A stretch of 64,000 nucleotides of DNA, from assembly GCF_018977255.1 (NCBI RefSeq), contig NW_024704742.1, positions 57,290,001-57,354,000 on the forward strand, written 5' to 3'. Positions 1 to 64,000 of the stretch are shown in pieces (the first letter of the stretch is position 1; each line of letters opens with the position of its first letter). The notes beneath the pieces are model-generated. The model saw only the letters and a list, made by a program, of their open reading frames with translations, ran no database searches and had not been told where the DNA came from. A program made the translations under genes and the position numbers. The DNA is from Callorhinchus milii (taxonomy: Eukaryota).

Positions 1-49
1 TGTTGTTTCTTAACATTATATCATTTGTCAGTTTTTGCATTATTGGTAA

Positions 50-460
50 CATTGTTGGCTGAGTTTTGGGTTCAAATCCACATCGGGACTTTGAGCTTAC
101 AGTCTGGGCTGACATTTCATGAAAACTTCTAGGGGAGATCCTGTGTTGTTTAAGGTGCCGTCCTTTTATTGAAAATTTAAGACAGTATCTTTACTGTCTG
201 CTTATTCAGGTAGGTGAAAAAGATTCCATGATGCTATTTGAAGAAAATAAATTTCTCCTGGTGTCTTGGCTGATAATCCTCCAGAAAAATTGGTCATTCA
301 CTTCATGGTTGTGGGACATTGCTGTGCACAAATTGGCTGTCACATTTGCCCACAAAAAGCAGAGACTCCCTACTGTACAGTATATCCTGTAAAGCGCTTT
401 GGGATATCCTAATGTGACAGATGCTATGCCAAATGTAAGGATTGATTGATTTATTGTTGT
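50..460 (+). mobile_element. Old tRNA-derived SINE with Deu-like central domain and L2-type tail
   Basis: Box-B-like GGTTCAAATCC, central GGTGCCGTCC...GTGGGACATTGCTGTGCACAAATTGGCTG, tail GTAAAGCGCTTTGGGAT. Related copies at ~3550-3930, 7755-8110, 14575-14970, 19195-19455, 25320-25690(-), 30320-30575, 35770-36226, 39241-39660(-), 60600-60990. Confidence 0.7.
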
Positions 461-779
461 CATTTACTTAATTTCATGAGTCCTGGACAGATACTGGACA
501 AAGTATCTGTCTCGCTACCGTAATTGAGATTTCAATGCATCAGAAGATGTGGATTATGGTATAAATAAGAAGGAAACTAAAGGCTGCAAGAGATTATGAC
601 TGCCTCAAAAGCTAAAATCAGCTTTTTCATGCAGCAGCACAAGAACTATCCATGATCTTCTGTTCTAATTCTTCTGTTTGGACTTAGTTCAAGTCCAGTG
701 CATCTGTACCCAAAAAACTAACGCCTACAACAAATCCTGGACTCCATCTCTGATAATCTTTGTTTCTTACCTTCTAAAG

Positions 780-920
780 GTGAAGGATATCGTTCTCCAT
801 CCTGAGATGTTAACTGTTCAAAGTGGCCTTCTGACTCCAACATTCAAGGCAAAGAGAGCAGAACTAAGGAAATACTTCCGTTCACAACTTGACGAACTTT
901 ATGCAAACATCAAAATGTAA
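780..920 (+). CDS. ACSL1: Long-chain acyl-CoA synthetase 1, last coding exon (gene starts upstream of the window)
   Basis: AG at 778-779, then VKDIVLHPEMLTVQSGLLTPTFKAKRAELRKYFRSQLDELYANIKM*, matching the ACSL1 C-terminus (GLLTPTxKAKR). Adjacent to CENPU as in other vertebrates. Confidence 0.9.
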   Translation: MKDIVLHPEMLTVQSGLLTPTFKAKRAELRKYFRSQLDELYANIKM

Positions 921-1432
921 ACTGTAAAGAAAATGAACCTTTTTTTAAGCAAACCTAATTATTGGCCTTGATGATTCAAAAATTGATAAAACTCTTAACA
1001 GATACTTTGCAATGACCCCCTAGCAGATTACGTATTCGTATTTTGTATTATGAGCCAAAAATTTCAGAGCAGGTCACTGTTCAATGGTGTTGATTTCCAA
1101 AATGCCTTATTTTAAACATCCATCTCTAATAGGGAGACTGGCATAGGGAAACTTGGAATGGAAGCACAAATGAAAGCTGCACTTAGGTGAAAGTATGTAC
1201 AGTTGTCATAAATGCACTATTGTAACATTCTTTTTATACTTGTGTATGCCGCACCTGTTGCACAAATGTCCTGAGGTGAAATGAAGAAAACACTGAAAGC
1301 TTTAACAAGATTACATATTTAATTTATATCACCCTAAGAATGATATTAAATGGTTGCTTAAATAAAACGCTTGGCAGTGTAAATGTTTTGTACACAAGAA
1401 CCAAGAGATCTACAAACTGGTTGGCAAAACTA

Positions 1433-1438
1433 AATAAA
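1433..1438 (+). terminator. Candidate ACSL1 polyadenylation signal
   Basis: AATAAA followed by GT/T-rich sequence; a second AATAAA lies at 1361-1366. Confidence 0.5.
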
Positions 1439-1609
1439 AGTATGTTTTGTGTATTTCATTGTGATCACTGCAGTAATTGGGATATACCTATGCACAAATT
1501 GAGATGTCCTACCCAACATCAATCAAGATATTAAATACGAAAAAAAATTCAGTTCTATGTATTGTTCACACATACACTGAGCTGAAATGTATACATACAT
1601 GTACACATA

Positions 1610-3415
1610 CACTCACTTGCTCTCTCGACCCCATCCCTACCCCTCTCCTTACCTCCCAGTTCCACCTCCCCTACTCAAAGACATCATAAACCTCTCCCTA
1701 TCTACTGGCACCATCCCATCCCTTTAAAAATGTCCGTAATTACTCCTATCCTTAAAAAACCCTCCCTGGACCCATCTTGCTCTCAAATTACCACCCCATC
1801 AACAACCTCCTTTTCCTTTCCAAGGTCCTGGAACAAGTTGTTGCTTCGCTCCTCCCTCTCCCTTCACCAACCCCTCCAATCGGGTTTCCGTGTCACCCAC
1901 ATCATAGAATCAGCTTTCGTCAAAGTGACAAAAGACATTTTGTCCCATCTACGACCAGGACTCTCTCTGCTTCCTCGTCCTCTGTGACATTTTGGGGTGG
2001 GGCGGGGGAACTGCTGATGTCATAGTTTCAGGAGTGTGCGCTCGCAAAAGAAAAAACCTCTGCGCTCCCCCCCCCCCCACCCCCCGGGGCTCGCATCAGG
2101 GCCCACCATGGCCCTGTTGGATTTGCTGCCCCAGCCTATGGGCCAATGCCATCCACCTGACTGCTCACTCCCGGTCCCCGCGTGCGCATTATGGCTGCCG
2201 CTCTGACCCCAAACCCTCTCCCCTCTGCATCTCTCCCGCTCTGTCCTCTCTCTCCGTCCCTCTCGCCTTCTATCCCCACTTGACCCTCCCACAACCTCCC
2301 TCTGCTCCAGCCTGGGAATCCTACGCCGGGCTCACCGTGGTGCTCGGCGTTGGCTGTCCAGCAGCAGCCACACCGACTGCCCCATTCCCCACCACACTTG
2401 CCAGCCAACCCGGACACAGACCCGGGGAGCCAACCCCTCATTCCCATTCCTCCCACCCCTGCCTCACAACCTGGACCCCCCCTCCCTACACACCCTTCTG
2501 TCAACCGCTCCCTCCACATTGGACTACAAAACTCTCCTCTCACCTCAACCTTCACGGCTCTGTCCTTGAATGGTTCAGATCCTATCTCACACTATCTCCG
2601 CTTCATCTACACAAACAGTTTCTCCTTTAGCCCCCACATCGTCTCGTGTGGCATTCCTCAGGGCTCTGTCCTTGGTCCCCTCCTCTTCAATATCTTTATG
2701 CTCCCTCTTGGTGACTTCATCCGCAGACATGGGATCAACTTCCACATGTATGCGGATGATACCCAACTCTATCTCTCTGCCTCCTGTATTCCAGGACCAC
2801 TGCTGTCTTGATAGAATGTCTGTCAGACATCAAGGATGAGAACTAACTTTCCACAGCTCAATGTCAACAAGACTGAGGTTCTCCTGATTGGCTCCTATTA
2901 GCGTCTCCACATCTCAGTCACTGACAGCATCACCGTCCAAGGAACCACACGCCACCTTACTAAGCCACTACAGAACCTTGATGTCTTGTTTGACCCTCAA
3001 CTGTCCTTTCTACCCCATATCTGTGCCACGATCCACTCCGCCTAACCCCCACCGCTGCAACATTGTCCGGCTCCGCCAGTATCTCTCACCGCAGGCCGCC
3101 GATACCCTCATGCAGACATTCATAACATCCAGCCTCGACTACGCAAACTGTCGGCCTCCCTAACTTCCTCCCTCCATTGGCTGCAGATCATCCAGAACTC
3201 TGCAGCCTGTGTCCTCTCCCGCACCAGGCTCCGCAACCCTATCACCCCCATCCTTACCCAACTCCATTGGTTTCCCATCACACAGAGGATACAGTTCAAG
3301 CCCTCCACCCTCCCCGATCCCAACCATCAGCTCAGGTCCGAAATATTGACTGTCCAGCACCTTGGGACGTCCTCCTGATGTGAAAGGCGTTATACAAATA
3401 TAATTTTGTTGTTGG
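1610..3415 (+). mobile_element. Degenerate L2-clade LINE, RT region and 3' end
   Basis: Fragmented RT motifs ([33 protein letters not shown]) and the 3' tail CCTTGGGACGTCCTCCTGATGTGAAAGGCG...TTGTTG. Interrupted at ~1985-2515. Confidence 0.85.
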
Positions 3416-4162
3416 ATTATAAAGTTGTGGGATGAACAACAATAAATAATAATCCTTGCATTGATATAGTGCCTTATCATGTCTTTGAGATGTCTCAAAG
3501 CGCTTTACAGAATATAGTGTAAAGTAAATTAACTATTTTGTGGGCGAAATATTCAAGCCCCACATCGAGGTGGCACTCTGCTGAGCTGACATTCCAGTGC
3601 AGTATAGAGGGTGTACTACACTGGTGGAGGTGCCGTCCATTAGATGAGATGTTAAATCGGGGCCCTGTCTGCCCATTCAGGTGTATGGTTGCTAAACATC
3701 CCTTAACATTATTTGAAAAGAAGAGTTTCTTACAGTGTCCTAGCAGCAATCCCTAAAATAAAACTGGTCATTCACTTTGTGAATGTTTATGGAACATTGC
3801 TGTGCACCAATTCACAGTTGCATTCACCCACAGAAGAGTTACTACTTTACAGCATATTCTGTGAAATGCTTTGAGAAGACCTCCTCACGTGAAAAGCACT
3901 GTACCAAATGTAAAGATTTTTTATTATTACAGTACTTTAGAGTAAATCCTGTAAAGCACTTTGCAAAGTCTCCATGATGTGATAATGCACTGTATGAAAT
4001 GCAAAGATTATTTTATTATTAAGTGAATGACTTTTGTTTAATTTGGAGGATTGTTGCCCAGGACATAAGGAGAAACTCTCATCACTTTTTGAATAGTACT
4101 GTGGGATTGTTAATGTCCATGTTAGCATCTCATCCAAAGGATGGCACCTGACAATGCAACGT

Positions 4163-4370
4163 TAATAATAATAATAATCCTTGCATTTGATATAGCGCTC
4201 TTCACGTCGGGAGGACGTCCCAAAGTGCTTCACAGAACACACTGTAAAGTGAATTGACTGTATATTTGTGGGCGAACGCGGCAGCCAATTGTGCACAGCA
4301 ATGTCCCACAAACAGTCGTAGATTGAAAATGACCAATTTATTATTGCTTTTGGTTTTGGAGGGATTATTA
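4163..4370 (-). mobile_element. Young SINE, 3' half
   Basis: Near-identical reverse complement of ~33895-34101, with a (TAT)n tail. Confidence 0.8.
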
Positions 4371-4879
4371 GTAATGTTCCCTTAGTAATGCACTGGAGCA
4401 AGTCCCAGCAATTTTTTGGGGGTCAACCGGGTGTCTTGACACATGCAGAAACCCATCACCGTGCTTAAGAGTATCCAAACGAAGCTGAGAACTCCATGCG
4501 TCCCACCTACACATGGAAATCCCAGCGATAGGTTGTTGGAATGGAATCCGCACTCTCTCCCTGGAATTCTGGAAAGTATTCGGCACAGGCTGACAACAAC
4601 AGGTTCCCAAATCTATTACCTTGGAGCCAGTCCAGCTCCAAGAAGCCCCAGCTTCCCTCCCCTCCCCTCCCAGCCGGATAATCGCTAGTTATTCAGTTGA
4701 CGCGCAAGCCCACAAAACACACAGTCACCACACTTCACAGTGTATTCCGTGAAGCGATTGGAGACGCCTCAAGGACGTGGTGAGGGGCCACGTCAAATGC
4801 AGAGACGCTATTATTAACACCATCGTGTTTTAATTGAATGGAATCTTGTTGTTGTTGTTGTTGTTGTTGCTCTCCGGGT

Positions 4880-5350
4880 GTCCTGCTCCTCCTCCTGATG
4901 ACGTCACTTGAGCACTGCCTGGTCTGGGCTGCTCCTGTCTGCGCTGCTCAGGGACCTGAAGCCTCCGGCCGGCAGGTGGCGCCAGGTCGCTGGGCAGGTC
5001 ACCCCCACCGCCCCCCCCTCCCTCCCCCCCACTCCCGCGAAGGAATGTTCCAACTGGGTCGAGGCTGCGGGGGGAGGCGGAAGCCGGTGAGGTCAGAAAC
5101 CTGTCCACACAAAGCTGAATTGTATCTCATTTCGGTGAAACACCGCGTAATACACAATGAGGGCACTTACATTGGTGTTAGAGGGAGGAATATATTGTAT
5201 TGTACATGTGACATTCTTATGTGTGTCCCTCACTCCCCCCTCCCGCCCCCCCCTCAAGCCCCGCCCCCTCGAGGCGGTATCCGGTCACTGACGGTTTGTA
5301 AAAGTGTTTCAGCGGGAAAACAGCGACTGAGAGACAGCGAACAGCGGCCA
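4880..5350 (+). promoter_or_regulatory. CpG-rich putative CENPU promoter / first non-coding exon region
   Basis: GC/CpG-rich; TGACGTCA (CRE) 4899-4906, CGGAAG (ETS) ~5078, GC boxes, GCGGGAAA (E2F-type) 5312-5319; about 1.6 kb upstream of the first coding exon. Confidence 0.55.
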
Positions 5351-5630
5351 CCCAGGTGCCGTACACCACCGTCACTACACCACCCTCACTACACCGCCAC
5401 CCAGGTGCCGTACACCACCGTCACTACACCGCCACCCAGGTGCCGTACACCACCGTCACTACACCGCCACCCAGGTGCCGTACACCACCCTCACTACACC
5501 GCCACCCAGGTGCCGTACACCACCGTCACTACACCGCCACCCAGGTGCCGTACACCACCCTCACTACACCGCCACCCAGGTGCCGTACACCACCCTCACT
5601 ACACCGCCACCCAGGTGCCGTACACCACCA
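5348..5630. repeat. 35-bp GC-rich minisatellite, 8 copies
   Basis: Unit CCACCCAGGTGCCGTACACCACCGTCACTACACCG; the first unit carries an extra 14-bp internal duplication. Confidence 0.9.
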
Positions 5631-6310
5631 CAACAACTGCCGCCAACACAACATGACACGTCTAAAGCGCTTCACATCAGGACCAGCGCCGTGGGGGAGG
5701 GAAGTAGGGGCGAAGAGGAGGGTCTTGAGATGGGTCTTGAAGGAGGTGAGGGAGGGGACGAGGCGGAGGGACTGCAGAGTGGAGGTCCCGAGGGTGGGGG
5801 CGGAGTGGCAGAGAAGGCCCCACTGCCAATGGTGAGCGGGTGAGGCGGGGGACGTGAAGCAGCCGGAGCCCACTGAGCGGAGGGAGCGAGCGGGATGGTA
5901 GGGGGTTAGGAGGTCGCAGAGGTAGGGGGGAGCGAGACCGCGGAGGGCTTCAAAAGTGAGGACGAGGATCTTGAACTGTGTGATGTTGGGCGAGGATGGG
6001 GGTGATAGGGTCAGGGAGCCTGGTGAGGGAGAGGACATGGGCCACAGATTTCTGGATGACCCGCAGCCTGTGGAGGGAGGAGGTGGGGAGGCTGACGAGC
6101 CGGGGTTTGCGTAGTCATCGAGGGTTCCCGCAGCCTGGGGGGCGAGGCGGTGGCGGAGCCGGGCAACGTTGCAAAGCTGGGAGTCGCAGAGGTAGGAAGG
6201 AGCAAGTCCATGGAGGGCTTTAATGGTGAGGTGAGGTCGAGGATGTTGAACTTGATCCTCCGCGGCACGGGGAGCCCGTGAAGCCGGGCGAGGAGGCGCA
6301 AGCACCCGCA
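5630..6310 (-). mobile_element. L2-clade LINE 3' fragments
   Basis: Minus-strand peptides QFKILVLTFEALRGLAPPYLCDLL and SFKTHLKTLLF, plus the L2 tail at ~5630-5680. Confidence 0.8.
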
Positions 6311-6525
6311 GAGAGTGAGATACACACACACAAGTACAGAGAGACGCACAGACAGATAATATACACACAGACCGACAGAGAGGTAAAGAGAGTGAGATGC
6401 ACACACACAAGTACAGAGAGACGCACAGACAGATAATATACACACAGACCGACAGAGAGGTAAAGAGAGTGAGATGCACACACAGAGGTATATAAACATA
6501 CAGAGAGAGAGAGAGAGAGAGAGAA
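6311..6525. repeat. 77-bp CA/GA-rich tandem repeat (~2.3 copies) plus (GA)n
   Basis: GAGAGTGAGA recurs at 6311, 6388 and 6465. Confidence 0.8.
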
Positions 6526-6938
6526 ACCCCCACAGGGTTGAGAGAGCGATACGCACACAAAGAGTGATTGATGCGTGTATATATGCACACACAAGACAGG
6601 TACAGAGAATTATATACACATACAGAGGCAGAGACACCAAGTGATACACGGAGTCATAGACAATACAATTTATATAATGCCTTTCACATTAGAAGGACTT
6701 CCCTGAGTGCATTCTCAGTGCTGTCTCGGCACCCGAGCTGTGAGTGGGAGCCGAGGAGAGGAATGCTAACTGAAACAAAGTGATACATAAGCACAGAGTG
6801 ATATATACACACATATAGATACAGAATGTAACGTAGAGACGGATATTGAGTGCAATAAAATTTTAATTCATTGCGAATGATATTTTTTGGGGGATTTGTA
6901 GACAAACAACGGACACAAAACCTTTGACAAAAGCAGTG

Positions 6939-6992
6939 ATGGAAAAAAACAAAAATGCTTCTCGTGGAACTATCAGAAGATCGACAGTTCAG
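6939..6992 (+). CDS. CENPU: CENPU coding exon 1 ([18 protein letters not shown])
   Basis: AG at 6900-6901, ATG at 6939, GT at 6993; phase 0 fits the next exon. Weak sequence conservation. Confidence 0.6.
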
Positions 6993-9900
6993 GTACACCA
7001 GGACAGAGATGGTGATATGCTTGTGATCGGATCCCAGATATCCTTTAAAGTTGTGGTATGAGTATTCTTTGCTAAGGATAATATCTGAGAAATAAATATT
7101 CCATTCTACAAATTAGTCAGATATAGTCAAATGAATTTTGATGCTGAATTAATTGAAGGGAAAATAAAGTCTAGATGGAGCTCCATTGTTGTGTACCCAC
7201 ATTGACTGGCATGTACAGCTGGTCGGTTCCACTCATGAGCCATAAAACTGCTCATCGTTCCTCTTTATAGCGCAGGTTGGGACTTTATGAATAGGTAAAC
7301 AGGGCTCTAATGTATAATGTACATGTGGTATGCAAGTCATGTAGATCAAGATGTGGTAAATGTTAAAATGGTAAAACATTCAGAAAGTCAAAGAAAAGAT
7401 GTGCTGGAACAGTAGAAATTTATGGCTAAACATTTTTCTTCTTTAGCCTGCTGAAAGACCGAGGTCCAAGCAAGCTGGCAGAAATCCCCAAAATAGAAAT
7501 CTTACTGTCTCCCACAAAAGTAAGATAAATTCAACAAGCCTCAAGCAAGTACTACCACAATTTTCTCCAAATCTCTCCAACATTTTAAGACATCCAGAAA
7601 GCCAAGAAGATGTTCCAGAGGATTATTTTGGTAATACCAGGGTGATGTTCAGCTTTATCATTTGTAGAGATATACAAACTCAGATGTTTAAAAATATCAA
7701 GTGCTCTCACAGGATTTGCCATCCTTTGAATGAAACTTCAGTTTTAAGTGTTACTCTGGCTCAGTCGGTAGTCATGAATCAAAGGTTGTGGGTTCAAGTC
7801 TCCATGTCTGCTGACACTTCCAGTACAATGCATTGTTTGTGGTGCGGTCCTTCAGAGGAGACATTAGATTGAGATCCTGTCGGTCTGTTTAGGCAGATGT
7901 TAAAGATTCCATGGCACTGTTCAAAAAGTGTTTCCCACTGTCCTGCCCAACAATCTTCCCAGATAGAATTGGTCATTCACTTCATAGCTCTTTATGGGAA
8001 TTGAATGTGCTAAAATTGGCTACAAACATAGTCACTACATTGTACAATATATCCTGTGAATTGCTTTGAGACTTTTTGATGTGATGAGGCGCAATAACAA
8101 ATGCAATTCAATTGTTGTAAAACACAATTCTGATATTTCATTTCAAATATTTGGAATTTATAACAATAATAATATATTAAGAATAATATAAACTCATAAT
8201 AATGCATGATAATAATCCCTCAAGAAAATAAATAAAATAATAATTAGTGACTCAGTCCACAACTGTTTGTGGGACATTGCTGTGCGCAATTGACTGCCAT
8301 TTTTCGCCCACAAATATACAGTTAATTCACTTTACAGAATAATCTGTGAAGCGCTTTGAGACGTGGAGAAGACATGAGAAGCGCTATATCAAATGCAAGG
8401 ATTATTATATCATAATCTTTGCATTTGGTATAGCGCCTTATCACATCATAAAGGCATCTCAAAACGCTTCACAGAATATACTGTAAAGTGGATTGACTAT
8501 TATTTGGGCAAATAGGAAAAGCTAAATAGGCTTTGGTCATTAAAAGTATTAAATCATTTCTACCCTTATTCGTCTTATTTTATAGCTTACCCTTTGCACA
8601 GCACTGCGATATTTTCTGGTGAATCGGATCCCAATGATGAGGACAGTGAAGTGGAGATAGCACGGCCTGCAACGCGTGATAAGAAACAAAGAAAGCCAAT
8701 GCAGAGAGGAATTCCACAGAGAAAAGAATTTAAGCCTAAATCATGGTAAAACTAAAATAAGATTGTATGTGTGTTTAAGAGAGTGTTTGAATACTTTAAT
8801 TTTCTTTTAAATCCTGTAAAGACTGTAGAGTCTTGTAGCATAGTGGTTAGAGCACTCATCCCAGAAGCGAGAGGATCCGGGTTTGAATCCCAGGCAGGCC
8901 GAAGCGTTAGGTAAATTTCCTTACTCCACATGCCTCTGTTTACCCAGCAGTAAGTAGGAACATGGTTGTTAGTCGATTGGTGGATTGCCTTTCCGGAGGT
9001 AGTAATCACTTAAAAAAAATTAAATAATAATTTGGTTACTTAATCCACAGCTGTTTGTGGCACACTGCTGGGCGCAAATGGCTGCTGCATTTTGCCCACA
9101 TAATATACAGTCAATTCACTTTACAGTATATTCTATGAAGCGCTTTGAGACGTCTCAAAGACATGATAAGGCGCGATATCAAATGCAGGGATTATTATAG
9201 TTACTTTGCATGAGGCAGGTTGTGTTCTGAAGATGAAGAGATGAGTATGCAGTCTTAATCCTCAGTACATGATTGGTTTTAAGCCTTTCTGCTCCAGCTC
9301 TCTATCTCCATCCCGGAGTCCCTTTGCCTTCCTCCCCCTCTCCCCCTTCAAGGTCTGTCTCAAGACTACGTTTGGTCAACTTCCCACCCCCTGGACCCCT
9401 TGGTCCCCACCCTTGCAAATCCAACCCCCAGCTCAGGTGGAAACCCTTGACTGTCCTACATTTTGAGACAACTTACCAATGTAAAAGGCACTATACGAAT
9501 GCAACCCCAAATAATTGACAGTCAATCCCTTTGGTGACTGAGGGATTTGGCTTAGTCCTGTGAATCGCTTTGAGATGTCTCCATAGCGTGATATATCAAA
9601 TCCAAGGATTTTTATTATTATAATTTGTTTGTTGTAAATTTAATGGGTTTTCAATATTTTTTAAGGAAATAAAAATAATATTGTCGAGCTTCCATAATGT
9701 TAAGCTGCCTACTGTTATAAACCGCATAATGTTATCCTGACCACGGGTACCAGACATCCTTGGTATGTTTTGTACACATTTGAGTTTGCGTATTGTTATA
9801 GCAATTATTATTATTATAATTCGTCTAATGTAAAAAGATAAAATAACTGATTTTATTTTTTTAAAAAAACATTACAGTGAAATTAAAGTAAAATATTGGA

Positions 9901-12900
9901 TTTTTTAAACTTTTTTTCTTATCCTTGAAATTCTAAATTTATTCAGAAGTATTTGCAACTGTTTATAAGGGAAGTTCTCCTATTGTTATAGTACGCATAA
10001 TGTAATGATTTTGGTCCGACAGATATAACATTTGGCAGACTCGTCTATGTATATTACCCGCAACCTCTAAAGAACGAGAAAGGAAGCATTTCTGCTCTTT
10101 TTTAAAAAAAAATACTCGTACGTTTTTTGTTTTCATTCTCCTATTTTCTTTTCATTTTCGGTCTCTGCTATTTGATGAGAGTGAGCATGCTGCATTATTG
10201 ATCAAAGCCACGTAAGGTACATAAGAGTGCTATGGGGTGATCATCCATGAATTTTACTTCCTCAGCATGGGCCTGTCATGTTTCCTGATGACATGTTAAT
10301 TGGGGCCAGTAAACTGACCTCACTGAATCCTACAATGGCAACATTGCACTTTGTACTGTGATGTTTTAAAACAAAATCCTTGCATTTGATCGTGCTTTTC
10401 ATGTTGGGAGGACATCTCAAAGTGCTTCAGGATATATTGCATACTCTTTGGCTCTTGCCAACCTGCACCTAATGCTCTTCGGAATAACGTAAGCAGAGCG
10501 TGTCCCTCTGGGGAGAGAGTGCACATTCAATTCCATGCATGTGAATTTCCATGTGGCGGTAGCATGCTTGGTAATCTCAGTCTTGTTTGGATACTCTTGA
10601 CTGTGGTGATGTGTTTCTGGATGTGTCGGTCAACCGAATGGCCAAAACAAGAATAATAATCCTTAAACTTGATAAAGCACCTCAACATCTCAAAGAATTT
10701 TACTATAAATTGTGATGGTTGTGTATTCAAGCGTGGCAGTCAATTTTGCTCACAGAAATCTCCCACAAATTACTATGAAGTAAATAACCAATTTTTTTTT
10801 ATCTAGTTCTTTTAACCGCATATCTGAAAGCATGGAAATGGAGGAGAGTGAAGTGAAAACAGGAAATACTGAAGATGTGGAGAGTGAAATAAAAACAGAA
10901 AATACTCAATATGTGGAGAGTGAAGAGAACACAGGAAATACTGAAGATGTGGAGAGTGAAATAAAAACAGAAAATACTCAATATGTGGAGAGTGAAGTGA
11001 ACACAGGAAATACAAAAGATGTGGATACTGAAGATGTGGAGAGTGAAGTAAACACAGGAAATACTGAAGATGTGGAGAGTGAAATAAACACAGGAAATAC
11101 TGAATATGTCGAGAGTGAAGTGAACACAGGAAATACTAAAGATGTGGATACTGAAGATGTGGAGAGTGAAGTAAACACAGGAAATACTGAAGATGTGGAG
11201 AGTGAAATAAACACAGGAAATACTGAATATGTCGAGAGTGAAGTGAACACAGGAAATACTAAAGATGTGGATACTGAAGATGTGGAGAGTGAAGTAAACA
11301 CAGGAAATACTGAAGATGTGGAGAGTGAAATAAACACAGGAAATACTGAATATGTCGATAGTGAAGTGAACACAGGAAATACTAAAGATGTGGATACTGA
11401 AGATGTGGAAAGTGAAGTAAACACAGGAAATACTGACGATGTGGAGAGTGAAATAAACACAGGAAATACTGAATATGTCGAGAGTGAAGTGAACACAGGA
11501 AATACTAAAGATGTGGATACTGAAGACGTGGAGAGTGAAATAAACACAGGAAATACTGAAGACGTGGAGAGTGAAATAAACACAGGAAATACTGAAGATA
11601 TGGAAAGTGAAATGAACACAGGAAATACTAAAGATGTGGAGAGTGAAATGAACACAGGAAATACTAAAGATGTGGATACTGAAGATGTGGAGAGTGAAAT
11701 AAACACAGGAAATACTGAAGATGTGGAGAGTGAAATAAACACAAATACTGAAGATGTGGAGAGTGAAATAAACACAAATACTGAAGATGTGGATACTGAA
11801 GATATGGAGAGTGAAATAGACACAGGAAATACTGAAGGTGTATTTTTGAATGAGAAAACCAAAGATGGTGCCAAAAAGGTATTTTGTCTAATTTAAGCAT
11901 GGTGGAATTTATAATTCCTTATACCTCTTCATTTCCACTCAGTGTTTATTGGTGGTAGTAAGTCTATTGGTTTAATTGGAAGGGGCCCGACAATTGGTAA
12001 GACCAGAATATTGGGGACGATATGGTGTTGGTAATGTTACTGCAGTATAATTTTACAGTTGCTAATCTTAATTAAACAAAACTTTCAAAATTGATCTAGC
12101 ACCAGAAAACTAGTGGTTCTGCTGCCAGATTGAGGCTGAAAACTCAGCTGGTTCACTATGTACTTCAGGGAATGAAATCTGCCATCTTTATCCGGTCTGG
12201 CCAAAATGTAACTCCAGTCCCATAGTTTGTAGCTGACTCTTAGCATCAGCTGAAATGGCCTACCAAGCCACTTAGTTAAGAGAAGATCCACGATCACCTT
12301 CTCGGGGCAACCATGGATGGACAGCATCACGCACATCCCCCAATGAAAAAATAATAATTTGGTCACTCAGTCCACACCGTTTGTGGGACACTGCTGTGCA
12401 CAATTGGCTGCCGCGTTTTGCCCACAAAATATACAGACAATTCGCTTTACAGTATATTCTGTGAAGTGCTTTGAGATGTCTCGAAGACGTGATAAGGCGC
12501 TATATCAAATGCAAGGATTATTATTATTAAGCAAAAACATTGCTCCCATTTATGAAACTGTATTGACGGTAGAGTTGAAATGCTGAAATCAGAGGGGTCA
12601 GATGGGTCAAAGGGCCTTCTTCATTTGATTTTCTTACGATCTCATATCTAGAGGGCTTCCCCCTGTAGTCATGTAAGCTCATCTTCCTGTGAATACCAAA
12701 GTGGGTACAATGGGATGTACTTACTGTCTTTATAAACTGATGTCCGATTGTATTGTATTTATTTTCTTGATTACATCAAACCCCATTACAATAAGATGTT
12801 TCAGATCCATAAAGCCGAACAGTGGATTATAATGGGGTGTCACAAACTCTGCCCCGAGCGTGGACAAGTTCTACTCAACTGTCTTGCTCAGCTCGGGCAC

Positions 12901-15900
12901 CGCAAGGACCATATTAACACTACAGGTGGTGACCTCCTACCTTGTTTTTCCCACTCTCCCTTGTTTTGAGAACTCTCCACTCAGACTCCACACCCGCACC
13001 CCCCATAGAAACACTAAAAAACAGAAGTGTGAAAGACACAATAGACAGGACATTGATAAAGATTGGTGATGATTGCTGGAGTGTAATACCTGGGGCTTTG
13101 ATCACTTTCATTGGAGTTTTTGTCTTTGACGACAATGCTGGTTTCTCCCATCTTCCTCTGATCAGACAGACAGGTCAGGTCACTCTTCTGTGGGGAAGTT
13201 CAATCTGAGTTGTTAATTGGTGTTTGATGTGCCACTGAAACCGATACTGCGATTTTCCCTTTGGAAACTTGTGAATGCTCAGTGATACCCCCATGTTATC
13301 TCAATGAAAAGAAAAATGACTTTTTCTACACAGGACAAAAAGCCAAAATAGCCACCGCTACATCACGTCCTGCATAACTGAACAAAGCTCTGGATGGTAG
13401 GGTGGTCTTAGCTGGACAAGTTATGAGAATAAGAAGCTTGCCAGTCTGTGTTTGTCATGGTGATCACAGAATAGTAAACATCTGCACCAGATTCCCATCA
13501 CTGATTTCCTAATGTCAGCTATACAGTACAATACATCTTACATTTATATAGTGCCTTTCATATCAGGAGGGCTTCTCAAAGTGCTTAACAATGCTGGATG
13601 CGCACCCCTCTGGGAATGGGGGTGAGAGCTGATGGGGTGGGAGGGGAAAGATGACCCAAAGAGAGGTCAAAGAGCTGTTCTGTCACAGGAGGAGTTTTGG
13701 AAAATTACCCTGCAGCATTCCCGCTTGTAAGATTCCAGTTATTAAACTTTGAATGATGCTGCCAGATTAAACAAACAATCTTTTCACAGGCATCAGGAGT
13801 GAGAAACAAATTGAAAACAGTGCCCAGTTCACAGTTCAATAGAGCCTCCAAACAGTTGAAGAACGTTCAGTCACGGACAGGTGCAGCAAAGAAACCTAGG
13901 GCTGGGAAATCCACAATCAGACAGAGGGCTGTTTCTACTGGTACCACAAAGAAGTCGTCATTGGGTAATTTGCAGGCGTCTAATTCCACAAAGCAAAAAC
14001 AAAATCGCAACAATGCAGATGCATCAGCCTCTCACAACAGGGTCTCCTTTCATGGAGAGCCTTCCACGGTAAGAGTTGCATTTCTCTGTAATATGATGTA
14101 TTTTACTTCATCAGACTAGACCAAAGGAAACTTAGCAATGGGACAATTTAGTCCTTTTTTTTCACACTTAAGTCAAAAAAATTATTTTGCAATTGGATGA
14201 AAAAGAGATGAAGTGGTAGTTGAGGTTTTTTCAATACTAATAATAATCCTTGCATTTGATATAACACCTTAACATGTAGTTGAGATATTTTAAAGCGCTT
14301 CACAGAATATATTGTGAAAACACGTGTTGATTCTTCTAATATATACCTTGCCTACATTTGATGTTTATGGAAATTTTGAATTTGACTTAAGTTTGGGAAG
14401 TATTGTATTTTCGACCCATTAAACAGTATATCTAATTTATGTTATGGATTGTTTGTTAGTGCCAATTGAAAAAAAACGAATATGACTTTATTAAATATTA
14501 TTTATTATGGTTGGGGAAAAAAACAGGTTCTACTAAGTTAAATACTGTAATATAAATCTGGATTCTAGAACTAATAGTAGTAGCACTCTTGCCTCTGAGT
14601 TACAAGGTTGTAGGTTCAAGTCCCACATCAGGACTTCGAATCACATTGTCTAAACTGACACTTCAATTGAGTACTTGGGTATGTTGCATTGTTAGAGATA
14701 CCGTCCTTCGCATGAGACGTTGAACCAAGGCCCCGTCTGCTGTTCAGGTGGATGTTAAAGATCGCATGGCACTGCTTGAAATGAAAAGGGAGTTTCTCCC
14801 AGTGTCCTGGCCAACAATCCTTCAAATAAAAATGGTCACTCACTCCATGGTTGTTAGTGGAACATTGCTGTGCGCAGCCGGCTGCCCCATTTCATCCACT
14901 AAATACAGTCAATTTACTTTACAGTATATATTGTAAAGCACTTGGAATGTGAAGAGGCAAGGATTATTATTTTTGTTTTTGCCTACAAAGAGCAGTCACT
15001 ACATGTGACAGTAATTGTCACATGTAGTGGAATCCTGAGGTTATTAGAGAGAGCACTTGCCTTGTAAGTGAGAGGACGTGAGCTTAATGGCAGGGCGAAA
15101 CATTGGGCAAGTTTCCTTCCTCCACACACCTCTGTTTACCAGCAGTAAGTAGGAACTTGGTTGTTAGTCGATTGGCGGATTGCTTTTCCGGAAGTAATAA
15201 TCCCTTTATATATAAAAAAAGAAGAATTTGGTCACTCAATTCACGACTGTTTGTGGGACACTGCAGTGTGCAATTGGCTGCCGCGTTTTGCCCACAAAAT
15301 ATACAGTCAATTCACTTTACAGTAGCCTGTGAAGCGCTTTGAGATGAGTTGAAGATGTGATAAGGCACTATATCAAAAATTGCAAGAATGATTATTAGTT
15401 ACCATGACATGTTGTAGGTGTTGTAAAAATACAATGAAAATGAAACCAATCCTAACATCAATGTGTTCCAATGATTCCAGTAATTGCTTTCGTGAAAATA
15501 CTAACCTTTGATCATCAGATTACAGTGTCGCAGTTTATTGCTAGGCAAAGTAGTCAATGTACAAAACTGCACACCTTGTATGTACAGCAGTGGTAGGGTG
15601 AACTGTGACTCAATTATCATCCAGAATTCTGCAGTAAGAAAGGGGAAAACATGAATTTAAAATAAATTATTTTATTTCACTTTTTATGTCTGTATAGTTC
15701 AATCAGTAACAAATATTCCATTGATGATAAGATTGCTGACCCAAGAGGTTAATGGCAACTTAATCACTAAGTTAATGGCTATATTAACTATGAGTGATTA
15801 AGTTGCCATTAAAGTTTTTCGGTCAATCAACCTTATCTTGATTTTACTGCAGTGGTTGAATTCCTTCTCTAAATTAATAAACAAATACTGCTCTATATTA

Positions 15901-18900
15901 ATAAATGCACTTTCCTTTCTTGCTTAAGCAGTCCTTTACATGTTATAGTTTTCTTGGGCAATAAAAAACAAAACCAACAAATTGGTGGGGAGACATGGGC
16001 ATAAATGCAATTTATTAGCTGGGGCACAGAGAGGGGGAGATTGCTATGCAAATAAATGTCCTAAAGTTTTTGATACAAGATGTTGCTTATTCTTTTCTGC
16101 TTCAGTTCCAGTCAAACTTATTTTCTAATGCTTTCAAGTAGACTTTTCTAAACCAGTCTAAACCAAGAAATTTCAATGAAGGGAATTTTACTGGATAAAA
16201 TTTGCTTGCCGCGTTTGCCTATAAGATATGCAATGACTTTACGTATATCCTGTGATGTGCTTTGAAACGGCTTTCCGATTTGAAATGCTTTACTAAATAC
16301 AAGAATTAGAACTATTATTTTTACTCCATTCAAATTATTCTCCTGATTTGTTTTTGCTCATTGTAAAAATGTTTAGTATTTGGTCAAAGTAATATAGTTT
16401 AGTGAGTGGTGAGGCTTGTTCTTAAATCACTTTAAATAAGAATTAGCAACAATTTGAATAAAAATGTAATTATTAAAAACTAATCATTTATAACAAAGCC
16501 CATGTGTATAATAACTGGGCCAAAATTTTTTGACAGTTTACTTGGTAATGGAAAACCTGGTCAATATGTTCCTTGTTCTGCTGCAGGAAAGATCCATAGC
16601 TTCTAAATCCTACAGTCAGAAAAGGAAGAGAACATCAGTTAGAAGACCTGAATCTAGTTCGTCCCATGAATTGACTTCATCTGGATCTTCTACTCCAGGT
16701 TAGGATGTTAAGAATTGCACTACAACAAGTTTCTTAATTGGAATGTCTGATGAAGATGGGAACTGCTTTGTGCAGTGGGTGATCGCAAGATAGGTTCGGA
16801 TAAAGAAGACTGTGGCTCATCTGATCTCATCCCTCCAGAATATCCATTTTACTGTCCTCCCATCGCAGGATTAACCAGCTTTTTAAATGAGTTTAGTGTC
16901 CTGGCCTCAACCACTCTTCATGACAACCTATTCCAGTTGTTAATTACCATCCGAGTAAAGAAATATTTCCTGTTTTGTCCTGAAATTGCCCTTTGTAACC
17001 CTAAACCTATGCCCTCTTGTCTACCGTCTTGTATCTTAAAGGAAAACAAGGGGTCATCCATGATCATGCTGTTCTTTCCCCCCGGGGACCTAGCCTTAAA
17101 TTTAGCACAAACTGAAGGATGACATTTTTCTATCTACTCTAAGAGTTATTTGTGAATGTGTTTTGTCTAAAATTAGTGTCTTATGGGCATGGGCTCAAAG
17201 CAAAACCTACCCTTTATTGAGCACTAAATCGCCAATCTCACTTGGGATTTTTTTTACAATTAAGCTGATTCACTTACTATTGTAATGAAAAAGATACTTA
17301 ACAAGAATTACATATCCTGGATGATGGTTTTATAGGAATGAAACAATCAGTGAAATCACTGCATTAGATCATGGATGTATGTTTTGGGGGAACTATGGAG
17401 CTTATTAAGCTAAAACCACATAGCTTACCATTGAGAGCACTGTCTGGCAAACTTCTGGCTGCTTGTCTAGCTGGGACCACCCTGTTCTTTAAAACATGCA
17501 GGGTTAACAGGATCGGAATAGGAAGTAGCCCTGTCTGCATTACTAATCGGTCCCTCCATATCTTGCAGATTAGTCAGACAGGCTAGCCTGTCACCAGCAG
17601 TGCACTGGTGTACTGTGGTCCCAATCTGCCTCAGGAACCAGGCTACTGAGACCAACATAGAGGGTTGACTCGGTTCCGACATTCTATTGCCAAGCATCTG
17701 CATCACCTTGGAGACAGTTTACTTTCAAGGAGACCCTATTTAGCTCTCCCTTCCCAGGATAGTCACTAGTTGGTCTTACAGTAAGAAAATGTTATCGAGA
17801 ATGATTAGGAAACTGCAAATTTTAATTACTGAAGGAGCATCTTTTGTTTTTGTGTTACCAATCAGAGGCTGGTCCATCATCTGTGAAGATCCGCTGCCCA
17901 GAAGGCACAAAAAGATTAGCAAAAGATCTTACTATACTAGATGTAGTTCTGAATGAGTTTCAGATGATTTTCACAAAATACAAGTAAGTTCAGATCGCTG
18001 TGTGCAATGCTGTCAAGTACAATACAATACAAAATTACATTTATGGAGCCTGCTGAGCAGAGAGAGCGGACAGGTTGACAAGGGGTTAGCAGGTCGGAGA
18101 GGTAGGAGGGAGCAAGCCATGGAGGACCTTGAAAGTGAGGACGAGAATTTTGATCTTGATCCTTTGAGGGACGGGGAGCCAGTGGAGCCAGACGAGGGTG
18201 GGTTTGATGGGGTCACGGAGCCTGGTGCAGGAGAGGATACAAGCTGCAGAGTTCTGGATGATCTGCAGCATGTGGAGGGAAGAGTTGGGAAGGCCGACAA
18301 GCAGGTCATTAGCATAGTTGAACCTGGTTGTAACAAAGGTATGTATGAGGGTTTCGACGGCCTGAGGGTTGAGGCAGTGGCGGAGTCGGGCAACGTTGTG
18401 GAGGTGGGACAGGCAGAGCGGGTCCTCGCACAGATATGGGAGAGAAAGGACAGTTGAGGGTCGAACAAGACACCAAGGTTCCTGACTGGATTGTATAAAG
18501 TATAATTTATTATGCAACCCTTAACAGATTCTTCATATCTAATCTTTGCCGTTTCCCCACAAGACATTAGACATTAAGAAACCAGAAATGGCCAATAAGC
18601 ATCCTTTTTATTATCTCAGTACCACCTATTCCCCTTTTGCAGTTTCTTCTCTTCTTTCTCCAGAAATGCATCTGTTGTAGTTGCCTCCAGAACCAATTTA
18701 ATTTAGACTGTTTGCAGTATAATGATCTTTCCTATTGCCTTATTCCATAAATCAATTATTTTTATTAATAAGATTGTTGCCTTGTTCTTATCTTTCTAAT
18801 TTCATTTCTTGCAGTTTGTTAATTTGGTAAATTAGATTATTTAAACTTTTTTCACCTTCTGTTACAAGGTAAAATATAATTATAATTTAGAACATTTACA

Positions 18901-21175
18901 AATGCAACCTTTTGTGCTTTATTCATAATTTTGAATTGGCTTAGAGTTTTAAATTAGGATATTTTCAAACTGGATTTAAGTTAATTGCAACTTTCATTTT
19001 GCCAGCAATATTCTGGATAAAAGGCTGGTGAGCCAAATAGCTAGCCCATTTCGCTGGACAGCAAAATTCTTTGGCTTTTGTCCATTTGTGGCTTGTGATT
19101 TAGTGACCACAAATATTGCAAACCCATAATTGCAATTAATCCAGTTGGTAAATCATAAATTAGACCTGATTGCCTTATTTACTAAAGTCATCAGTCAGCC
19201 TGGCAGTCAGTACTCTCACCTCTTTGTCAGAAGATTATGGGTTCAAGCCCCCAACTAGTACTTTTAATTCAGTCTTGGCTGACACTGCAGTCCAGTGCTG
19301 GTGGTGTGCTGTATTGCACTGTTCAGGTGGACATTAAAGATCTCATGGCACTTCAAAAAGAGAAAGGAGTCTCGACCAACGATCCCCCAGATAAAATTGT
19401 TTGTGTGCAAATAACAAAGCAATTAGGTGCTATATCAAATGCAAAGATTGTTATTTTTGTTCGATTTCATAGGGAGTCTGTGGAATCAAATCCCTGCAAA
19501 AAAGCAATTGATAGCTTCTATACCAATGTGGAAGAGCATATTATGGAAACTGTAAGTACTGAATACATTTGGAACCAAATAATGTAAACCTTGGGAGCCC
19601 TTTTTTTTAAACAGGTTTCAAACAAATTAACATGGTTTTCAATATGTGATTTCCATACCGACCTATCCACTCCTTCCGCTCAGTGGACTCTGGGTCCCAC
19701 CTGAAATCCAGGACTGTTCCCTGGTGTAATAACTACCTCAGCACCCTTAAATCCCAAATCTGAACACTCGAGCACAGATGGCAGAAAACTGGCCTTGTGG
19801 TTCACTGCCAAATGTAGCTCAAGCATCTTTGAACCTCCCTCATAATCCATAATTGTGATCTATTCTTAGGCCATTCTGGAGGCCAAATAACCCCAAAGTG
19901 CTGTTCTCCACCCCTCTTATCCCATTTTCAGATCGCACCTGAAGACCTTCCTCTTTGACTATGCTTACGGTCGCTTCCCCTGGCTCATTGTCAGGCTCCT
20001 GCACTGTTAAGCACTCTGAGATGCTCCCTTCATGCAGGGCACTATATTAATGCAAGTTGTTATTAATTGCCTAACTGTTTTCTGTTTAAAGATTGGTACA
20101 GTTCAAGAGCTGCAGGATTTGAAAAGAAAAGATGCAAAGGTGATTATTTTTGTGATTATACCTTCATTGAATTTTTTTAAACAAAATTGGCATTTTAAGA
20201 TTTCAATGCCAAAAGTCTTCACTTTTCTGCACAATTATACTATTATAGGTGACAACAACTTTCAACAAGAAGAGAAAACGCTTTCTGGAAGTTCAGAAGG
20301 AATTAATTGAGTAATGCTGTTTACTTTTATTTTAAATCATGAGCACTGGCTTATTTTGTGTGAACAACAACAAATTACATTTGTACATTAAGAGAAGTTA
20401 GTGAACAGTGCAATATTTTTAGGCATTGAACTAGCTCATATTTAGTTGGTAAATCTTGGATCATTGTTCAATAACATTAAATGCACAGTAAAACATTATG
20501 AATTTCTGATTTCACTAAAGTGATCATCTGAAGTGATCACTTAGGCACAACCAGTGGAATGTCTTGGTCTCATTTCGTTCTAATTTACAGACAAGAAGCA
20601 CAACTTAAACAGTTATGGAAGGAACATGCTGAATTGAGTCAAAGGAAATCAGACTTTCAGGTTGCAACACAATTCCTGTCTGATTTTAAAGAATTGCAGA
20701 TCCAGTATTGTGAACATAGGAATAGAAACCCTACTGAAAAAGAAACGGTAATTTTTTTTTGTTGTGTAATGCACTCGTAATTTGTGGGGGTAACTGCTTT
20801 GTTGTTGCTTAGTCATTTGTAGACAATGAACCATTCTGGACTAGATTTAACCAAAATCCCAGAGGTGAACAAAACTAATTTATTAACCAACCATTTGGTG
20901 TGTTTTGTTCAGAACAAAAGCACGTATGCTGCAAATCAATAATTTTCTAGACATTAATCTTTTAGCCTGCAGAGATGGAAGGGGACACACGTCTAAACTG
21001 CTTGGGCAACAAATGTAAGCTCTACTGTTACTAGTTTAAATATCTTCCGTTTCATCAACAGTATGATATTTCAAGCTTTCCTGCTCTGCTGGTAGAATCG
21101 CGAGGAATTTTGGGAGCAGTAAAACAGCTGCAGAATATCAATGCAAAATTGCAGCAGGAACTTGACAAGAACTGA
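6939..21175 (+). CDS. CENPU: Centromere protein U (CENP-U/PBIP1/MLF1IP), spliced gene model, predicted 812 aa
   Basis: join(6939-6992,7447-7630,8586-8745,10807-11878,13790-14068,16587-16698,17866-17983,19473-19551,20092-20139,20249-20310,20591-20747,21062-21175) = 2439 nt, all GT-AG, phases consistent. PLHSTAI polo-box motif; C-terminal CPEG...[37 protein letters not shown]. Confidence 0.85.
7447..7630 (+). CDS. CENPU: CENPU coding exon 2
   Basis: Pyrimidine tract + AG; open frame PAERPRSK...[22 protein letters not shown] at 7631, phase 1. Confidence 0.75.
8586..8745 (+). CDS. CENPU: CENPU coding exon 3 with the PLK1 polo-box docking motif
   Basis: YPLHSTAIF matches human PPLHSTAIY; phase 1 to 2. 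Confidence 0.85.
8826..9198 (+). mobile_element. Young tRNA-derived SINE, full length, long subtype
   Basis: A/B-box head, CCTCTGTTTACC...GTTAGTCGATTGG insert, Deu-like block, L2-type tail with (TAT)n. Sister copies at 15027-15397, 24603-24988(-), 45269-45729. Confidence 0.8.
10807..11878 (+). CDS. CENPU: CENPU coding exon 4, tandem-repeat-expanded acidic exon
   Basis: Poly-T + ATCTAG acceptor; phase-2 start in frame with the 10832-11896 ORF; AAG/GTATTT donor in phase 0 matches exon 5. Confidence 0.7.
10844..11840. repeat. 36-bp coding minisatellite (~25 units) with a 123-bp higher-order unit
   Basis: Unit ~GAGAGTGAAATAAACACAGGAAATACTGAAGATGTG; length variants are +15 bp and -3 bp. Confidence 0.95.
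12015..12350 (+). mobile_element. Old SINE of a third family with a CR1-type 3' end
   Basis: GAAATCTGCC...CCGGTCTGGCC...GAAATGGCCTACCAAGCCACT...CACCTTCTC...GGGCAA...CACATCCC, recognised from memory as a cartilaginous-fish repeat. Confidence 0.5.
13790..14068 (+). CDS. CENPU: CENPU coding exon 5 (basic, K/R/S-rich)
   Basis: TTTTCACAG acceptor, 93 open codons, ACG/GTAAGA donor; phase 0 to 0. Confidence 0.7.
15027..15397 (+). mobile_element. Young SINE, long subtype
   Basis: Same modules as 8826-9198. Confidence 0.8.
16587..16698 (+). CDS. CENPU: CENPU coding exon 6
   Basis: [21 protein letters not shown]...SGSSTP; CAG/GT ends; phase 0 to 1. Confidence 0.7.
17866..17983 (+). CDS. CENPU: CENPU coding exon 7
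   Basis: [26 protein letters not shown] resembles human VHIWCPEG...LNIVLPEF; GTAAGT donor. Confidence 0.85.
18020..18495 (-). mobile_element. L2-clade LINE fragment
   Basis: Minus-strand peptides [47 protein letters not shown]. Confidence 0.85.
19473..19551 (+). CDS. CENPU: CENPU coding exon 8
   Basis: [32 protein letters not shown] donor. Confidence 0.85.
20092..20139 (+). CDS. CENPU: CENPU coding exon 9
   Basis: [16 protein letters not shown]; phase 0 to 0. Confidence 0.85.
20249..20310 (+). CDS. CENPU: CENPU coding exon 10
   Basis: [20 protein letters not shown]; phase 0 to 2. Confidence 0.85.
20591..20747 (+). CDS. CENPU: CENPU coding exon 11
   Basis: [19 protein letters not shown]...FLSDFKELQ...EKET, coiled-coil character. 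Confidence 0.85.
21062..21175 (+). CDS. CENPU: CENPU last coding exon
   Basis: [37 protein letters not shown], matching the CENP-U C-terminus. Confidence 0.9.
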   Translation, partial: YDISSFPALLVESRGILGAVKQLQNINAKLQQELDKN

Positions 21176-21823
21176 GGAGCATTTCTATAATTCCAGAGCA
21201 GCTGTATGAGCTGGGAGACTATCTATTCTCACCGTGGAAGCAAAGTGATTCACTTAAAACTGAACAGTGTGTGATTTTCAATTTCATACATCTTGTCTTT
21301 GTACTTTTGTATTGGCAATTTTTTTTAGCTTATTTCAGCAGCCATGGTGGAGGGGACTGTCTGAAAGACATGTCTGCACTATGTACCAGTACTAGTTTAT
21401 TTAGATGAGTTCAGCAGAACTGAAGATAGCTTTCCCCCCCCCCCCATTATTTGAGGATAAGCTTCACATAATTCATAAATTTGTCCAACATTTTTCTCCC
21501 ACACTTATAATGCTGAGGAATAATCATCTGGTATCTGCCCATCACAACAAATGCTACTGACGAACAACACGAAGATGCTGTGCCAAAGCAGACCGCAACA
21601 ATATCAGGTTGTGGTAACTATATAACAACGTAAAAAGATCTTAAGTAAATGAAATTGCCTTAATTGGATTCAAAACATGTTTTTTTAAGGTTTAAAAAAA
21701 ATGTTTTGCCACTTTTCAACTGCATTTTCAGTTAGTGTAGGATTTTCACTAAAAGTTCCATGCAGCCATATGCAGTAGCATTAAGTGTAATATACTGTAC
21801 ATTAAATATTCTTGTGTATTTAA

Positions 21824-21887
21824 AATAAAGCTTTTGTTTGTGAATGTAATGTAATAAAGTCTGATTTTGCTACATTTTCAAAATAAA
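21824..21887 (+). terminator. Cluster of candidate CENPU polyadenylation signals
   Basis: AATAAA at 21824, 21853 and 21882; these are the first canonical signals I found after the stop at 21175. Confidence 0.55.
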
Positions 21888-21901
21888 AGTTTTGAAAGGT
21901 T

Positions 21902-22264
21902 TCATAAGGATATGTGTTCAGGACAATTTGTTTGGTCTGATACATGCTCCAGTTGCTGCACAGCTGCTAGTAAACAGTTATCTGATAGCTCTTCAGTCTC
22001 GTCACTACTCAATTCTGACTGGATTGAATCAGCAGCAATACAAAATTCAGCATCTTCAAGAGCTTCCAAAAACATTACATCATCAGCGCTGTTCCCAAAT
22101 TCTGCATCCAGACTTCCTGAATGTGTTCCAGTCTTTGGTGTAGATTTAGCACTAGAGTGCAATTGTGTTACACTGTACTGATACTCATTCTGTGTTGGAC
22201 ACTCCACATTTTGACTGGCTTTAATGTTTCCATCCTTATCCATGGTAAAAAGAAACTCATCATC
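21902..22264 (-). CDS. PRIMPOL: PRIMPOL last exon (RPA-binding motifs)
   Basis: DDEFLF...DDVMFLEALEDAEF...EELSDNCLLAAVQQ...SL*. Confidence 0.9.
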   Translation of the reverse strand, partial: DDEFLFTMDKDGNIKASQNVECPTQNEYQYSVTQLHSSAKSTPKTGTHSGSLDAEFGNSADDVMFLEALEDAEFCIAADSIQSELSSDETEELSDNCLLAAVQQLEHVSDQTNCPEHISL

Positions 22265-25200
22265 CTGAAACAAAAAACAATTCATTTTGTTTCAAACAAA
22301 AAAAACTTAAGTGCCTGTACATTCACACTTATTAATGTTGAGAGAACAAGTTTATTTGCATGGGATATTGATTCACCAATTGACCTATTTACTGTTGGGT
22401 ATGCAGGCTTGTGGAGTACGTAAGCTTGCCTAAGGTTTCACCCTACCCAGGAATTGAACCCGAGTCCTCTCACTTGCGAGGCGAGTGCTCTAACCAATAC
22501 GCTACTCCACTAAATGTTCCTATTCCAGCAGACAAACCTGAATTACTACCAGGAGCAGTTCCAGACTGATTTCATCTTCTCTTCTGTTAGACTGGGAATA
22601 CCATTTAATATCTTAAATGGGATTAAGGGATATTGGGATAAGGCAGGGTTAGGTTATTAGCTGGTGTTAGATTAGAAGATCAGCCATGATTTAATGGCGG
22701 GGTAGGCTCGAAGGGCCGAATGGCCTCCTGCTCCTACATGTTATGTTATCTGACTGATACCTGCAAAACCAATATATACTAGGATCAACTGTGGCTTAGT
22801 ACTGCACTAAGTTCAAGTTCTCCACTTATGTTTTAGTTCAGTAGCTCCTGAAGTACACTGTTAAGGTTTCATTACATACCATGTCAATGAGAAAGTCCAA
22901 ACAGCATTCACAAGGTAATGGGCGACCTGGAATTCAAGAATAAGAAAATAAATTCCCAGTAAAACTAAATTTAATTCTAGATTGTAGTCTGAAATGTGAA
23001 TGTATAATTCTTACTTTCCGATTTGAAATTCTGAGCTCTACAAAGATGATCATAGCATTTCTGGTACCATATCTCTCTCTTCAGGTCAACCACAATCCTT
23101 CAAAAGAACAATTTGTATATTATAGGATCCGAGATTCCTTGTTCTTCGTTCCATGGAATAAATATATATTGTATGCAGTAGGAGTCTGTAATCAATATTT
23201 AACTATACAAAAATATGTCACATAAATGAGAAAGCGTCAACGTCTTTAATTATTAGTTGCTTAAGGAGTCATAAAAGCACTATTTATACAGTCACTGCTT
23301 TAATGGTTTACAGACGATACGCAATCTTTGATACAAGAAGTTTAAGAAGATCTATTTTCATCAGACAACCTTTTCTAGAAGAATCCTACAATTGGGATCC
23401 GAGTTGAAATAAACTTCCAAAATAAGATGAAAGTCTATTATCTATTTACTGCAAGGAGCTTCTGTAAAATTTGTTTGCGCAGTTTCAGCTTTGTGTGTTG
23501 AGGCTCACAACATATGACCTTAAAGACTGATGGTTTGAGGAAATGGAAATGACACACCAGTGCAGGAGGGCAAGGATACCCAAATGGCAGATCACAAATC
23601 TAAGAAAGATTTCTTCCAGACTCCACACGTTAATCATCAGCTGTTGTTAGGGATCATGCTCTTCCCAATGTCAACACCTCTCTCTACTGTGAATGGAGCT
23701 GGACTTCATAGCTTGTCAATGGGGATAACGGTTTACAAATTAAAAGAAAGTCACTGCAACGGAAGTGGGGATCCTTCGCATTCACCTCTTGTTAACTCTG
23801 CAAGCCAAAGCATTAATGCAGTGGTGGCAAATCCATGGCCCATGGGGCTGTCAAGAAGCCGCCCCCAACCCCCGAACATTCACACTAGTCTAGGTAAGTC
23901 CTTGTTTGAATGGTAGTGTGTTTCCAGGTTTTTCTTGATTGAATATTTCTTGATTTAGGGTTTCATTCAAGAACTCTTCAAATAAGAACATTTATTTTGT
24001 TGGCCGACCAAAAAGGCTGGCCACCGCTATACTAAAGGGTAGTGTTCTGAGCTGGAAAAACAGTGGGAAGCTTGGCAGACAGGACCCTCAATGGCAAACC
24101 ATGCAGTGCTAGCTGGTTAAACTCGAGTAGTAATCCAACACCATCCTGGAGATAATACCCTCCAGAAATAGGCAAAAGAGAGTGCATCCCTCCAGGGAAA
24201 GACTGCACATCCCAGTTCAGACACTGAGATTTCCATGATTAAGTGGTATACATATGTGGAAATATTAGTCTGATTTGGCTACTCTTCAGCATAGCTGATG
24301 GGTTTCCTCATATACCAAGGCTGACCAAAACCAAAATGAAGCAGTTAATGTTCATGTGAACTATACTTACATAATATTGTTGTTTTTATGAGCTCTACCA
24401 ATATTCTCACACCAGTGATTTTTGCCGATGTCATAAACAATCAATTCTTCAGAGGAAAAGTAATTCCAACGACGTATCACTGAGGAGATTAAGTTATTTA
24501 TTATTTTAAAGCTAATTTTGAACCAGATTATGAACTAAAAAGAATAAAATGGACCATTTTACTCTTAGAATTAATCCTTTCTATTTGCAGGAAGATTTCA
24601 TAAATAATAATAACATAATCCTTGTATTTTATATAGTGCCTATTCATGTCTTCGAGGCATCTCAAAGGGCTTCACAGAATATATTGTAAAGTGAACTGAA
24701 CTGACTGTATATTTTTGTGGGCGAAACGCTGCAGCCGATTACGCACAGCAGTGTCCAACAACCGTTTGTGGATTGGGTGACCAAATTATTATCATTATTT
24801 ATTTATTTTTTGAAGGGGTTATTACCCCCGGAAAAGCGATCCGTCAATCGACCAACAACCGAGTTACTTGCTGCTAGATAAACAGCCGTATGGAGTAAGA
24901 AAATTTGCCTAACGTTTCGCTCTGCCCGGGAATCAAACCCAGATCCTCTTGCTTCGGAGTGCTCTAACCAATATGCTGCAGGACTCCACAAATCTATGAG
25001 TGTTTTTGCATGTAATAAAGAAAAACTTACCACCTTGTATACCTCCCTTGTTCACTTGATTACTAATAAAACTATCGATTTCTGGGTATGGTGAAGAATG
25101 GTATCCTCCTACTGTATCTGTCAAACAAGGGAAAAAATATTGTCTCAGCGTAAAATGCAAAATATAAACCTACAGTGCCTTGTAAATTTCTTAATGACCT

Positions 25201-28200
25201 TCAACATAATTTAGAATAAGTAGACAACCTCTGTTTTACTGATAAAAAGAGTTAAAAAAAAAATTCCTGTAACAGTAATAACAAGGTAATCTTTCTTTAA
25301 ACTTACTCTATTTGTTAAAAATAACACTTGCATTAGATATGCCGCCTATAATCAAAGTCTCAAACTGCTTCACAACATTTCTGTGAACTGTAGCAACCGT
25401 GCATTTACAGGCAGACACAGGAGCAAATTGCACATAGCAGTGTCCCATAACAACCATGAGTGATGGGCAATTTTCTGGAGGATTATTGGTCAGGAAACTG
25501 TGTGCAGTCTTTCTGACTAATGCCATGGAATGCTTAACATCCACCTAGATAGACACTCGGTTTAACATTTGATGGGAAGGATGGCACCTCTGACAAAGCA
25601 GCACTGCACTAGAGTGTCAGAGTACGCTATATGCTTAAACTGGAGCTCGAAACCACAAACGTCTGACCCAGATGTGACAGCTGCCAACTAAGGCAGGCAA
25701 ACAGACCTAAAGACGAGAACAAGATAACATTTGTCTTAATATTAAATTTAACTAACAATGTGCAAATACAATAAAAGTCTCAGAGATTAAGTGTATGTTG
25801 CCACGATCACTACTCTTAATGCCAAGTGGCATTTCTTATAAGTCATTATGGAATCTTGTTGTTGTTGTGCTTAAAATTGTATACAGCCAACGTAAACAAG
25901 CTTCAAAGTGAACAGACTGAGAACCACACAATAGTAAAATTCTACCTCCATGATCTAACTCAGGGATATGTAAACAAATCATTAGTAAATTCAATACCTG
26001 ACACTGTGAGATGTGCATTATCTTGAGAGATCCATCCTCTGGCTTTCTTAGCATTTGAGGTATCACAAGTCAAAACCGTCAAATTATCAGAAAACCTGAA
26101 ATATTTACAAAAAAAAATTGTTTGGCAAACGTGAGGCTGATATAAAACTAAATCCCGCTATACAGTATTTACATTTTTTAATTTACAACATTAACAGAAC
26201 CAAACACTCCCAGATACTAAAAATACAAAACAATTTTGACTTAAAAATACTACAGTGTTGAGAATTTGAGATATTGTACCTAACATTGCTGACCAAAGAA
26301 TTCAGGAAAATTAACTCCTCCTTAGAAATATTCTTCTGAGGCTTGGGAATAAACTGATTGTCTTCAGCAACTTCAAAAGACGTGTTCTTGCCCAGTTTAG
26401 ATGACTTATACAGTCGAAAGTTCCTGTTTTTTGTGTACACGGCTATATAAAAAATAGTAAGGCAAAAGTCAAGTATACTTTTTTAGATATATCAATTTTG
26501 ACAAATAGTTACCCAATATGTAAAGTACTAGATGATATTTTCCAAATTGCATGCTGCAATATATTCTGAGTTTCAATAAGTAGAAGTAGTTTTGTTACGT
26601 TTCCTGTATAATTTGCAATTAAGTACAAACTAAATATTAAAAATTGCATTAAAATCATATTTTAATTGTATATAGCGAAATTAAGATACATCTCTTAGTG
26701 AAATTAAGATACATAGCCCTTATATCTCTTGTACTGGATGGAGGGATACAAGATTAATTCAACAATTCCTCCATCAGTTGACCAGCCAATCCTCAATTCT
26801 CGAGTACATAGAGGCAGAGCCCATTATTTCTGAACGATTGAATGCACATATACTGTGAAATACTAAATGCACATCTTACCTAGATCCACAAAACTTTGGT
26901 CAAATCCATCTCTACCTTTCACAATCAGAAATGACAAATCTGCATCCACATTGCCATTCTCTGATGTTTCCCATCCTGTGGTTTTATGGCTTTTTGAACA
27001 GACATTCTCAGAACCATCTTCAATATCTTTCCTCTTTCCTGGAGTGGACACCGAATCTTTGTTGCTGAAACTGAGAGAATCTTTACCACTGCATTTGTTT
27101 TCCAGTACTGTTATCATAGGCTGCAAGATTGTTGTGATGCAGTTTCCTGAAACAACAAACAAAATGTTGAATAGATGTGATACCACAGATGCAATAATTT
27201 GTAAAGTGTAATTATTTTAGTTTATTACCCTTTATTATAAATTGAATGTCCTTCTGATGTGAAAGGCTTTATATAAATGTAAATTTGCTGTTGCTTAAAA
27301 GTAAATTCATAGTAAAATTGATGTACAGTATTAAAGTTTCTGGATGTTCAATCTTACCCCACAATTTTCAACTAACTAGTTTTGTGAACCTCAGGATTTT
27401 TATCTAGAAAGTAGCAAAGTCCCATCTTCAATCAGCAGTCTGTGCAGAATAGGTACTAGAATAAGCCTCACTTGGTTGGGGAAGATAAAGCAGACAGTGT
27501 TGCCGAATTGCGATCATGATTTGCAACCCATGCAAGTGGTAAATATCTATGAATTTTTCAGGAGCTGTATTATTTGTATTGGGTTTACATATACACCCAC
27601 AGAATATACAGTCAATTCTCTTTACCGTATATTCTGTGAAGCGCTTTGAGACTTCTCGCAGACTTGATAAGGCGCTATATAAAAATGCAAGGATTATTAT
27701 TATCCTTGGAGTCAAAGAGTCTACAGACACACACTGTTAAGACTCACACATAATAGTAATCCTTGCATGTGATATGGCGCATTATCACGGCATTGCGATG
27801 TCTCAAAACACTTTGACTTATGAGTGACAAACTATAGCTAGAGTGTTGTCCAGGAGGCTCACTAATTAAGCACCTTGATCAATTTCACTATATCAATAAT
27901 TATCAATATAGGAGCTAGAACAAACGAGGGACTTATTTTGATGTAACACAGGTTTTCACCACAGACTAATTTAAACTCTGGCAGTGATCTCATTGATTAC
28001 TTTTGCCATTAATCCTCTCTGGGCGGGAGACTTTTATTAAGGTTATCTACTTGCTCAGCATCAGTGCTAAGTAATGTCTCTTTGATTGTAATTCATGTAT
28101 AGGGTTGTGTGTGTGTGGGGGGGGCTGGATATGTAGGATTAGCTCATAATATTTTGCATGAAAAATGATTCCATGGTGACTTATGTGACCAAAATAATAA

Positions 28201-31200
28201 TAAGCAGCACAAGATCTACAGTAATTGAATCAAAACAAGTATGATGGCAAGGATGACTTCACCCCTGGGATTTAGGGTTCTTTTTCACTGAAGGATGGAG
28301 GTGACACCATGACATTACCGAGATTCCAGGCAGTGAAATCATTGCAAAGAAAAAGTTACTTTATTGACTAAGAGAAATAATATCAGAGGAAGCTTACCAA
28401 CATGTATGTTATTCTTAAAGACTGCGTTAGGAAGATGGAATATTAGATGGCGGCTAAATTTTTCACCAGTACTGGAGTCCAAGTTCAAAACATCTTTCAC
28501 TGAGCATTTTATTTTGTAACGTTCTTCCAGTTTTTGACAAACATACTGAATAAACAAAACATGAAATGACATGGGTTCTAATTTTGTATTTGAATCTAAA
28601 CTTCTGTAATTTTATAATAACCTTTTATTTGATATGGCATCTATAATATCAAAACAAGTCACAGATAATTATTGTTATGTGTAGTGACTATTTATTTGAA
28701 GTCAATTTGCACACACAGTAAAATCTCAAAAAAGGTTACAAAGCGAATGATTAATTTATCTGGAGGATTGTTTACTTGGATACCAGGTAAATTGATTTAC
28801 TATTTATACACTTATGTTCAACGATGCTTTCCTCTCTTTCTATAGGGTAGTCACATCATTCACTCTTCCACATGATAGCATTTTAAAATGATGTTAAAAG
28901 AAATAAAAATCAGCATTATAAATATATTATCAACTACAAAGAAAAACAGAACTAGTAAAAATACACAAGATGGTTTGATATAGAACATAATCTTTCAATT
29001 TGAAAACCCTCGTCAATTCAGCTGTGTTTAATAATATAAACGTAGCACAAATTTCCCTACAACAAAAGTTTATATAGTGTCTTTCATATTGGGAGGATGT
29101 CTCAAAGCGCTTAACTAAAATGAATGAAACACTTGATCGGGAAAAATGTACAGGTTTATAACCAAATAAAACAGCAGTATACATAAACTATTACAATAAT
29201 GCTCTTAGCACCTGAATTAATTTTGTGACCATCTGTTTCCCATCACGCCCTGGATTCATTTGTTTATTGAATTCTAGGTCAAAGTAAAGATGACAGACAG
29301 ACCCTTCTGGAATCACTTCATAGCAGTGCATCAATGATTGCCTGTGCATTCTGAAAAAAATAACAGGCTTTCAAACCAGCAACACACCATTACTGTGCAT
29401 TGTTGCAAACAAATAACTACTTTAGAATACAATTAGTGCCCAGCATTTAACATTATAAAATCATGTTGTAGGAATCACATTGATTCCTATCCCCAAATTG
29501 AAGCTTTCCTCCTCCCTAAGGTTTCCACTGGTCTGGCTCTGCATCTATGCTGAGACAATGACATCATCCTTCTGTGCCACTGAGCCCAAAATACATTCAA
29601 ATAGTATTGAAAATCTCTTCTCACCCATCTGTGAGAAGACTAAAGATTTTGAATCTGCTATGCAGCCCATCACGATGATTGATTTTTTCCAAATAATTCT
29701 TACCCCTTTTGTTAAAATCACAAAATCCATCTCATGAATTAACTTCCCTTTCCAAACATTAATTTTCCCATATGTGCACATTGTACAAGATTATAACTAC
29801 ATATTTTAACATAGAACATTAGAAATTAAATCATCTTTGGTACATTTCCTCAAATTCAGTCCTGCCAGTCACAAAGCTACCATTAGCCCATTACTTCCAA
29901 GCTCACTACTACTCTCAAATAAAATTATTAATAATTCTGTGTAAATACTAGATATGGAGCATTTACATATCTAACAACAGCAATATAACAGCTTTTGATG
30001 TTTCTACCTCAAAGTTATAAATAAAAATCCAACAGGGATGAATTTTAATAAACATAATATCTGCTATAGAAATTCATACAGAAATAAACACTTAGGATTT
30101 TTTTTAGCCCAATAGTTACTTACTGATAGTAAAACCACAGCTCACTGTGTGTTGTGACAAGATAAATTCTCTGTCCAAATGCAATATCCTTCTTCTGACC
30201 TTCCTTCTCCAATGCAAATATGTGCACATCCTTTAATGACAAATAACAACAACTTTTAAAAAGATTGCAATGCAAAATACAAGCAGTTATCTAATTTATA
30301 ATTTTATATATTAATTGCTTTGTCCTTCGGGTGACACATTAAACCAAGGTCCCATCTGCCTGTTCAGATGGACTTTAAGGTCCCATAGTTCTATTGAAAA
30401 AGAGAAGGGAAGATTCTCCCTGTGAACTGACCAACAATCCCCCAGGTAAAATTGATCATTCACTTCATGGCTGTTTGTGGGACATTCCTGCGTGTAAATT
30501 GGCTGACCCATTCACCTATATCACTACACTCTACAATAATCCTGTGAAACGCCTCCTGATATGAAAGGTGCTATATTATCATCACAAACACACTGTGCTT
30601 ACTGATAGGCTTTTTTCCTGGCACATTGAAGCTTCAACTTCCAGTCTGAATGATCATCAATTGATGCTCTGTTTACTGATGAATAAAGGAAATTCAGTCT
30701 GGCATAGGCAGTTTGGAAGTATGGTATGTTTTAGTTCCAATATTGCCTAGACACCTGGTTATAGAAATCAAGTATACTTTGCAAAGATGTCTCTGTTTTC
30801 TTGTGGAAGACTACCCATGGAAGTCAACAAAATACAGCCTTCCAACATAACAAAGCAGATGTTAAAGCTACTCTTACTTTGTATGAAAACTTAACATCAC
30901 AACATCAAAATGTAAAAGAAGCTACCACTAACAGAAGTGAGCTACTGTCAAAGAGTTCATCTTGTAAGGATCTCATTGAGTACAAGGAGCCCTAGCAAGG
31001 CAATATTATAAATACCAATGTAAAATTAATAGTTGATATACAACTTTATCCCACAATCTCTTTGCCTCGCCCTCTCCCTTGTCTCCTTCAAAGTCCGTGG
31101 CAAGACGCTCCTCTTCGACTGTGCCTTCGTTCAACCTCCTACCCGCACCCTCCCTACCCTTCACCCCTCCTGATCCCAAACCCCAGCTCAAATGCAAATC

Positions 31201-31792
31201 CTTGAATGTCCAGCGCTTTCGGACGTCCTCCCAACGTGAAAGGCATTATACAAATGTAATTTGCTGTTGTTTTTGTTGTTTATAAAACGTAACGAACTGC
31301 AGATCTCTAGAGTCTGAAATTCGTATGTTTACTTTTAGGCTTAGATTTACTATAAATAATTAGCAATAGCATCACAAAACTTAACATAAGAATATTTGTG
31401 CATCAATGATTGGCTGTGCAGCCTGAACGGAAAATAACAGGCTTTCAAACCAGCAACACATCATTACTGTGCATTAAATAACTAGTTTAGAATATCAAGA
31501 TGTCCTAACAATGACATCTTTTTCCTGCTGAAAATCCTGTTTATTTCAGCCTATGGTGTGACATAGCCGCAATTAACTCTCATAATTCTAAATATGATAA
31601 ACATTACTTTACCTCTTTACAGCTCTTGGAGAAGTTAAAAGCTTGATGCTGCCGATAAAACAACTTCCAGATTGATTCCGGCTGCCATGGTTTTGAAAGC
31701 CTTGGCTTGTAGGTAGGGTTAATCGGGTATCGTTGATAGATGCCTGCTAAAGCTTCAATATCCTTCACTCTTTTCTGCCAATTCCTCTTCAT
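21902..31792 (-). CDS. PRIMPOL: DNA-directed primase/polymerase PrimPol, spliced gene model, predicted 596 aa
   Basis: complement join(31613-31792,30124-30230,29212-29350,28398-28545,26880-27146,26280-26442,25998-26095,25031-25117,24371-24479,23015-23097,22880-22926,21902-22264) = 1791 nt. AEP motifs YFDLE, SRH, FVDL, RNFRL; WFYY; C-H-C-C zinc finger; acidic RPA-binding motifs. Confidence 0.95.
22610..22748 (+). mobile_element. CR1-type LINE 3' end
   Basis: GATCAGCCATGAT...GGCTCGAAGGGCCGAATGGCCT...TATGTTATG terminal structure. Confidence 0.6.
22880..22926 (-). CDS. PRIMPOL: PRIMPOL coding exon 11
   Basis: RPLPCECCLDFLIDM; phase 1 to 0. Confidence 0.85.
23015..23097 (-). CDS. PRIMPOL: PRIMPOL coding exon 10 (zinc finger)
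   Basis: IVVDLKREIWYQKCYDHLCRAQNFKSE. Confidence 0.9.
24371..24479 (-). CDS. PRIMPOL: PRIMPOL coding exon 9 (zinc finger)
   Basis: IRRWNYFSSEELIVYDIGKNHWCENIGRAHKNNNI. Confidence 0.92.
24603..24988 (-). mobile_element. Young SINE, long subtype
   Basis: Reverse complement of the 8826-9198 modules, head at ~24900-24988. Confidence 0.8.
25031..25117 (-). CDS. PRIMPOL: PRIMPOL coding exon 8
   Basis: TVGGYHSSPYPEIDSFISNQVNKGGIQG. Confidence 0.9.
25998..26095 (-). CDS. PRIMPOL: PRIMPOL coding exon 7
   Basis: FSDNLTVLTCDTSNAKKARG...; phase 2 to 1. Confidence 0.85.
26280..26442 (-). CDS. PRIMPOL: PRIMPOL coding exon 6
   Basis: VYTKNRNFRLYKSSKLGK...FLNSLVSNV. Confidence 0.92.
26880..27146 (-). 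CDS. PRIMPOL: PRIMPOL coding exon 5
   Basis: NCITTILQP...DLSFLIVK...FVDL (AEP motif III). Confidence 0.9.
28398..28545 (-). CDS. PRIMPOL: PRIMPOL coding exon 4
   Basis: YVCQKL...DVLNLDSSTGEKFSRHLIF...NNIHV (SxH motif). Confidence 0.92.
29212..29350 (-). CDS. PRIMPOL: PRIMPOL coding exon 3
   Basis: LMHCYEVIPEGSVCHLYFDLEFNK (DxE motif). Confidence 0.92.
30124..30230 (-). CDS. PRIMPOL: PRIMPOL coding exon 2
   Basis: DVHIFALE...GQRIYLVTTHSELWFYY. Confidence 0.92.
31613..31792 (-). CDS. PRIMPOL: PRIMPOL coding exon 1
   Basis: MKRNWQKRVKDIE...YKPRLSKPWQPESIWKLFYRQHQAFNFSKSCKE; acceptor just outside 31795. Confidence 0.92.
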
Positions 31793-31897
31793 GTTCTTTA
31801 AAAAATAAAGACAGCAGTGCACACCATCAGTATAATCCTCATAATGGACTCAAGAGGTATTAATTTGGTAAATGGATTGAAGTGGCATAACCTCAAT

Positions 31898-32195
31898 CAA
31901 CAACAACAAAATTACATTTGTAAAGCGCCTTTCATGTCGGGAGGACGTCCCAAGGCGCTGGACAGTTTCAGACCCGAGCTGGGGGTTGGGGAGGGTGGAG
32001 GGCGGGGGGGGGGGAGATCGAAAGCACGGTCGAAGAGGAGGGTCTTGAGGTGGGTCTTGGAGGTGGCGAGGGAGGGGGGAGGCCCTCGGAGGGACTGCGG
32101 GATGGAGTTCCAGAGGGTGGCAGAAGGCCCGCCCGCCGGTAGTGGGGCGAGCGAGGGGGGGGGGCGTGAAGCAGGCCGGAGCCCGCTGAGCGGGG
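31898..32195 (-). mobile_element. L2 3' end
   Basis: (CAA)n tail at 31898 and minus-strand LWNSIP...KTHLKTLLF. Confidence 0.8.
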
Positions 32196-32380
32196 AGAGC
32201 AAACAGGATGGCGGGGGGGGGGGGGGGGGTCGGGAGGTCTGTTGGACCTCCTCGACGGTAGCCCAAACATGGCAAAGCTTTCGCCCACCAGGACCTGCGG
32301 TCAATTAACTTTACAGCACGTTCTCTGAAGCGCTTTGAGACGCCTCGAAGACGTGATGGGGCACTGTATCAAATGCCAGG

Positions 32381-32415
<35 letters not shown>

Positions 32416-32521
32416 CATCAAAAGGGCAAAGTAGTGCGGATGCTGGAAATCTGGTATAAACACAGAGGTCGCTGGGCCAGGAAACCATGGCAACTGCCCA
32501 GGAGCCACCGGTACCCCTGAA

Positions 32522-32563
<42 letters not shown>
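32381..32563. repeat. Two (TAT)n microsatellites
   Basis: (TAT)n at ~32381-32414 (a SINE tail) and ~32522-32563. Confidence 0.9.
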
Positions 32564-32674
32564 CTGTTGCCATGACTCAGACTGTCAAGATAACAGGGTA
32601 AAGGCACCGCTCAGCGAAAGTCCAGCACAACAACAAGGTCCATGACTTGGGGTAAGGCGGAGCGCGGTACTCAC

Positions 32675-33063
32675 CGCTGTTCGGGTTAAACTCCCCCCTC
32701 CCGCAGTGCCGTTCATTGCCTCTCCCGCTCGCCGCTTCAACCCCCGGCGCGAAGCACAACGACCGGCCGAGTGCCTCCCGGGAGTTGCAGTTCCGGCGCT
32801 CGTCACTACCAATGGTCTTCCCCGGAGGGTAGAACTACGTTGCCCACAATGCACCGGGAAACCAGAGCACCTGCGCAGAAGCCGTCGATTCCCCCCCCCA
32901 CCCGCTCTTCACCCACCCGCCTTCACTCTCTTTCGCGCGCGTGCGCTATAGAGATACGAGTCTCGTTCCGGGAATCGAAAGCGGTTGGAGTCAATCACAA
33001 AGGGGCTGACGTCAGTCAGGCTGCGTGTCGCTCGAGCTGAGCTGAGCTGAGGTGCAGGTGCAG
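32675..33063. promoter_or_regulatory. CpG-island bidirectional promoter with the first exons of PRIMPOL (-) and CASP3 (+)
   Basis: Minus-strand donor GCG/GTGAGT at 32675 and plus-strand donor CAG/GTGAGT at 33063. ZNF143-type motifs 32773-32791 and 32834-32853, CCAAT 32809, TTTCGCGC 32931, TTCCGGGAA 32966, TGACGTCA 33007. Confidence 0.75.
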
Positions 33064-33485
33064 GTGAGTGAGCGGGTGACGGGTCTCGCGGGGGAATCGA
33101 CCGTTAGTGACAGTTTACAGCCGCCGGCGCCACAGTCATGAAAGTTACTCACTGTTCGCTGTGGCCCAGGTCTGTACTTTAAAGTGCCGACTTTCTTCTT
33201 CACTCCGCTTCGTCGAAGGCTTCCGCTTCAGTCGGATTGCGGGCGTAGCACCGGCGTGTGAGGGCGGGTTTGTACCCGGCGACCCTCTCCTCCTCCTCCT
33301 CTTCCTGCCCTCCGCGAAGGGCTCGTCGTTTGCGACGCGTCCCGACTCTCCCGTGTGGGTTTGCGATGGTTTCACTCCTCCCCGCGGGGTGTGTGTGTGT
33401 GTGTGTGTGTCATTCAGACCTGTGGTTGTGAAAGGGAACCGGGCGCTGCGGCTGTAAAAGTCACCAGGTTTTTGATACGACTTTT

Positions 33486-33647
33486 GATGATAATCCTTTG
33501 CATTTGATACAGCGCTTTTCACGTCTTCTCCACAGCGTCCCAAAGCGCTTCACAGAATAGGCCGTCAAGTGAATTGACTGTATATTTGTGGGCGAAACGC
33601 GGCAGTCAATTGCGCACAGCGGTGTCCCCACAAACAGTCGTGGATTG
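33486..33647 (-). mobile_element. Young SINE, 3' half
   Basis: Reverse complement of the Deu-like block and tail. Confidence 0.8.
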
Positions 33648-33784
33648 TTTGGGTTAAACTTCCCATCGCAGTGACGTTCATTGCCTCTCCCGCTCACCGC
33701 TTCAACCCCCGGCGTTCAGCCACAGCGCTACCGCTTCACCACCAGTCAGTACACAATTGTACATGTACACACAAAGCGTTTTGT

Positions 33785-34101
33785 GGAGTCCTGTAGCTCA
33801 GTGGTTAGAGCACTCGCTTTGCAAGTGAGAGACCTGAGTTCAATTCCAGGCACAGGGCGAAACCTTGGGCAAGTTTCCTTACTCCACACGCCTAATAATA
33901 ATCCCTCCAAAACCCAAAACAATAATAAATTGGTCGTTTTCAATCTACGACTGTTTGTGGGACATTGCTGTGCGCAATTGGCTGCCGCGTTTGCCCACAA
34001 ATATACAGTCAATTCACTTTACAGTGTGTTCTGTGAAGCGCTTTGGGATGTCCTCCTGACGTGAAAAGCGCTATATCAAATGCAAGGATTATTATTATTA
34101 T
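33785..34101 (+). mobile_element. Young tRNA(Ala)-like SINE, full length, short subtype
   Basis: TAGCTCAGTGG (A box), GTTCAATTCC (B box), CTTGGGCAAGTTTCC, GTGGGACATTGCTGTGCGCAATTGGCTGCCGCG, L2-like tail, (TAT)n. Sisters at 53998-54300 and 57277-57578(-). Confidence 0.85.
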
Positions 34102-34629
34102 TTTTACTATTTTAAAACGTAGTCATTGATTTCAGTGAATGGGATAGTTGACGCACGCCAGGAGCAGTGTTTGTGAAGCGTGGTAGATCATCACAAACAA
34201 GTGAAAACCGCAAATTTTGGTTTTGAGGGAGCAAATTTTATTTGTGATGCTTTTTTTTCTCTGTGATTTTGGAAAAGAAAGCAAATCCTCCTCTGGGTTT
34301 GGTTGTTTCTATATTGAAGAATGCACCAACTGCTCCAATCCCCTTTGACCCATTGAGCTCACGTAGTTTTATAGCGAGGGAAGAACATGTTTTAAAATGA
34401 GGGCTTCTGAATTCTCAGACAAGGGGCAGACAGACAGCTGTTGGAAAACGTGACCTTTGTTTTAAAAGCAATCTCCGACAGTACTCATTTTACTGTGCCT
34501 TGATTCCTGCATGATATAGCAGCCCTTTTATGGGACTTGAATTATTTACGTGGAAGTCTGGCTTTGGTTTGGCTTGTTAATGCATGAGATGTTATATGAT
34601 GAATTGTGAGCATGAGATCACTCTTATCC

Positions 34630-35215
34630 AACAACATCAACTTGCATTTTTATATTGTGCCTTTCACTCGGTGTAGTGTCCCGGAGTGCTTCACAGTGGG
34701 AGTCTGACTCCGAGCCAGAGAGGAACGTCTTTGGGCGGCATTTGAAAGTGGGGAGGGAGGGGGCAAAGTGGCGGGATTGAGGGCGAGAGTTCCAGAGTTT
34801 CGGGGCGTAGTGACTGAAGGCACAGCCACTGATGGTGGAGTGAAGGGGATGAGAGTCAAACAGGAGGCCGGAGCCAGTCAAGCAGAGGCAGCGGGTGGAG
34901 GGGTAAGCAAATTGAATAGGTAGGGAGATGTGAGGGCACTAGAAAATGAGTGAGAGGATCTTGAAATCGATCCGTTCAGTAATTGGGAACCAATGGAGCC
35001 CGGCGAGGACTGGTGTGATGAAGGTCCGGAGTTTTGTGCAAGTGAGAATCGGGACGGACCCGGAGTTCTGAATTCGTTGTGTTTTGTGTATTGTGGAGCT
35101 GGGGAGACCAGCAAGGAGGGCATTGGAATAGTCCAGCCAGGAAGTGACAAAGGCACGGACGGACAAGGGTTTCGGCTGCTTTTATTATGAGGTATGGACG
35201 GAGGTGGGCAATCCG
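34630..35215 (-). mobile_element. L2-clade LINE 3' fragment
   Basis: Minus-strand AFVTSWLDYSNALLAGLP, LHWFPITERIDFKIL, AFSHYAPKLWNS. Confidence 0.8.
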
Positions 35216-38200
35216 ACAAAACTACTTGGCTCTTTTTAATTAACTGTGCATCCTAGGTTTATAGGCAAGAATATAAACTATCCACAACTGGGAATTAAAT
35301 GTAATTACCTGTACATCAGACTTTAAAGAATGTTTTGCGTTTGCAGGACAGGATCATTGCGTCAATGCTTAAACTAGGCAAATAATTGACACAGTCGAAA
35401 GTGAAAGCGTTGATCAGGCAGGCAAGGGTTGTGCAAACATGTTGACATCTGAAAACATAACTCTTTGATTGCGCTTTCAGTCTTTTACCCCACCCCACCT
35501 CCCTCAGTCAGTTCTCACCCCCTCAGCTGCAGTGCCCATCCAGTAATGTGAAAGCGCATTGTGACATCCTCCCGACATGAAATATTCCAGATAAATAATA
35601 ATAATCCTTGCATTTGCTACAGCGCCTTATCACATCTTTGAGATGTCTCAAAGTGCTTCACAGAATATACTGTAAAGTGAATTGATTTTTTTGTATATTT
35701 TGTATATCATAGTGTATTTTGTGGGCAAAATGTGGCAGTTAATTAATTACGCACAAATGTAAAGTAGATAAGCTGTGGGTTCAAGCCACGTTGAGGACAT
35801 GGAATCACATGGTCTAAGAAGACGCTCAAATGCAGAGCTGGAGGTATGTTACATTGTTAGTGGTGACGTTCTTCAGAAGAAACGTTAAAAACAGGTGATG
35901 TCCTTCAGATGAGATGGGAACAATATTTCTCATATGTCAGATGAGACATTAAACTGAGGTGTCATCTGTCTGTTCAAGTGAAAGTTACAGATCCCATGGC
36001 ACTATTTGAATAAAGGGAGTCTCTCTAGATGCCCTGGCCAACAATCCCCCAAATAAAATTGGTCATTCACACCATGGCTGTTTGTTGTACATTGCTGTGC
36101 ACAACTACCTGCTGAGTTTTGCTCACAAAATAGTCAATCCACTTTACAGTATATCCTGTGAAGTGCTTCAAGACGTCTCAACGACATAATAAGTTGCTAT
36201 TTCAAATGCAAGGATTATTATTATTAGAATTGAATAATTTGCATGTCACTAACTATTTAAACGTTAATGTGAATCAATTTCACACGTGTCTGTCAATACT
36301 GAGAAAATTAAGTAAAAAGTTACCTCATCTTCGTTAATGGCTGAGGTAACCTTTCAAGTTGGATGATTTCAACTCTGTACCACTTCATCTCCAGAGGATT
36401 GATGTGTTGTATTGCATCAATCAACCTGAATATTTAAAAAGCCTATTTGGTTCCTAGTAGTTTTAAATACAATACAATTTACGTTTATAATAGAGCCTTT
36501 CACCTTGAGAGAATGTCTCAAAGCACTTGACACTGTTGTAATATTCTAATAATCCTTGCATTTGATATATCACCTTATCACATCCTTGGGATGTCTTAAT
36601 AATCTTGCATTTGATATAGCGCCTTATCATTTCTTTGAAACATCTCAAAACGGTTCACCGAATATAGTGGAAAGTGAGTTGACTATATTTTGTGGGCAAA
36701 ACACTTAACAAGATATACTGTTTTGAAGCACTTCACAAGATAGTTAAAGGAGAATACACAAATGTATCAGTTTTGCTAAACTATCAGTTTTATTTGTTGA
36801 AAGATGTATCTACCATGATGATTTCCCACTGATGTATCAAACTCTCGTTAACTGCTGATTTTTACCTTATTTGTTTGATACATCAGATTGAATTTTAAAA
36901 TATTAATACTCAATAATCATACTTTGTAGTACCTTAGATGCTATTTAACAAGTACTATTTAGTACTTTTGACTGTCGGGGAGGGAGATGCGGGAAGCAAA
37001 GCGAGAAGGAGGGAGAGGGGTCCAATACCACTATAATGCCACATCAAAGGTGTTATATAAGTGCAAGTTGTTGGTTGTCTTATCATTGGGATTTCCCAAT
37101 TTTGTCCATATTATCAGTGGATAGTTATAGTACAAAGATGGCTATAAATTAATTCATGTTTGACATGTAATTCTATCAAATTTAGCCAATATCACCTTTA
37201 GTATGACTTCAATTGAACTAGCTGCGGACTGTGGAATCAGTTGGTGATCCAGTAGTAGTATATTCATTTAGTATTTTAGGTGATGGGAAAGGGAAGTGAT
37301 ATGAAATGTCAAGTTGTAGTGCTTGTATTATAGCTATACTATTTGGGAAGTTTTCATGTTTAAAAAGGATGTTGGATTCACCAGAAAACAGAAACAATTC
37401 TGTTGTCTGTTTACATTCATGCTAGTTTGGGAATTGTTCTTTTAGACCAGACTTTATTTTTGGTTCAAGTAGGCACACTTCACAGTGTGTATTGTCTTTT
37501 GCCACCTACCACTTCCTTGAATGTTGAATGGGGCAGACTAGACTTATCTATTAGAAAATGTGCGCACGTTATGTTGATTTTAAATCAGCCAATCCCATAT
37601 ATGCATATTTTGTTGATTTTGAACCACTCCAATCCCTTTAATTTTTTAAGCATTTTTTAGTTTTTGTGGAAAAAATATATGATAATGGTAACCCTTGCAT
37701 TATATAGCACCTTATCACGTTGTTGAGATGTCTCAAAGCACTTCATAGAATATATTGTAAAGTGGACTGACTGTATATTTTGTGGGCAACCAATTCAAAT
37801 TTAAACTAGTTGTATTCTAGAAATTCTTATAATTACACTCAATGTAAAATTGATCAGATAACTCGCTGTGACCCGAAGAGAACATAAAGATGTTTAGCTT
37901 TCACATATGACCTGGAAACACAGTATCATTATTCTTTAATACTTGGATGTCCTCCTGATGTGAAAGGTGCTATACAAATGTAATGTTGTTGTTGTAATAC
38001 ACTACAGTACATCTCCTGAAAAATACTATTTCCAATAACAGAAATAAGCGATTGGAAAAGAAAGTAGCGCATTTATGGACACACATACCTACACTTATGC
38101 TTATACTTAACGTAAACAAGTTTTAACATACACTGACAGTTGCGGGAGTTAGGATCGCTCCATCACACTGATTGTTGTTCGCTCAGCACAGGGGCAATGT

Positions 38201-38416
38201 GTTGGTGTATACATTACCTGCTCACAGTGCCCTCTTGTGACCTGAGAGGACCTATGCCTCACTACTCCAAATAACGTATCGCTGAGCCCTTTTCACTTGG
38301 ACTGATGAGTTATCAGGAGTTCACTGAATTATTAGTATGATTAAGATACTGACTTATTTTTGAAGAAACATGTACAAACTTATTAATAAATGTTTTATGA
38401 TTTGGCCGTTATAGCA

Positions 38417-38505
38417 ATGTCTGAATTTGAGAGAACAGCACATCCTGATGGTGCAATGTCTGGAGGCGATTGTATTGATGCAAGGCCCAGTGAAGGCACT
38501 GGAGG
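38417..38505 (+). CDS. CASP3: CASP3 coding exon 1
   Basis: [31 protein letters not shown] at 38413-14, GTAAG donor. Confidence 0.8.
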
Positions 38506-41500
38506 GTAAGGTGAATTTACTGGCTTGTTTCTATGCTGTACATTCTATGTAAATCCATTGTCCATTTTCAAAAAATCATGTACGTGAGTGACTGAAAAGT
38601 GGCAAATGCCATTTACTGCTGACAGATTAAATTTTTCACATAGTCTAACTTTGTAGTCCTTTGTACACCATCTGTCCCTGAAGGAAAATATCCATTTGTT
38701 CTGCTATAACTCACTTTAAATAGTCTTGATTCATTTTTCTTGGCAATTTATCTATTCTGTTTTTCTCCAGAAATGTGCAAAAACAACATGTTGGTGACAA
38801 CAAGGAAGTGGATCCAATTCCGAATGACCAGTGTATCAAATATAAGATGGACTACCAATGTATTGGCTACTGCATTATCTTCAACAATAAGCATTTTGAT
38901 CCCCAAACAGGTATTTGACATTTTGTGTTCAGGTCACACATGTAAATTTCATTTCCTAATTGGACTAGGCATTCTTTCCCCTCCTCCACATATGTTTTTT
39001 ATTCCCTTAAATTTTTTTGGAAAAATACATTTATTGTCTGTGTCAAAGTGTAAAGGGGAACTTGCATATTGCTAAGAATTAAATGCACGAAATTCTGTTA
39101 CATAAGCTTGTACGTTAACATTTACCTTTACATTTACCTGTGTGTTGCTTCCGAATCTCGTCTCTGAACAGAATATTTTGAGAAAAAAATATTCATAATA
39201 CAATCGAAAGTAGTTGCTGTGGCCTTTATCTCCTTCACCAATAATAATCCTTGCATTTGATAGAGCACCTTGTCACATCACTGAGACTCCTCAAAGCCTT
39301 TCATAGGATGTACAGTAAACTTTAGTAACTGTACCTTGTAGGCAAAAGCAGCAGCCAATTTGTGCACCACATTGTCCCACAAAGAGCCATGAATTGAATA
39401 AGCAATATTATCTGAGGGGACTGTTGACCTGGATACCAGGAAAAACTCCCTTCACTTTTCAAAAGGACCCATGGTATTTAATGTCCACCTGAACAGGCAG
39501 TAAGGGCCTTGTTTTAACATCTCATCTGAAGGACAGCACCTCCATCAATGCAGGGGCTCCCCAGGACTGGAGTGGAGTGCCTATGAACTCAAAGGCCTGA
39601 TGTGGGGTGTGAACCCACATCCTTAAGTCTCAGAGGCAGGAGTGCTTCCAACTGAGCCAGGGTAACACTAGTCAATGAATACCAGGGAGTCCTGACACTT
39701 CATGCATCTCTCGACTTTTATTCTTTGTAAGACTAAATATTGCTAAATATTCTTGATTTCCTTTTACTTGACTTGTCACCATTTTACAGCTACCAAGATT
39801 GGTGCATTTTAAATTCAAAGCTTGCTTTGTGTGGAAATTGTACTGCAAAGTTATGTCATCATTTTATGATGTGTTGTTAGCATTTCTTCAGAGCGCTGCA
39901 ACGACAACAACAACTTACATTTATATAACGCCCTTCACGCAGGGCAATGTCCTGGAGCTCTACTGCAGCCCTAGACCCAGATTATATTACTTGCATACAC
40001 ACAGAAATGTTCTGCAGAGAAGGTGGTCATTCAGTCCATGGTATCTGGTGCATCGTATCTGTCACAATTGCCACTTTTTCTGTTTTTTTTAATTAATCTT
40101 ACATATCAGCTCTTTCCCCATATGCCTTAATCTGTTTACCACTCTGGCATTTATCAAAAACTTGAATTATATAGTGCTCTTTATACAGGACAGCGTTTTG
40201 GAGTACTGCACAATGGTGGGGTTGAAAGCTGAGCAGTTTCCCTTTGAATTAAGCTATTAACCTATGAAACAGCCATAATACTCATTAATTGGCCATAAAT
40301 ATCAAACCTTAATGATCCTTTAAATTTCACTTTTTTGCTGACAATTTTGAGATTATGCCCCCTTATCACTGATTTCCCTAAACTCCTATGATCTAAACCT
40401 CGAGAGCTCTTCAGAGTCAGCATTCACATTAGCTTTCAACTGGGATCTAGATAAATGGCTAAAATGGAGTCAATTACAGGAGTATAGGGCAGGAAAATGG
40501 AACTGAAAGTATTGCTCTTAAAAGAGTCTGTACAGATATGATGGACCAAATGACTTTCTGTGCTGTAAATTTCTATGTAATAGATTCAAAGTAATATCAT
40601 GATGACCCCAAAGTGGTAACAAACCCTTGCCTTTATGAAGCTCAAACATTATTATTGCTTGTATTCAGATATTCCTTTTCTTTGCTAATCTGTTAATATT
40701 TGTTGATATTCTATAGGCATGAACGTCCGTAATGGTACTGATGAAGATGTTGGTCGTCTGCAGAAGACATTCAAATCTTTGGGTTTTAATGTTCAAATTC
40801 ATAATGACAAATCCTGTTCTGATATGTCTAAAACTTTGGTGGATGGTAAGTATTTGTCAGTGACTGTCAGTCTCGGAAGTTACTGGCAAGTTTATTTGGA
40901 ATTATTTTGTCAAATTCACTGTATTTGTAAAGGCTGACATTTTTATAGGTTGAATCTGTCTGTAGTTGCCGCTTTGTGTTAGGCCAGCTGTGCGGATGCA
41001 CAAATATGAGTCTAATTCAGTAGCTAACTCTAGTTACATTTCTGTTCTGTACTTAATTACTTATCTTAACACTATAAAAAAACTACTTGAATATTATTCT
41101 TCATTACGCTGTTCAACCTCTTATTCTCAAAATGATGTAATTTATTCAATAGCGCCTAATTTTATCATTTTTGCCTTTACAAACTTATCTGCTAAAACGT
41201 TTTTGCCCCCTGCAGACTTCACAAATCTGTGTTCATGAAATCAAAACTTTTGTTCAAATTGCTGACATTTGATCATTTGTGTATATATCTTGTTCTTAGT
41301 TTCCATGAAAGATCACACCGAAATGGCTAGCTTTGTCTGTGTAATTCTTAGCCATGGAGAAGAAGGTTTAATTTATGGAACTGATGGAGCTATTAAATTC
41401 AACGAGTTAATCAGAGTCTTTAAAGGGAACAACTGTAAAACATTGCTTGGCAAACCGAAAATGTTTTTTGTACAGGTATGAATGGAACAGAGGAACTATA

Positions 41501-43504
41501 TGAACATTTGTATTAAATTGATCAAGACTGCATATATCTAGACAATTATGCACTTCTGATTTTTGTTTACTAATAATAAAACATAATATGTGAACCATGA
41601 GTTTGCAAACCTATATTATGTATTCCACCTTATAAATTAACCTTTTGAAGTTTCACTATAACTTGATACAGTTCAATAGATAACATAGTTTGAGAGTTGT
41701 ACAAATTTACAGCACAGAAGAAGGCCATCATCTCCATACTCCAGCACTCACCTCACAAGCGAGAGACCTGGGGTTTGAAATGTTGGGCAAGTTTCCTTAA
41801 TCCATATGTCTCTGTTTACCTAGCAGTAAGTAGGAACCCGGTTGTTAGTCGATTGGTGGATCATTTTTCTGGGGGGTAATAATTCCTTCAAAAAAAATTG
41901 GTCACTTCAATCCACAACTGTAAGACACTACTGTGTGCAATTGGCAATGAGACAATTGTGATCAATTCAACATTTTGGTGGTTTTAAGAGGTCCATTTAT
42001 GAGAAGACTTGAGAAGACAATATCACCTACATTTACACAATAGCCGTGTAAATCTCTTTTCTCTTCAAGGTAGTTTGGAAAGTCATCCAGCAGCTTGAAT
42101 TGTTTTATAATAATGTGCCCGGAAATTGTATTCATTTATATTTTCAGCCCCAAATTAATGCAGTTTTCACATTTTGCACAATCATATAACATGAATAGGG
42201 TGTTGAGTTGTGTTGCACTGTTTCACCAATGTTTCTCTTTTTAAAGGCTTGTCGTGGTAATGAATTTGATTCAGGTGTTGAGGTGGACAGTGTTGGAGAA
42301 GAAAATTCCTCACAAAAAATACCTATAGAAGCTGATTTCTTATACGTTTATTCTACAGCACCAGGTGAGTGAAAAGGAAGATTGAATCGTGTTATGGCGC
42401 TGAAATGGGCTTTATCCGTTACACATTACTACCATGCAAATCTCTGTTCAGTAATAAAAATATTCTTTAAGGAGCAATTCAAAACATTTTCAAGCACTTG
42501 AAATAAAGTCAATAGAAATGTTAAACCCTAATCTATGCATTAATAAGGCTTTTTGCTAGATCTGGACCTTTGGCCATCCTTAGTGAGATTTTCGATAGTC
42601 AGTCAGGTGCAACCTCAGGCCAAAAACAAACCTGGTTAAAAGCAGCAAAGTGCATTTACATAGCCTGCTTATTCTTTAATTTGAATTTGCCACTGATGGG
42701 CTGCCTCTAGCAACTGATTTTCTTCAGTTATCCTTGATTTGAGCTGCAGAATTACATCTTACAAGTTCACAAGAAAGGATCAGATAGAGAAGGCTGTTCT
42801 TGCTATTTGGTCTAATTCGTCTGGATTTCCACATGACTTCCTTCCCGTTATAACATCAAGCTATTTCGTAAATATTCTGGCCTCTATGTTCTGGTGGATT
42901 TCAGTCTGCAAAACCAGATCATTAATGTATACAAGGAAAAGAAGGTCCCATTACCAGTCCCTGAAACATCTCCTTAATTACCATCGCTATTTCAACCTAA
43001 CTCCACTATTTCCTTCCTCATCTTTCTTCCTCAATCTGTAATATCCACCAATATCAGTTTGTAAAGGCAACATTATCAGTATATTTTATCTTCCTGATCT
43101 TCAATATATTGTACAAACTTAATTTAAGGGGCAATTATTATTATTAAAATGTTAGATGCAAAATATCTGTGATCAACACTAAACATTTATATAATCTAAA
43201 TATATGTATCTGATATAACCTGCCATTTGGTTTAACAAAATGCTGAAAACAGTTGTATGAATTTTCATCTTTTCCAGGTTATTATTCTTGGCGAAATACA
43301 TCCAAAGGCTCTTGGTTTATTGAATCTTTATGCCATGTGCTGAATACATATGGCAAGAAACTTGAGATCATGCAGATTCTTACCAAAGTCAACCACAAGG
43401 TGGCACTGGAATTTGAATCAGTCTCAGCACCAGAGTACAGCGGAATGAAGCAAATTCCTTGCATTATTTCTATGCTGACAAAAGAAGTGTATTTTAATCA
43501 TTGA
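38417..43504 (+). CDS. CASP3: Caspase-3, spliced gene model, predicted 292 aa
   Basis: join(38417-38505,38771-38910,40717-40845,41300-41475,42247-42364,43278-43504) = 879 nt. YKMDY, RNGTD, catalytic SHG and [30 protein letters not shown]. Head-to-head with PRIMPOL, which favours CASP3 over CASP7. Confidence 0.93.
38771..38910 (+). CDS. CASP3: CASP3 coding exon 2
   Basis: ...[24 protein letters not shown]. Confidence 0.9.
40717..40845 (+). CDS. CASP3: CASP3 coding exon 3
   Basis: [23 protein letters not shown]... Confidence 0.92.
41300..41475 (+). CDS. CASP3: CASP3 coding exon 4 (catalytic His)
   Basis: [19 protein letters not shown]...GKPKMFFVQ. Confidence 0.93.
42247..42364 (+). CDS. CASP3: CASP3 coding exon 5 (catalytic Cys, linker)
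   Basis: [15 protein letters not shown]...[16 protein letters not shown]. Confidence 0.93.
43278..43504 (+). CDS. CASP3: CASP3 last coding exon
   Basis: [18 protein letters not shown]...[18 protein letters not shown]. Confidence 0.93.
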
Positions 43505-45268
43505 GACCTTTTTTGGTTCAGATTATTTTGATCACATGAGCAGATTCCACAATGAGTATCCAATATCTCTTCCAGGAATTAAAGAGCTCACTCGGGATTT
43601 AATTGAACTGATGCAGAAGTTTTGTTAGCAAAAATCAACTGGTTAGGTTTGAAATAGCCTACTCTTTACTAAAGTGTTCAATTAGAAGCAAAAGTTGATT
43701 GTAGTTTATAAAAGTCACCAGACCTGTATTGGTGAGAATTGCTAAATTAATGTCTAAACGGTAATGTGTATACCAAAAGTGCATTCTAGCAAAATGCATT
43801 TGAATATGCATAATGTGTGTTCAGATTCGAAGAATAATTTTGTGCCTCTGGCTATCTTGAATACACACGCTGTGCTGAAGAATACTAGTCTGCAGTTTCT
43901 TTACTAAACTTCTGAATGTGAATCTTAAACTCCCTTACATATTATCAGAAAGGTAAATGTATAGTCTGGTAACCTTTATGTGAGTGGAGCTAATAGACTA
44001 AATTTAAAGTTATAATTGATGATTGCTTTCTAGAGAAATGTTCATAATTTTTTACGTCACAAGCGAGATAAACTTTAATAACAAAACTTTTTCTAAGCCT
44101 GTGAAGGACTTGTTTAAACCTCATAAAATCTGAGCAATAGGGGAAAATGTGAATATTAATCAATGGACTTCAACCATAACGATCAGATTAATTTAAATTA
44201 ATAATCTGCATGATTACATTGTTCAAATCTCACTTTAGGCATAAATAACTGGCTACTTTGCATTTTTCCTAAAAGCATATATAAAACTGAATATTAAAAT
44301 ACAATGTGAACTTTTTTTCTATTTTCAGACAACAAAAATTGTGTTTAAATCTCCCAGCTTGCAATATATAGTATTACTGTAGTTTTCAAATGTTCAGTGT
44401 AATGAATCAAGGTTATCAATTAATAAGCCATATTAAATAATAAGTTTTAAAGAACATATTGAACATTACAGGTTTTCAATGCTGGTAGGTTGACATATTG
44501 AAAGCCTTCTAGCAATCGACTACAGCACCAGCATGTTTCTCATGATTTGTGTGTTACAATTAGTTCTGCTGTACATTATTAAAGTTGTACTCTTTAATGA
44601 CTAATTATATAAACTTAATCATTGATAATATGTTTACATGTTGACCACTGACTTTGCTTGTTTAGGTGCATATTTCTGCAATTGAGCTCTCTGAAAATGA
44701 ACGTTATCAGATAAAATGTTTTTGAATATATTTTGGTCTTAAACCAAAGATGTCCTTTTTGGCTCGTGGTTGATTGTACAATTGTAGCTTTAGTGATTTT
44801 TATAAGTGATATCCAAAATAAACTTTTTAAAAAGAATGCGGATGAGTAGACGGCATCCTTCACCTGCATGGCCTCTATTCCCAAATAGTGAAAGTTACAG
44901 TTACAAATGTGATTAGACTGCTATTAGAAAATAATTGCAGATTTCAGTTGCACTGACTAGTTTGTAGCATGAGTTACTTATACATGGCTCAATGGTTCAT
45001 GTTCATTAAGCTCAGATTTCTTTCTACAATATGCTATTAACTGAACACTTATCTCAAGTTATTCAGAAGGGTTCTGCTGTAGTGCTGCACTTTTTTCATA
45101 GCTGTTACAAAAGCATGTTAACTATTTTAAGCAGTTTTATATACAATTTTAAACTACGAATAAGATGCTTGGCATTTGAAATAACACCTTATGAGTCCTG
45201 CAGCTTAGTGGTCAATTAAACAGAAGTTAAAACACAGTTGTCAAGTTATACATAAAACATTATACCTT

Positions 45269-45729
45269 GTGGAGTCCTGTAGTTTAGTGGTTAGAGCACT
45301 CGCCTCACAAGCAAGAAGACCTGGGTTCGATTCCCAGGCAGGAAACATTGGGTAAGTTTCCTTACTTCCTTACTCCCCATGTCTCTATTCACATAACAGT
45401 AAATAGGAACCCGGTTGTTAGTTGATTGGTGGATTGCTTTTTTGGAGGTAATAATCCCTTCAAAAACAATTTTTAAAAAAATAATTTCATCACTCAATCC
45501 ATGACTGTGGGACACTGCTGTGCGCAATTGGCTGCTGCGTTTCGCCCAGAAAATATACTGTCAATTCACCTTACAGTGTATTCTGTGATGCGCTTTGAGA
45601 CGTCTCGAAGAAGTGATAAGGCGCTAACAACAACAAGATTACATTTGTACAGCACCTTTCACATCGGGAGGACGTCCCAAGGCACTGGACAGTGTACAGC
45701 ATTTCAATATTAAATGCAAGGATTATTAT
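45269..45729 (+). mobile_element. Young SINE (long subtype) with an inverted L2 tail inserted at 45627-45706
   Basis: SINE tail split as GCGCTA / ATATTAAATGCAAGG around (CAA)n...GGGAGGACGTCCCAAGG. Confidence 0.8.
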
Positions 45730-47576
45730 ATTAACATCTGGAATGGTTGATACAATGTTACATTGAAGTGTAGTGATATGAAAGCAACTACGGCAACACA
45801 TCTATGGCAGTAACCTGACAAATGGCAACAAGATGAATGAACCATTTATTCCTTTTTTGGTGAACCATACTTGTATTTGGTTAAAGGAAGAGGCTAACCT
45901 TTCAAATGTTCTGATCATATTAGGATTGATAATTGCTACTTTATTGCAATTAAGATCAATACTTAATAGTATTACAGTAGTTAAAATGGCCTCCTTTGTA
46001 ATTTTGATAGAAATGGACACTCTTGGAAGTTCAACCATTCTTTGTGTAATTCTTCATATCCACTTAATTGCTATTAAAATGAATGGATATGATCGGAATT
46101 GAGTGAAAGTTCTTGTGCTATGTGCAGCAACAGCAGCAACATAAACAAATGTCAACATCCTTTAGTCACTAAGTAAAATACGCCAATAAAATGTTTGGAA
46201 AATGGTGAAAGTATATTTAAAATTAATGAAATACCGTAGTCAAGATCAATTCTGAAGTAGTCAAAAGGTAAAGCATTTGTTAAAGGATTCTTTTATCCAT
46301 GCTTTTGTTAACCTCCAAATGATTTTACAATAAATATTGGAATCCTGTCAAAAACTCATTAAATATTACCAAACCAGAATTACTGAATGTCAAACTTGTT
46401 CTTTCAAGAAACACAAAGCAAACCTGTAGCAGCAGGACAAAACAAGCACATTGCTAAGACTGTAATAGAGAAGCAGTCTCATTTGGGAAAAAAACTTTTG
46501 AAATCTAGGAAGTTCCTGCAATAAATTCCGATTCTCCATCACTGACACTGATGAGTAGAAACGTTAAAAGTATAATAAACTCTTTGGATGAGCAACTAAC
46601 TGCTGAGCAAAATCTGCAATTGCTTAACAAACAATCAGTTCCCGTACCACTATATTAAACGGACTGTGACAAATAGCAAAGAACACGCATAAAAGAGAAT
46701 TTTCAGTAGGAAAACATCGCTAGAATTAATGACACTTTACAGTGTGTATTTTGCATTGATTCAGTAGTGTTGAGAGGTTCCAAGAGAAGTATGCATTTCA
46801 CATAGAACTGCCCAGCAAGTTGCACGTGTAGCAGCCAAATGAAGCATAATACGCAGGGGCCAGAGCTCAATAAGGCTCAGATATCCAGCACCCATACAAG
46901 GGGAGTGGTTGCACAAGGCTGGAGATATTGGGCTACCAGCATTTTAACTGGCACACTTGTGTCCAGTTTTCATTTTCCAGCACCTTGGGACGTACTGCCG
47001 ATGTGAAAAGTGTAATATAAATAAATTTTTGGTTGCTGTTTGTTATTGTTATAGTAGGAAGGGCAGAAAAACTTAATTGCTATTAAGGAATTTGTAAATT
47101 AAAAAAAGTACAATTTTCCTGTAACAAACAATACAGTGAAATGTATTGTGGCTTTGAAGTATACCAAATGGAGCTGTTAAAGAAATAGGAATTATAAACA
47201 TTCTCCAAAATGTGACAAAAGAAAAATATGCTAAGGGAAATAATGTTGGCCTTAAGGAAATTTTTTAGATAACTAACCAAAAACAACATATTTTGAGTGC
47301 AGGTGTTCTATGAAGACCTTTCTTTTCGACCGGGCCTTCGGTCACCTTCCATCCCCTCCCCCTGGCTTGGTCCCGGGATCCTAAACTGTAAAGCGCTCTG
47401 AGACCCCATCCCATGTAGAGGGCGCTATATAAATCCAAGTTGTTGTTGTTGAAGCCTTTTTTTTGGTCAGCTGGGTGTCTGACACGTGTGGAAACCCATC
47501 ACCATGCCTACAACTATCCAAACCAAACTAAGAGTTCCATGCATGGAAGCCGCACTCTCCCTGGAGGGGCACATTC

Positions 47577-47840
47577 CTCAGGAGAGCCTTCAGCCACTCT
47601 GCCCCCAAACTCTGGGATTCCATCTCCAATCACTCCGCCTCGCCCCCTCCTTAGCCTCCTTCAAATCCTACCTCAAGACCCTCCTCTTCGACCATGCCAT
47701 CGGCCACCACCCTTCCCCTCCCCTCCCTTCTCCCCCCCGACCCCAGCTCAGATCTGAAATGCTGTACACTGTCCAGCACCTTGGGTCGTCCTCCCGACAT
47801 GAAAGGTGCTATACAAATGTAATCTTCTTGTTGTTGTTGT
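47577..47840 (+). mobile_element. L2 3' end
   Basis: LASFKSYLKTLLF and the L2 tail ending in (TTG)n. Confidence 0.8.
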
Positions 47841-47890
47841 TTACCTAATTCTGGAAAGTATCAGGCATAGATTGGCAAGAGCCAAGGCTT

Positions 47891-50026
47891 GCCTCTCCAC
47901 ACACTCGACGCCCTTGCCCCCCTCACCTCCCGAAATGCCTCCTATTCCCGATCCTCACCCTGGTTCACCAGCCACCTCCGCTCGCTTAAGGGCCAGGTGC
48001 AGTCTGCCAAACACAATTGGCTCAAATCCGGCCTAACAGTCCACCGCCACATCTGGCTGGACCTCATCAAGACCTACCGCTCTCGCCTCAGCCAAATCAG
48101 CCTTCTATTCCAGGTTAATCCTGGAGGCGAAGGGCAACCCCAGGCTCCTGTTCTCCACTACCAACCGACTCCTCCACCCTCCCCGACATGCCTCGCAGAT
48201 TCTTTCCTCTGACTCTCACTGCGAGAAAATGCTGGACTTCCTCGAATCCAAAATCGAGGGAATCCGCTCAGCTGCCACTGCCCTCCCAACTTCCACCCCC
48301 TCACTACCCCAACCCCACACAATTACCCATCCGATAATTACCCATCCCACCTTCCACACCTTTTAACCTGTCACACCCTCCTCTGTCTTCACCACCATAT
48401 CCTCCATGAAGCCCACCACCTGCTCCCTGGACCCCTCCCTCTCCTTAAATCTCAGCTCCACCTCCTTGCCCCACTACTTGCCGATATTATTAACTCTCCC
48501 TGTCATGTGGCACTGTTCCTTCCCCCTCAAAACAGCCACTATCACCCCACCTTGAAGAAACCTTCCCCTTGACCCATCTCAGGTATTCAGCTACTGGCCT
48601 ATTTCAAATCTCCCCTTCCTATCCAAGGTCCTTGAGAGAGCTGTTGCCTCCCAGCTTCGCTCTTTCCCTCCTCCCACTCCCTCCGTTAACCCCTCCAATC
48701 GGGTTTCTGTGCTGCCCACAGCATGGAAACTGCTCTGGTCAACGTCACAAACGACATCCTGACCATGTGTGACCAGGGCTCCCTCTGCCTCCTCATCCTC
48801 CTCGACCTCTCCACTGCCTTTGACACTGTGGACCACTCAATCTTCCTCCACCACCTCTCCTTCCACCTCAACCCTCAAGGTTCTGTCCTTGACTGGTTCA
48901 GGTCCAACCTTTCACACCACCTTCACTTTGTCGCAGCAAATGGTTTCTCCAGCCCCTGCGTGTGATGTTCCTACAGACTCTGTCCTCGGTCCCCTCCTCT
49001 TCACCCTCTACATGCTCCTCCTTGGTGACATCATTTGCAGACATGGTGCAAATTTCCACATGTATGTGGATGACACCCAACTCTATCTCTCTGCCTCCAT
49101 CCTGAACTCCAGGACTACTGACCTCCTGACCGATTGCCTGTCTGACATCAGGTCCTGGACGAGGGTCGACTTTCTCCAACTCAACATCAGCAAGACCAAG
49201 ACCCTCCTGATTGGCTTGCGCCAGCGCCTCCTCACCTCAGGAGCTGGCAGCATCAGCCTCCACGGCTGCACACTCAACCTCACTAAGCCAGTCAGGAACC
49301 TGGGTGTCTTGTCTGACCCTGAAATGTCCTTTCTCCCCCACATTCGTGTCATGACCGGCACTGCCTACATTGACCGCAACATTGCCAGACTCCGCCACTG
49401 CCTCACCCCTCAGGCTGCTGAAACCCTCACCCACTCATTCGTCACATCAAGCCTCGATTACGGGAACTCCCTCCTCATCGGCCTTCCCAACTCTTCCCTT
49501 CACAATCTGCAGATCTTCCAAAACTCTGCAGCTTGTGTACTCTCATGCACCAGGCTCCATGACCCCATCACTCCCACCCTCGCCCGATTCCACTGGCTCC
49601 CCGTCCCCAGAGGATTGAATTCAAGATCCTCACCCTCACTTTCAAGGCCATCCACATGGCCTTGCTCCCTCCTACCTCTCTGACCTGCTGACTCCCTACC
49701 AACCTGCCCGCTCCCTCCGTTCAGCGGGCTCCAATCTGCTCCATGTCTCCCACCCGACCCGCCTTCCATCAGTGGCCGGGCATTCAGCCTCTCTGCCCCC
49801 ACACTCCAACCCATGGTCGCTTCACCTCGCTTCCTCCCTTGCCTCCTTCAAGGCTGGTCTCAAGACCCTTCTCTTCGATCGTGCCTTTGGTCTCCCTCCC
49901 ACCTCTCTGCCTTCCCTCACCCCTACACCACCCCTCCCCATGCTCGGGCCCCAACACCTGACTGTTCAGTGTTTTGGGACGTCCTCCCGACATGAAAGGC
50001 GCTCTATAAATGTAATTTTGTTGTTG
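47891..50026 (+). mobile_element. 5'-truncated L2-clade LINE (~2.1 kb) with degenerate RT
   Basis: [57 protein letters not shown]; frameshifted; (TTG)n tail. Confidence 0.92.
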
Positions 50027-53000
50027 GGGACCCCAGAGTGTGCATTGGGGTACTGCTGGAGTCCAACCAGCTAAAATTGGTTAGCTTGCCATTGAGAGCA
50101 CACCCTGGCAAGCTTTCCCTGCTAATTGTCCAGCTGGGACCACCCTACCCATTAGGGCTTTAGCTTGCAGTGTTAATGGGAGCTGTGTGTGAAGAATCCC
50201 TGCCTCCAGTGACTGGTCAGCCCTTCCAAATCCTGCCAATGAGCCCAGTCTGGCTGTGCTGTCATCAGCCCTGGAGTAATGCAGACCCGGCTCAGGAACT
50301 GGACTATTGAGATTGCCAAAGAAGGTGGGCTCGATTCTGACATTCTGTGTAGTAGAAGGGAAAGCTAGGGATCAAACTTGCCGCCTAAGCTGTGCATGGG
50401 TTCAGTGAATCTGAGGGAGAGCTCAGTGAGGTTGAGGAATTCAGATCTGCAGAAGAGAAGACGTTGACAAAAGCCAATGAGTATGGCTTCCGTCTTGCCG
50501 ACATTCAGCTGCAGGAAATTTGCGCCTACCCAGGTAACAAACAAACAAGCTGACAGGACATCAGCGGACTGGAAATCGCACCTGGAGGAGGAGAAGTAGA
50601 TTTCAGGAGAGAATGGGTTCCAACCATCATATGCCTTGCAAGAGTTATTTCCTTATTACTGACTTTTTCATAGCCTATTGTTGAAGAAATAAGAAATACT
50701 TCCAATATATAGATTGCTTCCTGTTGAGTTCCTATCACCATAAATTTCTCCCCAATTCACCCACAAGGTGGCACTAAATCTTTACAGGTTACAGATGGAG
50801 GCAACATGTTGAAGAGTTTTGGGACCTGGTGGATGTACTTTCTTCTTCTTCCACCTATCTCAACACCACCCTCCTTCCCCTTCATCATGGAGGGGAGGTG
50901 GTGAGGTAGGTGAAAGTATTGGATGTTGGTTTGAAACTCTGCTTTGGGTTTTACAAATTCGTATATCTGCTGAGAATTTGTTAATTTTATTTTCCGATTA
51001 TAGAAATTCATTCTATAGTTTGTAACACTGACATTTTTAAAAACTATTATTGTTAATAATAATAATACTTGCATTTGATATGTTGCTGTTAAAATGGAGA
51101 CTTGGCTTGCGGCACTGAAAACATAACTCATTTCACACAGGGACAGAGGATAAATTGCTAAAAACTCTTAATTCTTGGGCATAGATGAATTCAAGAAAAC
51201 ACATCTAACAGCAATTTTAGGAAGTGAAACATTTTGCAACAGTACATAAAACGCACCATATTGTGATTGAGGCAAATTGTACCAGCAGTATGATGCCAAG
51301 ATCAACATGTTTCAGTATACTGTTGGTTGCTAGTCTCCTAGGACTGTAATCGCAAGCAATCATGTTGGATACATTACCTGAGCTCTACTTTTCTGTCTAA
51401 GCAAATTTGCCAAATTAAGGGCTAAATTGATAATACCACCAAACCTCTCCAAACAAAAGACAGAGGAGATGGTCACCTCATCAATTGTACTAACCACTTC
51501 TCATGTTAAAAGCAATATATGCCTGAAAAATGTGGTTGAAAAGATAGGTCTTGAAGTAGGCTGTGAAGGCAGAGAGAAAGTGCAAATTGGAGGGCCTCGA
51601 GAATTCAGTTCCGGGGGGCAGAATGGCTGTGAACTGGTGCACCGGTGGTGAGCCTGTTGTGTGGGGGGTGATGTGTGTGTGTGTGTAGGGGGTGATGTGT
51701 GTGTGGGGTGGTGGGAAGAAGATATGAAGCAGGCCAGTATTTGCTGTGCAAAGGGAGTGACTGTTGCAATAGATCACATAGGTAAGGTAAGGTAATGAAG
51801 AGATTTGAATGTTAGGACAAGGAACATGAGTATGAAGCATGGGGAGGCAGATCAGTGAAGCTGAGCAAGGATGGGAGTGATAGACTTGCTGACCATCCTG
51901 TGGGAGAGGACATGGGTTGTAGACTTTGGATGGCTTGTACCTTATGTAAGAAAGAGCTTCAGTGCTGGAAATATAAAAATAGCTACAACAGTTTTTGGTA
52001 ATACTGTATCCATTGCAAGATCTCTCTTGTTGCATGAATATCAAATGTAACTACTGAAGATTTTCATCTGACTTATTTTGCTAACCTATAATATTACATT
52101 GACCAAATTCTATTGATATAAAAGCCAACATTTTTATAGCATTTTAATGTTAAATAGTAAATAGAATAGTAAAACACAGATTACATTATGGGATATAGTT
52201 CATAGATAGTTCGGGAGTTCGGAACATATGTGCATGCGACTGCCCGGAAGGTGAACTATATGGGTCTGTTTTCATCTAGCATTTATTATGTTCTTATGTT
52301 CATTTGTGTTGTTACAAAATAGTTTGGATGTTGTAAAAACAAGTGCGAGCACTTTTCTTGCATTTGAACCTAAAAAAAATTTGTAAATTGATAACATCAG
52401 TCTCACAGTTTGTTTTGGGTAAAAAAAATGCAGTGCACTATAAAACTTACAGTATGATTACATTCCTGCTCCCCCCTGGTGCCTTTAGATCAGATAAGGC
52501 CAAGAATATTTTTGAAACTTCAAAAAAACACATCTGCAATGAAGATTACCAATGTATGAAATTAAATTCCTTAATTTAAATGTTTCCTCCATCTTATCAC
52601 CACAATGTAGTAAATAAAGCATATGGTTTTCAAATATTTTAAGAATGGAAGGGTTATTGTAAATGCATTTTCTTCCTTTTGAATTGAAAGTGAATTTGGA
52701 GGTTGAAAGAATGTACACTGAGCTCATGTCTTGCATTAACCATCACAAATGTTAGTTATTTGCTGTTAGAGAATTTAATGGAAATATGATCAATCAAGCC
52801 AACTTGAATTGTCATGAATTTTTAGGAAGCACTGATTTTGAAATGTGCTGCAGAATGGATGGATTTGTAGGTATGGGTGAAGACCTTGAAATCCATTTGC
52901 TGGGAGGCAGGGAGATAGTGGAGACAGGTGAGGACTGGGGTGATCATTATCCCCATTCTCACTAACCTCCACTTATTTCTGTGGCCCTCAATTCATTAAC

Positions 53001-53997
53001 TTTAATATTCTTGCCCTTATCCTCAATCTAGGTTTGTGCTGATTTAGCTAATGTTAGCTTGGGTGGAAGTAAGGGTCCTACAGTTAGTCTCTGTGTTCCT
53101 GAGCTAGTAAGAGGAACAATCAATCAGGGTTCCTGCTTCTAATCACAAACCAAAGATACCTGATGAAAAATTTAGATTTTGTTGGTGTTGAACAGCTGCA
53201 GAAACGCCTTGATGTGCTTAAGAGTTTTCAGTTCCAGGTGCCAATAATTCACAGAATCAGAGATTTAGTTTGCAATTCAACAATTTCTTGCATTTATATG
53301 GCATCCTTCATGTAGAATAACATCTCACAGTGTTTCACAAGGACAGGTTTGGACACTGAATGGGAAAGAGGGAAGGGTTAGTGACCATAAGCAGAGTCAA
53401 AGAGGAAGGTTTTTCGAACAGATGTGAAGATGGATAGGGAGCAAGAGGGAGTGAGAGTTAGAAGGAGGGCGTTCCACAGGTTAGGGACATAGTAGTTGAA
53501 AGCTCAGCCACAGTGGGGACTGGTGGGGACAGTAGGCCCATGTTAGCTATGTGAAGGGGGAAACAAAAGGGTCTAACTTTATTTAAAACAAGCTGAATAT
53601 TTATTATTAACTTTGCAATGTTGCAGCTATTCATTAACTTCTGAGTAAAGAACCATTTCTTGGTATTGGTCCTCAAATTGTCATTTGCAACTCTAAACAT
53701 GTCCCTACTTGATCTGCTGTCTCAGTGCATTCTAAAATATTGTTCTGGGTTTACTGTCTCACTCCCATTTAAAATATCATATATCTCCATAAAATGCTAT
53801 CTGAGTTGTCTTCATTCAAGACCAAAGAGCCCTATCTTGTCTAATTGTTGCCCACAGTTCATTCCTCCAATAATGGGGATAGTAGGCCCATGTTATCAAT
53901 GTGAAGGGGAAACAAAAGGCTCTAACTTTATTTAAAATAAGCTGAATATTTATTACTAACTTTGCAACGTTGCAGTTGTTCATTACCTTCTGAGTAA

Positions 53998-54300
53998 AGT
54001 CCTGTAGCTCAGTGGTTAGAGCACTTGCCCTGCAAGCAAGAGAATTGGGTTCGATTCCCAGCAGGGCGAAACCTTGGGCAAGTTTCCTTACTCCACACGC
54101 CTGATAATAATCCTTCAAGAAAACAAAATAATAAATTGGTCATTTCAATCCATGACTGTTTGTGGGACACTGCTGTGCGCAATTGACTGCCATGTTTTGC
54201 CCACAAATATACAGTCAACTTTACAGTATATTCTGTGAAGCGCTTTGAGACATCTAGAAGACATGAAAAGCGCAATATCAAATGCAAGGATTATTATTGT
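53998..54300 (+). mobile_element. Young SINE, short subtype
   Basis: Same modules as 33785-34101. Confidence 0.85.
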
Positions 54301-56189
54301 TACTAGAGATTATCCTTGTTGCTCTTCACATTGCCTGGGCAGGCTTCTTGAATAGTAAGAGATTGGATGTCATTAAGATACAGTGCTTGTTGCTGGCAGC
54401 AATAACTCTTTGAGATAAGCTTTGGAATCAATTCTATTGCCCAGCTTTCCCCATTCATTACACGCAAATGCAGAAAAAAATTCTGCACATTTTTCAAAAA
54501 TACATCCGTGGGACAAAAGGATATGGCAAAGTACAGAATTTGAGCATTTAAATGTGATTCTGTTTTTCATTCCTTGCATTTGCAGACAGGACTTTTTTAA
54601 GTTTCGTTTTCTTTCAGATCAGTGCAGGTCACAGTACTTTTTTTGACATAGTCTACATATTTACTTTTTGAACATTATTGTGTGAGATTAAGTGATAAGG
54701 TATTTCGGTTAGTTATACAACCTTTTGTGGCTGTGAGGAACAGGATATGCAGACACGAAGTTTGTGCAGTAGCAGGACTTTGAAGCAAAGTTACTCAAAG
54801 TGAAACATTCTCACTCATCAAATGACTAACCATTAGGCCACAGCATCTGCCCCGGATCATATCTAACCTTTAAAAGCTGCAGGGCTTACAGCACACAATA
54901 AAACTTAGAGGTCAAAATCTTTATGAAATCTCAACCAATTTTAAATGGAATTGTGTCATGATGTTGCTATACTCTAGGTTTTCTACTTTTTCACATCTTC
55001 AGTCTTCAGTGGGTAGAGCAAATTAACAATGAAGCAAATCCCAATTTTACATCTCATCTAAAGGACACCTTGAATAATACAACCCCCACCCCCCCTCCCT
55101 CACTGTATTGGAGTATCAGTCTAGATCGTGAGCTCAAAGTTCTGATGTGGTATTTAAACCCACAGCCTTATGGCTCAGGACCAGAAGTGCTACCAACTGA
55201 GTTTGAGATTAAATCATTCCTCTGCTAAACCAAGAACAGCAACAAAATATATTGTCTGAGTGAAGAACTCTCCTCTGGCCTATCTGCTTCCTTACCGCAG
55301 CCCCAGACAACACTACCATTAAAATCCTGCAAAGCAACACAAAAAAAAGCACTCAGATAAGGGCCGTCAGAGAGGTAGCTAAGGGGAGATCAGCTGGTGC
55401 TTCACAGAACATTACTGAAATGAGAAGCACAGTTGGCAAGTTGTGCAGATCAAAGAAAAAGCACTTACTCAGGCCACAGCCTAATAGTGCCCAGGAACGT
55501 GAATGGGTTTTAATGAGTCAGAAGTCAAGAGCCATTGAGGCTTTTGATGCATTCAACAACAACAACAAAATTACATTTATAGAGCGCCTTTCACGTCGGG
55601 AGAACATCCCAACTGTGTTTAATATGCAGTTAATGGGCTTCATGCTGGATGTTAGAGAGCAGACCCAAAGCATGCAACTCATGCTAGAGCAGTTGAATAT
55701 CTGGTTAGAGAAATATCATTTCTCTGGAATTTCTGCATCTCTCTTGATTCCAAACATGGAAGCTGATGGATTTGTCCCAAGAAGTGGTCCGAGAGGTGAC
55801 AAAGGCTTTGAATCAACCTATGGAGAATATTGTCATGGTCATGACGTCCAATTTGGCAGAGCCCATATAACAATCCTTGCACTTGATATAGCGCCTTATC
55901 ACATCTTCGATACATCTCACATGTGCATTGTGAAGTTCCTTTGCCAAGGCATATTATTTCTCACTGTGTGGAACAGTGTGGAACAGTGAGAGGTACATGT
56001 GAATTAAATGGATGGAATTGTCGATCACAACTGAAATGTCGCCAGATTCAGGTGCACACGTTTGGCCGCTACATTTGCCCACAAATACACAGTCACTAAA
56101 CTTCAGGGTAAAATTCTGTGAGGTGCTGTGAGACATTTTGACGCCACAATAAGATTCTATATCAAACGCTAGAAATATAAAATGGGGGA

Positions 56190-56600
56190 GGTATTAAGTG
56201 AGGAGCCTCGGGGGTCTCTACTGCGAACCCTCCTGCTCCTTGCATACATTCAATCATCTGGATTTGCACTCAGTGAAAGGAGGTAAATTTGCAGACGATA
56301 CCAAGTCGGAAGGAACTGTGGAAGTAGAAGGGGAAACAAAGTCTTACAGAGAGAGTTTGATAAGGTACAAGTTAGAGTGCTTCAGCATTGAAAGGAAATG
56401 TCTCAGAGGGTACCTTATAGAGGTATAAAAGATTTTAAATGGGATTGGGAAAATAGACCCTGAAAAATACTTTCAAATGTGATAGAATAGCAGGGCACAG
56501 ATTCAGGGGTTCAAATATAGTTTCAGAACAGACACCAGGATTTTATCTTTAACGATTGGAACAGGTTGTTAAAAAGGGAGGTGGAGTACTTAATGCAAAC
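56190..56600 (+). mobile_element. Highly degenerate CR1-type LINE fragment
   Basis: KFADDTK and LRGYLIEVYK-like peptides. Confidence 0.55.
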
Positions 56601-57164
56601 AGAGGAAAAGGTCATTTTTGTTTTAGACTAAAATGGTTGATGAATAAACGGGAAATATACAGAAAAAAAAGGAAAATTTTATGAGGTTATCAATATGATA
56701 TCAATATGAAATTTCTATGAGGTTATCAATGTTTATTAATAGAATTACACTGCAGAATACACCCGAATAATAAATGATGAATGGTATATTCGTATGGTAA
56801 TAAATATCCTTAACATTTAATTTCATATAATTGTTAATTGAATAAAATGAATTTACAATTCTATACTGCCACATCGAAATACCTCAAAGTACTGTGTGGT
56901 GATATTTATCAGCTAGAGTGACTGTTTTATAGGCATAACCAGCAAGGTTCCACAAATAGCCATGCGGTGAATGGCCAAATTATCTGCAGGATTGTTGTCT
57001 CGGAAACCAGGAGGACTTTCCTTTTACAAATGTTTCAAATAATGACATGGGATCTTCAACATCCACCAGAAAAATAGGCAAAAGTTGGCTTAACATCTGC
57101 TCAAATGAATGTCACCTCTGACAATGAAGCACTGCACTGAAATGTCAGCGTAATAATAATATAA

Positions 57165-57578
57165 TATATAATAATAATCCTTGCATTTAATATAGCGCTT
57201 TTCACGTTCTCTCGACGTCTCATAGCTCTTCACAAAATAGACTGTAAAGTGAATTGACCATATATTTGTGGGCAAAATAATAATAATCCTTGCATTTGAT
57301 ATAGCGCTTTTCACGTCTTCCAGACGTCTCAAAGCATTTCACAGAATATGCTGTAAAGTGAATTAACTGTGTGGGCGAAACGGGGAAGTCAATTGCACAC
57401 AGCAGTGTCCCACAAACAGTTGTGGATTGAAAATGCCCAATTTATTATTGTTTTGTTTTGGAGGGATTATTATTAGGTGTGTGGAATAAGGAAACTTCCC
57501 CAAGGTTTTGCCCTGCCTGGAATTGAACCCAGGTGTCTTGCTTGCAAGGTGAATGCTCTAACCACTGAGCTACAGAAC
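57165..57578 (-). mobile_element. Young SINE, short subtype, with a tandemly repeated 3' tail
   Basis: Full copy at 57277-57578 plus a second tail at ~57165-57276. Confidence 0.8.
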
Positions 57579-58264
57579 TAAACTATAAGCTCAAATCTCA
57601 ATGTGGGTTTCAACCAATTATTTTAGAACTACACATCCCCATCTGTATTTATAAGCCATTACTGCTTTCTCAGACAGCAGGGAATTGTTGAAGCAGACTG
57701 ATAATTTAACAAACTCAAGTAGCAAGTTTCAACAATTTGTACTGATCTTTGCTTTGCTGGATAGCCCCATGTCAGGAACTCGTAAACAGGTGCAAAATGG
57801 CTTATTTTAGCCTAAATTGCCGTGCGTGTTTCTCCATTACATTCCTCAGTGAAAGAATAATAATAATAATACTTGCATTTGATATAATATCACTGTGTTG
57901 GGACATCACAAAGAGTTTCACAGAGTATATTGTAAAGTGAATTAACTGTTTATTTTGTGGCTGAACTCCTTTAAATAGGAAGTTTTCACCATCAGCAGGT
58001 GTCAAAATATTCTTCCAGGAGTAATGCTTGTTGGAAAGAAAAGGAATAAAGTGGATCTTGTGCAGCACGGGGTAGAGGACCTGTGTCATGGAACAAAAAT
58101 AAGCCCGCTAATCATCTTGTCAATATTCTATCCTCCTTGGGAATGGGGAATCATGAGGGAGAAGGGAATAAAAGGGTATGAAAGGGGATGGGTGAGAGTA
58201 TAACACTGGCATGGACTATTTGGGCCGAAAGGCCTGCTTCTGTACATATTATGTAAATTTATAT

Positions 58265-58930
58265 ATGGAGGTAAGTGTGCCATAACCTCTCTACTCAGGC
58301 CGCTGAGTCTCTCATTCACGCATTCAGCACATCCAGCTCGACTATGCTAATTCCCTGCTCGCCGGATTTCCAACTCTAAGACGTGAAAAGCGTTATATCA
58401 AGTTATAAGTTATATTATAACTCTTCCCTCCACAAGCTGCAAGTTATTCAGTACTCTGCAGCTAGTATCCTCTCCTGTACCAAGCTCTGTCAACCAATAT
58501 CCCCATCCTCATCCAGCTCTACTGACTCCCTATCCCTCAGAAGATCAAATTTAAAATCCTTGTCCTCACTTTTAAAGCCCTCCACGGCCTTGCTCCACCT
58601 TACCTCTGCAATCTATAAACACTATATCAACCTGTCTAGAGTTACTGGCCTGTTTCAGGTTCCCCTCCTGCCTGCCCTACCATTGGTGGTTGGGCCTTCA
58701 CCTTTTCTACCGTCATCCCCTGGAACTCCATCCTGGAATCCTTCCATCTCACCGTCTCCGTCGTCTCCTTCAAGGCCCATCTCAAGACTTTCCTCTTTGA
58801 TTGTGTTTTTGGCTACCTTCCCACCCCCTCTTGATTTAACCCCAGGCTCGGGTGCAAACCCTTAACTATCCAGCACCTTAGGACATCCTTCCGACATGAA
58901 AGGCACCAAATAAATATAATTGTGTTGTTG
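58265..58930 (+). mobile_element. L2-clade LINE 3' fragment
   Basis: SRLDYANSLL-like and LHKLQVIQYSAA peptides, followed by the L2 tail. Confidence 0.75.
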
Positions 58931-58934
58931 TGTG

Positions 58935-59490
58935 GTCATCTCAGGGTTCCAAGGTGACTTGCTTGGTAAAAGAACATCAGAATTGAATCATTCACTGTGG
59001 TGGCTTGATAGGCTGTTTAGTGAGACAGGATTGCATTACTTCAAAGCACTGTTAAGGACAGACCAGCTGGCTGTCGGTAGAATTTGTAGAGGCAGATCAG
59101 TCACTGAGGGCATGATTTCTTCCCACTTGGCTCCTCATAAGCCTGCAAGTCCATGTCCTAAGATATATGATGGTCCGAGCTGGACAAGCAGCAAGGAGCT
59201 TGCCGGATAGTGTTCTCAATGGTAAATTATGTAGTTTTAGCTGGTTAAACTTCAGCATGCTCTGGGGTCCCCAAGCTTTGGCTCTTGCCAGCCTGAGGTT
59301 AATACTTTACAGAATTATGTAAGTAAGATGCTTCCCTTCAGAAAGTGAGTATGGACTCCATTCCAGACACAGGAAAATTGGTGGCATGAATATGTAGACC
59401 TCCCGTGCATATGTATAACTCTTAGTCTGGTTTGGATACTTTTAAGTACGCAATGGTGAAGGGTTTGGGTGGGTCCACACCGACTAAATA
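58935..59490 (-). mobile_element. Unclassified ~550-bp interspersed repeat (most complete copy)
   Basis: Homologous segments at ~4420-4600, 10450-10645(-), 17385-17700, 24030-24335(-), and 47461-47890 + 50027-50350. Confidence 0.6.
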
Positions 59491-59934
59491 AGAATTGTCA
59501 GTGTTGCAGATGAAATAACTGTACGTCAGTATTAAAAAAAATAAGTTGCATGTAGGAGAATTAATACTTATTTTCGATATAGCTTCTGAGCACTTCGAAA
59601 CATATTAAAGTGTTTCATACAATCTCAGCTAATGTACTTAGAAATGTGATGATTTGTTGCATAGAAAGATAACAAGTTGGCTTTTTATTCCTAATTGGGT
59701 AATTTTGTAACTAGCTCTCAACCTTTCATATATATGCACAGAGGTAGGGTAGGGAGGGGGGATGAAGGACGTAGAAAAGTTTCTCAATGGGGAAAGAGGA
59801 AGCTTTCTGTGAGGAAACTGTGGCACGTGGCTCGGTATCTGTCCTCGTTTCCCCTCCCACCACAGTGCCAAGGGATCGTCTGGCCTGACTGTGAACCACA
59901 AAATGCTGCCATAACTACCCCTATCTCTGTGCTC

Positions 59935-60180
59935 TGTCAATCTCTCTCTCTCCCTCCCTCTCTCTGTTTCTCTCCATTCTCCCTCATTCTCTCTCTCAAT
60001 CACACTCTCACATACTCTCTCGCACACAATCTTTCTCTTAAATTACTTTCTCTCCCCCTCTCTCTCTTTCTCAATCGCTTATCTCTCTCTCCCCTCTCCC
60101 CGACTCTCTCTCTCTCACTCAATCACTCTCTCTCTCCGTCTTTCCCTCCAATCACTCGTTCTCTCTCCCTCTCTCAATCA
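59935..60180. repeat. CT-rich low-complexity tract
   Basis: Degenerate (CT)n with recurring TCAATC. Confidence 0.85.
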
Positions 60181-61317
60181 GCCGCTATCTGGCAACAGGA
60201 ACGCCACTCTCCCGGCTACATGGGGTGGCTCAGTATCTGGCAGCAGCAGGCGCGGGAGGTTGGGAGGATGGGATGGGTAAGGAGACCCGCTTGCCTACCC
60301 TCAGTTCGAGAGGGGCTTCTTGACAAGACTGTGGCGCAATGAGCAGCGGGGAGTGGAAATAACGCTGCCATTACTGCATTCTGTTAGTGAGTCCCTCTGG
60401 AGAAGAGGGAAAAGCAAGTGGGCCTCCTTATCAACCACGTCTTCCCAAACGCCAGCTCCTGCCACTGTCACAAGACGATGGTTCGTCAGGCAGGGCGTGG
60501 GATAAAATCATCCCCTGGGCTGGAAGCGGCCTGCAGGTCACCAGTTGTACTAGCCTGGTTTAAGCTGACAAAACTAAACTCCAGTGTGTTACTGCAGGTG
60601 TGTTGTGTTGTTGGAGGTTCTGTCCTTTGGGTGAAATGTTAAACCAAGGAGCCGTCTGTCTGCCTCTTGAGCAGGACTTCTTTTCTCAAAAAGAGAAGGA
60701 ACTTTCTCTCTTTCGATATCCTCGCCAACAATCCCTCAAATGCAAACTAGGTCATTAATTTTGTGGCTGTTTGTAGAACAAAACAACAACTTGGATTGAT
60801 ATAGCGCCCTCCATGCCGGACGATGTCTCAGAGCACTTCTCAGAGGACATTAGCTGTGCGCAAATTGGCTGCTGTTCGTCTATAAAATACAGAGTTACGT
60901 CACTGTACTATAATATCCTGTGAAGCACTTTGCGATGTTCTCCCTGCATGAAAGACCCTATACCAAATGCAAGGATTATTATTAATAATAACATTGGAAT
61001 AAAAGTGTGTGTGGGGCGGGGGTGGGGGAGTTCAATTATATATGTTTAACTTTGTGGGATATTGTGGGAATGGACCCAACATAGTAATAATAATAATAAT
61101 CCTTATCATTTGGTTGCGAAGTCTCAAAAGCACTTCACAGAATACACTATGAAGTGAACTGAAGTGTACGTTTGTGTGGACCGAAAGGTGGCAGACAATT
61201 GTCCCACAAACACTGGAGGATGGAGCGAAAGAAATGCTCTTAGGAGGGATACAATACTGTGTCTCGTTTGGCAAAAAGGTGTGGAGCTGATCCCTAACAG
61301 GCTGCACATTCCCTGGG

Positions 61318-63968
61318 TCTCTGAGACCTGACCCAGTTGCCAGTGGAGGAGCAGTGTCTGAGCCCTGACCCAGTTGCCAGTGAAGGAGCAATCTCTGAGC
61401 CCAGCCCCAGTTGCCAGTGGAGGAGCAGTCTCTGATCCCTGACCCAGTGGCCAGTGAAGGAGCAATCTCTGAGCCCTGACACAGATCACAGTGTCGGAGT
61501 AGTGTCTGAGCCCAACCCAGTTGCCAGTGGAGAAGCAGTGTCTGAGCCCTGCCCCAGTTGCCAGTGGAGGAGCAGTGTCAGAGCCCAGAACCAGTTGCCA
61601 GTGGAGGAGCAGTGTCTGAGCCCTGACCCAGTTGCCAGTGGAGGAGCAGTTTCTGAACCCTGACCCAGTTGCCAGTGGAGGAGCAGTGTCTGAGCCCTGA
61701 CCCAGTTGCCAGTGGAGGAGCAGTGTCTGAGCCCTGCCTCAGTTTCCAGTGGAGGAGCAGTGTCTGAGCACAGACCCAGTTGCCAGTGGAGGAGCAGTGT
61801 CTGAGCCCTGACCCAGTTGCCAGTGGAGGAGCAGTGTCTGAGCCCTGACACAGTTGCCAGTGGAGGAGCAGTGTCTGAGCCCTGACCCAGTTGCCAGTGG
61901 AGGAGCAGTGTCTGAGCCCTGCCTCAGTTTCCAGTGGAGGAGCAGTGTCTGAGCACAGACCCAGTTGCCAGTGGAGCAGCAGTCTCTGAGCCCTGTCCCA
62001 GTTGACAGTGTAGGAGCAGTGTCTGAGCCCTAACCCATTTGACAGTGTAGGAGCAGTCTCTGAGCCCTGACACAGTTGCCAGTGAAGGAGCAGTCTCTGA
62101 GCCCTGACCCATTTGACAGTGTAGGAGCAGTCTCTGAGCCCTGACCCATTTGACAGTGTAGGAGCAGTCTCTGAGCCCTGACCCAGTTGCCAGTGTAGGA
62201 GCAGTCTCTGAGCCCTGACCCAGTTACCAGTGGAGGAGCAGTGTCTGAGCCCTGACCCAGTTGCCAGTGGAGGAGCAGTGTCTGAGCCCTGCCTCAGTTT
62301 CCAGTGGAGGAGCTGTGTCTGAGCCCAGACCCAGGTAGCAGTGGAACAGCAGTCTCTGAGCCCTGTCCCAGTTGACAGTGTAGGAGCAGTGTCTGAGCCC
62401 TAACCCATTTGACAGTGTAGGAGCAGTCTCTGAGCCCTGACCCAGTTGCCAATGGAGGAGCAGTGCCTGAGCCCTGACCCAGTTGCCAGTGGAGGAGCAG
62501 TCTCTGAGCCCTGACCCAGTTAACAGTGGAGGAGCAGTGTCTGAGCCCTGACCCAGTTGCCAGTGGAGGAGCAGTGTCTGAGCCCTGCCTCAGTTTCCAG
62601 TGGAGGAGCTGTGTCTGAGCCCAGACCCAGGTAGCAGTGGAACAGCAGTCTCTGAGCCCTGTCCCAGTTGACAGTGTAGGAGCAGTGTCTGAGCCCTAAC
62701 CCATTTGACAGTGTAGGAGCAGTCTCTGAGCCCTGACCCAGTTGCCAATGGAGGAGCAGTGCCTGAGCCCTGACCCAGTTGCCAGTGGAGGAGCAGTGCC
62801 TGAGCCCTGACGCAGTTGACAGTGGAGGAGCAGTGCCTGAAACCTGACCCAGTTGACAGTGGAGGAGCAGTGCCTGAAACCTGACCCAGTTGCCAGTGGC
62901 GGAACAGTGTCTGAGCACTGACGCAGTTGCCAGTGGAGGAGTAGTGTCTGAGCCCTGACCCAGTTGCCAGTGGAGGAGCAGTGTCTGAGCCCTGAACCAG
63001 TTGCCAGACGAGGAGCAGTGTCTGAGCCCTGTCCCGTTGCCAGTGATGGAGCAGTCTCTGAGCCCTGTCCCAGTTGTCAGTGGAGCAGCAATTTCTGAGC
63101 CCTGACCCAGTTGCCAGTGAAGGAGCAGTCTCTGAGCCCTGACCCAGTTACCAGTGGAGGAGCAGTGTCTGAGCCCTGACCCAGTTGCCAGTGGAGGAGC
63201 AGTGTCTGAGCCCTGCCTCAGTTTCCAGTGGAGGAGCTGTGTCTGAGCCCAGACCCAGGTAGCAGTGAAACAGCAGTCTCTGAGCCCTGTCCCAGTTGAC
63301 AGTGTAGGAGCAGTGTCTGAGCCCTAACCCATTTAACAGTGTAGGAGCAGTCTCTGAGCCCTGACCCAGTTGCCAATGGAGGAGCAGTGCCTGAGCCCTG
63401 ACCCAGTTGCCAGTGGAGGAGCAGTGCCTGAGCCCTGACGCAGTTGACAGTGGAGGAGCAGTGCCTGAAACCTGACCCAGTTGCCAGTGGCGGAACAGTG
63501 TCTGAGCACTGACGCAGTTGCCAGTGGAGGAGCAGTGCCTGAAACCTGACCCAGTTGCCAGTGGCGGAACAGTGTCTGATCACTGACGCAGTTGCCAGTG
63601 GAGGAGTAGTGTCTGAGCCCTGACCCAGTTGCCAGTGGAGGAGCAGTGTCTGAGCCCTGAACCAGTTGCCAGACGAGGAGCAGTGTCTGAGCCCTGTCCC
63701 CGTTGCCAGTGATGGAGCAGTCTCTGAGCCCTGTCCCAGTTGTCAGTGGAGCAGCAATTTCTGAGCCCTGACCCAGTTGCCAGTGGAGGAGCAGTGTCTG
63801 AGCCCTGACCCAGTTGCCAGTGGAGGAGAAGTGTTTGAGCCCTGACGCAGTTGCCAGTGGAGGAGCAGTTTCTGAGCCCTCACCCAGTTGCCAGTGGAGG
63901 AGCAGTCTCTGAGCCCTGTCCCAGTTGCCAGTGGAGCAGCAATTTCTGAACCCTGACCCATTTGCCAC
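61318..63968. repeat. 37-bp minisatellite, about 70 copies
   Basis: Unit CTGAGCCCTGACCCAGTTGCCAGTGGAGGAGCAGTGT, head to tail, no unique spacers. Confidence 0.97.
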
Positions 63969-64000
63969 TGAATAATATAATATAATAATAATAATCCTTG

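Follow-up and report, generated by a model that had tools for sequence, protein, structure and literature searches.

Vertebrate CENP-U (PBIP1), a subunit of the CENP-OPQUR complex, combines a disordered N-terminal tail bearing a PLK1 docking motif with a C-terminal helical domain, and the protein described here shares both. In human, CENP-U residues 1-249 have been reported to be unstructured, their function being uncertain (PMC13161223), CENP-Q's basic tail attaches to microtubules (PMC6162344), and the CENP-Q and CENP-U tails bind FACT and are needed for that binding (PMC11912937). Two further systems offer a comparison for a large, repetitive or acidic insert: KNL1, in which species-specific arrays of MELT repeats arose by higher-order multiplication (PMC4558858), and Big tau, a cytoskeleton-linked protein that owes about 250 acidic, disordered residues to a single large exon, 4a (PMC12896622).

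In the window, the whole 64-kb stretch of elephant shark (Callorhinchus milii) DNA that was analysed, we found a CENP-U gene whose fourth coding exon contains a tandem array, giving the protein 319 residues more in this exon than ordinary vertebrate CENP-U and a pI of 4.6, as against 9.0-10.1 in four other CENP-U proteins. Like KNL1, it is a kinetochore protein, predicted to be disordered, with a species-specific repeat array; on the other hand, each KNL1 unit has a phospho-docking motif that recruits BUB1-BUB3, whereas no known motif was found in the CENP-U unit, and most CENP-U proteins have no array. Exon 4a of Big tau is optional and of conserved length across vertebrates, whereas CENP-U exon 4 cannot be skipped in frame; the conservation of length and charge that marks an exon of the Big tau type is not seen, the stretch that starts with the ISE motif and closes with lysine measuring 31-32 residues in nine of nine sharks and rays and 353 in the elephant shark.

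Gene model, identity and database records

The 12-exon model (Table 1) has GT-AG borders at all 11 introns and encodes a product of 812 amino acids; exon 1 probably starts at 6902, upstream of the ATG. By homology the gene is CENP-U: the protein matches the Pfam CENP-U domain (PF13097) over residues 534-713 (E 6e-29; 101.7 bits against a cut-off of 21), a match that exons 7 and 8 also produce as single-exon translations (2 of 10 tested), and phmmer against PDB returned human CENP-U (7pb8_U, 418 amino acids; E 2.2e-39), docking motif included. This PLK1 polo-box docking motif, F79 to T86, aligns with human F71 to T78 and has an aromatic residue at -7. The C-terminal helical domain is 58-64% identical to that of sharks and rays. 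Loss of CENP-U function is unsupported, all 12 exons being intact and the folded domain conserved.

Table 1. Features of the CENP-U gene in the window (positions are those of the window)
Feature	Position	Strand	Phase	Remarks
Coding exon 1	6939..6992	+		from ATG; M1, K3 and K5 invariant in 8/8 aligned rows
Coding exon 2	7447..7630	+	0 to 1	
Coding exon 3	8586..8745	+	1 to 2	contains the PLK1 polo-box docking motif
Coding exon 4	10807..11878	+	2 to 0	1072 nt; residues 133-490; present in both RefSeq models
Exon 4, non-repeat 5' end	10807..10843	+		ISE motif; homologous to shark/ray exon
Exon 4, coding minisatellite	10844..11836	+		25 units; 331 residues; net charge -99; 123-nt higher-order repeat
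Exon 4, non-repeat 3' end	11837..11878	+		closes with KK, as in most sharks/rays; within RNA-type contigs
Coding exon 5	13790..14068	+	0 to 0	basic
Coding exon 6	16587..16698	+		joined to exon 5 in run X7
Coding exons 7-12	17866-17983, 19473-19551, 20092-20139, 20249-20310, 20591-20747, 21062-21175	+		folded helical domain and stop codon

The earlier note had proposed, from the letters alone, a 2-to-0 exon with a poly-T and TAG acceptor, an AAG/GTATTT donor and 357 open codons, and all of these are borne out by the 12-exon model, with the acceptor at 10806/10807 and the donor at 11878. When the intron was scanned for 2-to-0 exons, 93 acceptor-donor pairs passed a loose filter, of which 8 had a donor score of at least 6, 6 of them outside exon 4; the competing exons starting at 9298, 9319, 12859 and 12892 were set aside, since exon 4 has conserved ends and a spliced donor. 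Skipping of exon 4 was likewise rejected, because its omission from the model translation causes a frameshift and a stop two codons into exon 5.

A protein search with exon 11 led to a single protein, of 812 amino acids and from Callorhinchus milii, that matches the window model letter for letter. It belongs to a RefSeq cluster of two, XP_042198338.1 ('uncharacterized protein LOC103178209') and the older XP_007891023.1 ('centromere protein U'), which have the same 812-residue length and differ solely at residue 402, inside the array. We take the two records to come from two different assemblies, possibly of one source animal. The protein of about 812 residues that had been predicted is identical to XP_042198338.1 and is thus already in RefSeq, its current record bearing an uninformative name. 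No description of the elephant shark array or of CENP-U tail repeats was found in the literature covered, mostly outside subscription journals, and the main text of the PhyRepID preprint does not mention 'cenp', while its supplements may list the gene. These findings explain poor annotation, the elephant shark record being an 'uncharacterized protein' and the records of sturgeons and paddlefish 'myb-like protein V'. The protein was also said to be roughly doubled in size, which is true relative to human CENP-U (418 amino acids), but the ratio is only about 1.65-1.8 relative to six shark and ray proteins (450-492 amino acids).

Structure and origin of the repeat array

The approximately 25 repeat units expected in exon 4 were counted as exactly 25, of 36, 51, 33, 48 or 30 nt, every one of these lengths being divisible by three; an extra 5-residue part is present in 7 of the 25. 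The middle of the array forms a 123-nt higher-order repeat of 7.1 copies at 93%, and the longest exact repeat within exon 4 is 221 nt. Asp or Glu make up 33% of the array residues, and the expectation of an acidic, probably disordered insert of about 330 residues agrees with its length, charge and predicted disorder. Exon 4 is a coding minisatellite in the sense of head-to-tail units of 10-100 nt within a spliced, open exon. A search of the 64-kb window with one 12-nt motif of the unit, on both strands, found none outside exon 4. The array also hit YidB and BAMBI in Pfam, with no passing stretch, and these hits were taken as artefacts of composition.

The open frame through the array is weak evidence on its own, since the unit contains no stop codon and one minus-strand frame, 10802-11887, is open across exon 4 as well, which we take as a by-product of the repeat. 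The weight of evidence for exon 4 rests instead on spliced contigs and on the homology of both exon ends. In an alignment with the six shark and ray proteins, I138, S139, E140, E143 and K490 are invariant in all eight rows, while the array is a pure gap in all six; the comparison of the orthologous exon in relatives that the earlier note had called for shows two ends that align and an array absent from the nine sharks and rays compared, which have 31-32 residues there. No other chimaera CENP-U sequences were found.

The comparison also suggests where the unit came from. Its first eight residues have their best match at a point eight residues past ISE, which is the offset of unit 1, in three sharks and, weakly, in a skate. 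For a single unit, none of 300 shuffles gave as good a match in Stegostoma, and p was 0.017 in Heptranchias and 0.05 in Scyliorhinus, the match being not significant by this shuffle test in 6 of the 9 sharks and rays. Removal of 24 of the 25 units leaves a linker of 222 residues with a charge of +20, near the values of most sharks and rays, which are 214-225 residues and +4 to +11. The equivalent shark and ray segment is already acidic, at -3 to -9 over 31-32 residues, so that the charge of the array follows from copying. From these comparisons we infer that exon 4 is old and that a native 36-nt piece of it was amplified; of the proposal that a minisatellite expanded inside a CENPU exon, the array itself is confirmed, but it would have grown from the exon's own coding sequence rather than been inserted. 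Slippage and unequal crossing-over are the likely origin of the array, which would have grown stepwise, with a 36-nt unit, then a 15-nt internal duplication and then a 123-nt block copied several times.

The changes among the 25 units comprise 5 synonymous and 12 replacement changes, not different from a neutral expectation of 20-25% synonymous (p 0.25-0.44, at the low power that 17 changes afford), and under the neutrality test the units would be free of stops with a chance of 0.5-0.7. Acidic residues have been replaced by neutral or basic ones inside the array (E to K, D to Y, E to Q). All length changes keep the frame, and the reading frame alone appears to be constrained.

Splicing of exon 4

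Part of exon 4 is present in 18 of the 24 sequencing runs listed, none of which is on record as RNA, the label RNA-type used here being a guess. Contigs of four runs from four studies (X1, X4, X6 and X7) were placed on 11800-16720, a region comprising the last unit, the donor and exons 5 and 6. In X6, record 17 carries 11806-11876 and 13788-14069 at adjacent record positions, 71 of its letters belonging to exon 4; in X7, record 24 carries 11800-11876, 13788-14067 and 16586-16698, all adjacent, with 77 letters of exon 4. The two-letter offset is the AG common to the exon end and the acceptor, and the joint is therefore 11878 to 13790. This joint, which the earlier note had named as a check on the model, was thus found in single contigs of two of the three RNA-type runs, from two studies, and exon 4 is spliced at least at its 3' end. 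Pieces of X4 end at 11878, 13789-14069 and 16586, the joint being absent among the rows listed, whereas X1 is DNA-like and reads through the donor into the intron, from 11800 to 12375. The joint is also absent among the 15 joints listed, rows that are taken by interspersed repeats, with 1127 further joints beyond them.

Of 67 words sampled from exon 4, fractions of 0.45, 0.39 and 0.39 are present in X4, X6 and X7, respectively, and 0.54 in X1. The two exon ends alone would be expected to account for 0.16-0.26 of the words, a range that the RNA-type runs exceed (binomial p 0.017 or less), which lends modest support to the presence of the array interior in X4, X6 and X7. Among 55 candidate short proteins over residues 1-175, none was a transcript fragment of the 5' junction or came from another chimaera.

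Several minor observations concern the surroundings of this joint. Models of two sharks lack the equivalent of exon 5, wholly in the three from Heptranchias and for the most part in Stegostoma isoform X2, and the contigs of run X4 break at both ends of exon 5, which may sometimes be skipped here too. Two differences from the window, both probably alleles, were also seen: a 28-nt insertion in run X1 at 11923, in the intron right behind exon 4, and a change from A to G in run X7 at 13913, in exon 5.

Tail expansions, charge and possible roles of the array

A CENP-U profile search found 158 proteins, 150 of them listed, and 79 of 178 proteins, 12 of them one skate cluster, were kept as complete, with docking motif and entire folded domain; the 99 dropped either were fragments or had a variant motif, and they include some long proteins, of 582-605 amino acids, from frogs and brittle stars. 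In the 79 complete rows, the linker measures 77-625 residues (median, 194; many below 150), and an exact internal repeat of at least 25 residues is present in seven rows and absent from 72. Besides the elephant shark protein (812 amino acids; period 12/41), these are the paddlefish (892 amino acids), beluga (834; four copies) and sterlet (699; three copies) proteins, all with a period of 114, the catshark Scyliorhinus canicula protein XP_038659830.1 (681; period 93, residues 171-449) and those of the frog Dendropsophus (536; period 42/84) and the frogfish Antennarius (513; period 10). Those of the other species are RefSeq gene models. As in the elephant shark, tandem repeats lengthen the same linker, but the net charge is basic (+9 to +39), unlike that of the elephant shark. 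Exon 4 had no blastp match at E 0.01 to the repeat-bearing CENP-U of other species, and by sequence comparison there are five separate tail expansions, this one included, with unrelated units. In the catshark protein the equivalent of exon 5 occurs three times, at a period of 93 that equals the length of exon 5 in the elephant shark; this repeat is likely a whole-exon triplication, or else a model artefact. The elephant shark array is the less surprising because RefSeq already has the protein, because the repeat is native to the exon and because tail expansions are seen in four or more further vertebrate lineages, in one case a longer one.

The array is predicted to be disordered. Its mean hydropathy of 0.35 and net charge of 0.30 per residue place it on the disordered side of the boundary, and the AlphaFold model gives a pLDDT below 50 for residues 1-641, followed by helices at 641-662, 666-768 and 782-811, the low confidence being partly expected from an alignment of 8 sequences, 2 of them with the array. 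With a net charge of -76, as against -17 to +39 in the 78 other rows, the linker is the only strongly acidic one of the 79, and the array is directly followed by a segment of +23. Searches of the 331 array residues found no S-[ST] polo-box, [ST]-P, PP2A-B56, PP1, D-box or KEN pattern; they found 4 PLK1-type, 3 CK2-type and 50 acidic-primed CK1-type ([DE]xx[ST]) patterns. The CDK1 priming S-T-P that lies about 20 residues past the docking motif in human (T98) is absent here, as it is in sharks and rays, and is present in 3 of the 79 rows; since 76 rows lack it, it is no general trait of the family, and the array does not account for its absence.

We consider it most probable, at roughly two chances in three, that 25 copies of the exon's own 36-nt piece, in an otherwise ordinary CENP-U gene, act as a tolerated, disordered spacer. 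The array sits between the docking end and the anchoring end and removes neither: the protein would keep its anchorage in the CENP-OPQUR complex through the C-terminal helices and its docking of PLK1 through the N-terminal T86 motif, by a tether about 2.5 times as long and reversed in charge, with a random-coil reach that would be about 20 nm instead of about 12 nm. Besides the low power of the selection test and a single-unit match that is not significant in 6 of the 9 sharks and rays, two considerations count against this reading: (i) by analogy with the human tails, of which CENP-Q's attaches to microtubules and those of CENP-Q and CENP-U bind FACT, a reversal of charge is unlikely to be wholly silent, and (ii) the recurrence of expansion in five lineages could be a sign of length being favoured, not just tolerated.

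The latter consideration leads to an account in which expansions in fishes extend the reach of PLK1 docking from the inner kinetochore, whatever their sequence. Independent units of 12/41, 93, 114, 42/84 and 10 residues, in five lineages, all lie between the docking motif and the folded domain, and the calculated gain in reach is in keeping with it. However, 72 of the 79 rows have no long repeat and many linkers are shorter than 150 residues, copy number differs between sterlet and beluga, and the tail is the only place that could tolerate a large insert, so that position alone shows nothing; we regard selection for length as quite unlikely. A very improbable alternative is that the cellular protein is mostly shorter, either through an internal splice that removes part of the array or through a mis-assembled copy number. 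The spliced contigs cover the 3' junction only and cannot span the array, given its exact internal repeat of 221 nt, the RefSeq models are predictions, 40 in-frame GT sites lie inside exon 4, and minor isoforms are possible among the 1127 joints, 1298 loose ends and 94246 pieces beyond those listed. Against this, the donor at 11878 is used in two studies and scores 7/9, compared with at most 5/9 for the internal sites, the only pyrimidine-tract acceptors found in frame with it, 10807 and 10831, both precede the array, the RNA-type runs contain more exon 4 words than the exon ends would be expected to supply, and both RefSeq models have the same length.

An active role for charge was also weighed, namely that selection keeps the array as an electrostatic regulator, which folds onto the basic exon 5 stretches of CENP-U or onto the CENP-Q tail and so damps microtubule, DNA or FACT binding, or which binds histones. 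The adjoining segments of -99 and +23 and the rank of this linker as the sole strongly acidic one would fit such a role, the 50 CK1-type patterns could add further negative charge, the basic CENP-Q tail (PMC6162344) and the need for the CENP-Q and CENP-U tails in FACT binding (PMC11912937) provide targets, and Big tau has an acidic exon with a proposed shielding role (PMC12896622). We nevertheless find it unlikely: the ancestral segment was already at -3 to -9, so copying yields charge without selection, changes that remove or invert acidic charge have occurred within the array, and no other lineage has a strongly acidic linker. A broader proposal, equally doubtful to us, is that the CENP-U tail is an unrecognised repeat hotspot of the inner kinetochore, as KNL1 is at the outer, in which chimaeras made a polyanion that acts in cis as a regulator of the basic CENP-Q and CENP-U tails, which bind microtubules and FACT, and that gives the PLK1 dock twice the reach.

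A neutral array would be no more than a minor curiosity, and one of a common kind. The natural variants, with linkers of 77-625 residues and charges from +39 to -76, suggest that the length and charge of the middle of the CENP-U tail can vary widely, and they are ready-made constructs for testing whether the charge of the tail, or how far the PLK1 dock lies from the inner kinetochore, matters.

Some further features were seen in the protein and elsewhere in the window. The only [ST]-P sites in the whole protein are S58 and T619, and S-S-T-P at residues 617-620 (window 16690-16698), just before the folded domain, is its sole polo-box-type CDK site, with P620 invariant in 8/8 rows; speculatively, it could take the place of human T98, and the array would then separate the priming site from the docking site. 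Downstream of CENPU, a minus-strand exon matches human PrimPol, and PRIMPOL lies at 21905-29370 on the minus strand, tail to tail with CENPU; in human, the two genes are adjacent as well. The apparent last PRIMPOL exon, open to 21905, ends about 25-100 nt from the CENPU poly(A) signals at 21801-21882, and the two 3' UTRs probably overlap. At 5376-5629, in a GC-rich stretch about 1.3 kb upstream of the CENP-U ATG, lies a 35-nt tandem repeat of 7.3 copies at 98%, each unit of which holds a CAG/GTGCCG donor-like site, and which may overlap a non-coding first exon or promoter. A 37-nt satellite, its unit length not a multiple of three, runs from 61320 to 63967, to the window end, with at least 71 copies at 87%.
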